Positions 1 through 42,185 of a stretch of DNA of 42,185 bases are shown here, piece after piece; within the stretch, counting starts at the first letter, position 1; every line of letters starts with the position of its first letter. This DNA is from Desulfobacterales bacterium (GTDB lineage Bacteria > Desulfobacterota > Desulfobacteria > Desulfobacterales > JAHEIW01). The notes beneath the pieces were generated by a model. That model made no database searches. It was not told the DNA's origin and saw nothing but the letters and a program-made list of their open reading frames with translations. The position numbers and the translations under genes were made by a program. The stretch is from positions 1 through 42,185 of the forward strand of contig JASFIX010000001.1 in NCBI GenBank assembly GCA_050122435.1, in the 5' to 3' direction.

Positions 1-2
1 AA

Positions 3-641
3 CTTAGCCACAGCATCGAAGATAGCATGATCACCTATAGCGGTCTGCCGGGGCCTGTAATTAGCGACCATCTGAGCCGGGAAGAAGCTGTGTCCCATTA
101 TTCGGAAGGCACGACCTTTCAGATCGGAAAAATCGAGATGGTCGCCAATACCGGCACCTATATTGATGCTCCCTTTCATCGCTACTCGGATGGAATTGAT
201 TTATCCGGGCTTAAAATGACGTCGATCGCTAATCTTGACGGCATCGTGATTCGGGCCGCTCAAGGAATGCGTTCAATTGGTAAGAATGTTTTCGAAAACC
301 AGAATGTTGAGGGCAAAGCCGTCCTCATCCATACCGGATGGGACCGACATTGGAGAACGGATGCATATTTTGCAAACCACCCCTTCCTTACGCGGGATGC
401 AGCTGAATATCTAAAATCCTCCGGTGCTGCCCTGGTGGGAATCGACTCGCTTAATATCGATGACACCGACGATGGGACCCGACCGGCGCATTCCATTTTA
501 CTGAAGGCCAATATTCCGATTGTCGAACATATGTGTCACCTGGACAAATTGCCGGATCAAGGGTTTAGATTCTTTGCAGTACCCGCCCCGGTAAAAGGGA
601 TGGGGTCGTTCCCGGTGCGAGCGTTTGCAATTATTGATTAA
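3..641 (+). CDS. putative cyclase / kynurenine-formamidase-like family protein, 5' end cut by the window edge
   Basis: The frame stays open back to base 3 (LSHSIEDS precedes the first ATG at 27). Family-like segments NTGTYIDAPFH and LIHTGWDRHW are present. Stop TAA at 639-641. Confidence 0.7.
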   Translation, partial: LSHSIEDSMITYSGLPGPVISDHLSREEAVSHYSEGTTFQIGKIEMVANTGTYIDAPFHRYSDGIDLSGLKMTSIANLDGIVIRAAQGMRSIGKNVFENQNVEGKAVLIHTGWDRHWRTDAYFANHPFLTRDAAEYLKSSGAALVGIDSLNIDDTDDGTRPAHSILLKANIPIVEHMCHLDKLPDQGFRFFAVPAPVKGMGSFPVRAFAIID

Positions 642-666
642 TTAGGCCTCACGCAAAGCCGCAGCG

Positions 667-820
667 AAGGTTCAAAGGTTCAACGTTCAGAGGTTCAGAG
701 GTTGAGCAAAACCAAAAAGCATGAAAAGAGTAAGAAAGATAAAGGTCCGGCAGCCAACTTGTAGCTCGTCGTATCGTTTCAAGGCAATAACCCTGAACCC
801 AGAACCCAGAACCTGAATGT
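667..820 (+). repeat. Tandem-repeat palindrome element, GGTTCA/TGAACC family, copy 1
   Basis: Five 8-nt units run from 668-707 (aggttcaa aggttcaa cgttcaga ggttcaga ggttgagc). An about 85 nt spacer follows, then TGAACCC/AGAACCC units at 794-816. Positions 667-704 match the reverse complement of 35991-36028 at 35/38. Confidence 0.8.
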
Positions 821-881
821 TGGCACCTGAAAACTACTGAAAATTAATTCCCGACGTTATAATAATTTTTTTGCTTAAAAC

Positions 882-1502
882 ATGAACCCATCATCCGTAT
901 TTGAAGAAACCTACACGAACTATCTGGCCCGGATTGATGGGCTGGATTTTAAAAATATCGCCGATCGACTCGGGGCAGAAATGGTCGGTGAAGAATTGAT
1001 CGTCCCTTTTTTCGGGAATCCCCTAAGGGTATCCGCTGCCGGGATTAGCGATTCATCCGGCAGCAGGCCGAATTTTTCAGTATGTGTGATTCTCTTTAAA
1101 TACCTGCTGCTGTATCCTGACCATGATCCGGCTGAAAATGATTGGGTCAGCTTTAAAGATTTCAAGGATTCGGCGCCCTTTGCCGGTGCCTTCTTCAATT
1201 ACACCGAAGTCCCACTGGCAAAATATTTTTCAGGGCACCTGAAAGACCTGGAAGCCGCCTGTCGGCGAATCCATGGCCATCCGCCTGCTGCAACCTTCTC
1301 CTATGACCTGTGCATGCAGTTCAATGCCCTGCCGAAGATTCCGGTTCTGATGCTTTTCAACGATGCCGATGAGGAGTTTCCGGCCCGGTGTTCGGTGCTT
1401 TTTGAAAGACGCGCGGAAAATTATCTGGATATGGAGTGTCTGGCCATGGTCGGCATGCTGCTGTTTGAATATCTAAAGCAGGCAGCCGAGAAGCCGGCTT
1501 AG
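882..1502 (+). CDS. DUF3786-like protein (uncharacterised)
   Basis: 206-aa ORF. The C-terminal segment LFNDADEEFPARCSVLFERRAENYLDMECLAMVG matches my recollection of the DUF3786 family. No clear SD upstream. Confidence 0.6.
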   Translation: MNPSSVFEETYTNYLARIDGLDFKNIADRLGAEMVGEELIVPFFGNPLRVSAAGISDSSGSRPNFSVCVILFKYLLLYPDHDPAENDWVSFKDFKDSAPFAGAFFNYTEVPLAKYFSGHLKDLEAACRRIHGHPPAATFSYDLCMQFNALPKIPVLMLFNDADEEFPARCSVLFERRAENYLDMECLAMVGMLLFEYLKQAAEKPA

Positions 1503-1606
1503 CCGGTACCCCTTTTTTTGGATCTTCTTTATTTTCAGATTGGCATCTAAAATCCAGAGAAAATGCAAATTGGCGTTCGGAAGGAATCACTTTGGTTGAA
1601 GCAGCA

Positions 1607-1634
1607 TTCACTTTAATTTCCAAAATGGTATAAT
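1607..1634 (+). promoter_or_regulatory. Candidate sigma70 promoter with extended -10
   Basis: TTCACT (1607-1612), 16 nt spacer, TGgTATAAT (1626-1634). It is followed by direct repeats aattgtac...aattgtac and an 8-bp palindrome ACAATTGT. It lies about 250 nt upstream of the RND gene. Confidence 0.3.
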
Positions 1635-1893
1635 TGTACTTGACAATTGTACATTTGTATATTTAAAACGTCCAAATATACAGAAACAATTCGCCTAATC
1701 GCTCAGATAAAGTGATTGGTGATGAAAAACGCATTAATTGTGATTTATTAAAAATTATCAGATGGTTTCATAGCACATGATTTTGAGAGCAAAAAACGGG
1801 GCTTCATCATATATTTCACGATTGCGATACATTTTGTAATATTCTGACTATCTGACAACTCTTAAAAGAAAGTAGGTATAATGAGTAACATCG

Positions 1894-4359
1894 ATGTATG
1901 ATTATAAGCGCAAGATAGAAAAAGGATTTTATTATTTGGGCATCGGGGTCATTCGTTACCGTTGGGCTATTTTGCTGATGACGGTTGTGGTGAGCGGATT
2001 GGCGGCCACTCAGCTCCCCAAACTCAGTATCGCCACTTCTGTAGAAAGCATGTTCACGCGGCATGATAAAGTACTTGCCGATTATCAGCGATTTCGCAGA
2101 CAATTCGGACGTGATGAAGAAATTGTGCTGCTGATCTCCTCCTCCGATATTTTCAGCCGTGAATTCCTCACCACACTCAAGCAATTTCATGAGGATCTGG
2201 AGAATTCACTACCGCTGTTGAAAGAGGTCAGTTCGCTGGCCAATGCACCCTATATCGAGCCCGTTGATAGCGGGGTGCGTGTCGGGGGCTTTCTCGATAA
2301 CCTGCCGCGGACAGAAGAAGAAGCGCAGCAGTACAGACATCGCGGGAATTCCTATCCAGGATTCCAGAATCTGTATTTTACCCCGGATGGCAAACATGCC
2401 ATCGTTGTTATCAAAACGCAGGCGATCTCGGCGTTGACGGCCGATGGCCTGCGATTGCGGGGTTATGCCCGGGGTGTACGCGGGGCATCAGAGCCTCCTC
2501 CCCCTGCGGCACAACAGTCGATATCACAGGTAGAGAATATTGCCGTCATCGGCATCGTTGAGACCGTCATCAAGCAATACCAGACGCCGGACTTCAGCAT
2601 TGCCTTCAGTGGAACGCCGGTCTACCAGTATCATGTCGAGCCGATGGTCCGCTCTAACATGAAGAAGATGTGTCTCGCGATCATCCTTGTTCCGGTTCTG
2701 TTCATGCCAATTGTGTTTGGTCGGGGCACGGGTGCTTTCTTGCCCCAGGTGACGGCCATTTTGGGCCTGATGGTTGCTTTAGGATTGATGGTCTTGTTGT
2801 CGGTTCGCCTCAGCCTGACCTCGTCTATGTTGCCTTCCATCCTGCTGTCCATCGGCCTGACCGCGCCTATTCATTTCCTGGTGGTCTATTATAAGTACCA
2901 AAATCGGGTTGGGAAGTTCCGTGGTATTGTCGCCACCATGAAGCACTCCGGTTTTCCGATCACCATGACCAGCTTTACAACTGCAGCGGGATTACTGTCA
3001 TTTTCATTCTCGGAAATCGTACCGATCGCACATTTAGTGAATTTCACAATTATTGGAATTCTCGCCATTCTGGTGTTTACGCTCATCACCATGCCGGCAC
3101 TTCTCTCCATAATGCAGGTTGTTGCCGGTGTGAAAAAGGGTGAAGCAAACTATGAGACTTCCATCTACAACCGAGCCCTGATGGCGCTGGGTCGTCTTGG
3201 GGTTACCCGGCCTTACCTCGTTTTGATTCTGTTCCTTGCGGGTACCCTTTTCGTGGGTTTTAGCATCCCCCGGCTTCATTTTTCCCACAACCAGCTACAC
3301 TATTTCACTGAAGATTCCGATTTCATGCGGCAGGTCCGGTTGATTGAAGCACAGACCGGCGGATTTCGGGCGCTGGAAGTAATGATTGATTCGCAGCGGG
3401 AACGGGGAATCATCGACCCCGACCTGCTTCAGGCTATCGAGCAGTTGGATTCCTACCTGAGATCTGAGACGGATATTCAGGGGCGCGCTTATATTGGTAG
3501 AACCCGATCTTTCGTCGATCTCATCAAGGAAATCTCCTGTGCAACAACAGGACGGGATCAGCTTCCATGCCCGAATCCTGAAGACGAACCGACCCTGGCC
3601 GAGCAATTCGATCACATCGGTCGCATTGTCCCTGAGACCTTACAAAAATACACGGATGCGGATTTGCGCATCGGTCGTTTGACCGCCATGATGTACTGGA
3701 GAGATGCTGCCCATGATGTTGATTTCATTGCACGGGTGCGGAAAAAGGCCGCAACGTTGTTCGACTCCGGTATCGACCTGGCGGTAACCGGCGTTGCGGC
3801 CATCAATTCCGGCATCATTGATGCGATGATGAGCAGCCTGGCCATCGGTTACAGTACGGGATTTCTGCTGATTACGGCCTTAATGATCCTGGCCGTTGGC
3901 GATGTGCGTCTGGGACTATTGGCCATGGTTCCCAATCTGTTGCCGATTGCCATTGCGCTGGGCGTTATGGGGTATCTGGACATCCCCCTGAATACATACA
4001 ACCTGATTGGCGGCAGTATCCTCATCGGATTGGCTGTGGATGATACCATCCATTTTTTCCATAACTTCCGAAAGTACTACTCGAGGTCCGGCGATATCCA
4101 CTTTGCTGTCAGCGAGACATTAAAATCCGCAGGCCGGGCCTTAATGGCAACAACGCTGATTCTGGTTGCCAGTTTCTGGATGCGACTATTCAGTGACCTG
4201 AAAGTGGTCGCTGATTTCGGTTTGGTGCTGGGGATTGCTTTACTGGTGGCCTTTCTGGCCGATGTATTGCTCGCGCCGGCCCTGTTGCGAATATTTTATG
4301 GGGCTGGGCCGATGGATTCTTTGAAACACTTTGATGTCCCGAGGGCGCAGAATATATGA
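1894..4359 (+). CDS. RND-superfamily / MMPL-type exporter (two 6-TM bundles with two large extracytoplasmic loops)
   Basis: 821-aa ORF with a duplicated hydrophobic architecture and the typical motif GLAVDDTIHFF near the C-terminal bundle. Confidence 0.85.
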   Translation: MYDYKRKIEKGFYYLGIGVIRYRWAILLMTVVVSGLAATQLPKLSIATSVESMFTRHDKVLADYQRFRRQFGRDEEIVLLISSSDIFSREFLTTLKQFHEDLENSLPLLKEVSSLANAPYIEPVDSGVRVGGFLDNLPRTEEEAQQYRHRGNSYPGFQNLYFTPDGKHAIVVIKTQAISALTADGLRLRGYARGVRGASEPPPPAAQQSISQVENIAVIGIVETVIKQYQTPDFSIAFSGTPVYQYHVEPMVRSNMKKMCLAIILVPVLFMPIVFGRGTGAFLPQVTAILGLMVALGLMVLLSVRLSLTSSMLPSILLSIGLTAPIHFLVVYYKYQNRVGKFRGIVATMKHSGFPITMTSFTTAAGLLSFSFSEIVPIAHLVNFTIIGILAILVFTLITMPALLSIMQVVAGVKKGEANYETSIYNRALMALGRLGVTRPYLVLILFLAGTLFVGFSIPRLHFSHNQLHYFTEDSDFMRQVRLIEAQTGGFRALEVMIDSQRERGIIDPDLLQAIEQLDSYLRSETDIQGRAYIGRTRSFVDLIKEISCATTGRDQLPCPNPEDEPTLAEQFDHIGRIVPETLQKYTDADLRIGRLTAMMYWRDAAHDVDFIARVRKKAATLFDSGIDLAVTGVAAINSGIIDAMMSSLAIGYSTGFLLITALMILAVGDVRLGLLAMVPNLLPIAIALGVMGYLDIPLNTYNLIGGSILIGLAVDDTIHFFHNFRKYYSRSGDIHFAVSETLKSAGRALMATTLILVASFWMRLFSDLKVVADFGLVLGIALLVAFLADVLLAPALLRIFYGAGPMDSLKHFDVPRAQNI

Positions 4360-6260
4360 ATTTTATGAAAAAGCTCCTCAAGTATACTGGACTTTACCTG
4401 GTCTGTCTGGCAGCGATAACCGCAATCGTTTACTTATGCTATGCGCTTTATCCTCAAAAGACATTGCATCTCGACAGGAAACAATGGCGTCCGGCGGAAC
4501 CGGAAACGCAGCACATCGATCCGACCCGCTTGACCAGAGCGCTCGATTACGTTAACGCACGGCTACCCACCGCGCGAAGCCTGTTGATGCTCCGCAACGG
4601 CAGGACAGTGGTCGAAAAGTACTACTGGCTCGGTGGTCCCAGGGCGACGGATTACCTGCATTCCCTGAATCTTCCGCTCCTCCAGGTGCTGATCGGTATT
4701 GCCATCGATCAGCAATTGATCCGGGGCCCTGAGCAACCCCTGTCTGCTTTTTTTCAAAAACATGCGCGGCAAACGCTATCCGAAGATGCAGCGCCGCTGA
4801 CGCTAAGCCACCTGATCAGGGCACAGGCGCCTCTGCTCTGGGGTGCCGGGAACTCGGACTATTGGGATTTGTTTTACGCCGCAGACCGAATCGAGGCCAG
4901 CCTGCGAGTTATTTCCCGGCAACGGACAGAGATCCAACCGGCGATAAACTTTGCCGCAGCGTATTTGTTGAGCCAGGTGATTGAACAGGTTTCCGGCCAG
5001 AGCGTATTCAATTTTGCCGACCGTTACCTGTTCCAACCCCTGGGAATTACCACTTACGCGGCTGACGATGACGATCTGCCATGCGATCCAATGGTCGGAT
5101 TTCAGCTCAAAGCTCTGGATCTTGCCAAGATCGGTTACCTTCTGGCCCGGGAAGGGGCCTGGGAGAATCGGCGGATCGTTTCCCGGGAGTGGGTTCGCTG
5201 GCTGTTTTTCAAGGTCCCTTACGCTGCTTTTGATGACACTCCGGGGGGCAGCTGGATTAAGACAACGATCAGGGGACATGAGAGTATCGCAGTGCGAGGT
5301 GAAGGGGGGCAATACCTTGTCCTGGTTCCGGCACTGGATGTGGTGCTGGTAACCACATCGACGAGCCATTTTGCGCTGCCACAGGATAACGGGCATGATC
5401 GTCTGCTGCAGCTGATTATCGAAGCTGTTTTGGAAACGTCTGATCCCAAGGGAATGGCGGCCGGCCCGGAGCTGAAATCAGAAACAGCGCCAAAGCAAAA
5501 TACCGACATACTTGCACCGAATTATGTTTTCTCAACCCCCGTGCCAGAAGACATATTGGATTTCTTCAATCAATTTGCACTGGATATCGCCAGCCGTAAC
5601 CCCAGACGTATCGCTGCAAATTATGCCCGCGCATACGATTACGAGCTGAATTTCTTTGGTCGAGATATCTATGACACCCCGTATCCTATAATGTTTCGCC
5701 CTGGCGCACCTCATCTGGAATATGTTCACATTACCAAGATTCGTATTGAAAATAACAGGGCCTACCTGAGAGGCACGATAAAATATGATTACGTGAATAT
5801 ATTCGCAGGCCTGGATGGTGTGTGGCCACTGGAGAATTTAATTAAATTGAAAGGTCGCTGGAGATGGCTCGGGTTACCGAAAAAGACCGCGCTGCTGGAT
5901 CGCGATGAGTATTTTGATGCGGAGTTGAGTGAGGAGCAGCAGCGGTTCGTGGATGACTGTTCCGGTCCCCTGGTTGGGAAGTCTACGTTATTCGGAAAGG
6001 ATTGTTTTGCCGAGAGTTTCCAATTGGCCGGAGGCGGCAGAAAACTGTTTGCCGAACGCCTCCAGCCCTTTCTGAAAGGGCGATCCGGGATAAAACTGCA
6101 TGTAACTGGAGTGCAGCCAAATGGTGCAGCTTTCCGGGTGCAAGGTTATATCGAGGGCAGTGCACTGGGAGAGCTCCGTTTGCCTGATGACCTGCATGTC
6201 GTTAAAGAGAATGGTACCTGGAAATGGCAGGGTATTGTCGATTCAAAGCAGACAGAATGA
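4356..6260 (+). CDS. Beta-lactamase-fold (serine hydrolase-like) protein with N-terminal signal/anchor and about 260-aa extra C-terminal region
   Basis: 634-aa ORF. ATGA start/stop overlap with the RND gene at 4356-4359. The N-terminal half resembles class C/PBP4-type hydrolases. See the finding about the missing SxxK lysine. Confidence 0.7.
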   Translation: MNFMKKLLKYTGLYLVCLAAITAIVYLCYALYPQKTLHLDRKQWRPAEPETQHIDPTRLTRALDYVNARLPTARSLLMLRNGRTVVEKYYWLGGPRATDYLHSLNLPLLQVLIGIAIDQQLIRGPEQPLSAFFQKHARQTLSEDAAPLTLSHLIRAQAPLLWGAGNSDYWDLFYAADRIEASLRVISRQRTEIQPAINFAAAYLLSQVIEQVSGQSVFNFADRYLFQPLGITTYAADDDDLPCDPMVGFQLKALDLAKIGYLLAREGAWENRRIVSREWVRWLFFKVPYAAFDDTPGGSWIKTTIRGHESIAVRGEGGQYLVLVPALDVVLVTTSTSHFALPQDNGHDRLLQLIIEAVLETSDPKGMAAGPELKSETAPKQNTDILAPNYVFSTPVPEDILDFFNQFALDIASRNPRRIAANYARAYDYELNFFGRDIYDTPYPIMFRPGAPHLEYVHITKIRIENNRAYLRGTIKYDYVNIFAGLDGVWPLENLIKLKGRWRWLGLPKKTALLDRDEYFDAELSEEQQRFVDDCSGPLVGKSTLFGKDCFAESFQLAGGGRKLFAERLQPFLKGRSGIKLHVTGVQPNGAAFRVQGYIEGSALGELRLPDDLHVVKENGTWKWQGIVDSKQTE

Positions 6261-6318
6261 AAGGTATTCAAAAATTCAGTTTTTCCAAACTAAACCGAAC
6301 CGTTTCCAATTATTTTAT

Positions 6319-6371
6319 AGTGGTTGTCAAAAAAACGTTCCGATATTCGAACGTTTTTTTCTACAACCACT
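6319..6371. terminator. Bidirectional intrinsic terminator between convergent genes
   Basis: A 12-bp stem pairs aaaaaaacgttc (6329-6340) with gaacgttttttt (6349-6360). An outer 9-bp stem pairs agtggttgt with acaaccact. The A7/T7 tracts give a U-run in either direction. Confidence 0.7.
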
Positions 6372-6427
6372 TATGCCGCATTTCCTTAATTCGGAACAAA
6401 ATTATGAAAAGCGGTATAAAACAAAAA

Positions 6428-6474
6428 AAGCCAATGATAATATAGAAATAATAGATATCATGGCTTTTTATTTT
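6428..6474. terminator. Second possible bidirectional terminator hairpin
   Basis: The stem agcca(a)tgata / tatcatggct is flanked by A7 upstream and TTTTTATTTT downstream. It has a large AT loop and one bulge. Confidence 0.45.
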
Positions 6475-6502
6475 GCTTAAAATTATCTGGGCAGTGTATC
6501 GG

Positions 6503-8002
6503 CTATTCCCAGTCCAACAGGCGCTGCTGGCCTTCCAGTTTGCGGATTTGGGTCAGGTCCTGGCTGACCTCCAGACATCCGCGATAGTATCCGTCGCTAT
6601 CGCGTAACGCAAAATAGCGAATGAAGATGAATTTGCCCCCCAGCTCGATCCAAAATTCAGCCGTATCCCGTGAACCGGACTTGAAGGCGTCCAGGATCTG
6701 ATTGACCAGATGGACGCTTTTGGGCGGATGGCAGTTGCGGACCTCCCGGCCGATGATCGCGGGACTGCGTGGGAAAATCCGCTCGGGCCCTTCGGAGTAA
6801 TAAGCGACGCGGTCGTTTTCATCCACGAATGTTAAGTCCACCGGCAGGTGGGTAAGCATCAGGTTGATCTGCTCCAGGGTCATGCGCCCCGTATCCAGTC
6901 CCAGTGCCCCGGCCACCTCTTCCAGAACCTCCGCCGGTTCGGGGGGCACATCCTCGGGCGCCTTTTCCATGATGATATCTTCGGGCCAGCCCTTATCCGG
7001 GGCGACCCAGGCAAAACCGATATCGGCCTCACCTTCCTTGACCTTGATCCATTCCTGATCAGAAAGCATATCCAGACTGGCCGGGTATAGGATGTGCTCT
7101 TCTTTGTAAATCATATCCCGGATGGCCTGAATGGCTTCTTTCAATGCCGTCAAAGTGCCCTCCGCATCCGATTGGCCAATGAAATCACGGGCCTGCTTGA
7201 GGCTGGCGCGGATATCGTCGTGGATCGACCACATCACCTGGGAAGGTCCGGTAAAATGGTGGGCTTCCAGCATGGGGAAAAGCTGATTTTCCTTACGGGT
7301 ATAATGCGTATCGATTTCAGATAGGCGTTCGACTATAGCGCGCAGCGCCCCGCGGTTCTCCTTGAAAGCCTCGGGACGGGGGGGGTGTCCGATACGCCCC
7401 ATGAGCATGCTGGTCTCACTCATGATCTTTTCGGAGACCCGGTTCTCCTTCATAAAGGTGTGGATAGGGTGCCCCTTTGGCGGCTCCGGCCGGTCCTGCT
7501 CCTCGAGAGCCGCTTTAAATATTTCAACGTGGACATCGCACAGCCGTTTGATTTCTTCTGCGGGCAGGCCCTCATCCATAAGGGCTTGCTCCATATTGGC
7601 GATCTCTGATGCCTCCACCCCATCGATCAACTGACCGAATCTTTGTTTGAGAACCGTCATGTCCTCGCCGGCGTGCAGGGCCTTGATAATTTCTTTAAGC
7701 GCCGCCTGTTTTTCCTCGGGATCGCTGATAGCGCCTCCAGTTCCATCAGGAGTCGATTCGTCCGGTGTTGCGGCTGTGCCTGCTTGATGGCTTATCTCCG
7801 CTGTCAGAGATGCTATAAAATCGTCCAGGTCCAGACCGCCGATACCAGCGACCTTGCTGACGGTAGCCACCTTGCCGATGGTTTTGCGCATAATCGGATT
7901 TCTGAGTCCTTTAAATTTGGGTGACAACTTAACCAAAAAATCTTCCAAAAAAGGGTATTCTTTCAACAGATCATCGATTTTAGTGTTGGCGTTAATTTCC
8001 AT
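6503..8002 (-). CDS. DUF1858 / hemerythrin (HHE) / DUF438 / PAS multidomain protein
   Basis: 499-aa ORF. The N-terminus INANTKIDDLLKEYPFLEDFL is typical of DUF1858. The central part is helical, His/Glu-rich and hemerythrin-like. The C-terminal part is PAS-like (FVDENDRVAYYSEGPERIFPRSPAIIGREVRNCHPPKS). Confidence 0.8.
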   Translation of the reverse strand: MEINANTKIDDLLKEYPFLEDFLVKLSPKFKGLRNPIMRKTIGKVATVSKVAGIGGLDLDDFIASLTAEISHQAGTAATPDESTPDGTGGAISDPEEKQAALKEIIKALHAGEDMTVLKQRFGQLIDGVEASEIANMEQALMDEGLPAEEIKRLCDVHVEIFKAALEEQDRPEPPKGHPIHTFMKENRVSEKIMSETSMLMGRIGHPPRPEAFKENRGALRAIVERLSEIDTHYTRKENQLFPMLEAHHFTGPSQVMWSIHDDIRASLKQARDFIGQSDAEGTLTALKEAIQAIRDMIYKEEHILYPASLDMLSDQEWIKVKEGEADIGFAWVAPDKGWPEDIIMEKAPEDVPPEPAEVLEEVAGALGLDTGRMTLEQINLMLTHLPVDLTFVDENDRVAYYSEGPERIFPRSPAIIGREVRNCHPPKSVHLVNQILDAFKSGSRDTAEFWIELGGKFIFIRYFALRDSDGYYRGCLEVSQDLTQIRKLEGQQRLLDWE

Positions 8003-8239
8003 GACAGAATCTCCTTGTTTGGGTGATTAAAAATCTAAAGATAGCAGAAAACATAAAGAAAATTCAATTATTAATCAAATTTGAGCTAGCTTTAAAAATG
8101 ATAAAAAGAGATTATTTTTTAAGATGAGAGATGACTTTTGATGACCTGGGCTCCTTAACAACGCTGTAATGCGTGCGCCATTTCAAGCGACTAAAACCCA
8201 AATTATGTTCATTTACCTGAAAACACCCAGGAGGATAAG

Positions 8240-8593
8240 ATGGCCATCGATGTCATGATTAAAAGGAGAGTCGAACAGGGTCGCCAGGCCAAAGAACTGG
8301 TTCCGCTGATCTTACATCTCAGAGTCCTTGCCACCTATCAACCGGGCTACATCTCCGGCACTACTTTAAGTAATCTGGAACATCCGGACGAATGTTTGGT
8401 GGTCAGTAGATGGGAATCACTTGATGATTGGAACGCATGGCGAAAGAGCAAACAAAGAACGGCCATTGAAAATAAGATCGAGGCGCTGACAGGGGAAAAA
8501 ACCGAAGTCAATATTTATGCCCCCATGTTGGCTGATACAGACCAGGGGCAGGGGTTCAAGAAAAAGCTCGGGCAGCTAAACAATAACTGGTAA
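8240..8593 (+). CDS. Antibiotic-biosynthesis-monooxygenase (ABM) fold protein
   Basis: 117-aa ORF with a strong SD (AGGAGG about 7 nt upstream). The segment ECLVVSRWESLDDWNAWRKS is typical of ABM/ferredoxin-like dimeric alpha-beta barrel proteins. Confidence 0.65.
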   Translation: MAIDVMIKRRVEQGRQAKELVPLILHLRVLATYQPGYISGTTLSNLEHPDECLVVSRWESLDDWNAWRKSKQRTAIENKIEALTGEKTEVNIYAPMLADTDQGQGFKKKLGQLNNNW

Positions 8594-8606
8594 AATTTTA
8601 ATCTGA

Positions 8607-9857
8607 TTATTCCCCTCCCTCATAGCGCTGTTCAATTATCAGCGCCGGTTTTAACAGCAGCGAGACCACAAAGATGCCCAGCGCCAGGATACCGAGGGTA
8701 ATGCTGACCTCAACCCAGCTGGGCGCGTAATTCACCACTTCCCCAAGGGGTGAAGGCACCAGGCCGGGCACAATCAAACCGATGCCTTTTTCGATCCAGA
8801 TCCCTAAAAACAGCAACATACAGGCCGGTACCAGTACTTTGGGATTGTTCTTGCCCGGGTTAAACGCCATGGTCAGGGTGCCGATGAGGTTCATGACGAT
8901 GGCGGTCCAGATCCACGGGACCAGGGCGGTGTGGCCCTTGAGACCAAAATACAGGTAGATGGCCGGCTGACTGTGATGGGTGGGCAGATAGAATTCCTTG
9001 AAAACCTCCGAAAAGAGCATGATCAGGTTAATAATGGCCGCGACCACGCTGATACGCCGGATTTTGTTAAAGACCTGATCTTCAACGCGAAATGAGGTTG
9101 TGGACTGAACGATATTTAGCACGATAATGATCAACGCCGGGCCAGCCGCAAAAGCCGATGCCAGAAAACGGGGGCCCATCAAGGGGTTGTTCCAAAAAGG
9201 CCGGGCCGGCAGCCCCTGGTACAAAAAGGCCGTCACCAGATGGATTCCGAAGGCCCAGAATATGGAGATAAAAACGAGCGGCAAATATAATTTTTCGTTG
9301 GGTTTACGGTGGTAATAATGACAAAACAGGATGTAGGCCGGCACCAGCAGGTTCAAGACCAGGTAGCCGTTTAGCACCAGCACGTCCCAGGTCAGCAGTG
9401 ATGTGGGCCAATTGAACAGCCCGATTACCGGTATCATGTGCCATGCGTTCCAGGGGGCACCCAGGTCCACAAACACGAACAACAAGCACATGACCAGGGC
9501 GCCGATGGCCACAACTTCACCGACGATCACCACCTTGTGCAGGTCTTTGTCTTTAAAAATGTAGGAAGGTAAAATAATCATCACCGCGGCTGCGGCCACG
9601 CCCACCAGAAAGGTGAAATTAGCGATATAAAATCCCCAGCTGACGATATCCGACATATTCGTGGCTGCCAGGCCTATTTTTAGTTGAACAAAATAGGCAT
9701 AGATCCCCAGCACCATCAAAGCGGCCAGAATACACAGATATATCTGATATACCAGCCCGCCCGACAGGCTCCAGGTGATGACATCTTTGACAAATGCGAT
9801 GACTTCTCCAATGATAGACGATATGTGTGTCATTATATTTTTTTGTGTCGTTTCCAT
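8607..9857 (-). CDS. NrfD/PsrC-family integral membrane quinol-interacting subunit
   Basis: 416-aa polytopic membrane ORF located directly downstream of a Tat-signal 4Fe-4S protein gene. Confidence 0.8.
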   Translation of the reverse strand: METTQKNIMTHISSIIGEVIAFVKDVITWSLSGGLVYQIYLCILAALMVLGIYAYFVQLKIGLAATNMSDIVSWGFYIANFTFLVGVAAAAVMIILPSYIFKDKDLHKVVIVGEVVAIGALVMCLLFVFVDLGAPWNAWHMIPVIGLFNWPTSLLTWDVLVLNGYLVLNLLVPAYILFCHYYHRKPNEKLYLPLVFISIFWAFGIHLVTAFLYQGLPARPFWNNPLMGPRFLASAFAAGPALIIIVLNIVQSTTSFRVEDQVFNKIRRISVVAAIINLIMLFSEVFKEFYLPTHHSQPAIYLYFGLKGHTALVPWIWTAIVMNLIGTLTMAFNPGKNNPKVLVPACMLLFLGIWIEKGIGLIVPGLVPSPLGEVVNYAPSWVEVSITLGILALGIFVVSLLLKPALIIEQRYEGGE

Positions 9858-9872
9858 AGAGCCTCTGCAGGT

Positions 9873-10844
9873 TTAGTCGACAAAATACCAGAACTTGGGA
9901 TCCGTTCCCAGATCCTCCTTCCACCTGAAAACCTTCTTGTGCTTGAGGACAAACCGGATTTCACTGTCAGGATCCAGAAGATTTCCGAACACCCGGGCGC
10001 CGGTGGGGCAGGCTTCAACACAGGCGGGCAGCCTGCCGGCTCTGCTCCGTTGCACACAGAAGGTACATTTTTCCATCTGACCTCGTCCGCGTATGCGGTT
10101 GCCCAGATAGTGCTGTTTTTTGGTCATTTCTTCTTTCGGCACCACCGGGTCATTCCAGTTAAAGCGGCGTCCATAATAAGGGCATGCGGCGATACAGTAA
10201 CGGCAGCCGATACACCAGTCGTAATCAACCACCACGATACCGTCCGGTTCCTGCCAGGTGGCCTTTGTTGGACAGGCCTTGACGCAGGGCGCGTTTTGAC
10301 AGTGGTTGCACTGCACCCCCATGTAGAAATGATCTTCAACCGGTACCTGGTGATAAAATTTGGAGTTGCCGACCTCCGGGGTCAGTTGACCGTGTTCCAT
10401 TTCAAAAATGCGGATATATTGCATGTTGGATTTGCGGTCGAGGTTGTTTTCCTTTGCACAGGCGGCTACACATTCCATGTAACCCTCACAGCGGGTGACG
10501 TTAAAGGCATAGCCGAACAAAACGCCTTCGATGGGAGGTGCGGAGCTCATCTGGATATTGACATTATTTCTGATTTTAGCCAGCTGCTCCAGGCGCCGGA
10601 CCGTCTCATCTTTTTCCTCCTGGGTCATGAGGCGGTAATTTTTCTTGAAGTATTCCTTCCAGCGCAGCGAAAGCTCTTCTTTTGAGCCCAGCATGCTGCC
10701 GCCGCATCCGGCGAGCATCGCCGCACCGCCGAAGGCAGCAACTCTGGCGGCGCCTTTCAAAAATTCCCGCCGGCCGCAGGATTTGGTCTGCTGGCCGCCC
10801 TCTTCATGTGGTTTCTGACAGATCATATTTTTTTGGGGATCCAT
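9873..10844 (-). CDS. Tat-exported 4x[4Fe-4S] ferredoxin-like subunit (NrfC/PsrB/HybA-like)
   Basis: Twin-arginine motif GRREFLKGAA. Four Cys clusters: CEGYMECVAAC, CNHCQNAPCVKACP, CIGCRYCIAACP and CTFCVQR...CVEACP. Confidence 0.85.
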   Translation of the reverse strand: MDPQKNMICQKPHEEGGQQTKSCGRREFLKGAARVAAFGGAAMLAGCGGSMLGSKEELSLRWKEYFKKNYRLMTQEEKDETVRRLEQLAKIRNNVNIQMSSAPPIEGVLFGYAFNVTRCEGYMECVAACAKENNLDRKSNMQYIRIFEMEHGQLTPEVGNSKFYHQVPVEDHFYMGVQCNHCQNAPCVKACPTKATWQEPDGIVVVDYDWCIGCRYCIAACPYYGRRFNWNDPVVPKEEMTKKQHYLGNRIRGRGQMEKCTFCVQRSRAGRLPACVEACPTGARVFGNLLDPDSEIRFVLKHKKVFRWKEDLGTDPKFWYFVD

Positions 10845-10853
10845 GGTGTTTCC

Positions 10854-11483
10854 CTATTTGCCTTTGCTTAAAGGAGGTGAGTATGTTGCCGGCCACCGCT
10901 TCTTAAAGCGCGGCGAATGAGGATCATGACAGCCGGTGCAGTTTTTAACCACCCGCTGACCGGCCCAGTTTGAGATGCGCTTGCCATGGGCACCACCCAC
11001 CCAGTCTTTTTTCTGCCGGAAGTGGCACTGGCCGCACATCTGGTAGCTGTGATCCATATCGATTTTCGTGCCCTGTTCGGTTATCAAAAAATCGCGTTCA
11101 TCTTTTTTATGGCAGGTATAACAGGACAGGGGTCGTGCCTCGCTGCCGTGATTCAGGACGATTTCACCGTGGGCGATTTCAGCGGCCCGCGAGACCCTGA
11201 CCGGCCTGTTATTGTGGCATTGACTGCATTTAAAGCGCTGCATCTTGTCCTTGCGGGTCTCGGTGCGGAACTGCCCCCCCTGGTATCTTTGCGTCACCAA
11301 AACGGAAGGTATCGGAAGCGTCAGGGCCGCATCGACCTGCTTTTCATCATCGAAGGGCGCCGTTGCATTTTTGTAGATTTGAACGACGCCGCCCTCTGTG
11401 GAATATGCCAGGCCTGCCGCAAAAGTCAGAAGCAACACCGTCAATATTCCCCAGAGGTAATTTTTAAATATTGGTGTCTTCAT
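10854..11483 (-). CDS. Periplasmic tetraheme c-type cytochrome
   Basis: Signal peptide followed by four CxxCH motifs (CSQCH, CYTCH, CGQCH, CTGCH). Confidence 0.85.
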   Translation of the reverse strand: MKTPIFKNYLWGILTVLLLTFAAGLAYSTEGGVVQIYKNATAPFDDEKQVDAALTLPIPSVLVTQRYQGGQFRTETRKDKMQRFKCSQCHNNRPVRVSRAAEIAHGEIVLNHGSEARPLSCYTCHKKDERDFLITEQGTKIDMDHSYQMCGQCHFRQKKDWVGGAHGKRISNWAGQRVVKNCTGCHDPHSPRFKKRWPATYSPPLSKGK

Positions 11484-11498
11484 ATCAACCCTGATGGC

Positions 11499-12179
11499 TT
11501 AGGATTTAGGTTTTCTCTGCCACTCCGGCGCATTGGTTACCGGTACGTGGCACTGCCGGCAATTTCCCCGAGACGGGTGTTCCACCCGAATGGTAGCTAT
11601 CGTTCCCGGTCCCACATGACAGGCAATACAGTTGGCTCGCATTTGAATTTCATGCGGAATCGGCAGTGGCGCCCCCGGCAAGGCGGCGCGTCCCAGGCGG
11701 GGTGGTGCCACACTCTGCCAGTCGGTTTCAACAAAGAGTTTGGCCTCGGTTACGGTAATATGACATTGTTGGCAGGCTTCCTGCTCGGGGTGCGGCGTAA
11801 CGGGCGTATTCTTTTTCAGCTCTTCCGTCCAGCCACCCCGGAGGTGACAGGCCAGACATTCGACTCGGGCCAGATCCGGCTCTTCGACTTTATGGGGAAT
11901 AAGCGGCGGTGACCCCGGATACTGCCTCAGGGAGTAGTATTCTTCGAGTGTGCGCCCGGTGGAAGTGCCTTCCAGGTAGTCTTTGGATACCTGGTCATAG
12001 TTTACAAAGATGGCTTTTCCGCTATTGTCAAAGTTCATGTCTTGGGATTCCGCAATGGTGGTTTCCGTTCCTTTCGGCTCGGATGAAAAAGCTGAAAGCA
12101 CAATCAGCGGCAATACCAAGATGCAGATTCCGGCGAATATCAGAAAAACCTTTCCCACTTTCTGGTCTGATTTTTCCAT
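11499..12179 (-). CDS. napB: Tandem-duplicated NapB-like tetraheme cytochrome with N-terminal hydrophobic anchor/signal
   Basis: There are two copies of the NapB pattern [P-G-x-P-x-x-I-P-H ... CxxCH ... CxQCH]. Copy 1 is YPGSPPLIPHKV..CLACH..CQQCH. Copy 2 is LPGAPLPIPHEI..CIACH..CRQCH. The start overlaps the napA stop (TAATG). Confidence 0.75.
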   Translation of the reverse strand: MEKSDQKVGKVFLIFAGICILVLPLIVLSAFSSEPKGTETTIAESQDMNFDNSGKAIFVNYDQVSKDYLEGTSTGRTLEEYYSLRQYPGSPPLIPHKVEEPDLARVECLACHLRGGWTEELKKNTPVTPHPEQEACQQCHITVTEAKLFVETDWQSVAPPRLGRAALPGAPLPIPHEIQMRANCIACHVGPGTIATIRVEHPSRGNCRQCHVPVTNAPEWQRKPKS

Positions 12180-14488
12180 TATACTCTCTCCAGTTTAACC
12201 GCACATTTTTTATAATCCGGCTGTTTGGATATGGGGCAAAACGCATCCAAAGTGGCCTCGTTGATTAAATAGCTTTCATCAAAGAAGGGCACGAAAACCA
12301 TGCCCCGGGGCGGACGCCCCCGGCCGTTGATACTGGCCTTCATTGTCACCGATCCCCGGCGGGATGAAACTTTGACTTTGCTGCCGTTGGTAATTCCCAT
12401 ACGGGCGGCATCGTCGGGGTTGATTTCCACATAGGCCTCGGGAACCGCCCGGTGCAGGACCGGCACGCGCCGGGTCATGGATCCGGTATGCCAGTGCTCC
12501 AGGATCCGTCCGGTATTGAGCCAGAAGGGATATTCGCTGTCGGGCGATTCTGCCGCCGGTTCGTAAGGCCGCAGCCATATCCAGGCCCTGCGGTCCGGCT
12601 TGCCGTAAAAATCAAAGGAATCGCCCTCGGCCGCCGGGTCGTACTTGGCGTTGTAGCGCCATTTGGTCTCTATTCCATTGACGTAGGGCCACACGATCCC
12701 GGATTTTGCTTTCAGGTCATTGTAAGGCGCCATGCGGTGCTTGGGATTGTCGTGGAACTGGATATATTCATTCCAGATGTCTTCGATGTAGGTTTCTTCT
12801 GACCAGGAGAACTGTTTTTCAAAACCCATTCGCCGGGCCACCTCGATAATCTGCCAGGTATTGCTCATGCAATCACCCGGCATGGGAATGATCTGCTCAT
12901 TGTGCTGGGTGCGCCGCTCAGAATTGCCGAAAAATCCTTCACGTTCGATCCAGAGGGCAGCCGGCAGGACCACATCGGCCACATCATAAGTGGGGGTCGG
13001 ATATATCTCGGATACCACGATGAAGCGATCGTCCTTTTTGGCGCCGTCGCGGTAGCGGTTCAGGTTGGGCATGGTAACCATGGGGTTGGTGACCTGGATC
13101 CACATGAAGCGAATGTCGCCGCGATCCAGGGCCCGGAACATTTCGACCGTATGATAGGTAGGCTTGGGATCGATATTTTCTACGGGTACGTCCCAGATCT
13201 TGGCAGCCAGCTTGCGGGCGCCTTCTTTCATGACCACGCCTTTGGGCAGCTTGTGGGTCAGGGTGCCGACCTCGCGCACCGTGCCGCAGGCGCTGGGCTG
13301 CCCGGTCAGTGAAAAGGGCCCGTTGCCCGGCTGGGAGATCTTGCCCACCAGCAAATGACAGTTGTAGACAAGGTTGTTGATCCAGGTTCCCCGGGTATGC
13401 TGGTTCATACCCATGCACCAGTAAGAGACAACCTTCTTGTCAGGGTCACCGAAAAGCGCCGCCAGATATTTAATGTCTTTGGCCGGCACACCGGACAGTT
13501 TTTCGACCTTTTCCGGTGTGTAATCCTCCAAAAAGGCCTTGAAGGTTTCAAAGTCGACCTCTTCGCCTTTGTCTTTGAACTTGAAATGGTCCTGGGTGCC
13601 GTAGCCGATATTGGTTTTACCCTTGTGAAAGGAAACATGTTTGTTGACAAAATCCCAGTTGACCCAGTCATTGCGAATGATTTCATAACAGATGGAGTTT
13701 GCCACTGCCAGATCGGTCTGGGGTCTGAAAATGATCGATTTATCTGATGCCTGGCTGGTGCGGGTGGTGCGGGTGGCAAAATCAATAATCTTGACATGAT
13801 TCTTGGCTTTGCGGTTGGCCAACATTCTGGAAAAGAGCACCGGATGCATCTCGGCCATATTGTTGCCCCAGGTAATGAAAACATCAGCCTGATCGATATC
13901 ATCATAGCTGCCCATCGGCTCGTCCATGCCGAAGCTGGTTAAAAATCCGGTCACGGCACTGGCCATGCACAAACGCGCATTGGCCTCCAGATTGTTGGTG
14001 CCGATACAGCCCTTAAACAGTTTGGCGGCAACGTAACCATCGGTAATCGACCATTGCCCGGAACCGTACATGGCAACGGAGTCCTTCCCGTGGCTTTTGA
14101 TGCTTTCCTGCATTTTGCTGGCCACCAGGTCGAGGGCTTCTTTAAGGGGCGTTTCCACCATCTTGCCGTTTTTACGAACCAGCGCCTTGGTAACTCTGTC
14201 CTTGCCATAAAGGATCTGGATGGAATGATAGCCCTTGACGCAGCACAGACCCTTGTTGACGGTACAATTGGGATCACCTTTGACGGCTACGGCGCGGTCA
14301 CCGGAAACACCGACCAAGAGGCCGCACCCGGTGCCGCAGAACCGGCAGGGCGTCTTTTTCCATTCAATCCCTCCTGAATCGACATTGTTCCAGGCGCCGA
14401 AACTGATTCCCGGAAACAGTACCGCAGCCGAAGCGACAGCGCTCTGTGTCGCTGCGGATTTGATGAATTGTCTTCTGGTAATGTCCAT
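12179..14488 (-). CDS. napA: Periplasmic nitrate reductase catalytic subunit NapA (Mo-bisPGD, Tat-exported)
   Basis: Tat motif TRRQFIK. The segments WKKTPCRFCGTGCGLLVG, GDPNCTVNKGLCCVKGY, ARLCMASAVTGF and FGMDEPMGSYDDID align closely with E. coli NapA as I remember it. Confidence 0.95.
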   Translation of the reverse strand: MDITRRQFIKSAATQSAVASAAVLFPGISFGAWNNVDSGGIEWKKTPCRFCGTGCGLLVGVSGDRAVAVKGDPNCTVNKGLCCVKGYHSIQILYGKDRVTKALVRKNGKMVETPLKEALDLVASKMQESIKSHGKDSVAMYGSGQWSITDGYVAAKLFKGCIGTNNLEANARLCMASAVTGFLTSFGMDEPMGSYDDIDQADVFITWGNNMAEMHPVLFSRMLANRKAKNHVKIIDFATRTTRTSQASDKSIIFRPQTDLAVANSICYEIIRNDWVNWDFVNKHVSFHKGKTNIGYGTQDHFKFKDKGEEVDFETFKAFLEDYTPEKVEKLSGVPAKDIKYLAALFGDPDKKVVSYWCMGMNQHTRGTWINNLVYNCHLLVGKISQPGNGPFSLTGQPSACGTVREVGTLTHKLPKGVVMKEGARKLAAKIWDVPVENIDPKPTYHTVEMFRALDRGDIRFMWIQVTNPMVTMPNLNRYRDGAKKDDRFIVVSEIYPTPTYDVADVVLPAALWIEREGFFGNSERRTQHNEQIIPMPGDCMSNTWQIIEVARRMGFEKQFSWSEETYIEDIWNEYIQFHDNPKHRMAPYNDLKAKSGIVWPYVNGIETKWRYNAKYDPAAEGDSFDFYGKPDRRAWIWLRPYEPAAESPDSEYPFWLNTGRILEHWHTGSMTRRVPVLHRAVPEAYVEINPDDAARMGITNGSKVKVSSRRGSVTMKASINGRGRPPRGMVFVPFFDESYLINEATLDAFCPISKQPDYKKCAVKLERV

Positions 14489-14512
14489 TTGCTTGCTCCT
14501 TTTGTGTGTCCT

Positions 14513-14743
14513 CTATTCATCCGTATGGCCGAAGGTCATGCCTAGCGACTCCAATGATTCTAAGGCCTCAAGTTTTTCCTGTAATTTTTTTTCGGTTTCC
14601 TCGTCGGGCGTGTCAGTTACCAGGATCAAGACCTCTTCATTTTCGGCCGGTGTAACCTCGCAGAAATCCAGAGCGGCCAGGTCATTGACCAGCTGCTCCT
14701 TTGCACCCTGAACTGGATATGCCAGATAGCTGAAAATCGGCAT
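14513..14743 (-). CDS. napD: NapD-like Tat-proofreading chaperone
   Basis: 76-aa ORF 24 nt upstream of napA. It shows the NapD-like pattern: a beta-alpha-beta start, CEV, then an acidic helix. Confidence 0.7.
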   Translation of the reverse strand: MPIFSYLAYPVQGAKEQLVNDLAALDFCEVTPAENEEVLILVTDTPDEETEKKLQEKLEALESLESLGMTFGHTDE

Positions 14744-14972
14744 CAGCGGTTCTCTTATTTGTCGTTTGTGGATCCGGTTTCTTATAGGACCCAGTTAAAG
14801 GCTGGTAGTTGGGTTGATGAACAAAACGAAAACGATTTTTTAATAGCTTGTGTCTTTTTATTTTTGAAAAAAACAATCTTTTTTGTTTTATTTCGTAATG
14901 TTATGTTTTTAAGCGGGCTTTCCAAAGAGTACTTCGATGTGGTATATTGATTTGTAACAGCTAACCTGGAAT

Positions 14973-14998
14973 AAACATTTGACTTAAGTCAAATGTTT
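14973..14998. promoter_or_regulatory. Perfect 26-bp palindrome containing a CRP/FNR-type box TTGAC-N4-GTCAA
   Basis: The sequence is aaacatTTGACttaaGTCAAatgttt. It lies about 240 bp upstream of the napD start in a 443-bp AT-rich intergenic region. Confidence 0.5.
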
Positions 14999-15186
14999 CA
15001 TACCAAAATACTATGAAATAGAAATAGGGTAAACACTGTATTTTTTAATTTTAAATACAGCATTTTAGGCAAGCGCTTCTAAAGGAAGATCAATCAAGGA
15101 GCATGAGGTGAAGTATTTTACGCATTAGAAAGTTGATGAATTCCTGGATGTGGTTTGATGCATGTGTCCCATGTATCTTTCGGTTT

Positions 15187-16092
15187 TTATATGCCCCAAT
15201 AACGCAGAATGTATTTTGAAGCCACGACAATAATTATGCCTCCGAGCATCAGTTTAATCCAGCGTTCAGGAGCGTATTTCTGCAATCTGGCGCCCAGATA
15301 CATCCCCCCCAGCCCTCCCAACCCGAATAATATGCCCAGCAGCCAGTCCGGCGCGGCGACTGCTCCGTTTATGGGGATAAGGCTGTAAAAGGTCACACCG
15401 GCCAGTGATGAAACAAAGGTTCCCAAGAGCACCGCACCGGCGATGGCATACACCGGCAACCTGAAGAATGTGATTAAAAACGGTGCGATAATCGAACCGC
15501 CGCCGATACCGTAGACACCGCCAATGATACCCACTGCCAGGGCCACTCCGAACAACTGTATGGTTGCAAACGAATAAGTGGCGTCTTTGAAGTTAAAACG
15601 CGTGCTCTTCAAGGCGATTGACGCTTCTTCCACCCTGTCGGTGAGGGTGCAGTTTTCAGAGGTTTGAGATCCTGCGATTTTACCGTTTAATGCTTCTTTT
15701 AAAAGTTTGACCGCAATCAACAATAAGACACAGCCGACAAAGAATTTAAAGATCTTCGGATCCGGCAAATAGGTGATGCGCAGATAATAACCGACAAGAA
15801 CGCCAGGAATAATACCGGCCACAATCAACATGGCCACCGGCCACACGAAGCGACACTCTCTGGCGTAGCGGTACACACCACCGGGGGTGCCGGTCACATT
15901 GAACAAAAAATTGGTGGATGTGACCGCAGGACTCGTAAATCCCAGGACACTCATTTGAAACGGCAGCAGCAAAAATGCACCGGAAATTCCGCCCATGGAG
16001 GTGAAAAAAGAGATACCAAAAGCCACCAGCGGCGGGATCAAGATAAACGTCTCAACCCCGGAAATCGGAAATGTAAATTGAAAAAAATCCAT
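15187..16092 (-). CDS. TauE/SafE-family (DUF81) anion exporter-like membrane protein
   Basis: 301-aa ORF with two hydrophobic halves and glycine-rich TM motifs (GGISGAFLLLP, GIGGGSIIAPFL). Confidence 0.8.
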   Translation of the reverse strand: MDFFQFTFPISGVETFILIPPLVAFGISFFTSMGGISGAFLLLPFQMSVLGFTSPAVTSTNFLFNVTGTPGGVYRYARECRFVWPVAMLIVAGIIPGVLVGYYLRITYLPDPKIFKFFVGCVLLLIAVKLLKEALNGKIAGSQTSENCTLTDRVEEASIALKSTRFNFKDATYSFATIQLFGVALAVGIIGGVYGIGGGSIIAPFLITFFRLPVYAIAGAVLLGTFVSSLAGVTFYSLIPINGAVAAPDWLLGILFGLGGLGGMYLGARLQKYAPERWIKLMLGGIIIVVASKYILRYWGI

Positions 16093-16122
16093 GCCAATAG
16101 CTTTCAGTTTACAGGAGTTAAT

Positions 16123-16617
16123 TTAAGGCTCGGTGGGAATCCACATAAGCTCCGGGTTTAGCCTATCGGTCCAGGGAATGTCCGAGTTTCGCCAGCCGTT
16201 TTTAAGACGCTTGCCGTAAAACGGACTGGAAGGATCTTTAACCCGATCGCCCTCGAAGCCGTCGGTAACCGAATAAGCAGTCTTGAAACCGGCCGATGCC
16301 ATTGCATTTACAGCGGCGGCGCTGCGGTTGCCGGAGCGGCAGATCACCAGAATCGTATCGGAGGCTTTGAATTTTCGGCTGACTTCAGCGATAAAGTTCG
16401 GGTTTACCCTCATCAAAGGTCCTTTGCTGCGTATCGCCATTTTATAATTGAACAATTGAAAGGGGATATTATGGGCCATTGGGGCATGGCCGACAAAAAT
16501 GTATTCTTCCGGCGTTCGGACATCCAGAATATTTATTTTATTTTTGTCCGCCAGCCACATTTTATAGGCTTCTTTATATCCAAATTTATCTAAAAATATC
16601 ACAAAAAATTTCGTCAT
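16123..16617 (-). CDS. Single-domain rhodanese-like sulfurtransferase
   Basis: ILDVRTPEEY...GHAP and active-site loop CRSGNRS. Start 16617 overlaps the upstream gene by 32 nt. An alternative ATG lies at 16560. Confidence 0.8.
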   Translation of the reverse strand: MTKFFVIFLDKFGYKEAYKMWLADKNKINILDVRTPEEYIFVGHAPMAHNIPFQLFNYKMAIRSKGPLMRVNPNFIAEVSRKFKASDTILVICRSGNRSAAAVNAMASAGFKTAYSVTDGFEGDRVKDPSSPFYGKRLKNGWRNSDIPWTDRLNPELMWIPTEP

Positions 16618-16915
16618 CTGCGGACATACATTGGGTCTTCAGCAGTTTATATTTGGCCAGAAGGTCTTTACCGGTCTGAGAAAGGCGCGATCCCTCTTTG
16701 CGGTCGGTATGAACAATACGGGCATTCATGTGTTTTTCAGTCGTCTTGATTTTGCTCCAGACTGCTTTGTACGACATTCTCATTAATTTAGCGGTCTGAT
16801 TCATAGAGCCCGTCTGATCAATATGCTCCAGGATTTTCGCTCGACCTTCCCCGATAATAATGTTGTTGTTTTCATCCACAATCCACTGGCTTGACCTTAA
16901 TTTGAGCTCTGCCAT
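16586..16915 (-). CDS. ModE-N-terminal-like winged-helix regulator (no Mop domains)
   Basis: 109-aa ORF. GEGRAKILEHIDQTGSMNQTAKLMRMSYKAVWSKI matches the ModE/LysR-type HTH pattern. Confidence 0.65.
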   Translation of the reverse strand: MAELKLRSSQWIVDENNNIIIGEGRAKILEHIDQTGSMNQTAKLMRMSYKAVWSKIKTTEKHMNARIVHTDRKEGSRLSQTGKDLLAKYKLLKTQCMSADDEIFCDIFR

Positions 16916-16976
16916 TGTCTATTCTCCATAAGCTGTAACTCAAAAAAATTGTTAGTACGAAAATACAAAATGGGTC

Positions 16977-17075
16977 AGGAGGCTGGAAAGCTAGGAAGCT
17001 GGAAGGCTTGGAGGCTAGAAATAATTCATCCCTTCAAGCTTTCTGGCTTCCCAGCATCCAAGCCTTCAGGCTTAG
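16977..17075. repeat. Tandem-repeat palindrome, unit GGARGCTN (period 8)
   Basis: Five units run from 16978-17017 (ggaggctg gaaagcta ggaagctg gaaggctt ggaggcta). An AT-rich spacer follows, then five complementary-type units at 17031-17070. 17002-17012 pairs perfectly with 17057-17067. Confidence 0.8.
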
Positions 17076-17080
17076 TTTAA

Positions 17081-18073
17081 TTAGCCTCCTATTGCCCGCA
17101 TAGCCCTTTGACAAGCGTTTTGATGGTCCTTGGTATTCAGATGGTGACCGGCCGGTTTTTGAGCCACCGACCGCCTGAATATGTCGATGATATCGTCTTG
17201 GGTTGCCCCGGCTCTCAGTGCGGCTTTAATATCGATTTCTTCCCTTGAAAACAAACAGGTCTTTATCTTGCCGTCAGCGGTCATCCGCAGGCGATTGCAT
17301 GAACCACAAAAATGCCAGCTGATGGGTGCAATAAAACCGACCTTTCCGACCGCACCCGGCAGCTTACAGAGTCTTGCCGGCCCGTAGGAATCTATGGCCG
17401 GCTCAATTTTAACCCGGTCAATTCGATGGATCTTCTTCATAAATTCTTCAACGGGTACAAACAATGTTTCATAGTCGCCATAGGCTGAGCTGTTGGTGGG
17501 CATTAGTTCGATAAAGCGCACATGGTAAGGCTTGGTCAGGGTTAGAGCAGCCAAATCTTCGACTTCATCATCATTGATGCCGCGCATGACCACGGTATTG
17601 ATCTTAATGGGGCGCATCCCGATCTCTTCAGCACGTTTGATGCCGGCCAGCACGCGTGGCAGCCAATTGTATCCGGTTATCTTTTCGAATCGATCCGGCT
17701 TCAACGTATCCAGGCTGACGTTGATTCTGCTGACACCGGCCTTAAATAGCGAATCGGCCATCTCTTCCAGATAAATCCCGTTGGTGGTCAGGGCCAGACT
17801 TCTTAAGCCGTCGATCTCTGAAATCATCCGACAAAATTCGACCACCCCTTTTCTGACCAGGGGCTCGCCACCGGTGATTCGGATTTTGGTGATACCGCTT
17901 GCGGCCGCTGCTTTAGCGACGTTGAGCATTTCCTCGTAGGTCAGAATCTCTGAACGCGCTAGATGACTGCGGCCTGAAAACTGCGTGCAGTAATAGCATT
18001 TCAGGTTGCAATGATCGGTTATGGATATGCGCAGGTAATCAATTTTCCGTCCGTAACTATCAACAAGTTTCAC
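17081..18073 (-). CDS. moaA: GTP 3',8-cyclase MoaA (radical SAM, Moco biosynthesis step 1)
   Basis: GTG start. DYLRISITDHCNLKCYYC radical-SAM motif and C-terminal CxxC...C cluster (CGSCNRLRMTADGKIKTCLF). Confidence 0.93.
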   Translation of the reverse strand: MKLVDSYGRKIDYLRISITDHCNLKCYYCTQFSGRSHLARSEILTYEEMLNVAKAAAASGITKIRITGGEPLVRKGVVEFCRMISEIDGLRSLALTTNGIYLEEMADSLFKAGVSRINVSLDTLKPDRFEKITGYNWLPRVLAGIKRAEEIGMRPIKINTVVMRGINDDEVEDLAALTLTKPYHVRFIELMPTNSSAYGDYETLFVPVEEFMKKIHRIDRVKIEPAIDSYGPARLCKLPGAVGKVGFIAPISWHFCGSCNRLRMTADGKIKTCLFSREEIDIKAALRAGATQDDIIDIFRRSVAQKPAGHHLNTKDHQNACQRAMRAIGG

Positions 18074-18140
18074 TGTTTTTCAGCTCCATTTCAATTGTCG
18101 GATTCGTAGCAATAAGTGTCTCACACAAGGCCGCCTTATC

Positions 18141-18245
18141 AGGTTTGCCGGTTTGCCAGTTGAGCCGGTTGAGCCCGTTAAAAAGGAATGCGATCATATA
18201 TTATTTTTAACGGGTAAACAGGCTAACGGGCAACGGGCTCAACCC
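18141..18245. repeat. Tandem-repeat palindrome, units GGTTTGCC / GTTGAGCC
   Basis: ggtttgcc x2 plus (a/g)gttgagcc x2 at 18142-18175. About 29-nt AT spacer. Complementary units at 18209-18245. Perfect 13-bp pairing of 18167-18179 with 18232-18244. Confidence 0.8.
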
Positions 18246-18273
18246 AGCATGACGCGAGTGTTAAAAACAGTTT

Positions 18274-19299
18274 CTATTTGCCGAATGGGCAATGCGGATA
18301 CAAACACTCCTCACAATCTTTACACAGCCCCCCATGGCCCAGAAACGCAAGCTCGGCCTTGCCGATTTTTTCGCCGGCTAAAATTCGCGGCAGCACCAGA
18401 TCAAGCACGGTAATGCGGTGAAACAGGCCGCAGGCCGGCACCCCCAGCAGCGGCACATCCCCCACATAAGCCACCAGAAACATGGCCCCGGGCAGCACTG
18501 ATGCTCCATAGTGCATCTCGCCGGCACCGGCAGCACGAATTCCCTGGCGGGTAACATCGTCGGGATCCACACTCATGCCGCCGCTGAGCATCAGTAAATC
18601 ACAGCCCTGCTCCAGATGGGAACGAATAGCCGATCGGATCATCTCAGCATCATCCGGTGCAAAAGCGATCCCGGCCACCTCGGAGCCCAGGGCTTTAACC
18701 TTTTCTGTCAGGATCGGCGCAAAACGGTCTTCAATCAGACCGTGGTAAACTTCGTTGCCTGTAATCACCAGTCCCACTTTTGCTTTATGGATAGGGTTCA
18801 CCGCAAGGACGGCGCCATTCTGACGGGCAATGGCTGCGGCTCGTTCGATAGGCGCGCGTTTCATGATCAACGGGATGGCACGGGTAGCCGCCACCAATTC
18901 CCCTTTTTTGACAATGGTGTGGTTGTGCAGGGTGGCGCACATGACTTCATCAACCATGTTAAAGGCAGCCAAAGCGCTGGTATTCACCGCAAACAGGCCA
19001 TCTTTTCCTGCCAGCAGCTTTATTTTTCCTTCTCGTGGCTCGTCCTTCCAAACAATGCCGTCACCGGCCAGCGCATCTGCTAAAATGGTGGCCGCCTGGT
19101 CCTCATGAATTTCGTCGTCGTCAAGGTCGATGACGAAAAGGTGATTTTTTCCCATTTTCTGAAGACGGCACAAATCTTCGTTACAGACTTCGTGCCCTTT
19201 ATGAAAGGCAGCGCCTTTGAATTCTCCGGGACGAATCTCGGTCATGTCGTGAGCTAATTTAGTACCGACGGCATCTTGCAGTTTGATCTTTTTTAGCAT
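18274..19299 (-). CDS. Molybdopterin-binding (MoCF-biosynthesis domain) protein with C-terminal Cys-rich tail
   Basis: 341-aa ORF. The central region is MogA/MoeA-domain-III-like (VGLVITGNEV...DLLMLSGGMSVDPDD). C-terminal tail is CKDCEECLYPHCPFG. Confidence 0.65.
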   Translation of the reverse strand: MLKKIKLQDAVGTKLAHDMTEIRPGEFKGAAFHKGHEVCNEDLCRLQKMGKNHLFVIDLDDDEIHEDQAATILADALAGDGIVWKDEPREGKIKLLAGKDGLFAVNTSALAAFNMVDEVMCATLHNHTIVKKGELVAATRAIPLIMKRAPIERAAAIARQNGAVLAVNPIHKAKVGLVITGNEVYHGLIEDRFAPILTEKVKALGSEVAGIAFAPDDAEMIRSAIRSHLEQGCDLLMLSGGMSVDPDDVTRQGIRAAGAGEMHYGASVLPGAMFLVAYVGDVPLLGVPACGLFHRITVLDLVLPRILAGEKIGKAELAFLGHGGLCKDCEECLYPHCPFGK

Positions 19300-19380
19300 T
19301 GTTGGACTCCCTTTGTGTAGATACCATTGACCTTGTTTAAATGTATCTGTGCTTTTTCTCTCCAGGTGTTTTTTTGACCG

Positions 19381-20058
19381 TTAATAGCAATTCGTTTCAA
19401 TAATTTCTGCGTCTTTGTGGGTTTGCGTATGGTTGTCTCCCGGTTTCCAGTTCATATCCGGCCAGGTCACCTCGCAGGCATCTGAAAAATAGGTTTCCTG
19501 GGTGCAGGGCCGGCAGAGAACCGCCCCATCCTGAACGACCTCGCGCTGATCGCGCACGATCTGGCCGCAGCGGCTGCATGGGATCTTATAACGGGTCGGT
19601 CCGGGTAGATCACAGTCATCGATTTTCACTCTGACCTCCTGTACCCGAAATAGGACGCTGTCGGGCATACGTTTGTATGCTTCCAACTGCTGAGGGTGTT
19701 TTTCAGCAATTTCAGGTGCATAAGCGCTGGCCAGATTGCGGGCCGCTTCCGTGGAGACCACCCGAAAGGCCTTACCGGTGTCAAGATTGACGAAGGTAGC
19801 GGCCATAATGCCGTAATCCATGAATTTCAATGAGCGCCGTCCCAGTTTAACACCGGTAACATGGGCCACCGCATCGGCGGTGCATCGGTCCATCTCCACA
19901 TAGACAATCAACTTTTTAATTTGATCATGGCGCTTAGGCTCGTCCAGTCCAATCAGCCGACAGCCCAGCATGGCCATGCGGACGCCCACCACCTGCCCGG
20001 GGCAAAGGTGGCCGTGGGCGTCAGCTGAACTTTCTAGCAGAACTTCAAAGGTTTCCAT
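19381..20058 (-). CDS. FmdE-family protein with C-terminal zinc-ribbon
   Basis: Hallmark HGHLCPGQVVGVRMA plus CSRCGQ...CRPC. I place the start at ATG 20058, which has an aaagga SD. The track's GTG at 20184 reads through the repeat. Confidence 0.8.
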   Translation of the reverse strand: METFEVLLESSADAHGHLCPGQVVGVRMAMLGCRLIGLDEPKRHDQIKKLIVYVEMDRCTADAVAHVTGVKLGRRSLKFMDYGIMAATFVNLDTGKAFRVVSTEAARNLASAYAPEIAEKHPQQLEAYKRMPDSVLFRVQEVRVKIDDCDLPGPTRYKIPCSRCGQIVRDQREVVQDGAVLCRPCTQETYFSDACEVTWPDMNWKPGDNHTQTHKDAEIIETNCY

Positions 20059-20081
20059 GATCTGTGCTGTCCTTTCTTCAA

Positions 20082-20175
20082 CAGGTTTCAGGTGTCGGGT
20101 GTCAGGTGTCAGATCTGATCGGTCTGAAATTTCTGCGCGTCGGATGCTGAACACCGAAACCTGACACCTGAACAC
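20082..20175. repeat. Tandem-repeat palindrome, unit GGTGTCA (period 7)
   Basis: Units ggtttca ggtgtcg ggtgtca ggtgtca run from 20084-20111. A 36-nt spacer follows, then tgaacac cgaaacc tgacacc tgaacac at 20148-20175. It sits in the 5' leader of the FmdE-like gene. Confidence 0.8.
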
Positions 20176-20193
20176 TTTTGCCACATGGTGGCA

Positions 20194-20211
20194 TATGTTA
20201 AAATTAACATA
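20194..20211. promoter_or_regulatory. 18-bp palindrome, candidate operator
   Basis: tATGTTAAaaTTAACATa has perfect 8-bp arms. It is adjacent to a second small palindrome, gccacATGgtggc (20180-20192). Confidence 0.3.
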
Positions 20212-20272
20212 ACAGACGGCAAAAAAAATTCAGAAGTAGGGTCGGTTATAGCCTTTAAAGCCATCTATGTCT

Positions 20273-20286
20273 TTGACCTGGGTCAA
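20273..20286. promoter_or_regulatory. Second CRP/FNR-type box TTGAC-N4-GTCAA
   Basis: gtctTTGACctggGTCAAgac lies about 215 nt upstream of the FmdE-like start and 39 nt downstream of the CMD gene stop. Confidence 0.4.
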
Positions 20287-20324
20287 GACAACTGACAGTT
20301 TCCTAATATTTCTGCAATTAGAGG

Positions 20325-20636
20325 TCAAGAACCTTCCAGCACTTCATCCACCCAGCCCAAGGCCGCAATCATGTTCGGAAAACCGATGGTTGTCAATGAT
20401 AATAATACGACGTGGACGATTTCTTCCTGGCTGGCACCGGATTCCAGGGCCTTGCGGGTTTGGGACATCACCGCTCCGCGGGAATTGGCCCCAATGGCAA
20501 TACCCAGATTGGCCAGGTTCTGGTATTTTTCCTCAAGCGGCCCGGACTCCCGGCAGGTCTTGCCTAACTGTTGATAATCTTTAAATACTTCCGGAAATTT
20601 CGACGAGAACTTTTCGTAAATTTTAGGAAGATACAT
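20325..20636 (-). CDS. Carboxymuconolactone-decarboxylase (AhpD-like) family protein, no Cys
   Basis: I place the start at ATG 20636, with AAGGAG 6 nt upstream. The track's TTG at 20654 is less likely. The helical CMD-like core is EEKYQNLANLGIAIGANSRGAV. Confidence 0.75.
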   Translation of the reverse strand: MYLPKIYEKFSSKFPEVFKDYQQLGKTCRESGPLEEKYQNLANLGIAIGANSRGAVMSQTRKALESGASQEEIVHVVLLSLTTIGFPNMIAALGWVDEVLEGS

Positions 20637-20676
20637 GATCGCTCCTTTTTGCAAAAATTTCGAATTACGATTCTCA

Positions 20677-21369
20677 TTACACCTGGAGCGAATTTATTTC
20701 AACGTGTTTTTCTGAATTCTCCTGGCCGGTTTCAAGAACCCTACAAACAACCCGGTAATTTTCATTTAAAAACGCTGTAGTTGCTTTTGCCAGATTCGGA
20801 TAAAACGGATTTTCTGCATTTTCGATGATACTGTTGGCAAATTCCGGCACCCAGGCCATCAGGTGATCTTCCAGGAAAGATTTCTGCCTCTGAATAAAAC
20901 CGATGGCCGTTTCGATGTCGGAGCTGGCGAACGCTTCGATTTCTTTAAAAATCAAATAGTACATAAATTCGAGTTCAGCGCTGATGTGGTCGGGCGCATC
21001 TTTAAATGTCTTGGCTGTATCCAGGCCTGCTTCCCTGTATCTGTTTTTTACGTCCTGGGTTGAGTTGCCCATCATTTTTCTTTCGCTCTCTAAATACACC
21101 GAACCGTAAGGTGCCGCCGACAGCGTATACGGGCCGACAAACAGTTTTGAAAAATCGATTTTTAAGGGCTCAAGATCAGCACCGGCTTCGAATTCTTTGC
21201 ACATATTCTGGATTAACGGGACCGCCGCTTCGCACACATTTCCCATGTTGAATTCCAGGGTTTTCAATTTCTCAGATAATCCCGGATTCGGCAAAAAAAA
21301 GCAGTCGCTCAATAATCGAAATGCCGTCATTCGATGCGATTCACGGCTCAACAGGTTTTTTGTTCTCAT
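20677..21369 (-). CDS. arrD: TorD/DmsD-family redox-enzyme maturation chaperone (ArrD-like)
   Basis: 230-aa ORF. The segments FSKLFVGP...APYGSVYLE and PDHISAELEFMYYL are typical of the TorD family. It lies downstream of the Mo-enzyme genes. Confidence 0.75.
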   Translation of the reverse strand: MRTKNLLSRESHRMTAFRLLSDCFFLPNPGLSEKLKTLEFNMGNVCEAAVPLIQNMCKEFEAGADLEPLKIDFSKLFVGPYTLSAAPYGSVYLESERKMMGNSTQDVKNRYREAGLDTAKTFKDAPDHISAELEFMYYLIFKEIEAFASSDIETAIGFIQRQKSFLEDHLMAWVPEFANSIIENAENPFYPNLAKATTAFLNENYRVVCRVLETGQENSEKHVEINSLQV

Positions 21370-21407
21370 AGTTTTCTCTTGGGTTGGTTAAATGTGGTTT
21401 AATTAAT

Positions 21408-21438
21408 GCGATGCCGGCCGCTTTCCAGCCGGCATCGC
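21408..21438 (-). other. GC-rich perfect hairpin between arrC and arrD
   Basis: gcgatgccggc (21408-18) pairs with gccggcatcgc (21428-38) around a 9-nt loop. No U-tract follows on the transcribed strand. Confidence 0.5.
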
Positions 21439-21450
21439 ACGTGTTGTGTT

Positions 21451-22566
21451 TTACTCCGGAACTTCAGACAGTTTCAGGTTTCGTTCTCCCAGGGTGTATA
21501 CGAACAACAGCGCAGCCAGTGCAGAAACAAAAACAAACACTTCCCAGATTGTGGGCCAGTAACCCACAAACAGGGGCTGTCCTTCGGCCTTGGGACCTGT
21601 GGGCATCACCAGACCGCTGAGTACCATTTCCAGGCGTCCGGCAAACATGCCGATCAAAAACAAAGCCGCAGCGGTAACTTTACCCCAGACGGCCTGTCGT
21701 GCAGAGGGCGTGGCAAGCAATAGAAGCGGGATGACCAATCCCGCCCACAAGGCAAGGTGGTACCACCCTGAGCTCAACATATGCCTGAATCCGGCAAATT
21801 CGACCGCTGTCGCCGACGCGCCGCCCACGATCGTTCGCCATAGGAAAAAAATCAGCGTCAAAACCATAACAACGCCAAACAGATTACTCAGGTCGTCATA
21901 AAGGTTTTTGTCCCCGTCGCTCAAGGGAATCTCGGCAAAATGATGGTAGGCCAGGCTGAATAACAACACGGCAGCCAGCGCGCTGCCAAATCCGGTCAGC
22001 GGAAAATACATGGCTAAAAAGTTTGCGTTGTACGCCGGCCTTGCATCCGGAAGCCCAAAGAGCCAGCCCAGTGCGGTGGAGGTGGCAATCGCAATACTGA
22101 ATGTGAATATGCCAAGCCCCTTGCTGACCTGGCCTTTATGCATTTTGCCAAATGATAAGAGCAGTACAATCAGGTAAAGCCCATAGAGCATACCCAGCCA
22201 CCATAGAGGTGAGGCCGGGTTTGGGGATATTATGTAATAGATAACATTCCATGGCGATCCGAGATGTAATAACAAACAGGTAAAAGCAGCCACCAATACG
22301 GCGATTTCTAAAAATGCGGTCCTTTTTTCAAGGGGCTGGTAGCGCTTGATATTAAAAACCACGGGAATGGATGAGACAAAGGCAAGTCCTGAGCTTGTCA
22401 GTGAGAAAAAAACATAGGCTGCGATGGGCATGGTCCAGACCAATATATCCGTTTTGGCATACAGGACAAAGCCGGTGCTGATTAACACTCGATACGCGGT
22501 GAGCAGACCGAGCAGAATCCCCAACACAAGTAATCCATACCACAATTGAACTTTAATTGCTTTCAT
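21451..22566 (-). CDS. arrC: NrfD-family membrane anchor (ArrC-like)
   Basis: 371-aa polytopic membrane ORF. Its start abuts the arrB stop. Confidence 0.75.
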   Translation of the reverse strand: MKAIKVQLWYGLLVLGILLGLLTAYRVLISTGFVLYAKTDILVWTMPIAAYVFFSLTSSGLAFVSSIPVVFNIKRYQPLEKRTAFLEIAVLVAAFTCLLLHLGSPWNVIYYIISPNPASPLWWLGMLYGLYLIVLLLSFGKMHKGQVSKGLGIFTFSIAIATSTALGWLFGLPDARPAYNANFLAMYFPLTGFGSALAAVLLFSLAYHHFAEIPLSDGDKNLYDDLSNLFGVVMVLTLIFFLWRTIVGGASATAVEFAGFRHMLSSGWYHLALWAGLVIPLLLLATPSARQAVWGKVTAAALFLIGMFAGRLEMVLSGLVMPTGPKAEGQPLFVGYWPTIWEVFVFVSALAALLFVYTLGERNLKLSEVPE

Positions 22567-23295
22567 CTATATCCCCCCTTTCGTTCTTTGATAGTGTGCG
22601 GGATTAAAACTGCGAATATAATAGACGTTCGGCTGAGTGCCGAGCCGCTCTTTGCGACGGTACGGTTTGTATTTTCCTAAAAGCCGGTTCACCTTGCTGT
22701 CCGGCTTTTCCAGATCTCCAAATACCCGGGCATCAGAAGGACAGGCCTCAACACAGTAAGGAATCTCACCCTCCTTGATTCTGTGATCGCAAAAGGTGCA
22801 CTTTTCAACCACGCCCTTGGGTCTGTTCTCCGGAAGTGTTTTCCCCCTGGATGGATTGCTGTAAGGCGTTCCGTTTCCGTTGTTGACTTTCCGGGCTATT
22901 TCCTTCGGCGAACTTGTGCCGCCCTCGATGACCGGCCGAGTATCCCTCCAGAATTTGTGGGGGGCCTGCCAGTTGAAATAGATTACCTCATAGGGGCAAT
23001 TGTACATGCAGTACCGGCAGCCGATGCATTTGTCGGGATCATGCATGGTGATGCCGTTATCCAGCTTGTGCATGGCCTTTGTCGGGCAACCCGTTACGCA
23101 CGGGGGATCTGAACAGTGGTTGCAAAGCGTCGGCAGATAGTGAAACCGCACATTTGGGAACGTGCCGGAAGTTTCGGTTATTTTGCTGGACCAGTAGATG
23201 CCATCCTGCACATTGTTCTCGTTTCGACAGGCAATGCTGCAGGCCCCGCACCCGACACATCGCTGTAAATCTATTACCATTGCATATTTAGGCAT
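22567..23295 (-). CDS. arrB: 4x[4Fe-4S] electron-transfer subunit (ArrB-like)
   Basis: MVIDLQRCVGCGACSIACR, CNHCSDPPCVTGCP, CIGCRYCMYNCP and CTFCDHR...CVEACP. Confidence 0.85.
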   Translation of the reverse strand: MPKYAMVIDLQRCVGCGACSIACRNENNVQDGIYWSSKITETSGTFPNVRFHYLPTLCNHCSDPPCVTGCPTKAMHKLDNGITMHDPDKCIGCRYCMYNCPYEVIYFNWQAPHKFWRDTRPVIEGGTSSPKEIARKVNNGNGTPYSNPSRGKTLPENRPKGVVEKCTFCDHRIKEGEIPYCVEACPSDARVFGDLEKPDSKVNRLLGKYKPYRRKERLGTQPNVYYIRSFNPAHYQRTKGGI

Positions 23296-23305
23296 TTTTC
23301 ACCTC

Positions 23306-25891
23306 CTAAACTTTTTCGATTTTAATGCGGGTGGTCGCATAGAATGCCGTGCTCCCACTCAAACGATCATACTGGGCCGGGATGAGGTCGTTGCTGCTGC
23401 CTCCCCGGGGAACTTTGCCGAAAACTTTGGACGCCACCCGTCCGTAGGCCCAGTGGCCCTGACCATAGCACTTGGCGATCGTACCGGGTCTGACGCCTTC
23501 CCATAAGCTTGCCGTACAGGTCAGGCTTCCGGTCGGAGACGTCAGCTTCACTTTATCGCCATTTTTGATGCCGAGTGGCTTGGCGTCTCTGGGGTTGATC
23601 TTGGCCACATCTTCCCAGGGCACATCACCGGGATCGAGATCCTTAAAATCATGATACCAGGTACAGTTGGCCGAGCGGCCTTCACGGTTAAGTCTGGATT
23701 TGTAATCCACATGGATGAATGGGAAGTCTTTTTCATCACCGGCGATAAACGGTTCTTCATAATGCGGCACAAAGGCAGTTTCACCACGCGCCAGGTAATT
23801 GCAAACTTCCAGAACATTGTCGACGCTGGTGTTATGCTTCTCCGCATGCTTTTCGAGGGCCACCTTCAGGGTTTCGCTGTAGAATTCAAACTTTTTGGTT
23901 TTGGTTTTCATGTTGCCCCAGCGCTTGCGATAGGGATAGGGCTTGGAATTCCAGACGCCGGCTTTGAGAAAATCCTCCCAGCCGCTGAATTTGTCACCCC
24001 CTTTGTATTTGGCCGGATCCCACAGGTTCTGAGTGGCATATTTAAGAGAATAAAGTGCAAATTCTTTTTCGTTGGTCGGGGCTTTGCCGGTCTCCGGATC
24101 CTTATAGGCCTTGAAGTGCTCGAGCAGATTGCTAAAACCTCTTTCCGCCAGCTTTTCGGCGATCAACCAGGGAATTTCGGTTTCATCGATCTTGGAATCG
24201 CCCACCGGCTTGATAATCGGCTGCATGAGGGTCACGTGCCGGTATCCGTTGCCCATGGCTTTGACATACCCCCACTTTTCAAACATATGATGGGTGTCGG
24301 GTAGCAGAATATCGGCGAACCAGGAATACTCGGACGCGTTGGTGGTGATGTGCACCAGAAAAGGAATCTTGGCCAGCGCCCGCTCCCAGCGTTCCGGTTG
24401 CGGGCAGGAGAAGGCAAAGTTGTTCATGTAACCGATCGCCACTTTGATTTCATTGGGATCCGCGTTCAGAATACCGTCGGCCGCATTGTTGGTGACCACC
24501 CCGCCGCCCGATTTACCTTTGTTCAGCGCGGGAAACTCCAGCCGGCCGCGATGATCGATTTTTTTATGCTTTTTGCCTGCCTTGGCGATTTCGTCCATCC
24601 AATCGTCGGGTTTCGGAAACTTGGAGGTGTATTCCTTGTTGCTCTTCTGTGTGCCGCCGACATTATCCACCCCCCCGACGATGCCGTTTAAAGCATGCAC
24701 CGCCATGGCAGCGTATCCGCCGCGCACCTGCATGCAGGGCCCGCCGCCCAGCCATGAAATGGCGTGGGGTGCCGCCTGGCCGTAACCGATCGCCACCCGT
24801 TTGATCTGGTCGACCGGCAGGTCGGTTATTTTGGCCGCCCACTCCGGTGTTTTGTCTTTCAGCTCCAGATTCCACCAGGTGACAATGCCGTTGGTGTGTA
24901 TTTCTTCAAACAATTCAGGATCGACATCCTGTCCGGCCACAAAGCGGTTTTCGCCATCGATAAAATCGCCGACGAAATCTTTGTACCAGAGCCCCTCGGT
25001 GAGCAGAACATGGGCGATGGCCACTGCCAGTGCACCGTCGGTTCCGGGTTTGAGCGGCATCCATTCATCGGCTTTGGCTGCGGTAGCGGATAGGCGCGGC
25101 TCGGCGATTGCAATCGTGGCTGAATCAATCGCATCTCCCCAAGCAGACGAGTAGTAGGACACCTGACGGTTGGCTGCCAGGGGATCGGCGCCCCATAATA
25201 TAATGTACCGGGCCCTTTTAACATCGTACTGCCGGTACCCCCAGTAGCCCTCCGTATAGTAAGGGCCGAATTTTTCGGCTTCGGCGCAGATGGCACTGTG
25301 GGAAATGTTGTTGGGCGAGCCGATGATTTTGGTCATGCGGTCATAGAGAACATCGCGCATGTACGAATAACGACCGCGCATGAGCATATACTTGTGGGTT
25401 TCGTTGTTGTTTCTGAGCTCCATGATCTTATCTGCAATTGTGCTCAGGGCTTCATCCCAGGAAATTGGCACAAATTTCGGATCTTCATTGCGCCCTTTTT
25501 GGGGATTGGTCCGTTTCATGGGGGTTTTGATCCGATCCGGGTCATAAACCTGCTGCAAGGCAAGATGGACGCGTGGACAACTCGCCTCTCCATTCACCTT
25601 AGAATTCGGATTTCCCCGGACTTTCACCGCCCTGCCATCGACGACGTAAACCTGTTTGGAACACCAGGACGTACATCCCTGACAGGTGGCCGCTTTCCAC
25701 TCGCCCGCTCCACCGCCGGTGGTCTCGCTGGCTTCCGCCAGGGTTTTCAGCGCCGGTTTGAAAGACGTACCGAGTACAACCGCACCACCGGTGGCGGCTG
25801 AGGCGCCTTTAATGAAAGATCTTCTTGAAATTTTGTAATCATTTAGAAAATCTTTCATCATGCCTTCTTTTTTGTTCTGTTTCATCTCCAT
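23306..25891 (-). CDS. arrA: Tat-exported Mo-bisPGD oxidoreductase catalytic subunit, arsenate respiratory reductase ArrA-like
   Basis: Tat motif SRRSFIKG. Fe-S motif C-x2-C-x3-C-x27-C (CQGCTSWC...CPR). RGRY motif at MLMRGRYSY. GLWYKDFVGDF and KTPEWAAKIT match the peptide targets of the classic arrA primers (GVWNKAFVGDF, TPEWAPEITG) at the expected spacing. The start may be ATG 25885 rather than 25891. Confidence 0.8.
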   Translation of the reverse strand: MEMKQNKKEGMMKDFLNDYKISRRSFIKGASAATGGAVVLGTSFKPALKTLAEASETTGGGAGEWKAATCQGCTSWCSKQVYVVDGRAVKVRGNPNSKVNGEASCPRVHLALQQVYDPDRIKTPMKRTNPQKGRNEDPKFVPISWDEALSTIADKIMELRNNNETHKYMLMRGRYSYMRDVLYDRMTKIIGSPNNISHSAICAEAEKFGPYYTEGYWGYRQYDVKRARYIILWGADPLAANRQVSYYSSAWGDAIDSATIAIAEPRLSATAAKADEWMPLKPGTDGALAVAIAHVLLTEGLWYKDFVGDFIDGENRFVAGQDVDPELFEEIHTNGIVTWWNLELKDKTPEWAAKITDLPVDQIKRVAIGYGQAAPHAISWLGGGPCMQVRGGYAAMAVHALNGIVGGVDNVGGTQKSNKEYTSKFPKPDDWMDEIAKAGKKHKKIDHRGRLEFPALNKGKSGGGVVTNNAADGILNADPNEIKVAIGYMNNFAFSCPQPERWERALAKIPFLVHITTNASEYSWFADILLPDTHHMFEKWGYVKAMGNGYRHVTLMQPIIKPVGDSKIDETEIPWLIAEKLAERGFSNLLEHFKAYKDPETGKAPTNEKEFALYSLKYATQNLWDPAKYKGGDKFSGWEDFLKAGVWNSKPYPYRKRWGNMKTKTKKFEFYSETLKVALEKHAEKHNTSVDNVLEVCNYLARGETAFVPHYEEPFIAGDEKDFPFIHVDYKSRLNREGRSANCTWYHDFKDLDPGDVPWEDVAKINPRDAKPLGIKNGDKVKLTSPTGSLTCTASLWEGVRPGTIAKCYGQGHWAYGRVASKVFGKVPRGGSSNDLIPAQYDRLSGSTAFYATTRIKIEKV

Positions 25892-25946
25892 ATTACCTCC
25901 CTTCTTATCAACTGCCTTATTTAAAGATGATCCAAAAATTAATGAG

Positions 25947-26336
25947 TTAATGAGTTGATGTTCTACTGGAATTCACTTGATTTTCACCGATCGAGCGTAA
26001 CCAAAAAAACAGCTCGTCCGCATCGATCGGTCGATTGAGACAAGCATAGATATGATGGCTGATGGCATCCTTTAATTCAGGGTGTAAAGGCTGTTTGGAT
26101 AGACAAAAGAAATATACCCTCGGGAATTTTCGAGCGAGTTCCCTCACCGTTCGATTATCGACGGGGACGGTATCGATATCCCACAATATTGCCTGGCACC
26201 CAGTGTCTTTGATTTTTTCTTCTAAATTATGAGTTGAATATTGTGAGACGACTTTAAATTGACTCGCTTTCAGCAGTTCACACAGTTCCCGGCCCTGTTC
26301 TTTGTCGGCATCGATCACTAATATTGATTTCTTCAC
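25947..26336 (-). CDS. Stand-alone CheY-like receiver protein
   Basis: KKSILVIDAD...ILWDID...FFCLSKQ...CLNRP. I prefer GTG 26336, with AAGGAG 11 nt upstream, over the track's TTG at 26453. A sigma54 promoter lies inside that longer extension. Confidence 0.65.
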   Translation of the reverse strand: MKKSILVIDADKEQGRELCELLKASQFKVVSQYSTHNLEEKIKDTGCQAILWDIDTVPVDNRTVRELARKFPRVYFFCLSKQPLHPELKDAISHHIYACLNRPIDADELFFWLRSIGENQVNSSRTSTH

Positions 26337-26408
26337 TCGCTCACGGGCTCCTTGAACGAATTCGGCTGTAAATATAGGGGAAGAACAAAGATATTTATAC
26401 CACGATGT

Positions 26409-26425
26409 AGCAATGAATATGCCAG
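26409..26425 (-). promoter_or_regulatory. Sigma54 (-24/-12) promoter
   Basis: The minus strand reads cTGGCAtattcaTTGCt. GG and GC have canonical spacing, and it matches the TGGCAC-N5-TTGCW consensus well. It lies about 75 nt upstream of the receiver GTG. Confidence 0.65.
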
Positions 26426-26558
26426 AGCGAAAACGAAATGGGCAGGTGTTCAATTTGGTAACCTATGATTGGGGGACTTAGATTTAATCAACTGAAATTT
26501 ATATAAAAAATTTCTTGGAGCATAAAGGAAGATCAAAAATTAATTTTTATTGGAGGGT

Positions 26559-26703
26559 TGAATTTTAAACTGGAATTTCTTGAATCTGTACGAATTGCTG
26601 ACAGGAAAAACGGTGATATGTTGGATTCTCATTCATATTAAAAGGTTAGCTGTGTATGAATTCCGGACACAGAATTCGGCCGCGGACACATTCATGCCCA
26701 CAC
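26559..26703. promoter_or_regulatory. Cluster of ATGAAT/ATTCAT and GGACACA motifs, candidate enhancer (UAS) region
   Basis: ATTCAT at 26631-36 and 26690-95. ATGAAT at 26656-61, with another copy inside the sigma54 promoter at 26413-18. TGAAT at 26559-63 and 26581-85. GGACACA at 26665-71 and 26684-90. TGTGT-N11-ACACA at 26651-71. Confidence 0.35.
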
Positions 26704-26737
26704 TGTTTCGCAGAAAGCCCTATGAAGAGGACTAAAA

Positions 26738-27112
26738 TTATAATATTGACTGAAAAACCTCACAGGATCGACAGATCTTCATTTTCTCTTTCCAATCCTT
26801 TTGGCTTATTCCTTCACAGATGGTTCCATTGATAAACCAGCAGAGATCGCCGGAGCCAAACTCCCAGGCCGTACAATCGCTTTTCCGCTCAGGAGGACAA
26901 TTTTTCACAAGCCAGCACGGCTTTGGCTTTTTGCCTTTTTGTTCTAATCTGGAAAGCAGGAAAAAGATCTGACGCTCAACATGCACCGGCACCGTTCGCC
27001 AGCCCTGTTCGTAGCTGTGAATGGCTTTCAGTGAGGTTCCAAGCAATGCAGCCATCTGCTTTTGAGTTTTGTTCAGCCGATTTCGGTATTTTTTAAATTC
27101 CTGTTTGTTCAT
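26738..27112 (-). CDS. XRE-type HTH regulator fused to a C-terminal 7-Cys domain with two CW motifs
   Basis: N-terminus LNKTQKQMAALLGTSLKAIHSYEQG. C-terminus PCWLVKNC...DCTAWEFGSGDLCWFINGTICEG...KICRSCEVF. It lies 12 nt downstream of the sigma54 activator gene. Confidence 0.8.
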   Translation of the reverse strand: MNKQEFKKYRNRLNKTQKQMAALLGTSLKAIHSYEQGWRTVPVHVERQIFFLLSRLEQKGKKPKPCWLVKNCPPERKSDCTAWEFGSGDLCWFINGTICEGISQKDWKEKMKICRSCEVFQSIL

Positions 27113-27124
27113 GATCGTTTATTC

Positions 27125-29323
<2,199 letters not shown>

Positions 29324-29327
29324 TCGA

Positions 29328-30287
29328 TTATTCCTCCAGCGAAGCAATTTTTAGTTCTATATTACGGATACTGTCGTACCAGGCATCCTGCGTTGGAGTG
29401 AAACGATCGATCATTAATTCCTCCAGAATCTCTTGTCCCCTGGGGTCGCTGTGCATCGTAAAAAGTACCCGGCGAATACGATGTTTTAACTCGGATGCTA
29501 GAAAAGGTGATGCGACAATGGGCGGAATGCCGTAGGGTTCTGATTTGCGAATGATGCGGGTTTTGGAAGTGAAAATCGGATTTTTGCGGTGGTAATAGTC
29601 CCATATCAGGCTGTCGATTGCGGCCCCGTCCACCAGGGATTTGGCCACGGCCAGAATAGAGTTATCATGGCTGTAAGTGTAAATGGTTTTGTTAAAAAAT
29701 GTCTCGGGCCGCTCTCCCATCTGGCTGAGCCAATAAGTGGGCACCAGTTTGCCGGTATTGGAATCCGGATCGGTAAATGCAAAAACCTGCCCCCTGAGGT
29801 CATTCAGATTTCGAAAGCGGCTGGTCTTGTTGACAATCAAATAAGATTGGTAAAAATGGCTATTCTGAACCTCGGGAGTTGCCAGCAACTCAAATCCGTA
29901 CTTTTCCTTGCCGACGACATAAGGCCCCGAGCAGATAAAGGCCAAATCAATCTGACCCTTACCCAGTAATTCATTAATTTCAGCATAGGTTTTACGTTGA
30001 ATAAACTGAACCTCTCTACCAAGACGATGCCCGATATAATCTAAAAGCTGTCTATAATAAACAAACGTGTCTTTTGGAGAGATCATGGCAGCGACGGCCA
30101 TCCTGAAAGGAGGGTTTTCAAGCGTCTGTTTTCCCGGCTGCTCGATAACTACGGTTTTGGAAAAATCCACCACCCGGGCATCGGTTTCACCGCCGCAGGC
30201 ATACAGAAAAAACAGGCCGGCGGAAACGGCCAGGCATGATATCAAAAAGCTAATTCTAAATTTGAATTGATGCTCGATGGAATCCAT
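29328..30287 (-). CDS. PhnD-family (phosphonate-bd fold) periplasmic oxyanion-binding lipoprotein, ArrX/AioX-like, with no cognate ABC permease or ATPase
   Basis: Lipobox LFFLYAC. TYAEINELLGKGQIDLAF, FTDPDSNTG and SHDNSILAV...VDGAAIDS are typical of PhnD-like binding proteins. I place the start at ATG 30287. Confidence 0.8.
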   Translation of the reverse strand: MDSIEHQFKFRISFLISCLAVSAGLFFLYACGGETDARVVDFSKTVVIEQPGKQTLENPPFRMAVAAMISPKDTFVYYRQLLDYIGHRLGREVQFIQRKTYAEINELLGKGQIDLAFICSGPYVVGKEKYGFELLATPEVQNSHFYQSYLIVNKTSRFRNLNDLRGQVFAFTDPDSNTGKLVPTYWLSQMGERPETFFNKTIYTYSHDNSILAVAKSLVDGAAIDSLIWDYYHRKNPIFTSKTRIIRKSEPYGIPPIVASPFLASELKHRIRRVLFTMHSDPRGQEILEELMIDRFTPTQDAWYDSIRNIELKIASLEE

Positions 30288-30482
30288 AAGCGGCCTCACT
30301 GAAGAACGAACTTTTAGAATGAAGGGCAATCTGCGCAGGATCAAACTTATCAGAGGCGATTGTTGGATTATAGATAGATGCCACATAGTGGTAGGTAATG
30401 TCAATAAAAATATGGAAAATTAACAGGCTGGCTCATGGGACATTGAACAATTTGTGATTCAGGAACGATATGAGAGCATTCC

Positions 30483-31934
30483 TTATTTGCTCTGTCCGGA
30501 TTGAAGCATTTCTTTTGGAGGTTGGAAACCGGAGTAGGCCTGACTCAACACCTCAATCGGGTGAATGACTTTGTGAGGCGTGAGCTGGGTAAACTGCAGG
30601 CGGCAGCTCAGACAATCGGTTACGATATTTTCAGGGTTGAGCGCCTTTATTTTCTGCATCAACCTGCCCCCCAGGTGAATCGACGCCTGGTGAAATTCTT
30701 TTTTAAACCCCATAATGCCGGCCATACCACAGCAAAAAAGATTTCCGTTGATGGGCTCCAGGCTGATATCAGGGATTATTTTCAGCAGATCGAGATACGG
30801 TCTCCCGATGTTCTGCTCTCTTAAGTGGCAGGGAGGGTAATAGACCATTTGGTTCGATACCGTGCCAAATGTTGTCTTGAGCTCGCCTGATATTAGAAGA
30901 TTGGCTAAAAAATCTCCCAGATCATATGTATGTTCCGCCACCGATATGCGTTTGAGCGGGCTCAAAGTTGAAAAATAACCGTCGTCTTTGAGAATTTTTT
31001 CATACATGCCCTTTTTGACGAGATCGAACTCCCGGTCCCCGGGGTTATTGGCTGCCTTTCCACGCGGTATTTTGATATAGGCTTCATCCGCCCCCACGGA
31101 CGCCTGATATTCAGGGGAAAAATAAGCGCCTTCCTTTAACATATTTCTCAACATAAACCCGCATGTCGGGCAGGAGCAGACGATGTCATAGCCGCTATCC
31201 ACCGCCTCGGCCAGGTGCTCCAGATTGAAACGAACAAATTCCATTGTCAATTTTCGGTCGCCCTCCAGAAAGGTCGGCATACCGCAGCATTTTTGTTCCG
31301 GGTAGTAGACTTCGAATCCATTGTGTCGAAAGACATCAACCACGGCCTTTGGCACATCCGGGAAAAGATAATTTGCCGTGCAGCCCGCAAAATAGGCTAT
31401 TTTGCGGTTGGGGTGCTTCTTGGGTTGAGTATTCAAACGATGCTTTTTAGCCCATTGAGGAAAATTTTCTTGAGGGAATTCAGGAATCCGGCGCTCTGGG
31501 TGAATTCCGGTGGCCGATTTAAAGAGTTCGCCGCTTAGCTTATGCTTGAAAAGAAAGTTAGTCAGCTGTGGAAACATTCCGCACAATTTTCCAACGCGTT
31601 CGACATCTTCTAAAGTGCGTACGCCGAATTTTAAGCCGTCCCTTTCGATGAATTGCGTTTTGGCTTTGATGATGTCCGCTCGGATGTTCGGACACGGGCA
31701 CAGGGCGCAGAAGTTACACAGATCAACCAGCTTTCGAAGCTCATCAGAGCTAATTTTTTTACCCGTTTCGATCTCCTTGTCATACAATCGGTACAACTCC
31801 GGAAACATCAGGCAGTCTGAATCCATGAGGAATCGACAGACATCGCAATCCGAACAGGCGTCCACAACCGATCTTGCTGTATTTTCAGGTTCGATTTTTT
31901 CCATTTGCGTATTCGGTTTTCTCTCGGTTTTCAT
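30483..31934 (-). CDS. Fe-S / CCG-domain protein (HdrD/GlpC/GlcF-like)
   Basis: Two ferredoxin-type Cys motifs (CSDCDVCRFLMDSDC, CNFCALCPCP) and two CCG-type repeats (CCGMPT...CPTCG, CCGMAG...CLSCR). Confidence 0.8.
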   Translation of the reverse strand: MKTERKPNTQMEKIEPENTARSVVDACSDCDVCRFLMDSDCLMFPELYRLYDKEIETGKKISSDELRKLVDLCNFCALCPCPNIRADIIKAKTQFIERDGLKFGVRTLEDVERVGKLCGMFPQLTNFLFKHKLSGELFKSATGIHPERRIPEFPQENFPQWAKKHRLNTQPKKHPNRKIAYFAGCTANYLFPDVPKAVVDVFRHNGFEVYYPEQKCCGMPTFLEGDRKLTMEFVRFNLEHLAEAVDSGYDIVCSCPTCGFMLRNMLKEGAYFSPEYQASVGADEAYIKIPRGKAANNPGDREFDLVKKGMYEKILKDDGYFSTLSPLKRISVAEHTYDLGDFLANLLISGELKTTFGTVSNQMVYYPPCHLREQNIGRPYLDLLKIIPDISLEPINGNLFCCGMAGIMGFKKEFHQASIHLGGRLMQKIKALNPENIVTDCLSCRLQFTQLTPHKVIHPIEVLSQAYSGFQPPKEMLQSGQSK

Positions 31935-32701
31935 CTTCTGATGCTGCGCTGGGGATTTAATGTTAAATAAGATTTGCGGCTAAACTTATGGAGCACGGGA
32001 GTGCCCATACCGTGCCGGATGGCCTTCAGCAGTCTATCCTTATCGAGGGGAACCGTACCGGCGAGCATATGCACGGGAAGGTGATCAAAGGCTTTTGCAA
32101 CCATCGGCGTACTGGGGCCCAGCATCAAGGTTTTTACTTTCGCATGAACGTTTGCCAGTATTTCTTCGGTGCTGTTATTTAAAATCGAGGTTGATGTCAG
32201 AAACAGCACATCGGCCCAATTTTTCAGGTTTTTATAAAAATCCGCTTTCCGGCCTAGTCCGCGAGATTGATCCAGTATATCCAGAACCGCTTCTCTTTGC
32301 TCAAAACGCTTGACCAGGGGGCCAAAGTAGCCAACCATCGCGACTTTGGCTCCCTTTGTGATTTTAAACTGTTCGAACATGATTTCATTATCTTCATCTT
32401 CCGGCAACTGCAGCGCATCTTGATAATTCAGCGCATTGACCAGGGCCAGTGCCATGCTTCTTTCAATCGGTTGGTCGCTTTTTATTTTTTCCAATAGCGC
32501 AACTGCCGATTGGCCTTCATAATCTGCGGCTTCGTTTAACAGCATACAGGATTTTTTATCTTCAAAATAGGTATAGGCAATCCCCATTCCACCTTCAGAA
32601 GTAACCACAGCAGTATACCCCAGGCCCAGGCACAGGAGATCCACCCGTATTTTTTCGGCTTTATCCTTAAACAAATTGAACAGATTGTCATTTAGGATCA
32701 T
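31931..32701 (-). CDS. DUF4213/DUF364 (putative metal-chelation Rossmann-like) protein
   Basis: LGLGYTAVV...GMGIAYT, ALALVNALNY, VAMVGYFGPLV, ADVLFLTSTSILNNS and LGPSTP match the family as I recall it. Its stop overlaps the downstream start (ATGA). I place the start at ATG 32701. Confidence 0.7.
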   Translation of the reverse strand: MILNDNLFNLFKDKAEKIRVDLLCLGLGYTAVVTSEGGMGIAYTYFEDKKSCMLLNEAADYEGQSAVALLEKIKSDQPIERSMALALVNALNYQDALQLPEDEDNEIMFEQFKITKGAKVAMVGYFGPLVKRFEQREAVLDILDQSRGLGRKADFYKNLKNWADVLFLTSTSILNNSTEEILANVHAKVKTLMLGPSTPMVAKAFDHLPVHMLAGTVPLDKDRLLKAIRHGMGTPVLHKFSRKSYLTLNPQRSIRR

Positions 32702-32703
32702 TG

Positions 32704-33186
32704 TTAACCTCTCTTGCCCAGGTGTGGCACCCACTTGCCGGTGCTTTTCTGATAGGCCACATAGGTCTCACCAAATTTTACTTCCAGCAACTTTTCTTCG
32801 TAGCTGGCGATATAATTGTAAAACACAAAGATGACCACCAGCAGTCCAAGGCAGAACAAGGAGGCCGTGGAAACCGTAAAGCCAAAGTAAATTAGGATAC
32901 TGCCCAGATACAGTGGGTGTCGCACATATCGGAAAGCACCTGCGGATACCACCGTCGTAGGGCGTTGTTCACCGCTGACAACCACATGACCGGATTTGAA
33001 AAAATAAAAGCTGGCGGCCAAGGCCGCACCCAGGATAATCAATCGAATTATCAGCGGGATGCGATCCGCCAAAAATGTGGAACGCTGCAGGATAAATGAA
33101 TCCAGGATCCATATAATTATAAACAAACCGAACATGGCCAGCTGTCCGGCGTCTCCCAGGGGATGTTCACCGTTTTTTTCTTTCAC
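32704..33186 (-). CDS. ICMT/PEMT-family membrane methyltransferase-like protein
   Basis: 160-aa membrane ORF with RYVRHPLYLGSILIYFG. GTG start 3 nt after the DinB stop. Confidence 0.7.
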   Translation of the reverse strand: MKEKNGEHPLGDAGQLAMFGLFIIIWILDSFILQRSTFLADRIPLIIRLIILGAALAASFYFFKSGHVVVSGEQRPTTVVSAGAFRYVRHPLYLGSILIYFGFTVSTASLFCLGLLVVIFVFYNYIASYEEKLLEVKFGETYVAYQKSTGKWVPHLGKRG

Positions 33187-33189
33187 TTT

Positions 33190-33669
33190 TTATTTCATCA
33201 GAATTGTATTGTGAATATCATCCATATGAAGATGAACATGCTCGTAAGTCCAGCGAATAAAGCGTTCCAACTTACCGTGTCCATGAAACGCATGCCGCCC
33301 TTCACGATCAAAGTCCGCATCCGACATGGTATTAACGATTGAGATCGTATCTTTACGGACCGATTTAAATTGCGCGATGAGTTCGTCAATGTTCAGTCCG
33401 TCCAACTTTTTAGGTTGGCTGCGGTTAAAACGCTCAACATCAAAATCTTCCGGTGAGCCCGGGCCGCCGGCTAAGATATCTTTAAATAACCATTGCATTG
33501 TTCGCTCAATGGTAACAAAATGGGCCAGCACCTGCTGAACCGTCCATTTGGCCCCATCCTGATAAACCTGAGTGCCAAGTTCATCCGGCGATAAAGATCG
33601 GAAAAACACAATGGAATCCTCCATATTTTTTTGGAGTTCAGTGATGATATGGGTACGTCGGTCTTTCAT
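33190..33669 (-). CDS. DinB-family four-helix-bundle protein
   Basis: WTVQQVLAHFVTIERTM...H..H pattern. I place the start at ATG 33669 (MKDRRTHIITEL). Confidence 0.65.
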   Translation of the reverse strand: MKDRRTHIITELQKNMEDSIVFFRSLSPDELGTQVYQDGAKWTVQQVLAHFVTIERTMQWLFKDILAGGPGSPEDFDVERFNRSQPKKLDGLNIDELIAQFKSVRKDTISIVNTMSDADFDREGRHAFHGHGKLERFIRWTYEHVHLHMDDIHNTILMK

Positions 33670-33743
33670 CAATCCGCTCTTTTTATCAGACGCCAGGCCA
33701 GGTTTTTTGGATGCCCTTCGGGCGCGATAGGGCCGCAAAAAAG

Positions 33744-34514
33744 TTATTCCGAAGGAACCATAATCATATGGGCATCCTGCAAGGCGTTATTGACTGCCTG
33801 ATCAGCGTATGCCTGGATTCTGGGGCGTATCTTATCGAGTTCGGTTTGTGGAATATTATTTATGTCCGCCGGCCAATTGAAGTTATCCATTCTTGCTCTG
33901 GTCAGTCTGGGAAGGCCTGTGCCAATTCTGATGATCGGCTGGGTCTGGAAAACGACAAGCCGGATCTGGGCGTACGGATGCACCCAGCTATTTCTGACGC
34001 CGACCGAACCAAGCAAGGTCCTCCTTGTAAAAAGCCCATAACCCTCGAGCATAATTATATCATCATGTATTCTCCAAGGGCTTTCGCCTCTAAAGCTCTG
34101 CACCATAATGATGACATCCAGATCATGCGTCTTTGCCAGGTCCTCTATAAGATCGACCAGACCCTGTGATACCCTTCTGCGGGTTGCGGCAGCATTGATT
34201 TGATCCGCAAGCTGCTTCTGGCGTTCCAGAATTTGCGGGGACCGAATAGGAACAACCACAAAGCGCTTATCCTTTTTTAAAGAATCCATTAATTGGGTGT
34301 CCACATAGGCCGGCAAAACCCAATCCACTTTAATTTGTTTGGTAAAACTATTTATCCGGTCTATGGTAATATGTCGATGGGTCAGGTATGGTTCCAGGCT
34401 GTTCAAAATGCCGACCCGTGTGTCGTCTTGAAAGATAGGTTTCGGTCCGGGATCCGTCGCACAACTGAAACTCAAAAATGCTGCTGCCAGAATTACGATT
34501 AAGCTTCGAATCAT
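33744..34514 (-). CDS. Lipoprotein of unknown function
   Basis: Start at ATG 34514 with an AGGAGG SD. Signal peptide with lipobox LSFSC. I recognised no family. Confidence 0.6.
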   Translation of the reverse strand: MIRSLIVILAAAFLSFSCATDPGPKPIFQDDTRVGILNSLEPYLTHRHITIDRINSFTKQIKVDWVLPAYVDTQLMDSLKKDKRFVVVPIRSPQILERQKQLADQINAAATRRRVSQGLVDLIEDLAKTHDLDVIIMVQSFRGESPWRIHDDIIMLEGYGLFTRRTLLGSVGVRNSWVHPYAQIRLVVFQTQPIIRIGTGLPRLTRARMDNFNWPADINNIPQTELDKIRPRIQAYADQAVNNALQDAHMIMVPSE

Positions 34515-34601
34515 GCATCCTCCTGTAGATAGGCTGTGGGCCAATTTCGATAATTATAGTTGGTTAATTATGTAAAGGGCGAACATATTTTTGTTGAAGA
34601 A

Positions 34602-35828
34602 TTAGCGGTAATTAAGGTCCGTATTTAACAGTTGAATTTCTATGATTTCACCGGCGATCCATTCTTCCCAGCCCTCAGGGATGATAATCAACGCATCTTT
34701 GCGAGCCATGGAAGCGAGTCGGCTTTTGAGTTTGGCTGGTTTGACAATGAGCTGATTTTTTTCTTTTTCAAGACGAGCATGAATAAACTGGGTCCAGTCC
34801 TTATGGCCGCGAACGGTTTCGGCCAACTGGGCGCGTACCACTGGAAAAGAAAAGTCGCTTTCCCCTTTCATTTTCATGATTGCCGGAAGTGCCAGTTGCA
34901 AAAAAGCCATCTCGTTGGATGGTGGCCCACCCGGTAAAATGAAAAACGGCTTTTGTTCTAAAAGGCCAAACCCCACCGGTTTTCCGGGGCCCATTCTGAC
35001 CCGGCGATAAAGCCCTTGCCAGTCCAGTTTTGCGACTACTTTTAAAACCAGATCGCGTTCACTGCCCCAGGCCCCGCCGCTGGTCACAAAGGCATCTGCA
35101 TCGGCAAGCTGGGTTGTGATGGCGGATTGAATTTCCCGCTGGCTGTCGCCCACAAGAACGGCTGAATATGGTATGCCGAAAAACGTTAACCAGGAACAAA
35201 TCTCGACCATATTACTGGCATACAGTTTTCCTTCGGTCAACGGTTTTCCGGGAGCAACCACTTCATCACCGCTGGCAATGACCGCCACTTTCGGCACTTT
35301 ATGGACAGCGGCACACTGCAGACCGGCTGAAGCGATCAATCCGATTAATGCAGGAGACAGTTTTTCACCCTTGGTGACGACCGTTTCTGCCCGGCGGATG
35401 TCGCTGGCGCGCTCCAAAATATTGCGGCCTTCTTCAGCAATATGGTGTGCTATGATCGCGTTTGTGGACGGTTCGCAGAATTCTTCGGAAAGGACGGCAT
35501 CGGCACCTTCGGGTAATGGGGCACCGGTGGTGACGCGAACCGCCTGTCCGCTGGCAATTTGCAGATTTGACACATCCCCGGCTGCGAGGCCTCCCACCAC
35601 TTGCAATTCCACGGGATTTTCTTCAGTGGCGTTGGTCAGATCCGACGAAATTACTGCATATCCGTCTTTACGAGACGAGGTAATAGATGGGGCGTCAACC
35701 CTGGCGACAATATCTTCGGCAAGTATTTTGCCGGTCAGTTGATCTAGCGGAAGTACTTCGGCTTCGCCTTCTGCGACATTGGCCAGTGTCAGGTCAAGCG
35801 CTTCTTCAAAACTGATGAATGTTTTCAT
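34602..35828 (-). CDS. moeA: Molybdopterin molybdotransferase MoeA
   Basis: 408-aa ORF. ISFEEALDL..., SRKDGYAV, VAVIASGDEVV and FVTSGGAWGSERD are typical MoeA segments. Confidence 0.9.
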   Translation of the reverse strand: MKTFISFEEALDLTLANVAEGEAEVLPLDQLTGKILAEDIVARVDAPSITSSRKDGYAVISSDLTNATEENPVELQVVGGLAAGDVSNLQIASGQAVRVTTGAPLPEGADAVLSEEFCEPSTNAIIAHHIAEEGRNILERASDIRRAETVVTKGEKLSPALIGLIASAGLQCAAVHKVPKVAVIASGDEVVAPGKPLTEGKLYASNMVEICSWLTFFGIPYSAVLVGDSQREIQSAITTQLADADAFVTSGGAWGSERDLVLKVVAKLDWQGLYRRVRMGPGKPVGFGLLEQKPFFILPGGPPSNEMAFLQLALPAIMKMKGESDFSFPVVRAQLAETVRGHKDWTQFIHARLEKEKNQLIVKPAKLKSRLASMARKDALIIIPEGWEEWIAGEIIEIQLLNTDLNYR

Positions 35829-35902
35829 AAGGTCGGCTTATCTTTGCATCTTTGGTGGTTTTTGCTAACGGGGATTTAATATACGTAAATGGCTTATTTT
35901 AC

Positions 35903-36030
35903 AAGGTTCCGGGTTCTGGGTTCAAAGGTTCAAGGTAAGGCAGTCGCGGCGGGCTGTCCTGTTTCAAATTTTCATCTGTCTTCTGTTAACCAACCTCTGA
36001 ACCTTTGAACATTGAACCCTTGAACCTTCC
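35903..36030 (-). repeat. Tandem-repeat palindrome element, GGTTCA/TGAACC family, copy 2 (inverted relative to copy 1)
   Basis: The reverse complement of 35991-36028 equals 667-704 at 35/38. The reverse complement of 35903-35924 equals 794-815 at 20/22. The central part is not conserved. Confidence 0.8.
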
Positions 36031-36105
36031 GCTAGCTATTTGAAGTCCCGGTGACATTGTGCCATCCGGTTTTTCAGATCGCGAATTTCGTGCTGGACAA
36101 TTTCA

Positions 36106-37914
36106 TCAATCCTCCACGATCTTGATGACGACCAGGGTCACATCGTCCTCGGGCTCCTTACCCTGCCGGAAGAGCCTTAACGCAGTCAAAATTTCATTCA
36201 TTATTTCATCGGCGCTTGCGGCGGCCTTTTGACGGATAATGTCTTTTATCGGTTCCTTGCCGAACGGATTACCGTTTTTGTCGAATGTCTCCCAGATTCC
36301 ATCTGTTCCCAGAAAAATGATTTGACCCGCGGTAAAATCGGTGTGTACGTTTTCTTCATACTGGTAGTTTTCATCCCAGCCCAGCGCCAGACCGGAACCG
36401 TAAAGTTCTTCAAACCGGTCGCTGGTTGGGTCATAAAGAAGTGCGGCATCATGACCGGCGCGTACCCATTTCAGCCGATGTTTTTGGGCGTCGACCATCA
36501 GATAAATGAGAGTGGCGAACCGGCCGGTATCATAGATATCCAACGTAAGGTCCCGGTTGACGTCTGTGATAATTTGAGCGAGTGTTCCCGGCTGGGCCGA
36601 GCGGCTGCGAATCAGCGCCCGGGCCGTGGTCATTAAAAGACCGGCAGCGATACCGTGACCGGAAACATCACCGACAAGAACATTGAGTTTGCCCTCGGAC
36701 GGTGGCGAAACATTGAGGAAATCATAAAAATCACCGCCCGTTTTGTTGCAATAGACACTTTTGGCGGCGATATCGAGACCGTTTATGGTCGGCACTTTTT
36801 TAGGAAGCAGGTTTTGCTGAACCTCTTCAGCAACTTCCAAGGCGCTGAGCATACGGTTGTTACCGATGGCCAGATCGATTAGATGGGTAACGGATCTAGC
36901 GGTATTGACAACGGTATTAATGACATCGGAATCGATGCTTTTGATGCCGTCTTGTTTGTTAAAGGCAATGATCGATACATCACCTTCAGCGTAATTGATG
37001 TAGTTGGTGATGGCAAAGCCTAAAAAGGCCTTAACGTTTTCATTAAACGAATGCTTGTTTTCAAACTCGGCCTGAGGCATGGATCGTGGTTTGGTGGCCG
37101 TTGCCACACAGCCATTAATATCGCATTCGGCTTTTCGGGATGCCCAGATCGGTGCCGAAGAATTTTCAGGGACCTGTATCAGTTTGGATTTTATCAGACC
37201 ATCGGGTTTGCCCTTAAATACATAACCGGAAAGGTTTCCTTCTTGATCTTCTCTGGTAATGAAAACCCCCTGATAGCCTTCCCTTAATATGAGCAAAGCC
37301 AGTCTATCGTATATATCATTGTTAACCGCAAGCTCATTTATGGCGTTAATAACTTCACGGCTGAATCGCCGAATTGACGACAAACTAACGTCCCTGGCTT
37401 TGCGCGATGATATTTCATCCAGCCAGACTAAAATATGATCGTCGGCACCGACCCTGGTTTTAACCTGATACCATTTATCGGGAATTTGCGAATACAATTC
37501 GAGGGGTTCCAGCGAGGAATCATCCGATGGACCCTCGGCACTGGCAAGGATGGTTTTTACTTCCTGGCCGTTAAATAATTCATCTATCTTTTGAACGTTA
37601 TGCTCTTTCAAGAAATGTTTTGTATTACCCTCGGAGGCAACAATCCGGCCCTGCCGGTCCATTACGAAGGCCGGATCTTTGCGTTCGGCCGGTAACTGAC
37701 AGAGAAGCCCAATATCTTTGGTTTTAAATTTTAGCCAGGCTTTAGCGAATCCCTGAACGAAGAGAGGCACGACATAGGGAACTGCCGAAAAAAAGATACT
37801 GTTGCCCTGAAAGACATTGATGCTGGCACCGATCAAAAAAGCGACCAGATAGGTGATCGGGCTGATTAATTCTTTGCCGAGAAACTTCAAGAAAACCGTT
37901 GTACTTATGAGCAT
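36106..37914 (-). CDS. Membrane-anchored sensor PP2C (SpoIIE-type) protein phosphatase
   Basis: GGDFYDF, VGDVSGHGIAAGLLM, GTDGIWE and DDVTLVVI. I place the start at ATG 37914 (GGGAGGA SD). The longer ORF would overlap the MOSC gene. Confidence 0.85.
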   Translation of the reverse strand: MLISTTVFLKFLGKELISPITYLVAFLIGASINVFQGNSIFFSAVPYVVPLFVQGFAKAWLKFKTKDIGLLCQLPAERKDPAFVMDRQGRIVASEGNTKHFLKEHNVQKIDELFNGQEVKTILASAEGPSDDSSLEPLELYSQIPDKWYQVKTRVGADDHILVWLDEISSRKARDVSLSSIRRFSREVINAINELAVNNDIYDRLALLILREGYQGVFITREDQEGNLSGYVFKGKPDGLIKSKLIQVPENSSAPIWASRKAECDINGCVATATKPRSMPQAEFENKHSFNENVKAFLGFAITNYINYAEGDVSIIAFNKQDGIKSIDSDVINTVVNTARSVTHLIDLAIGNNRMLSALEVAEEVQQNLLPKKVPTINGLDIAAKSVYCNKTGGDFYDFLNVSPPSEGKLNVLVGDVSGHGIAAGLLMTTARALIRSRSAQPGTLAQIITDVNRDLTLDIYDTGRFATLIYLMVDAQKHRLKWVRAGHDAALLYDPTSDRFEELYGSGLALGWDENYQYEENVHTDFTAGQIIFLGTDGIWETFDKNGNPFGKEPIKDIIRQKAAASADEIMNEILTALRLFRQGKEPEDDVTLVVIKIVED

Positions 37915-38038
37915 GCCAAGAATCCTCCCGGTAAAAATGAAATCCGTATGGAAAGGCGCGATTGGAAAATATCTATCAGGGGGATGTGCGGGGCAAAAAA
38001 CCGTATGTGCTCGTTTGCGTGTTTGATTTGGATGGGGA

Positions 38039-38482
38039 TTAATCCCTGCCGTTTTTCTCGATGCTGATCGAATCACCGCATCGAATTTTTCCCTCCTCCA
38101 GCACCCGTGCGAAGACACCTTCCCGCGGCATTATACAATCGCCGGCTTTGTAATAAATGGCACAGCGGTTGTGGCACTCTTTGCCGATCTGGGTAATTTC
38201 AACCAGGGCGTTTTGGCCCAACCGTATCCGGCTGCCCACCGGAATGTTTTTCCAGTCAACGCCGGTGGTGGCGATGTTTTCGGCAAAATCGCCGAAAGTT
38301 ACCTCAAAGCCTTTTTCACGGGCTTTATCTATTTCTTCGGAAGCCAGAAAACTGACCTGTCGATGCCAGTTGCCGGCATGGGCATCGCCCTCGAGACCAT
38401 GCTCCTTTTTTAAAAAGGCTTCATCAACCGTCATTTTCTGGGTTCCCTTTTTCTTGCTGGTTGCAATGGACACGATTTTCAT
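38039..38482 (-). CDS. MOSC-domain protein
   Basis: HGLEGDAHAG...RQVSFL, FGDFAENI and LVEITQIGKECH. Confidence 0.8.
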   Translation of the reverse strand: MKIVSIATSKKKGTQKMTVDEAFLKKEHGLEGDAHAGNWHRQVSFLASEEIDKAREKGFEVTFGDFAENIATTGVDWKNIPVGSRIRLGQNALVEITQIGKECHNRCAIYYKAGDCIMPREGVFARVLEEGKIRCGDSISIEKNGRD

Positions 38483-38617
38483 ATTTATTTGCACCCTTTA
38501 TTATCAGATTTCATAGCACTTTTTATTCAAAAGTGTACCTTTTTAATAATAATCTTGAATTTTAAAATTTAAAGATCATTAAAAAAAAAGAAATTGGAAA
38601 ACAAAAATAGTTGCTTA

Positions 38618-39217
38618 TTAAAAATTGCCAATCATAAAAATGCCATAAGTTGCCCTGATATTGGGCAAAAACTTGATAATCTTACCGTATCTGTCTTGTG
38701 AATGGGTATTAATGGCAACTTCATTTAGAATTTTCAAACCAACATCGTGAATGAATTTTCGAAAATCCTTGATGGTAATCACCCGGATATTGGGCGTGTT
38801 GTACCATTGATAGGGCAATTGTTTGGTGACCGGCGCATATCCGGAATACAGCAGCTGCATCCGACAGGCCCAATGACTGAAATTCGGAAAACTGACAATT
38901 CCCTTTTTGCCAATGCGCATTATTGCGCGAATAAGTGTATCCGGTTCATAGACCTGCTGCAACGTCTGACTCAAAATGACATAATCAAAAGTTTGATCCG
39001 GATAATCAGGGACTTCCTCATTGATGTCACCCTGCAGAACCGTTAATCCTTTTTCGATGCATGTGGCCACCTTTTCTTCTTCCAGCTCGATGCCCGAACC
39101 GGTCACCTTTTTTTTATTCATTAAATGTCGCAACAGTTCACCGTTGCCGCAGCCAAGATCGAGAACATGGGATCCCGGGTCGATCCATCTAGCGATAATC
39201 TGAAGATCATAGCGCAT
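38618..39217 (-). CDS. metW: Methionine biosynthesis protein MetW
   Basis: MRYDLQIIARWIDPGSHVLDLGCGNGELL. It lies directly downstream of metX, with a small overlap. Confidence 0.85.
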   Translation of the reverse strand: MRYDLQIIARWIDPGSHVLDLGCGNGELLRHLMNKKKVTGSGIELEEEKVATCIEKGLTVLQGDINEEVPDYPDQTFDYVILSQTLQQVYEPDTLIRAIMRIGKKGIVSFPNFSHWACRMQLLYSGYAPVTKQLPYQWYNTPNIRVITIKDFRKFIHDVGLKILNEVAINTHSQDRYGKIIKFLPNIRATYGIFMIGNF

Positions 39218-39221
39218 GCTG

Positions 39222-40394
39222 TTATTTTGTGTTTTCACGGCAGACACGCTCTAAAAATCCTTTGATCAAAGTTGTCAATCGGGCGTTGGGAATTAAAAAG
39301 GCATCGTGGCCCCACTCAGCTTCGATTTCACAGAAGCTCACATCCAATCCGTTTTTCTTCATGGCTTTGACCATGGCTTTGGATTGGTAGGTCGGGTACA
39401 GCCAGTCGGAAGTAAAGGACACTACCAGAAATTTGGCACTGGCCTTAGAAAAAGCTTTTACGGCTGAACCGCCACCATATTGATTTCCCATGTCATAATA
39501 GTCGCCGGCCTTGGTGATGTAGAGAAAGGAGTTGGCATCGAAGCGATCCACAAATTTTTTACCCTGATAACGAAGATAACTTTCCACCTGGAAATCTGCA
39601 TCGAAGTTAAATGAAAAATCGCTTTTGTCCTGCAAACGCCGCCCGAACTTGAGACGCATGGATTCATCCGATAAATAGGTAATATGGCCGATCATGCGGG
39701 CCACCGCCAGCCCCAGATTCGGTTTGGGCCCGTAATAGTAGTTGCCGTTGTTCCAGTTGGGGTCGGCCATGATCGCCTGTCTGGCCACCTCGTTAAAAGC
39801 AATGGCCAGGGCCGAGTGTTTGGTGGTCGTGGCCAGCGGAATGGCTGAAATCACCATATCCGGATACCTTACTGTCCACTCCAGCACCTGCATACCGCCG
39901 ATAGAGCCGCCCACCACACACAAAATTTTTTTGATCCCCAGATGATCTATCAGCTTTTTTTGAGCTGCAACCATGTCTCCGATGGTGACCACCGGAAAGT
40001 CAAGCGCATAAGGCTGAACGTTTTTCGGGTTGGTGCTGCAGGGCCCGGTAGAACCCATACAGCTGCCGATTATATTGGAGCAAATTACAAAGTATTTATT
40101 GGTATCAATTCCCTTACCCGGTCCCACCATAATATCCCACCAGCCGGGCTTTTCATCTTCTTCATTATAATAGCCGGCGGCGTGAGAATCTCCGGAAAGG
40201 GCATGCAGAATCAAAACGACATTGCTCTTGTCTGCATTTAATTCGCCGTAGGTTTCATAGGCAAGGGTTACCGGTCCGAGTTTGGCGCCGTTTTCCAGTA
40301 CCATTTCATCGGGCGGCTCGGCAAAAGTGAAGAATTGCTTCTCCACAATACCTACGGATATACCTTCTTGATCGTGTTCGATATATTCACTCAT
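39222..40394 (-). CDS. metX: Homoserine O-acetyltransferase MetX
   Basis: LAYETYGELN, ILHALSGDSHAAG and VVGGSIGGMQVLEW (nucleophile elbow). I place the start at ATG 40394. The track's GTG at 40451 reads into the repeat. Confidence 0.88.
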   Translation of the reverse strand: MSEYIEHDQEGISVGIVEKQFFTFAEPPDEMVLENGAKLGPVTLAYETYGELNADKSNVVLILHALSGDSHAAGYYNEEDEKPGWWDIMVGPGKGIDTNKYFVICSNIIGSCMGSTGPCSTNPKNVQPYALDFPVVTIGDMVAAQKKLIDHLGIKKILCVVGGSIGGMQVLEWTVRYPDMVISAIPLATTTKHSALAIAFNEVARQAIMADPNWNNGNYYYGPKPNLGLAVARMIGHITYLSDESMRLKFGRRLQDKSDFSFNFDADFQVESYLRYQGKKFVDRFDANSFLYITKAGDYYDMGNQYGGGSAVKAFSKASAKFLVVSFTSDWLYPTYQSKAMVKAMKKNGLDVSFCEIEAEWGHDAFLIPNARLTTLIKGFLERVCRENTK

Positions 40395-40424
40395 AATCGA
40401 AAAGCCGTTTAAATTGAACATAAC

Positions 40425-40500
40425 CACGAAAACACGAAATTTCAAAAGCACGAAAAGCTTAATTTTTTCTTTCGTGTTTCAGTTTTTTCGTGCTTTCGTG
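40425..40500. repeat. Tandem-repeat palindrome, unit CACGAAAA (period 8)
   Basis: Units cacgaaaa cacgaaat ttcaaaag cacgaaaa run from 40425-40456. A 12-nt AT spacer follows, then ctttcgtg tttcagtt ttttcgtg ctttcgtg at 40469-40500. Units pair 1-4', 2-3' and 4-1'. Confidence 0.85.
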
Positions 40501-40545
40501 ATGAATCGTTTTGTTACTTAGTTTTTTTGACCAGGGCAATAAAAA

Positions 40546-41832
40546 TCAGGTTTGGGTAAATGCCTGTTCTAAATCCTGCTTGATATCATCGATATTTTCG
40601 AGCCCGATAGACAGGCGTACCAGATCCGGAGTCAACCCTCCGGCTTTTTGCTGTTCCTCGGTTAACTGGGAATGGGTTGTACTTGCAGGGTGAATAACAA
40701 GGCTTTTGGCATCTCCCACATTGGCCAGGAGGGAAAACAGCTTTAGATTGTCCACGAATTTTTGGCCGGCATCAAGGCCGCCTTTTATTCCGAAGACAAC
40801 CATGCCGCCAAATCCGTTTTTAAGGTATTTGCTGGCAACCGGGTAAGTTGGATCATCCGGCAATCCAGGATAGCGTATCCACTCTACTTGCGGGTGCTCT
40901 TTCAAAAAACGGGCAACTTCGATCGCATTATCACAATGTCGCTGCATCCGCAGTGGCAGGGTCTCCAATCCCTGCAAAAACATCCAGGCATTGTCCGGGG
41001 AAATGCATGCGCCCAAGTTGCGCAGAGGTACCAGTCGCATTCGAAGCGCAAAGGCGATGGGATTCATGTCGCCCAGATCATGGGCGTAACGGATGTCGTG
41101 ATAGCTAGGATCAGGCTCGTTGAAGAGTTTGAATTTTGGATCCTGCCAGTTAAATTTTCCCGAATCAACCACGATGCCGCCGATACCGGTGCCGTGTCCC
41201 CCCATCCACTTGGTGAGAGAGTTCACTACGATGTCGGCACCATATTCAATACTCTTCAATAAATAGGGTGTGGTAAAGGTGGCATCGGCAATTAACGGCA
41301 AATTGTGGCTGTGCGCAATTTCAGCGACTGCGCTGATGTCCGTAAAATCGAGCGCCGGGTTGCCGATGGTCTCGATATACAGGGCCCGGGTTTTTTCGGT
41401 GATCGCTTTGGCAAAACTGTCCGGATCTCGGGCATCTGCAAAGTTTGCCCGGATGCCGAATTGCGGAAGAATACAATCAAACATGGTATAGGTGCCGCCA
41501 TATAGATTGGTGGCCGATACAATTTCATCCCCGGCCTCACAGATATTGATAATCGTATAATAGACTGCCGATGTTCCGGAAGATAAGGCCAGGGCAGCTG
41601 CACCGCCTTCCAAGGCAGCAACCCGCTGCTCGAGTATATCCTGGGTGGGATTCATTATTCGGGTGTATATATTTCCCAGTTCCTTGAGTGCAAAAAGATT
41701 GGCGGCATGTTCGGTGCTGTGGAATACGTAAGAGGAAGTTCGATGCACCGGCACCCCTCTGGCGGTGGTAGCCGGATCGGGTTGTTGGCCGGCATGCAGA
41801 CACTGTGTTTCAAATTTATAGTGGTCACTCAT
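40546..41832 (-). CDS. metY: O-acetylhomoserine sulfhydrylase / aminocarboxypropyltransferase (PLP-dependent)
   Basis: [19 protein letters not shown] and [11 protein letters not shown] (PLP lysine context). Confidence 0.9.
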
Positions 41833-41938
41833 TTCTCAGATCCTATTTTTAAAGCTGGAATTTTCAGGTGTGCTGAAGGTCAGCCTGCCCGGTTGAATTG
41901 ATTTTCGGTGAAAGGATTTATGGTTTTCTGCAGGAAGC

Positions 41939-42185
41939 TTATCCGATCAGGGGCCCAAATACTTCACAGGTTTTGCATATCTTCATTTTTTCTTTCCAGT
42001 TTTTTTGAGCCGTACCGTCACAAATGGTTCCATTAATAAACCAGCAAAGCTCACCCGCCCCGAACTCCCAGGCCGGGCATTGGCTTTTTTGTTCCGGGCT
42101 GCATTTTTTAACCTGCCAGCATGCTTTCAATTTTCCTTTTTGGGTATTTTGCTTAACGGCTAAAAAATACATCTGGCGTTCAACC
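41939..42185 (-). CDS. Second XRE-HTH protein with the two-CW Cys-rich domain; N-terminus cut by the window edge
   Basis: The frame stays open to the window end, and VERQ upstream of the track's Met aligns with HVERQ of the 26738-27112 protein. The C-terminal 60 aa are 41/60 identical to that paralog, with all 7 Cys conserved. Confidence 0.75.
   Translation of the reverse strand, partial: VERQMYFLAVKQNTQKGKLKACWQVKKCSPEQKSQCPAWEFGAGELCWFINGTICDGTAQKNWKEKMKICKTCEVFGPLIG

Follow-up and report, generated by a model that had tools for sequence, protein, structure and literature searches.

Short imperfect palindromes of the REP/BIME/REPIN type are dispersed through the intergenic DNA of Proteobacteria, including within operons, as sequence families whose members often lie in inverted pairs; they are targets for insertion by IS110-family elements, show no target-site duplication and have secondary effects on mRNA stability. 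In a REPIN, two copies of a unit that already folds into a hairpin are combined in inverted orientation, and REP sequences have a conserved GTAG-type head. In Drosophila and other eukaryotes, Foldback (FB) transposons carry long inverted termini made of short tandem repeats around a variable centre, with a variable number of units; these elements are kilobase-scale and are moved by a Mutator-like transposase.

In Geobacter metallireducens, paired 'global regulator binding sites' of classes 1-3 lie on opposite strands at variable spacing (Aklujkar et al. 2009, PMC2700814). Each site is a tandem array of 3-5 units, 7-9 nt in length (GTTGCTYN, TCTCCGTS[Y] or MTYCTGA). The sites are intergenic and fall into several families per genome, each family having tens of members; an element of the IS110 or IS481 family is inserted at a constant distance from many class 1 pairs, and the authors proposed putative binding by IHF/HU (PMC2700814). 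The intervening sequences (IVS) of 23S rRNA are selfish stem-loops with terminal inverted repeats and a stem of about 28 bp, which are inserted in the loop of an existing helix, are excised by RNase III, optionally hold a loop ORF of the four-helix-bundle or S23p family (PF05635) and are distributed sporadically with horizontal spread (PMC4990558). Intergenic tandem units of 7 nt are also found as the STRR heptamers of cyanobacteria and the TAACTGA repeats of Beggiatoaceae, which are abundant in particular lineages and common to distant phyla (PMC4679880).

Here we describe six intergenic palindromes in a window of Desulfobacterales DNA (the whole stretch that was analysed, 42,185 nucleotides), the architecture of which is already on record, uncharacterised, in G. 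metallireducens (2009). On balance, we read the six loci as ORF-less copies of several dispersed foldback-repeat families that look selfish and are REP-like or IVS-like. The features are as follows:

667..817, no strand assigned: GGTTCA-family copy (Tandem Repeats Finder (TRF); fold z -3.0; alignment A3)
16955..16975, no strand assigned: decayed CACGAAA arm, GTACGAAAATACAAAAT, adjoining locus 1 (alignment A1)
16977..17075, no strand assigned: locus 1, GGARGCT family (inverted repeat I2; TRF)
18142..18245, no strand assigned: locus 2, compound arms (TRF; fold z -3.9)
20059..20184, minus strand: apparently spurious 5' extension of the FmdE ORF through locus 3 (ORF 19381-20184; position of the FmdE domain)
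20082..20175, no strand assigned: locus 3, GGTGTCA family, period 7 (inverted repeat I1; TRF; fold z -3.0)
35903..36030, no strand assigned: GGTTCA-family copy, in the opposite orientation to the other window copy (inverted repeat I3; TRF; fold z -5.0; alignment A3)
40422..40500, no strand assigned: CACGAAA-family copy (inverted repeat I4; TRF; fold z -5.4)

All six tandem-unit palindromes claimed in the preliminary description are present, at essentially the coordinates it gave. TRF delimits arrays of period 7-9 at 667-703/789-813, 16977-17021, 18142-18179, 20082-20112, 35902-35936/35992-36028 and 40469-40500, and the top four short-range inverted repeats by length in the whole 42 kb window (I1-I4) are four of the six loci. 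Locus 1, flanked by the moaA stop codon (17081) and the start of an HTH gene (16915), has a left arm of about five GGARGCTN units (16977-17021), a loop of about 11 nt and complementary units in the right arm (17033-17075); in the decayed arm beside it, window TTTTGTATTTTCGTACTAACAATT aligns to TTCGTGTTTTCGTGATTAACAATT of locus L007 (A1). Locus 2, between a MoCF_biosynth gene and moaA, begins at 18142 and not, as first reported, at 18141; it has compound arms, with GGTTTGCC twice on the outside and GTTGAGCC twice on the inside of the left arm (18142-18175) and a complementary arm at 18213-18245, and its apex (18176-18212) is a separate 9-bp palindrome, CGTTAAAAA-N19-TTTTTAACG. The arms of locus 3 (20082-20112 and 20147-20175) enclose a centre of 34 nt between a CMD-family gene and an FmdE gene. 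The two GGTTCA copies have arms at 667-706 and 789-817 around an unrelated 80-nt centre, flanked by plus-strand genes (Cyclase family and DUF3786), and at 35903-35936 and 35990-36030, between a SpoIIE-domain gene and moeA. In the CACGAAA copy, CACGAAAN units (40422-40457) face NTTTCGTG units (40466-40500), with a Cys/Met PLP enzyme gene and a hydrolase gene as neighbours. The same-strand intergenic placement claimed for the set holds throughout, with six of six loci between co-directional ORFs and none in a supported CDS.

Each of the six loci folds into one long imperfect hairpin (30-45 bp; -31 to -50 kcal/mol; z -3.0 to -5.4), the stability of which was equalled by 0-1 of 200 dinucleotide shuffles per locus; the minimum free energy structures hold 28-50 base pairs in total, mostly in the main stem, and the folding bears out the suggestion that the hairpins can pair in several registers. 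For locus 1, the mRNA strand gives z -4.6 and the opposite strand a stem of 43 bp, 8 of them G-U (-60.7 kcal/mol). Within an arm, the 7-9 nt units follow one another as direct repeats, and the arm has no internal self-complementarity. The comparison with shuffled controls that had been called for places the loci far above expectation: requiring across the window that a k-mer be repeated in one arm and its complement be repeated in the other, we find three loci against 0.01 expected at k = 5 (at least 3+3 copies), three against 0.33 at k = 6 (at least 2+2 copies) and two against none at k = 4 (at least 4+4 copies). In all sequences analysed, an inverted partner lies no more than 260 nt away from 36% of arrays of period 6-10, compared with 1.3% for displaced flanks. 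The whole window gives no Rfam match at the gathering threshold, and the sole flag in a terminator scan of it is the 5-bp inner hairpin of locus 1, on the non-coding strand. Intrinsic terminators were considered and rejected, as no U-tract follows the stem at any of the six loci and their placement matches the background of spacer types. Integron attC sites were likewise rejected: of the R''/R' core sites (RYYYAAC/GTTRRRY) that would be expected at the palindrome ends, only GTTGAGC/GCTCAAC of locus 2 is present, by chance, the flanking genes are conserved and syntenic and are not cassettes, and the window holds no integrase.

The unit sequences had been described as locus-specific apart from the GGTTCA pair, from which it was argued that a copied repeat family would look different. 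Neither statement survives comparison with other genomes. The CACGAAA, GGTTCA, GGTGTCA and GGARGCT units are dispersed families, with further copies at other loci, among related Desulfobacterales MAGs and on metagenome contigs; the loci therefore represent several copied families with one common architecture. The GGTTCA left arm matches unit for unit in five copies, from both window loci and three other genomes, while the centres of the same five copies are unalignable (A3). A complete CACGAAA palindrome stands in nine relatives at the spot downstream of moaA that is orthologous to the decayed arm at 16955..16975, and the plus strand of the 40422..40500 copy is near-identical to the moaA-downstream element of L007-L009. 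This family accounts for at least 57 of 120 metagenome matches, on unrelated contigs of 38-69% GC; in an identical scan of viral contigs, only 1 of 70 matches to the CACGAAA 15-mer had an inverted partner, and there were no plasmid matches. The polarity of the family is fixed, with CACGAAA preceding TTTCGTG in 57 cases and following it in 3, and its arms are asymmetric: among 44 copies, the first linker bases face each other as A/C or G/T in 25 and are complementary in only 10 (18 expected). Judged from the sequences, this conserved polarity and asymmetry point to shared descent and not to independent palindromes. CACGAAA centres differ even between copies on one contig. GGTGTCA elements are also present in L119, L049, L078, L236 and L237, GGARGCT units of locus 1 recur inside the loop of the L131 CACGAAA element, and the locus 2 unit type is confined to the window and the identical L001. 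Element density depends on the lineage, with about 1 for every 10 kb of the window and of close relatives and none in 148 kb of more distant relatives.

The elements replace one another at orthologous positions. The spacer of locus 3 also holds GGTGTCA in L002, with GGTTCA in its place in L003 and L013, and spacers orthologous to locus 2 hold GTTATT, CGAAAT or CTTTGCG units. In the comparison of orthologous spacers, a check proposed at the outset, a hairpin of some kind is kept downstream of moaA in most relatives, although its family varies, and in L010 and L011 it has been lost by deletion. Loops of elements often hold other families or perfect palindromes, and we infer from this nesting that insertion has been into the loops of pre-existing palindromes. 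The heptamer copy number varies by one or two units between samples. At 56 CACGAAA copies, no target-site duplication was detected (offsets 0-12, k = 2-9), the only signal being a self-complementary AT/GC dinucleotide by which the palindrome is lengthened; the loci compared showed no cleanly bounded insertion polymorphism, none of the 30 window ORFs has a transposase-like domain, and no RAYT gene was identified.

Set against the described systems, the window loci share with the Geobacter paired sites the opposite-strand arms, the tandem 7-9 nt units and the variable distance, and the compound arms recall Geobacter sites that fall in two classes at once (PMC2700814). The units differ from the Geobacter consensus, being GGTTCA, GGTGTCA, GGARGCT, CACGAAA and GGTTTGCC/GTTGAGCC, and no IS110 or IS481 insertion at a fixed distance was seen in the loci examined. 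Like REP sequences and REPINs, they are dispersed intergenic imperfect palindromes in sequence families; unlike a REPIN, each arm is a direct-repeat row and not a hairpin, and there is no GTAG-type head. The resemblance to FB transposons is one of architecture, with no sequence or protein relationship. STRR and TAACTGA repeats differ in forming direct arrays, mostly upstream of start codons, with one inverted case among 170 sets (PMC4679880). The long stem formed from terminal inverted repeats is shared with the IVS, and PF05635 genes lie between tandem-unit arms in other genomes, the window copies having no ORF; unlike the IVS, the present elements are in mRNA spacers and not in rRNA, and their arms consist of short tandem units.

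CACGAAA arms enclose genes for GxxExxY (PD-(D/E)XK) nucleases in L050, L224 and L216, three genomic contexts that are unrelated to one another, and other GxxExxY genes have CAGGATT or ATCTGTG arms on their flanks (L054 and L237). Four-helix-bundle genes (PF05635, S23p, '23S rRNA IVS') are likewise enclosed by inverted tandem-unit arms in L236, L258/L259, L248-L257 and L268/L269, the units being heptamers in L236, L258, L248 and L268. An inverted-repeat score as high in the flanks was found for only 11 of 253 ORFs of the long loci, and several of these are the mini-genes themselves; the mini-gene sample is small, with about 14 contexts, and was selected for resemblance to two seed proteins. Around the genes of one GxxExxY subfamily, most tandem arrays are in direct and not in inverted orientation. 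Neither gene type occurs in the window or in the approximately 280 kb from L001-L023, so that the window families are tied to such genes through L236 and L237, where mini-genes stand alongside GGTTCA, GGTGTCA and CACGAAA elements as well as GTTATT. Since arms elsewhere bracket mini-genes, in some genomes that also hold the window families, the window loci are read as ORF-less members of an IVS-like and REP-like foldback class. None of the mini-genes was found flanked by GGTTCA, GGTGTCA or GGARGCT arms.

In the scheme that we propose, each copy comprises two inverted arms of 2-5 degenerate 7-9 nt tandem units around a centre that is free to vary. The elements would colonise intergenic spacers, with a preference for the loop of an existing palindrome, would supplant one another over evolutionary time and would gain and lose units by slippage. 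Because arms elsewhere enclose a single small gene, short copies may be deletion derivatives of mini-elements or empty landing sites for them. In the transcript, the arms would pair into a long imperfect stem that, by analogy with the 23S rRNA IVS, would probably be cleaved by RNase III; insertions inside operons might be tolerated because the stem would be cut, and cleavage of the mRNA or stabilisation of its 3' end would be a side effect. As the hairpins would in any case form on the mRNA, a by-product effect on its processing is likely. Mobility in trans and the identity of the mobilising protein we infer, as we do RNase III processing; family membership, fixed polarity, nesting, turnover, the absence of an orientation bias and the association with mini-genes are observed. 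A bolder and decidedly tentative extension is that the tandem-unit palindromes are the termini and footprints of unrecognised, very small mobile elements, the active forms of which carry a single GxxExxY or four-helix-bundle gene, with the nuclease homing into palindrome loops and the arms acting as RNase III-cut insulators that make insertion in operons or rRNA harmless. Against the foldback-repeat reading, centres that are unrelated within a family would be atypical of elements that travel in one piece, and arm conservation could instead be due to a host protein that binds the arms.

Several other explanations deserve consideration. The preliminary description envisaged host-selected RNA elements, each hairpin being kept for processing, stabilising or attenuating the polycistronic mRNA at its junction, and this would suit the co-directional genes around all six loci (several of which begin 7-25 nt past a stop codon), the strong hairpins at each and the retention of some hairpin downstream of moaA in most relatives despite the change of family. 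We regard it as unlikely, because copies occur in either orientation relative to genes, the antisense strand gives the better fold in four of the six loci with a mixed direction among orthologues, and the elements are distributed over co-directional, convergent and divergent spacers (50/11/9) much as in the background (325/73/77). Together with the turnover and the L010 and L011 deletions at orthologous spacers, this lack of orientation, strand or placement bias leaves a selected role in processing, stability or attenuation unsupported; nor does such a role fit with the missing U-tracts and Rfam matches, or with an arm sequence conserved across hosts of 38-69% GC, which is unexpected for a purely structural RNA. 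Conservation of arm sequence and polarity, but not of centres, is what would be expected if each arm were a binding array for a protein of the nucleoid-associated or ribbon-helix-helix type, the two inverted arrays being drawn into a looped nucleoprotein complex. MetJ binds cooperatively to 8-bp metboxes and omega to 7-bp heptads, and the 7-8 bp periods here would fit such binders. For the identical Geobacter architectures, putative IHF/HU binding was suggested (Aklujkar et al., PMC2700814). The many unrelated unit types per genome would require many cognate proteins, divergent, promoter-containing spacers are not enriched, and nesting, turnover and the enclosed selfish-looking mini-genes would be left unexplained, making DNA-level arrays of this kind distinctly unlikely.

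A mutational origin, in which ordinary hairpins are lengthened in place by replication slippage in one arm and templated correction of the other, with no mobility, would be compatible with the differing unit numbers between samples, the several possible pairing registers and the varying centres. Yet identical ordered series of variant units recur at different loci in different genomes, and one 7-mer recurs with one polarity and one arm asymmetry across very different hosts; independent origin can account for neither. Present alignments also point towards clustering of arms by family across loci and not by locus. We regard this origin as very improbable. Least credible of all are classical MITEs, that is, derivatives of DDE-transposase insertion sequences that have internal deletions and move by cut and paste: the terminal inverted repeats do contain several repeated sub-sites, and CACGAAAA resembles MuA end sites (the Mu right end is TGAAGCGGCGCACGAAAAACGCGAAAG), but target-site duplications are missing at offsets 0 to 12, centres are unrelated within families, full-length insertion sequences with these arms are absent from the 1.6 Mb of loci examined, the viral-contig scan placed no such palindromes at phage ends and plasmid matches are nil.

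If the foldback-repeat reading is correct, a noticeable share of the intergenic DNA of Desulfobacterales and many environmental bacteria would belong to one class, operon transcripts would likely be cut or stabilised as a side effect of the repeats, and the three hairpins here should not be taken as dedicated regulators of molybdenum-cofactor genes. It would also link the palindromes of intergenic spacers to the intervening sequences of 23S rRNA, long a puzzle, and offer testable roles for the GxxExxY nucleases and the four-helix-bundle 'IVS proteins', both very large families whose function is unknown. Should the mini-mobile-element reading hold as well, it would give both families a first function and explain both where the 23S rRNA intervening sequences came from and why heptamer and octamer arrays occur in Geobacter, cyanobacteria and other lineages. 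On the foldback-repeat reading, such repeats would break assemblies and produce false ORF extensions. Two false N-terminal extensions had been suggested in the window: that at 40395-40451 is a plausible candidate, and that at 20059-20184 is plausible, the FmdE domain running from residue 15 of the ORF that starts at ATG-20058, with GAAAGGA upstream.

The six tandem-unit palindromes of the window are best explained as ORF-less members of several IVS-like, REP-like foldback repeat families. The window is an unremarkable piece of chromosome from an uncultured member of the Desulfobacterales, and it contains regulators and molybdenum-cofactor genes as well as two molybdopterin-oxidoreductase clusters. 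No transposase domain was detected among the 30 window ORFs scanned, and the moaA region recurs identically in a 5-kb contig of MAG GCA_050049495.1. Tandem Repeats Finder identified arrays of period 7–9 at each of the loci of the preliminary description:

667-817, intergenic, GGTTCA units
16977-17075, intergenic, GGARGCT units (locus 1)
18142-18245, intergenic, compound arms (locus 2)
20082-20175, intergenic, GGTGTCA units (locus 3)
35903-36030, intergenic, GGTTCA units
40422-40500, intergenic, CACGAAA units, oriented opposite to its own genes

The set is real and beyond chance. Four of the six are the four longest short-range inverted repeats of the window, every locus folds as a single long imperfect hairpin (z of −3.0 to −5.4), and a scan of the whole window for any k-mer that recurs on one arm while its complement recurs on the other yielded, at the strict setting, 3 loci against 0.01 expected. 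As described previously, flanking ORFs are co-directional at all six and the ORF extension reading through locus 3 is spurious. Periods differ between the two arms of a locus, and ungapped arm-pair detection misses such loci.

The units had been considered locus-specific, which proved wrong: alignment of orthologous spacers from 22 loci surrounding moaA homologues, together with metagenome contigs, shows that unit types recur across loci and genomes. Downstream of moaA, a CACGAAAN / NTTTCGTG palindrome, the same element as window 40422-40500, is present in nine relatives, another relative has TGGAAT units and two retain a deletion remnant alone; the window itself has GGARGCT units adjoining the decayed CACGAAA arm at 16955-16975. 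In the spacer upstream of moaA, the units among relatives are GTTATT, CGAAAT or CTTTGCG. The locus 3 position is occupied by GGTGTCA in L002, as in the window, and by GGTTCA in L003 and L013 (all three from the moaA-homologue set). The left arm of GGTTCA elements matches unit for unit between the two window loci and three copies from other genomes, and the centres of these five cannot be aligned. Orthologous sites exchange one unit type for another.

Some spacers of this set hold other repeats. In L013 (11100-11170), the loop of the CACGAAA hairpin downstream of moaA contains an insertion of about 150 nt whose core is a near-perfect 24-bp palindrome, GGAGCGGCTTCCAGCCGCGA...TCGCGGCTGGAAGCCGCTCC, a different kind of repeat. 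The spacer from FmdE to MoCF_biosynth has no repeat in the window, a CACGAAA palindrome in L013 and a one-sided direct GCCTTGN array (CTGTGCCTTGAACCTTGCGCCTTTTGCCTTGAAG) in L002 (around 8690-8725), L008 and L014, its unit being similar to that of the AAGGCNN arms found elsewhere around four-helix-bundle genes; relatives are too diverged here for the boundaries of empty and occupied sites to be drawn.

The CACGAAA family extends well beyond these relatives. A metagenome scan with CACGAAAACACGAAA returned at least 120 matching stretches, and at least 57 of the 120 listed are full palindromes under a strict pattern, on contigs of 38 to 69% GC that also carry other unit types in the same architecture. 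Carrier contigs with a source name include Gemmataceae and Desulfobacterales. Across all sequence examined, an inverted partner accompanies 36% of arrays of period 6–10 versus 1.3% for displaced flanks. Elements number about one per 10 kb in the window and in close relatives; 148 kb of more distant relatives contain none. A distant-mode plasmid search with the CACGAAA element gave no significant match. A different arrangement of the AACACGAAAACACGAAAACAC unit occurs in L061 (5902-6011), where three direct blocks are separated by short conserved linkers and have no inverted partner.

Arm anatomy points to descent from shared sequences. Polarity is fixed, with CACGAAA first and TTTCGTG second in 57 cases versus 3, two of the exceptions being merely neighbouring elements. 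The first linker bases pair A/C or G/T in 25 of 44 CACGAAA copies—one asymmetric form in two orientations—and are complementary in just 10 of the 44, versus 18 expected. The arms share this non-complementary asymmetry and therefore derive from a common ancestral sequence rather than from independent palindromisation. Long 'spacers' are nested elements, either other tandem-unit families (including the GGARGCT and GGTGTCA of the window) or perfect palindromes. Unit number also changes: one or two extra AAGGCNN heptamers distinguish samples (L248, L249 and L251, around 3380-3410) in the spacer that comes after the four-helix-bundle gene of a lexA-imuB-dnaE2 cassette, a live slippage polymorphism.

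Among possible roles, the preliminary description named control within the operon, for which we found no support. With crude ORF calls, co-directional, convergent and divergent gene contexts account for 50, 11 and 9 elements compared with 325, 73 and 77 for all spacers, matching the background of spacer types. The antisense strand is the better fold at four of the six window loci, with orthologues mixed, and of 10 informative cases (co-directional spacers, A/C versus G/T linker form), 6 have the G-U form on the mRNA strand, such that neither folding energy, G-U counts nor linker form reveals an RNA strand preference. Rfam gave no match in the window, and neither a terminator scan nor the gene-context counts showed terminator-like placement. 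The six loci have no U-tract, in contrast to an inverted repeat between convergent genes at 6319-6371 (AGTGGTTGTCAAAAAAA / TTTTTTCTACAACCACT) that looks like a conventional bidirectional terminator. Host RNA-control elements consequently carry lower weight than foldback repeats.

Two further structures of the window stand apart. A perfect 26-bp palindrome (AAACATTTGACTTAAGTCAAATGTTT, 14975-15000) looks operator-like and does not belong with the tandem-unit elements; it lies upstream of the minus-strand molybdopterin-oxidoreductase cluster, in a long AT-rich region. At its apex (18176-18212), just upstream of moaA, locus 2 has a separate 9-bp inverted repeat, CGTTAAAAA-N19-TTTTTAACG. A ModE-N-like HTH gene (16586-16915) comes after moaA; the apex was considered as a ModE-type operator and rejected, its spacing fitting the published ModE consensus poorly.

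Tandem-unit arms are statistically associated with two families of small genes. A search for distant arm pairs, which found no enclosed transposase in the loci examined, revealed in L050 a CACGAAA element with a centre of 410 nt that is one complete ORF of 122 aa, encoding a GxxExxY protein (TIGR04256, E = 1e-38; PDDEXK_3, E = 2e-37). L054 holds the sole other such gene in the initial loci, with CAGGATT / AATCCTG tandem arms on its flanks. Among GxxExxY homologues retrieved with flanking sequence, CACGAAA arms lie about 20 nt from both gene ends in two further, mutually unrelated contexts (L224 and L216), ATCTGTG / CACAGAT arms enclose the gene in L237, and an ORF-less CACGAAA palindrome directly follows it in L234. 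One subfamily has, after its genes and usually before them too, a module of 110 nt with (AATCCTG)x3 at its end, mostly in direct orientation. Heptamer arms likewise enclose four-helix-bundle genes (PF05635, the '23S rRNA IVS protein' family) in L236, L258/L259, L248-L257 and L268/L269, with flank inverted-repeat scores of 16–24.5; a score of at least 13 was reached by only 11 of 253 ORFs of long loci, several of the 11 being these mini-genes themselves. The two families can occupy the same AAA_31 | Poly_export spacer in different genomes, as a GxxExxY gene (L239, 1501-1881) or a four-helix-bundle gene (L247, 3001-3357); the AAA_31 gene is ParA-like. L236 and L237 combine mini-genes with ORF-less copies of families that belong to the window itself (GGTTCA, GGTGTCA, CACGAAA and GTTATT), and neither gene type occurs in the window or the moaA-homologue loci L001-L023.

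The architecture itself has been recorded but never explained. In Geobacter metallireducens, paired opposite-strand sites, each of 3–5 tandem 7–9-nt units at variable distance (Aklujkar et al. 2009, PMC2700814), are exactly of the window type; similar multicopy sequences are found between genes in G. bemidjiensis. IHF/HU binding was the guess offered for the former, many class 1 pairs of which contain IS110- or IS481-family insertions (PMC2700814). Such protein-binding arrays, like slippage in place, which the heptamer polymorphism would suit and the shared arm asymmetry speaks against, are given lower weight than foldback repeats. So are classical MITEs: neither these nor Mu-like ends fit the absence of target-site duplications, none being found at CACGAAA elements. 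The Mu right end contains CACGAAAA and CGCGAAAG, which we treat as motif coincidence; in viral contigs, taken as a control, the CACGAAAACACGAAA 15-mer occurs 70 times, and the scan detected an inverted partner for only 1 of the 70 and did not put these palindromes at phage ends.

The foldback-repeat reading has a precedent in 23S rRNA intervening sequences, described as selfish stem-loops whose stem, formed by terminal inverted repeats, is cut by RNase III and whose loop in some cases holds an S23p ORF (PMC4990558). By analogy, the stems of the present elements are probably cut by RNase III. We suggest that the elements move, that the mover could be the GxxExxY nuclease or another factor, and that short forms may be derivatives of, or landing sites for, gene-bearing forms. 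PDDEXK_3 is catalogued as a family without assigned function for which many transfers are recorded (PMC3424549). Literature searches found no paper with the repeat strings and no link between GxxExxY or four-helix-bundle genes and tandem-unit flanks, and returned eukaryotic work only for foldback elements in prokaryotes. The unexpected and testable aspect is this connection with two protein families, both large and of unknown function.

An ordinary Epimerase_2 gene in L237 (13012-14106) also has a very strong flanking inverted repeat (score 47.5). Two inverted copies of the hairpin plus AATCCTG module probably form its arms, and the gene may be a host gene caught between two elements.

Follow-up and report, generated by a model that had tools for sequence, protein, structure and literature searches.

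The window, that is, the whole 42,185-nucleotide stretch analyzed here, contains four minus-strand ORFs that fill positions 25891 to 20677 exactly within the limits first predicted and correspond to arrA, -B, -C, and -D. arrA (25891..23306) encodes an 861-amino-acid protein assigned from its ORF, NCBIfam models, PDB alignment, and trees as the Tat-exported Mo-bisPGD catalytic subunit of a respiratory arsenate reductase. arrB (23295..22567) encodes a four-[4Fe-4S] electron transfer subunit of 242 amino acids without a signal peptide, arrC (22566..21451) encodes an NrfD-family integral membrane subunit of 371 amino acids with about 10 helices, and arrD (21369..20677) encodes a TorD/DmsD-type maturation chaperone of 230 amino acids that binds Tat leaders. 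The intergenic gaps are 10, 0, and 81 nucleotides for arrA/arrB, arrB/arrC, and arrC/arrD, respectively; all four reading frames are intact, and arrA, -B, and -C are preceded by good ribosome-binding sites. The ORFs, the family matches of the four subunits, and the ArrA phylogeny bear out the original prediction of an arrABCD-type operon at this place. The source metagenome-assembled genome (MAG; 665 contigs, 78.7% complete, 3.7% contamination) comes from an uncultured wetland bacterium related to sulfate reducers. The locus was found again at 95 to 100% identity in four wetland metagenome runs, the contigs of which cover all of positions 11500 to 31000. Elsewhere, the genome encodes MenA for menaquinone synthesis and the arsenite efflux protein Acr3 (464 bits, above the cut-off).

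Upstream of arrA, three further minus-strand genes and a promoter are present. A small receiver-like gene (25947..26336, with a probable GTG start at 26336) shows a weak PF00072 match (E = 6e-4, below the cut-off) and is conserved in 19 related loci, where it immediately precedes arrA and is 30 to 50% identical. It is the first gene behind a sigma-54 -24/-12 promoter motif, TGGCAT-N5-TTGCT (26409..26424, minus strand), which is aimed at the receiver-like gene and arrABCD; this is the only such match in the window, over the whole of which 0.19 is expected, and a GGCA-N7-TGC box lies at the equivalent place in 17 of the 19 related loci. A search of the MAG (78.7% complete) found no rpoN gene. 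The next gene (27125..29347) encodes a membrane-anchored protein with HAMP, sigma-54 AAA+ (Pfam Sigma54_activat, 247 bits), and Fis-type HTH (HTH_8) domains, which presumably regulates arr. Farther upstream lies an arrX-like gene (29328..30404) for a periplasmic oxyanion-binding sensor protein (Pfam Phosphonate-bd, 224 bits), the best PDB match of which is ArrX of Chrysiogenes arsenatis (207 bits, versus 159 bits for AioX). The order arrX, activator, receiver-like gene, and arrABCD is conserved across related loci, with the HAMP sigma-54 activator kept between arrX and arr.

Downstream of arrD, also on the minus strand, a small ORF (20325..20654) was labeled AhpD/carboxymuconolactone decarboxylase-like by eye from its translation. 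A homolog follows arrD in two related loci (L018 and L068; 69 to 70% identity) and in four distant arr loci (L042, L050, L051, and L067), and the ORF is possibly a member of the operon. Beyond it lie an FmdE-like Moco accessory gene (19381..20184), a gene for a MoCF-domain protein (18274..19299; NCBIfam molyb_syn domain), and moaA (17081..18073; NCBIfam MoaA, 371 bits against a cut-off of 284), a gene order that recurs after arrD in eight related loci (L012, L014, L018, L022, L030, L031, L040, and L068). The contig also carries a complete napA cluster, 6.2 kb from arr; napA itself (12179..14488, minus strand; NCBIfam NapA, 977 bits against a cut-off of 904) is a contig neighbor and not part of the arr system. 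The operon had been described as standing next to nitrate reductase and Moco genes; both sets are real, and the Moco genes accompany arr in its relatives, but in 80 related loci no NapA-level match was found at 10 kb or less from arrA. Because nap is 6.2 kb away and unlinked to arr in relatives, its proximity is peculiar to this contig.

ArrA aligns over its full length, with single-residue indels only, with the crystallized ArrA of Shewanella sp. ANA-3 (PDB 6cz7_A, 1163.6 bits). It scores 1305 bits with the NCBIfam ArrA model, and the next family is PhsA at 258 bits (PhsA cut-off, 694), with the PhsA, DmsA, and TtrA models all giving no more than 258 bits. The value of 1305 bits is below the equivalog cut-off of 1600 for the ArrA model (NF041714). 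On the same model, a Shewanella saliphila protein scored 1732 bits, and those of Methanoperedenaceae, Psychromonas, Desulfosporosinus, Halorubrum, and Geobacter scored 1287, 1255, 1151, 1068, and 1017 bits, respectively, so that only Shewanella passed among the Arr-clade proteins scored. Since the other Arr-clade proteins scored 1017 to 1305 bits, the cut-off marks out Shewanella-type ArrA and not the Arr clade as such.

The hallmarks claimed for the catalytic subunit were located at defined positions. The Tat signal is present as SRRSFIK at residues 22 to 28 (Pfam TAT_signal, 20.8 bits, slightly below the cut-off of 22.7). The Fe-S motif C-x2-C-x3-C-x27-C starts with CQGCTSWC at residue 70 and has a spacer of exactly 27 residues; Cys70, Cys73, Cys77, and Cys105 are the FS0 [4Fe-4S] cysteines, and their columns are invariant in the alignment. 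The peptides GLWYKDFVGDF and KTPEWAAKIT are found at residues 300 and 347, with starts 47 residues apart and not the roughly 48 proposed, and they presumably match the targets of the standard arrA primers. The motif HSAICAE, in which the Mo-ligand cysteine had been placed, starts at residue 198, and Cys202 aligns with Cys193 of ANA-3. His198, Ser199, Lys207, and Tyr219 likewise correspond to His189, Ser190, Lys198, and Tyr210 of ANA-3, and the register around the active site is ungapped. Ser190, reportedly an active-site residue in the ANA-3 structure, was included in addition to those printed in PMC13685797. The other Arr active-site residues, in ANA-3 numbering, are 163 to 166, 189, 193, 198, and 210 (PMC13685797; residue list also in PMC6549141), of which positions 163 to 166 hold the (R/K)GRY that defines the Arr motif (PMC6549141, PMC13685797). 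RGRY is present at residues 172 to 175, as predicted. In the comparison with the Shewanella ArrAB structure, all nine positions, RGRY-H-S-C-K-Y, are identical. This signature is also identical in 26 of 30 labeled Arr rows, counting the query and Shewanella, and Arx-like and Phs/Psr-like rows differ from it.

In maximum-likelihood trees (FastTree and IQ-TREE), the 861-amino-acid ArrA falls inside the Arr clade with Shewanella at 100% support. The clade comprises 31 rows (SH-aLRT, 100) on a stem of 0.43 to 0.45 substitutions per site and is separate from the Arx-like group, which has a GRGWG-type motif, and from the Phs/Psr-like rows, which served as the outgroup. The rows included no named TtrA or SrrA reference; TtrA was covered by its model score, which, like those of PhsA and DmsA, is far lower than that of ArrA. 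Forcing ArrA into an Arx-like grouping costs 468 log-likelihood units (AU test, P = 1e-4), and an Arx identity was thus rejected, as ArrA also has RGRY instead of XGRGWG. A Psr/Phs identity was likewise rejected, the tree excluding such a placement and the PhsA score falling far short of its cut-off.

The accessory subunits also agree with what had been proposed for them. ArrB scores 331 bits with the NCBIfam ArrB model and 297 bits with PDB 6cz7_B, and its 16 cysteines are arranged in four ferredoxin-type motifs, as expected of a four-cluster protein. ArrC is of the NrfD type (Pfam NrfD, 79 bits; cut-off, 25.8), and its AlphaFold model (pLDDT, 85; pTM, 0.88) has an NrfD/ActC/PsrC fold. Foldseek gave query-normalized TM scores of 0.78 to 0.82 to ActC of ACIII and a target-normalized TM score of 0.67 to PsrC (2vpw_C), and ArrC is presumably the menaquinol-oxidizing anchor. 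ArrD is of the TorD type (Pfam PF02613, Nitrate_red_del/TorD, 118 bits; NCBIfam TorD, 83 bits) and matches DmsD/TorD structures in the PDB at E values of 5e-10 to 1e-6, with DmsD at 5e-10.

The locus is therefore very likely a functional operon, arrABCD, for a respiratory arsenate reductase that is anchored in the membrane and faces the periplasm, its activity being predicted from sequence. In the proposed mechanism, ArrD would bind the twin-arginine leader of apo-ArrA and keep it cytoplasmic until Mo-bisPGD and the FS0 cluster are inserted; the Tat system would then export folded ArrA along with ArrB, a subunit that lacks a signal peptide. The ArrAB pair would dock on ArrC, where menaquinol would give up its electrons; the [4Fe-4S] clusters, four in ArrB and then FS0 in ArrA, would relay them to the molybdenum, with Cys202 as its ligand. 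There, arsenate, held by Arg174, Tyr175, His198, Ser199, Lys207, and Tyr219, would be reduced to arsenite. Transcription may begin at the sigma-54 promoter upstream of the receiver-like gene and its probable trigger is the binding of arsenate by the ArrX-like protein, which would signal to the membrane sigma-54 activator next to it. Growth of the host by arsenate respiration is a genomic prediction, made from a MAG that is 79% complete.

Both Arr and Arx enzymes reportedly work in either direction in vitro (PMC13685797), so it is by inference that we assign a direction in vivo. An enzyme that is Arr by descent could run in reverse, oxidizing arsenite and passing electrons through the quinone pool to the nitrate reductase encoded on the same contig, as in Arx-like systems. 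This is very unlikely, because ArrA carries RGRY and lies in the Arr clade, the sensor is nearer to arsenate-binding ArrX than to arsenite-binding AioX, MenA points to menaquinone, which is tied in the literature to Arr rather than to Arx, and nap is unlinked to arr in relatives. Still less likely is that the enzyme acts mainly on some other oxyanion, for example, antimonate, selenate, or a sulfur compound, in the way of Psr, Phs, Ttr, and Srr. Shifts in substrate between near relatives are known in the DMSO reductase family, the immediate subclade of ArrA is known from sequence alone, and the NCBIfam cut-off is not reached; however, the arsenate-contacting residues are all identical to those of the crystallized enzyme, the PhsA, DmsA, and TtrA models score far below the ArrA model, the tree excludes a Phs/Psr position, and an ArrX-type sensor lies within the cluster. 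An assembly or binning artifact, or a degenerating operon whose expression has ceased, is scarcely credible despite the fragmented MAG and the lack of a listed RNA run carrying the locus, as the four genes are intact, with good ribosome-binding sites for arrA, -B, and -C, the same gene order recurs in dozens of independent assemblies, and the region is wholly covered by contigs of four other runs at 95 to 100% identity.

Respiratory arsenate reduction frees arsenite from sediments into water, and arrA is its accepted marker. Of 301 species genomes sampled from the order to which the MAG belongs, 41 (about 14%) have an ArrA-level match, and none of these 41 reaches the NCBIfam ArrA cut-off, which indicates that surveys based on standard annotation will undercount arrA. 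Together with the numerous unnamed relatives that it has among sulfate-reducer lineages, the operon suggests that wetland Desulfobacterales may contribute to arsenic mobilization. A wider reading, for and against which the case seems evenly balanced, is that the arrX-like sensor, the kinase-less membrane sigma-54 activator, the receiver-like gene, arrABCD, and the FmdE/MoCF/MoaA module form a distinct Desulfobacterales-type cassette that has moved horizontally into archaea, Chloroflexota, and Planctomycetota, with ArrC exchanged between two lineages, and that about one in seven species of the order are unrecognized arsenate respirers. If so, arsenate respirers of wetlands and sediments have been overlooked because the name given to the enzyme by annotation pipelines is no more specific than "molybdopterin oxidoreductase."

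Neither the enzyme nor its mechanism is new, and the locus is one more Arr member, left unnamed by automatic annotation; it is of value for annotation and ecology and not as a novel type of system. ArrAB of Shewanella sp. ANA-3 (PDB 6CZ7 to 6CZA) is alike in fold family and ArrA length and identical in the Tat leader, FS0 motif, Mo-ligand cysteine, RGRY, and other active-site residues, and all 16 cluster cysteines of its ArrB are kept here; ArrA proteins of Shewanella species are about 57 to 58% identical to the present one. Shewanella has arrAB only and draws electrons from the cytochrome CymA (PMC2762525), whereas the operon described here also has an NrfD-type ArrC and a TorD-type ArrD and differs in regulation, with an ArrX-type sensor and a sigma-54 activator. 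The clusters of "Ca. Methanoperedenaceae" and related bacterial MAGs (PMC13685797) share the arrA-B-C-D order, NrfD-like ArrC, TorD-like ArrD, RGRY, and an ArrX-type binding protein in the neighborhood, and ArrA of MAG Kmv03 is 75% identical and in the same subclade. Those clusters combine ArrX with a response regulator and a histidine kinase, in place of which this and other Desulfobacterales-type loci have a single membrane HAMP sigma-54 activator. ArrA of "Ca. M. nitroreducens," for which arsenate reduction was shown experimentally, belongs to a different subclade. ArxA of the Alkalilimnicola ehrlichii type is a sister group in the DMSO reductase family with similar arxB'AB-C-D-style operons and an X-type periplasmic sensor, but it has XGRGWG in place of RGRY, and the Arx-like representative P0155 (FGRGWG) is only 37% identical. 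PsrABC and PhsABC (PDB 2VPW) likewise combine a Mo subunit, a four-cluster ferredoxin, and an NrfD-type anchor, and ArrC superposes on PsrC, but their catalytic subunit is distant (2vpw_A, 150 bits, versus 1163 bits to Shewanella ArrA), differs in signature, and forms a separate clade.

The interval read by eye as an arrABCD operon consists of exactly four minus-strand ORFs in one direction, arrA (25891..23306, 861 aa), arrB (23295..22567, 242 aa), arrC (22566..21451, 371 aa), and arrD (21369..20677, 230 aa), which are spaced by 10, 0, and 81 nt, with good Shine-Dalgarno sequences ahead of arrA, arrB, and arrC. A scan found sigma-70 promoter-like and intrinsic terminator-like sites at no more than chance level, which leaves the operon without a defined 3' end. 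An ORF of 109 aa (20325-20654, minus strand), AhpD/carboxymuconolactone decarboxylase-like by eye, comes after arrD; homologues also lie 3' of arrD in the close loci L018 and L068 and in the distant arr loci L042, L050, L051, and L067.

All of the ArrA motifs named in the original prediction were located at defined positions by a motif scan. The Tat motif SRRSFIK occupies residues 22 to 28, and CQGCTSWC begins at residue 70 and is followed by exactly 27 residues and then Cys105. RGRY begins at residue 172, HSAICAE at residue 198, GLWYKDFVGDF at residue 300, and KTPEWAAKIT at residue 347. The last two span 171 nt in this arrA gene, and they contain the peptides VGDF and TPEW, which we take to be the targets of the ArrAfwd/ArrArev primers, with a presumed amplicon of 160 to 200 bp. 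The protein carries Pfam Fe4S4, molybdopterin, and dinucleotide-binding domains and scores 1305 bits on the NCBIfam ArrA model, the next family, PhsA, reaching only 258 bits. Among PDB sequences, the best match is ArrA of Shewanella sp. ANA-3 (6cz7_A; 1163.6 bits), aligned from residue 60 to the end with single-residue indels only, and the second best is Thermus polysulfide reductase, with 150 bits.

The literature gives (R/K)GRY at residues 163 to 166 as the diagnostic motif of Arr and XGRGWG as that of Arx (PMC13685797, PMC6549141), and residues 189, 193, 198, and 210 in ANA-3 numbering as further Arr active-site positions (PMC13685797). Both of these papers cite the structure of the ANA-3 enzyme (Glasser et al. 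2018), and the residue numbers are taken from them. In the ungapped 6cz7_A alignment, adding 40 to the chain index gives the ANA-3 position and adding 49 gives the position in the present ArrA. With Ser190 included as what we assume to be an additional active-site residue, ANA-3 R163, G164, R165, Y166, H189, S190, C193, K198, and Y210 correspond to R172, G173, R174, Y175, H198, S199, C202, K207, and Y219, so that the predicted Arr active-site residues are borne out by identity to the crystallized protein at 9/9 positions. In a 49-row alignment, the query, three Shewanella/Psychromonas rows, and 22 more rows within the 30-row Arr group carry the resulting RGRYHSCKY signature, from which the Arx-like and Phs/Psr-like rows deviate.

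Phylogenetic analyses drew on 150 representatives (50% clustering), 80 named genomic loci, and seven molybdenum enzyme paralogues from the same genome, and trees were built with FastTree (77 rows) and with IQ-TREE under LG+G4 (49 rows). In these trees, a GRGWG-type motif served to identify the Arx-like group, and NCBIfam scores the Phs/Psr-like proteins, in place of named ArxA, TtrA, and SrrA references; the outgroup consisted of proteins scoring best on PhsA. Both methods grouped the query with Shewanella, Psychromonas, Desulfosporosinus, Geobacter, Halorubrum, and others in a clade that has 100% support and a stem of 0.43 to 0.45 substitutions per site. The Arx-like group, including the representative P0155 (FGRGWG; 37% identity to the query), fell outside this clade, and constraining the query to group with the Arx-like rows cost 468 log-likelihood units (AU test, P = 1e-4). 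The placement of ArrA, chosen in advance as the refuting test, thus does not refute the prediction and puts the query in the Arr clade, apart from the Arx-like and Phs/Psr-like proteins.

The ArrA score of 1305 bits lies below the curated NCBIfam cutoff of 1600. Scores of other Arr-clade proteins on the same model are 1732 bits (Shewanella saliphila), 1287 (Methanoperedenaceae), 1255 (Psychromonas), 1151 (Desulfosporosinus), 1068 (Halorubrum), and 1017 (Geobacter), and the threshold therefore delimits only ArrA of the Shewanella type, which is the reason that public homologues with identities of up to 95% are named just "molybdopterin-dependent oxidoreductase" or "anaerobic selenocysteine-containing dehydrogenase." Of 301 species genomes sampled from the same GTDB order, 41, from 24 of 155 genera, have an ArrA-level match, with scores of 856 to 1342 bits; since none of the 41 reaches 1600 bits, standard annotation leaves their ArrA unnamed.

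The predicted identities of the three accompanying proteins held as well. The 16 cysteines of ArrB fall into four ferredoxin-type motifs, consistent with the proposed four clusters, and the protein scores 331 bits on NCBIfam ArrB and 297 bits against 6cz7_B, with all cluster cysteines aligned. ArrD contains a Pfam TorD/NarJ domain (118 bits) and matches DmsD and TorD structures in a PDB search, and ArrC is of the NrfD type (Pfam NrfD, 79 bits). A sequence search of ArrC against the PDB gave no match, and a fold search was used. The AlphaFold model of ArrC, built with 21 homologues (pLDDT, 85; pTM, 0.88), has about ten long helices and superposes on quinol-oxidizing subunits of the NrfD family, namely, ActC of alternative complex III (TM score of 0.78 to 0.82, query normalized) and PsrC (0.67, target normalized). 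Among the otherwise very similar arr operons of L012 to L040, ArrC forms two lineages, with identities of 47 to 93% within and 34 to 44% between them; L014 and L040, for example, share 86% identity in ArrA and 38% in ArrC. This pattern suggests an exchange of the membrane anchor.

Upstream of arrA lies a receiver-like single-domain gene (25947-26336, minus strand), whose Pfam match is weak and below the cutoff; 19 related loci conserve it ahead of arrA, with 30 to 50% identity. It is the first gene behind a sigma-54 promoter, the sole TGGCAY-N5-TTGCW match of the 42-kb window (26424..26409), which is correctly oriented (number expected for the entire window, 0.19). A GGCA-N7-TGC box with variable spacer bases lies 70 to 150 nt ahead of the receiver-like gene in 17/19 Desulfobacterales-type loci. 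Beyond the promoter are an XRE-type gene, a membrane activator with HAMP, sigma-54 AAA+, and Fis-HTH domains, and a periplasmic protein of the phosphonate-binding family, and the arr cluster contains no histidine kinase. The closest solved relative of the binding protein is the Chrysiogenes arsenatis arsenate sensor ArrX (207 bits), ahead of the arsenite sensor AioX (159 bits), and ArrX is an arsenate binder (PMC5908839). The XRE-HTH/Cys-rich gene (26738-27112, minus strand), which separates the activator gene from the promoter, is a peculiarity of this window, homologues being absent from that position in the 18 other loci of the same layout; in L030, a homologue lies on the other strand, upstream of arrX.

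A tblastn comparison of the window proteins with the 80 related loci revealed that the order arrX-activator-receiver-arrA-arrB-arrC-arrD is conserved in Desulfobacterales-type loci, often with FmdE-like, MoCF-domain, and MoaA genes next. Rearranged orders (B-A-D, B-C-A-D, and C-B-A-D) occur in L024, L029, L076, L032, and L078, which belong in or near the ArrA subclade of the query and represent Omnitrophota, Brocadiaceae, Phycisphaerales, Bacteroidetes, and Halorubrum. The order of the FmdE-like, MoCF-domain, and MoaA genes (17081-20184, minus strand) and the TauE-like gene (15187-16092, minus strand) downstream of arrD is kept in several related loci, which suggests a cofactor module that travels along with arr. 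At about 19963-20613, the summed contig depth of four wetland runs rises from about 10-30 to 490-1650, and loose ends are numerous at 20079-20114, a pattern that points to a dispersed repeat lying between the FmdE-like gene and the AhpD-like ORF. The neighboring NapA is genuine (977 bits, above the cutoff). Within 10 kb of arrA, none of the 80 related loci has a NapA-level match, and the proximity of arr and nap is therefore peculiar to the present contig. The nap cluster itself (8607-14488, minus strand) is unusual, with napA followed by two four-heme cytochromes c of 226 aa and 209 aa, an Fe-S protein of the DsrO-like type (192 bits; cutoff, 200), and an NrfD protein above the NCBIfam DsrP cutoff (394 versus 350 bits).

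The window is one entire contig of a metagenome-assembled genome (MAG) in 665 contigs (completeness, 78.7%; contamination, 3.7%). This genome also encodes Acr3 (above the cutoff) and MenA; thioredoxin-type ArsC gave a model match below the cutoff only. In addition, a search for rpoN gave no match and the sole dsrA match spans 25 residues, which at 78.7% completeness does not imply absence of either gene. The nearest ArrA homologues belong to MAGs of Desulfobacterales, Desulfosarcina, and "delta proteobacterium" origin and to the Olavius Delta 3 symbiont; in the order-wide sample, 5/7 other species of the genus are among the 41 with an ArrA-level match. The ArrA subclade of the query also includes Methanoperedenaceae, Anaerolineaceae, Omnitrophota, Brocadiaceae, Phycisphaerales, Bacteroidetes, and SAR324 at 69 to 75% identity; such varied taxa in one subclade point to spread by horizontal transfer. 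The locus was present at 95 to 100% identity in wetland metagenomes from 2020, and Logan contigs of up to 1.4 kb cover every bin of it, being too short to prove the contiguity of arr, Moco genes, and nap. No RNA runs containing the locus are listed.

Taken together, these results support the original prediction of arrABCD beside a nitrate reductase and Moco genes, and the locus is very probably a genuine operon for a respiratory arsenate reductase of the Arr type, for which we infer arsenate reductase activity, the in vivo direction, the electron donor, and regulation. The literature already describes arrABCD clusters in which ArrC is NrfD-like, ArrD is TorD-like, and an ArrX sensor is present (PMC13685797), and arrA transcripts of Deltaproteobacteria have been documented in nature (PMC5607362). 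The operon type is thus already known, and the window is a correctly identified further example of it, with an ArrA that falls into a different subclade from the experimentally studied ArrA of "Ca. M. nitroreducens" (PMC13685797).

Follow-up and report, generated by a model that had tools for sequence, protein, structure and literature searches.

The window analysed here, a stretch of 42,185 nucleotides from a Desulfobacterales bacterium, carries a short gene on its minus strand (26738–27112) that lies within an arr-type gene cluster. The open reading frame (ORF) is genuine, begins with ATG, and encodes a regulator of 124 residues with an XRE-type helix-turn-helix (HTH) in its N-terminal half and a two-CW domain in its C-terminal half. 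The Pfam model HTH_3 (PF01381) matches residues 7–41 (26990–27094) with 26.0 bits against a gathering cut-off of 23, and the NCBIfam model NF045718 (two_CW_domain) matches residues 65–123 (26744–26920) with 48.3 bits against a cut-off of 35; in a six-frame search of the whole genome, the latter score is 49.2 bits. These values bear out the description of the gene in the earlier note as an XRE-HTH fused to a seven-cysteine module with two CW motifs, and the HMM search also agrees with its suggestion that the module is a two-CW domain in the NCBI catalogue. The source genome is a fragmented MAG (78.7% complete, 665 contigs, 4.38 Mb), and the entire analysis was performed in silico.

Upstream of the regulator, on the same strand, are the genes of a PhnD-like (ArrX-like) lipoprotein and a HAMP/sigma-54 activator (27125–30287), with a lipoprotein-type start near position 30287 read from the translation. 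The regulator ORF starts 12 nt past the stop codon of the activator ORF (27125–29347, 740 residues), so that its placement just behind the activator and inside the arr cluster is as had been claimed; the PhnD-like, activator and regulator genes are probably co-transcribed across this gap. Downstream, also on the minus strand, a small REC-like gene, 'orf168' (25947–26336), is followed by arrA-like, arrB-like, NrfD-type and TorD-type genes (20677–25891), which form a putative target operon, and then by Moco genes. The ArrA-like (1305 bits) and ArrB-like (331 bits) proteins are both clear best hits, yet they score under the NCBIfam equivalog cut-offs, and the Response_reg score of 'orf168' (21.2 bits) is under its cut-off as well. 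The listed TTG start of 'orf168' at 26453 is probably wrong, and a GTG at 26336 that follows AAGGAG is likelier because the homologue in genome G018 begins MKKSILVID. A second paralogue of the regulator family (41939–42184, minus strand), which has lost its N-terminus at the contig end, is located directly upstream of metY-metX-metW.

The AlphaFold model of the full-length regulator has a pLDDT of 95.3 and a pTM of 0.86. Helices at residues 3–12, 17–24, 28–36 and 43–57 of the HTH half conform to the five-helix Cro/CI-type fold, and a Foldseek search with the full model matched this half alone, to C.Kpn2I, HipB, SinR and the C-terminal domain of MqsA. The matches to C.Kpn2I, C.BclI, HigA2 and Aca1 have a probability of 1.0 over 49–58 columns, with rmsd values of 1.1–1.9. 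Autoregulators of the XRE/Cro-CI type (C.Kpn2I, SinR and HipB) thus share the HTH fold with the regulator, and likewise have a palindromic operator just upstream of their own gene, which for the present family is predicted. By contrast, they lack the cysteine-rich sensor domain of the XRE-two-CW regulator, whose family is located on chromosomes, shows high conservation, and is associated with metabolic operons instead of restriction-modification, phage or toxin-antitoxin modules. The MqsA antitoxin likewise joins a small Cys-metal domain (Zn Cys4) to an XRE HTH in a protein of ~130 residues, but with the domains in reverse order. The regulator is not a member of the MqsA family because both models of that family score under their cut-offs (PF15731, 16.6 against 30 bits; TIGR03830, 21.9 against 61.8 bits) and no toxin gene is adjacent. 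Gene context and HMM scores also led us to reject the reading as a toxin-antitoxin component or a phage repressor.

The two-CW domain contains the cysteines C66, C72, C80, C91, C99, C114 and C117, the first and fourth of which form the CW dipeptides C66-W67 and C91-W92. The pattern reads CW-x4-C-x7-C-x10-CW-x6-C-x14-C-x2-C; the motif string given in the earlier note had the seven cysteines and the two CW dipeptides right, whereas its spacings were slightly miscounted. The cysteines had also been called invariant, and together with both CW dipeptides they are so in 20 of 20 close homologues, in which the tryptophans W67, W83, W92 and W107 and the greater part of the HTH recognition helix, SLKAIHSYEQGWR, do not vary either. 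Conservation of the same positions remains at least 90% in 50 diverse sequences and at least 80% across XRE, chemoreceptor and kinase architectures, and the cysteines, the CW tryptophans and a SYEQGWR core are kept down to 30–60% identity. The two paralogues of the window, one on the arr side and one linked to met genes, differ at zero cysteine positions. The proteins covered by NF045718 have the same two CW dipeptides and the same set of cysteines, although that family is merely a catalogued domain for which no solved structure was found.

A search of the full library with the domain alone returned 299 clusters at 50% identity, including XRE fusions and stand-alone domains. The long two-CW proteins that were sampled are all methyl-accepting chemotaxis proteins (10 of 10), in which the domain forms the very N- or C-terminal end, and the source genome has three two-CW genes, namely the regulator, its met-linked paralogue, and a protein with two-CW, cNMP-binding and Ser-Thr kinase parts. 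Because it is found on the ends of chemoreceptors and on the cNMP/Ser-Thr kinase as well as on the regulator, the two-CW domain looks like a portable, terminal sensor module. When modelled by itself, it is predicted by AlphaFold with a pLDDT of 95.0. Foldseek found no relative of this model (best E 5.8), VIA-align against 48,161 chains gave no match at Z ≥ 2, a PDB profile search retrieved HTH proteins only and no sequence relative of the two-CW part, and the ESM Atlas search returned no usable match. The domain is, therefore, without a solved structural relative, and an absent match is not proof of a new fold, especially at 65 residues. Our literature search revealed no paper on the two-CW domain, and nothing relevant on XRE regulators with Fe-S clusters or on arr genes with sigma-54. 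Most likely, the seven cysteines of this predicted sensor domain ligate a metal centre, which would be an Fe-S cluster or else a Zn/thiolate site; the alignments contain no conserved non-Cys ligand alongside the odd number of cysteines.

A small cysteine-rich domain joined to an XRE HTH can serve a structural purpose, like the Zn domain of MqsA, and the HTH of the regulator weakly matches MqsA-type models. The two-CW domain might, accordingly, be a structural zinc module for folding or dimerisation, and the protein a signal-free, autoregulated repressor that sets basal levels. We consider this unlikely. A scaffold for DNA binding makes no sense on chemoreceptor termini or on a cNMP/kinase protein, two invariant tryptophans adjacent to cysteines and seven cysteines in place of eight would be unusual for plain zinc ribbons, and neither Foldseek nor VIA-align found a match to a zinc-ribbon fold. 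A sensory role of the two-CW domain is, therefore, preferred in what follows.

Relatives of the regulator with similar length form 2,616 clusters at 90% identity in a word-indexed search, of which the best 120 are 66–90% identical to it and come mainly from Desulfobacterales MAGs. A scan of the genome collection yielded 577 relatives, and 80 of these loci were retained for neighbourhood counts. The dominant context is sulfur metabolism: a MetY homologue follows directly downstream on the same strand in 31 of the 80 loci and a MetX homologue in 30, with MetW usually next. Linkage to arr genes is seen in only 3–5 of the 80 loci, and the order of sigma-54 activator, regulator, REC-like gene and ArrA is repeated in L004, L014 and L018 alone, with L005 and L065 as variants in which CysE-like or MetY-like genes come after the regulator. 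Other recurrent neighbours are genes for a CysE-like hexapeptide transferase, a PALP (CysK-like) protein, MnmA, a PP-loop ATPase, a MOSC protein and a GAF protein, and a convergent M1-peptidase/ChaN/PDZ gene is located at 11 of the 80 loci.

A quick maximum-likelihood tree of the family places the met-side paralogue of the window with the met-linked copies (SH-aLRT 99). The arr-linked copies require five label changes, which is not better than shuffled labels, and a single clade of such copies is not supported. The tree is poorly resolved because the alignment has only 124 columns, and multiple origins of the arr linkage are not provable from it.

When k-mers were counted over 250 bp of upstream sequence for each family gene, TACCACA stood out with 49 of 80 sequences, compared with at most 18 after shuffling. 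The same count yielded the 10-mers CACAATGTGG and CACATTGTGG, which define a 15-bp palindrome, TACCACAWTGTGGTA, of the form T-ACCACA-W-TGTGGT-A (consensus TACCACATTGTGGTA). With at most two mismatches in the 13-bp core, this palindrome is present within 300 bp upstream of the family gene in 45 of 79 loci, and the positions of its centre show a sharp maximum −56 to −69 relative to the start codon, irrespective of the neighbouring genes. Such a fixed upstream distance is a signature of autoregulation. Regulator genes that have an upstream gap of their own carry a site of 16.5–24.2 bits there (L005, L018, G004, G019, G005 and G012). In the window the gap measures only 12 nt, and the gene is, therefore, probably transcribed from the operator-bearing promoter of the PhnD-like gene. 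The region between regulator and metY in met-linked loci contains no conserved motif besides the ribosome-binding site, so that metY is probably co-transcribed from the autoregulated promoter; an Rfam scan of the window detected no riboswitch and no other RNA family, and thus no SAM riboswitch that would explain metY control there. From these comparisons and from the occurrence of the palindrome in relatives (below), which together provide good evidence across genomes, we infer that the palindrome is a candidate operator of the XRE-two-CW family.

Across the 880 kb of the family loci, a symmetrised weight matrix trained on sites from other genomes scored 81 sites at 17 bits or higher. In the source genome there are nine sites of at least 19 bits (~0.2 expected from Markov-1 simulated genomes) and 12 of at least 17 bits (~1.7 expected). 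Three of these 12 best sites fall within ~10 kb in the arr/Moco cluster, all in non-coding gaps. The chance of finding three of 12 sites from 4.38 Mb within ~10 kb is about 3e-6 by our own arithmetic, an estimate that is not circular because the matrix derives from the sites of other genomes. The strongest of the three operator-like palindromes, TGCCACATAGTGGTA (30379–30393, 21.1 bits), is positioned upstream of the PhnD-like/sigma-54 activator/regulator operon, and has equivalents in G011 (21.2 bits), L018 (18.2 bits) and G019 (12.7 bits). The second, TGCCACATGGTGGCA (20179–20193, 19.0 bits), is located at the 5′ end of the Moco gene group FmdE-MoCF-MoaA, and was not found at the equivalent position in G022. 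The third (26398–26412, minus strand, 17.3 bits; TGCTACATCGTGGTA in gene sense, TACCACGATGTAGCA on the plus strand) lies in the gap between the regulator and the REC-like gene. Footprinting shows its position to be conserved in L004, L014, L065, L084 and L088, and a site ahead of the REC-like gene also recurs in G011 and G022.

This third site overlaps TGGCAT-ATTCA-TTGCT (26409–26424, minus strand; TGGCAT-N5-TTGCT with one mismatch), the closest match to a sigma-54 promoter anywhere in the window, which lies ahead of the REC-like gene and arrA; a consensus sigma-54 element is present in eight of nine arr-type loci. In gene sense, the operator-like palindrome starts within the −12 element and spans the region from −12 to about +1. 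The resulting fusion, TGGCAY-N5-TTGCTAC-N3-GTRGYA, is found in L004, L014, L065 and L088, and with one change in L018. Overall, promoter and palindrome are fused in six loci and offset by 11 nt in two others, and the spacer and flanks of the fusion vary while its arms stay constant. The operator-like sites at arr promoters are modest, at 13–17 bits, and their left arm is partly the −12 consensus TTGCT itself. In G011 and G005, however, the palindrome is shifted 11 nt further downstream of the sigma-54 element, and it is, therefore, separate from the −12 box. Since operator-like sites occur at three arr/Moco promoters, one of them over the sigma-54 promoter, the regulator appears to be wired into arr control, and comparative evidence supports the prediction that it supplies the arr promoter with a second regulatory input.

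The remaining sites offer a view of a candidate regulon, with target genes named by Pfam. Strong sites in the source genome precede the gene of the hybrid-cluster protein (hcp), a second gene of the Prismane/CO-dehydrogenase family, an operon that includes a rubrerythrin-like gene, the gene of a GAF-SpoIIE phosphatase, a Usp fragment beside a PilZ gene, and a divergent receiver-PAS/binding-protein pair. Sites in relatives precede genes for PilZ, RseC-like, Cys/Met PLP-enzyme and CstA proteins, and extra sites within the family loci precede CysE-like, MetY and CysK-like genes. When the best operator sites of five relatives were compared with those of the source genome, the hcp, rubrerythrin-like and CO-dehydrogenase-family targets were mostly missing, and recurrence was confined to the arr locus, PilZ, RseC and the gene of the regulator itself. 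As the targets differ much between genomes, the theme of the regulon is a loose one, and the predicted targets appear to share sulfur assimilation, Fe-S and metal enzymes, and stress and signalling functions. Together with the chemoreceptor fusions, these themes point to general redox, sulfur or Fe-S status, perceived through a Cys-ligated centre, as the putative signal. A redox-type co-sensor, one of the two roles suggested by the earlier note, is plausible, and As(III) is a possible signal without specific support.

Based on these results, we favour, with guarded confidence, a model in which the regulator would act as an autoregulated, metal- or Fe-S-based redox or sulfur-status gate on the arsenate-induced transcription of arr. 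The XRE-type HTH, presumably as a dimer, would recognise T-ACCACA-W-TGTGGT-A, and the two-CW domain would provide the signal input, with the state of the metal centre held by its cysteines altering DNA binding. The family would autoregulate through an operator centred ~60 bp before the start codon, and its usual targets would be genes of sulfur amino-acid synthesis (metY-metX-metW, cysE-like and cysK-like), to which the putative targets in the source genome would add redox and stress genes (hcp, the CO-dehydrogenase-family gene and the rubrerythrin-like operon) and signalling genes. In the source genus, the regulator would have been recruited into arsenate respiration through operators at the PhnD-like/sigma-54 operon, the Moco genes and the arr promoter. 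Protein bound to the last of these would block the sigma-54 RNA polymerase, a gating by repression that is proposed because it would cover the promoter from −12 to about +1 or beyond. The arr genes would then be switched on only when the PhnD-like/sigma-54 pair senses arsenate and the two-CW signal lifts the repressor. The domains, the palindrome with its enrichment, position and co-occurrence with the gene, and the promoter overlap are observed, whereas it is inferred that the protein binds there directly and represses, as are its cofactor and its signal.

A narrower function is conceivable, in which the protein would specifically regulate sulfur amino-acid synthesis in response to a sulfur metabolite (for example sulfide, persulfide, homocysteine or SAM status), and the sites at arr and redox genes would be secondary or fortuitous. 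The dominance of the metY-metX-metW context, the proximity of cysE-like, cysK-like, MnmA and MOSC genes, the additional operators before CysE-like, MetY and CysK-like genes, the absence of a SAM riboswitch ahead of metY in the window, and a regulator copy that follows nifS-nifU in G022 all speak for it. Strong sites are nonetheless also present at signalling genes and at the hcp, CO-dehydrogenase-family and rubrerythrin-like genes, the arr region contains a group of three sites, two of which are conserved in position, and the domain as carried by chemoreceptors suits an environmental or redox cue better. We thus assign a low probability to so restricted a role, and retain the model of a redox or sulfur-status gate.

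The assignment of the palindrome to this family was examined further in relatives. Allowing at most one mismatch, the 15-mer is found at 2–10 sites each in 10 of 10 tested relatives that carry the gene, with four such sites in the source genome, and in none of five genomes of the same order (92–98% complete) that are without a two-CW gene. A control with the reversed pattern gave 0–1 sites per gene-bearing relative, except in G039, with five control sites against six. If the palindrome were instead the site of another transcription factor, near which the XRE-two-CW gene merely happens to be found and with a coincidental link to the arr promoter, then the weakness of the arr-promoter sites and their partial identity with the sigma-54 −12 box would be readily accounted for. 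The motif, however, tracks the family gene at a fixed distance whatever its neighbours, follows its presence and absence among genomes, and is near-invariant in parallel with a near-invariant recognition helix, which makes this explanation very improbable. The palindrome is, therefore, treated here as the candidate operator of the family.

The link between the regulator and the arr genes was also compared among relatives. Genome G011 retains the PhnD-like, sigma-54 activator, REC-like, ArrA and ArrB genes at 61–92% identity, with no regulator gene between them, whereas G012 (97% complete and ArrA-negative) carries a copy (L006) that clusters with the arr-side copy of the window in the tree; this G012 copy directly follows a DUF364 gene, and PhnD-like, sigma-54 and arr genes are all missing beside it. 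The regulator gene is upstream of the PhnD-like gene in G003, and in G022 it is 7.8 kb from arrA on the opposite strand. Because G011 has the cassette without the gene and G012 the gene without arr, the association with arr is a local one in which either partner can do without the other, which counts against a dedicated arsenic function. A consistent association with arsenic genes is rejected by the locus counts and also by the occurrence of the two-CW domain in 33 of 41 relatives, compared with ArrA in only 15 of 41. Membership in ArsR/SmtB was considered as well, and is excluded by the lack of any ArsR hit in NCBIfam or Pfam and by a fold of the XRE type, not the winged-helix type. The neighbourhood statistics called for by the earlier note show no general link to arsenic, which by the note's own criterion speaks against such a function. 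The arsenite co-sensor that it had proposed is not supported: a dedicated sensor, binding As(III) through at least three of the seven thiols and exerting product feedback at arr, would agree with the position of the gene inside the arr regulatory cassette, with the operator-like sites at the promoters of the cluster and with an odd number of conserved cysteines that allows a three-thiol site, but it has a very small probability given the 3–5 arr-linked against 31 met-linked loci, the counter-examples of G011 (which keeps the operators too) and G012 (with an orthologous copy), arr-linked copies that do not form one clade, and cysteines that are identical in the met-linked paralogue, chemoreceptor and kinase versions. 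The assignment of the two-CW domain as an arsenite sensor is tempting and not supported.

The preferred model, a redox or sulfur-status gate, resembles known systems in its proposed working principle. In NsrR/IscR (Rrf2), FNR, WhiB-like proteins and SoxR, a Cys-ligated centre governs DNA binding, and the regulator may function in an analogous manner. The regulon themes of such Fe-S and thiol redox regulators overlap with those predicted here (hcp, Fe-S and sulfur metabolism, and respiratory reductases). No relationship to Rrf2, FNR or Wbl proteins was detected by HMM or by fold, and the DNA-binding domain is of the XRE type.

The PhnD-like/sigma-54 activator pair next to the regulator resembles the oxyanion-sensing systems AioXSR, ArxXSR and ArrXSR (PMC5908839). 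The regulator would act alongside such an ArrX-like sensor and not as a part of it, and the operator over the −12 element predicts a two-signal control of arr.

How arsenate respiration is regulated is, to our knowledge, little understood except in a few Proteobacteria and Firmicutes, and the same applies to global gene control in marine Desulfobacterales, which are abundant and for the most part uncultured. What is new here is a 15-bp candidate operator for a widespread, uncharacterised family of one-component regulators. An anonymous "helix-turn-helix protein" is thereby turned into a testable system, with a candidate operator, a predicted autoregulatory loop, a promoter architecture, and a candidate regulon that spans cysteine and methionine synthesis, hcp, rubrerythrin-like genes and the arr/Moco genes.

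More tentatively, and with more doubt than we attach to the local model, the two-CW domain may be a new metal- or Fe-S-thiolate sensor fold, and its fusion to an XRE HTH a widespread global regulator in Desulfobacterales and their relatives that includes an AND-gate. If so, XRE-two-CW proteins would adjust sulfur assimilation, stress enzymes and respiratory operons to the redox, sulfur or Fe-S status of the cell. The arr promoter would be an example of a rare kind of regulation, with a repressor operator inside the sigma-54 −12 region that forms an AND-gate with an arsenate-sensing enhancer-binding protein.

With its seven cysteines, its confidently predicted fold, and its occurrence in chemoreceptors and a kinase, the two-CW domain makes an attractive subject for structure determination and spectroscopy. 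The cNMP/kinase protein is the top two-CW scorer of the source genome, with 104.5 bits compared with ~48–57 bits for the XRE fusions, and the RseC-like gene adjoins the gene of this kinase.

The ArrA-like protein of the window (23306–25891) scores 1305 bits against an NCBIfam equivalog cut-off of 1600, and the ArrB-like protein (22567–23295) scores 331 bits against a cut-off of 450. The NCBIfam Arr equivalog cut-off is reached by no relative searched. Both proteins of the window score well under the equivalog cut-offs, and these results suggest a divergent clade of Arr proteins, the substrate of which is putative. In the Olavius-associated Delta 1 genome (locus L018, 4558–11600), the PhnD-like, sigma-54 activator, regulator and REC-like genes also form a cassette, which is followed by two other genes and then by a molybdopterin oxidoreductase with only distant similarity to the ArrA of the window. 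The cassette may serve different reductases.

The REC-like gene is kept ahead of arrA in every arr-type locus seen. In the window, it separates the regulator gene from arrA and is listed as an ORF of 168 aa (25947–26453, minus strand), but translation probably starts at the GTG at 26336, which is preceded by AAGGAG and would yield a product of 129 aa, matching the homolog in G018. The Response_reg match of the ORF, 21.2 bits, is below the cut-off, and the product is a weak, possibly degenerate receiver domain.

Upstream of the sigma-54 promoter, by approximately 230–290 bp, are TGTGTCCG repeat units and a TGTGT...ACACA inverted repeat (26640–26705, minus strand), candidates for the enhancer sites at which the sigma-54 activator would bind. 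Two genomes of the same genus, G004 (locus L087, 4944–6629) and G005 (locus L093, 4162–5647), have the regulator and REC-like genes separated by 1.5–1.7 kb of extra DNA, the REC-like gene being only a partial match in G004. A DUF364/DUF4213 gene (31931–32734, minus strand), described in Pfam as 'putative heavy-metal chelation', is a conserved neighbor upstream of the regulator/arr locus, and immediately precedes the regulator gene in the ArrA-negative genome G012.

Elsewhere, the order nifS-like, nifU-like (NifU_N), operator, XRE-2CW and GAF protein gene in a G022 locus (L109, G022:C1:3956689–3959703), with the 22.9-bit operator between the nifU-like and XRE-2CW genes, ties Fe-S assembly genes to one member of the regulator family. 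SpoIIE-type phosphatases recur near XRE-2CW family genes and operator sites; one is encoded within the met-side gene run of the window (36106–38118, minus strand), and a GAF-SpoIIE gene (G000:C10:16640–18106) has a 19.2-bit operator site 167 bp upstream. On contig C347 of the same genome (locus L001), the region at 384–842 (minus strand) and 1486–2904 (plus strand) comprises a two-CW/cNMP-binding/Ser-Thr kinase gene and a divergent gene. From its own sequence and the Pfam match of the G007 homolog, the divergent gene looks RseC/MucC-like, and a Tat-signal protein follows it. A weak operator-like site (14.4 bits) separates the two genes, and in G007 (locus L115) a one-mismatch operator site precedes the RseC-like gene.
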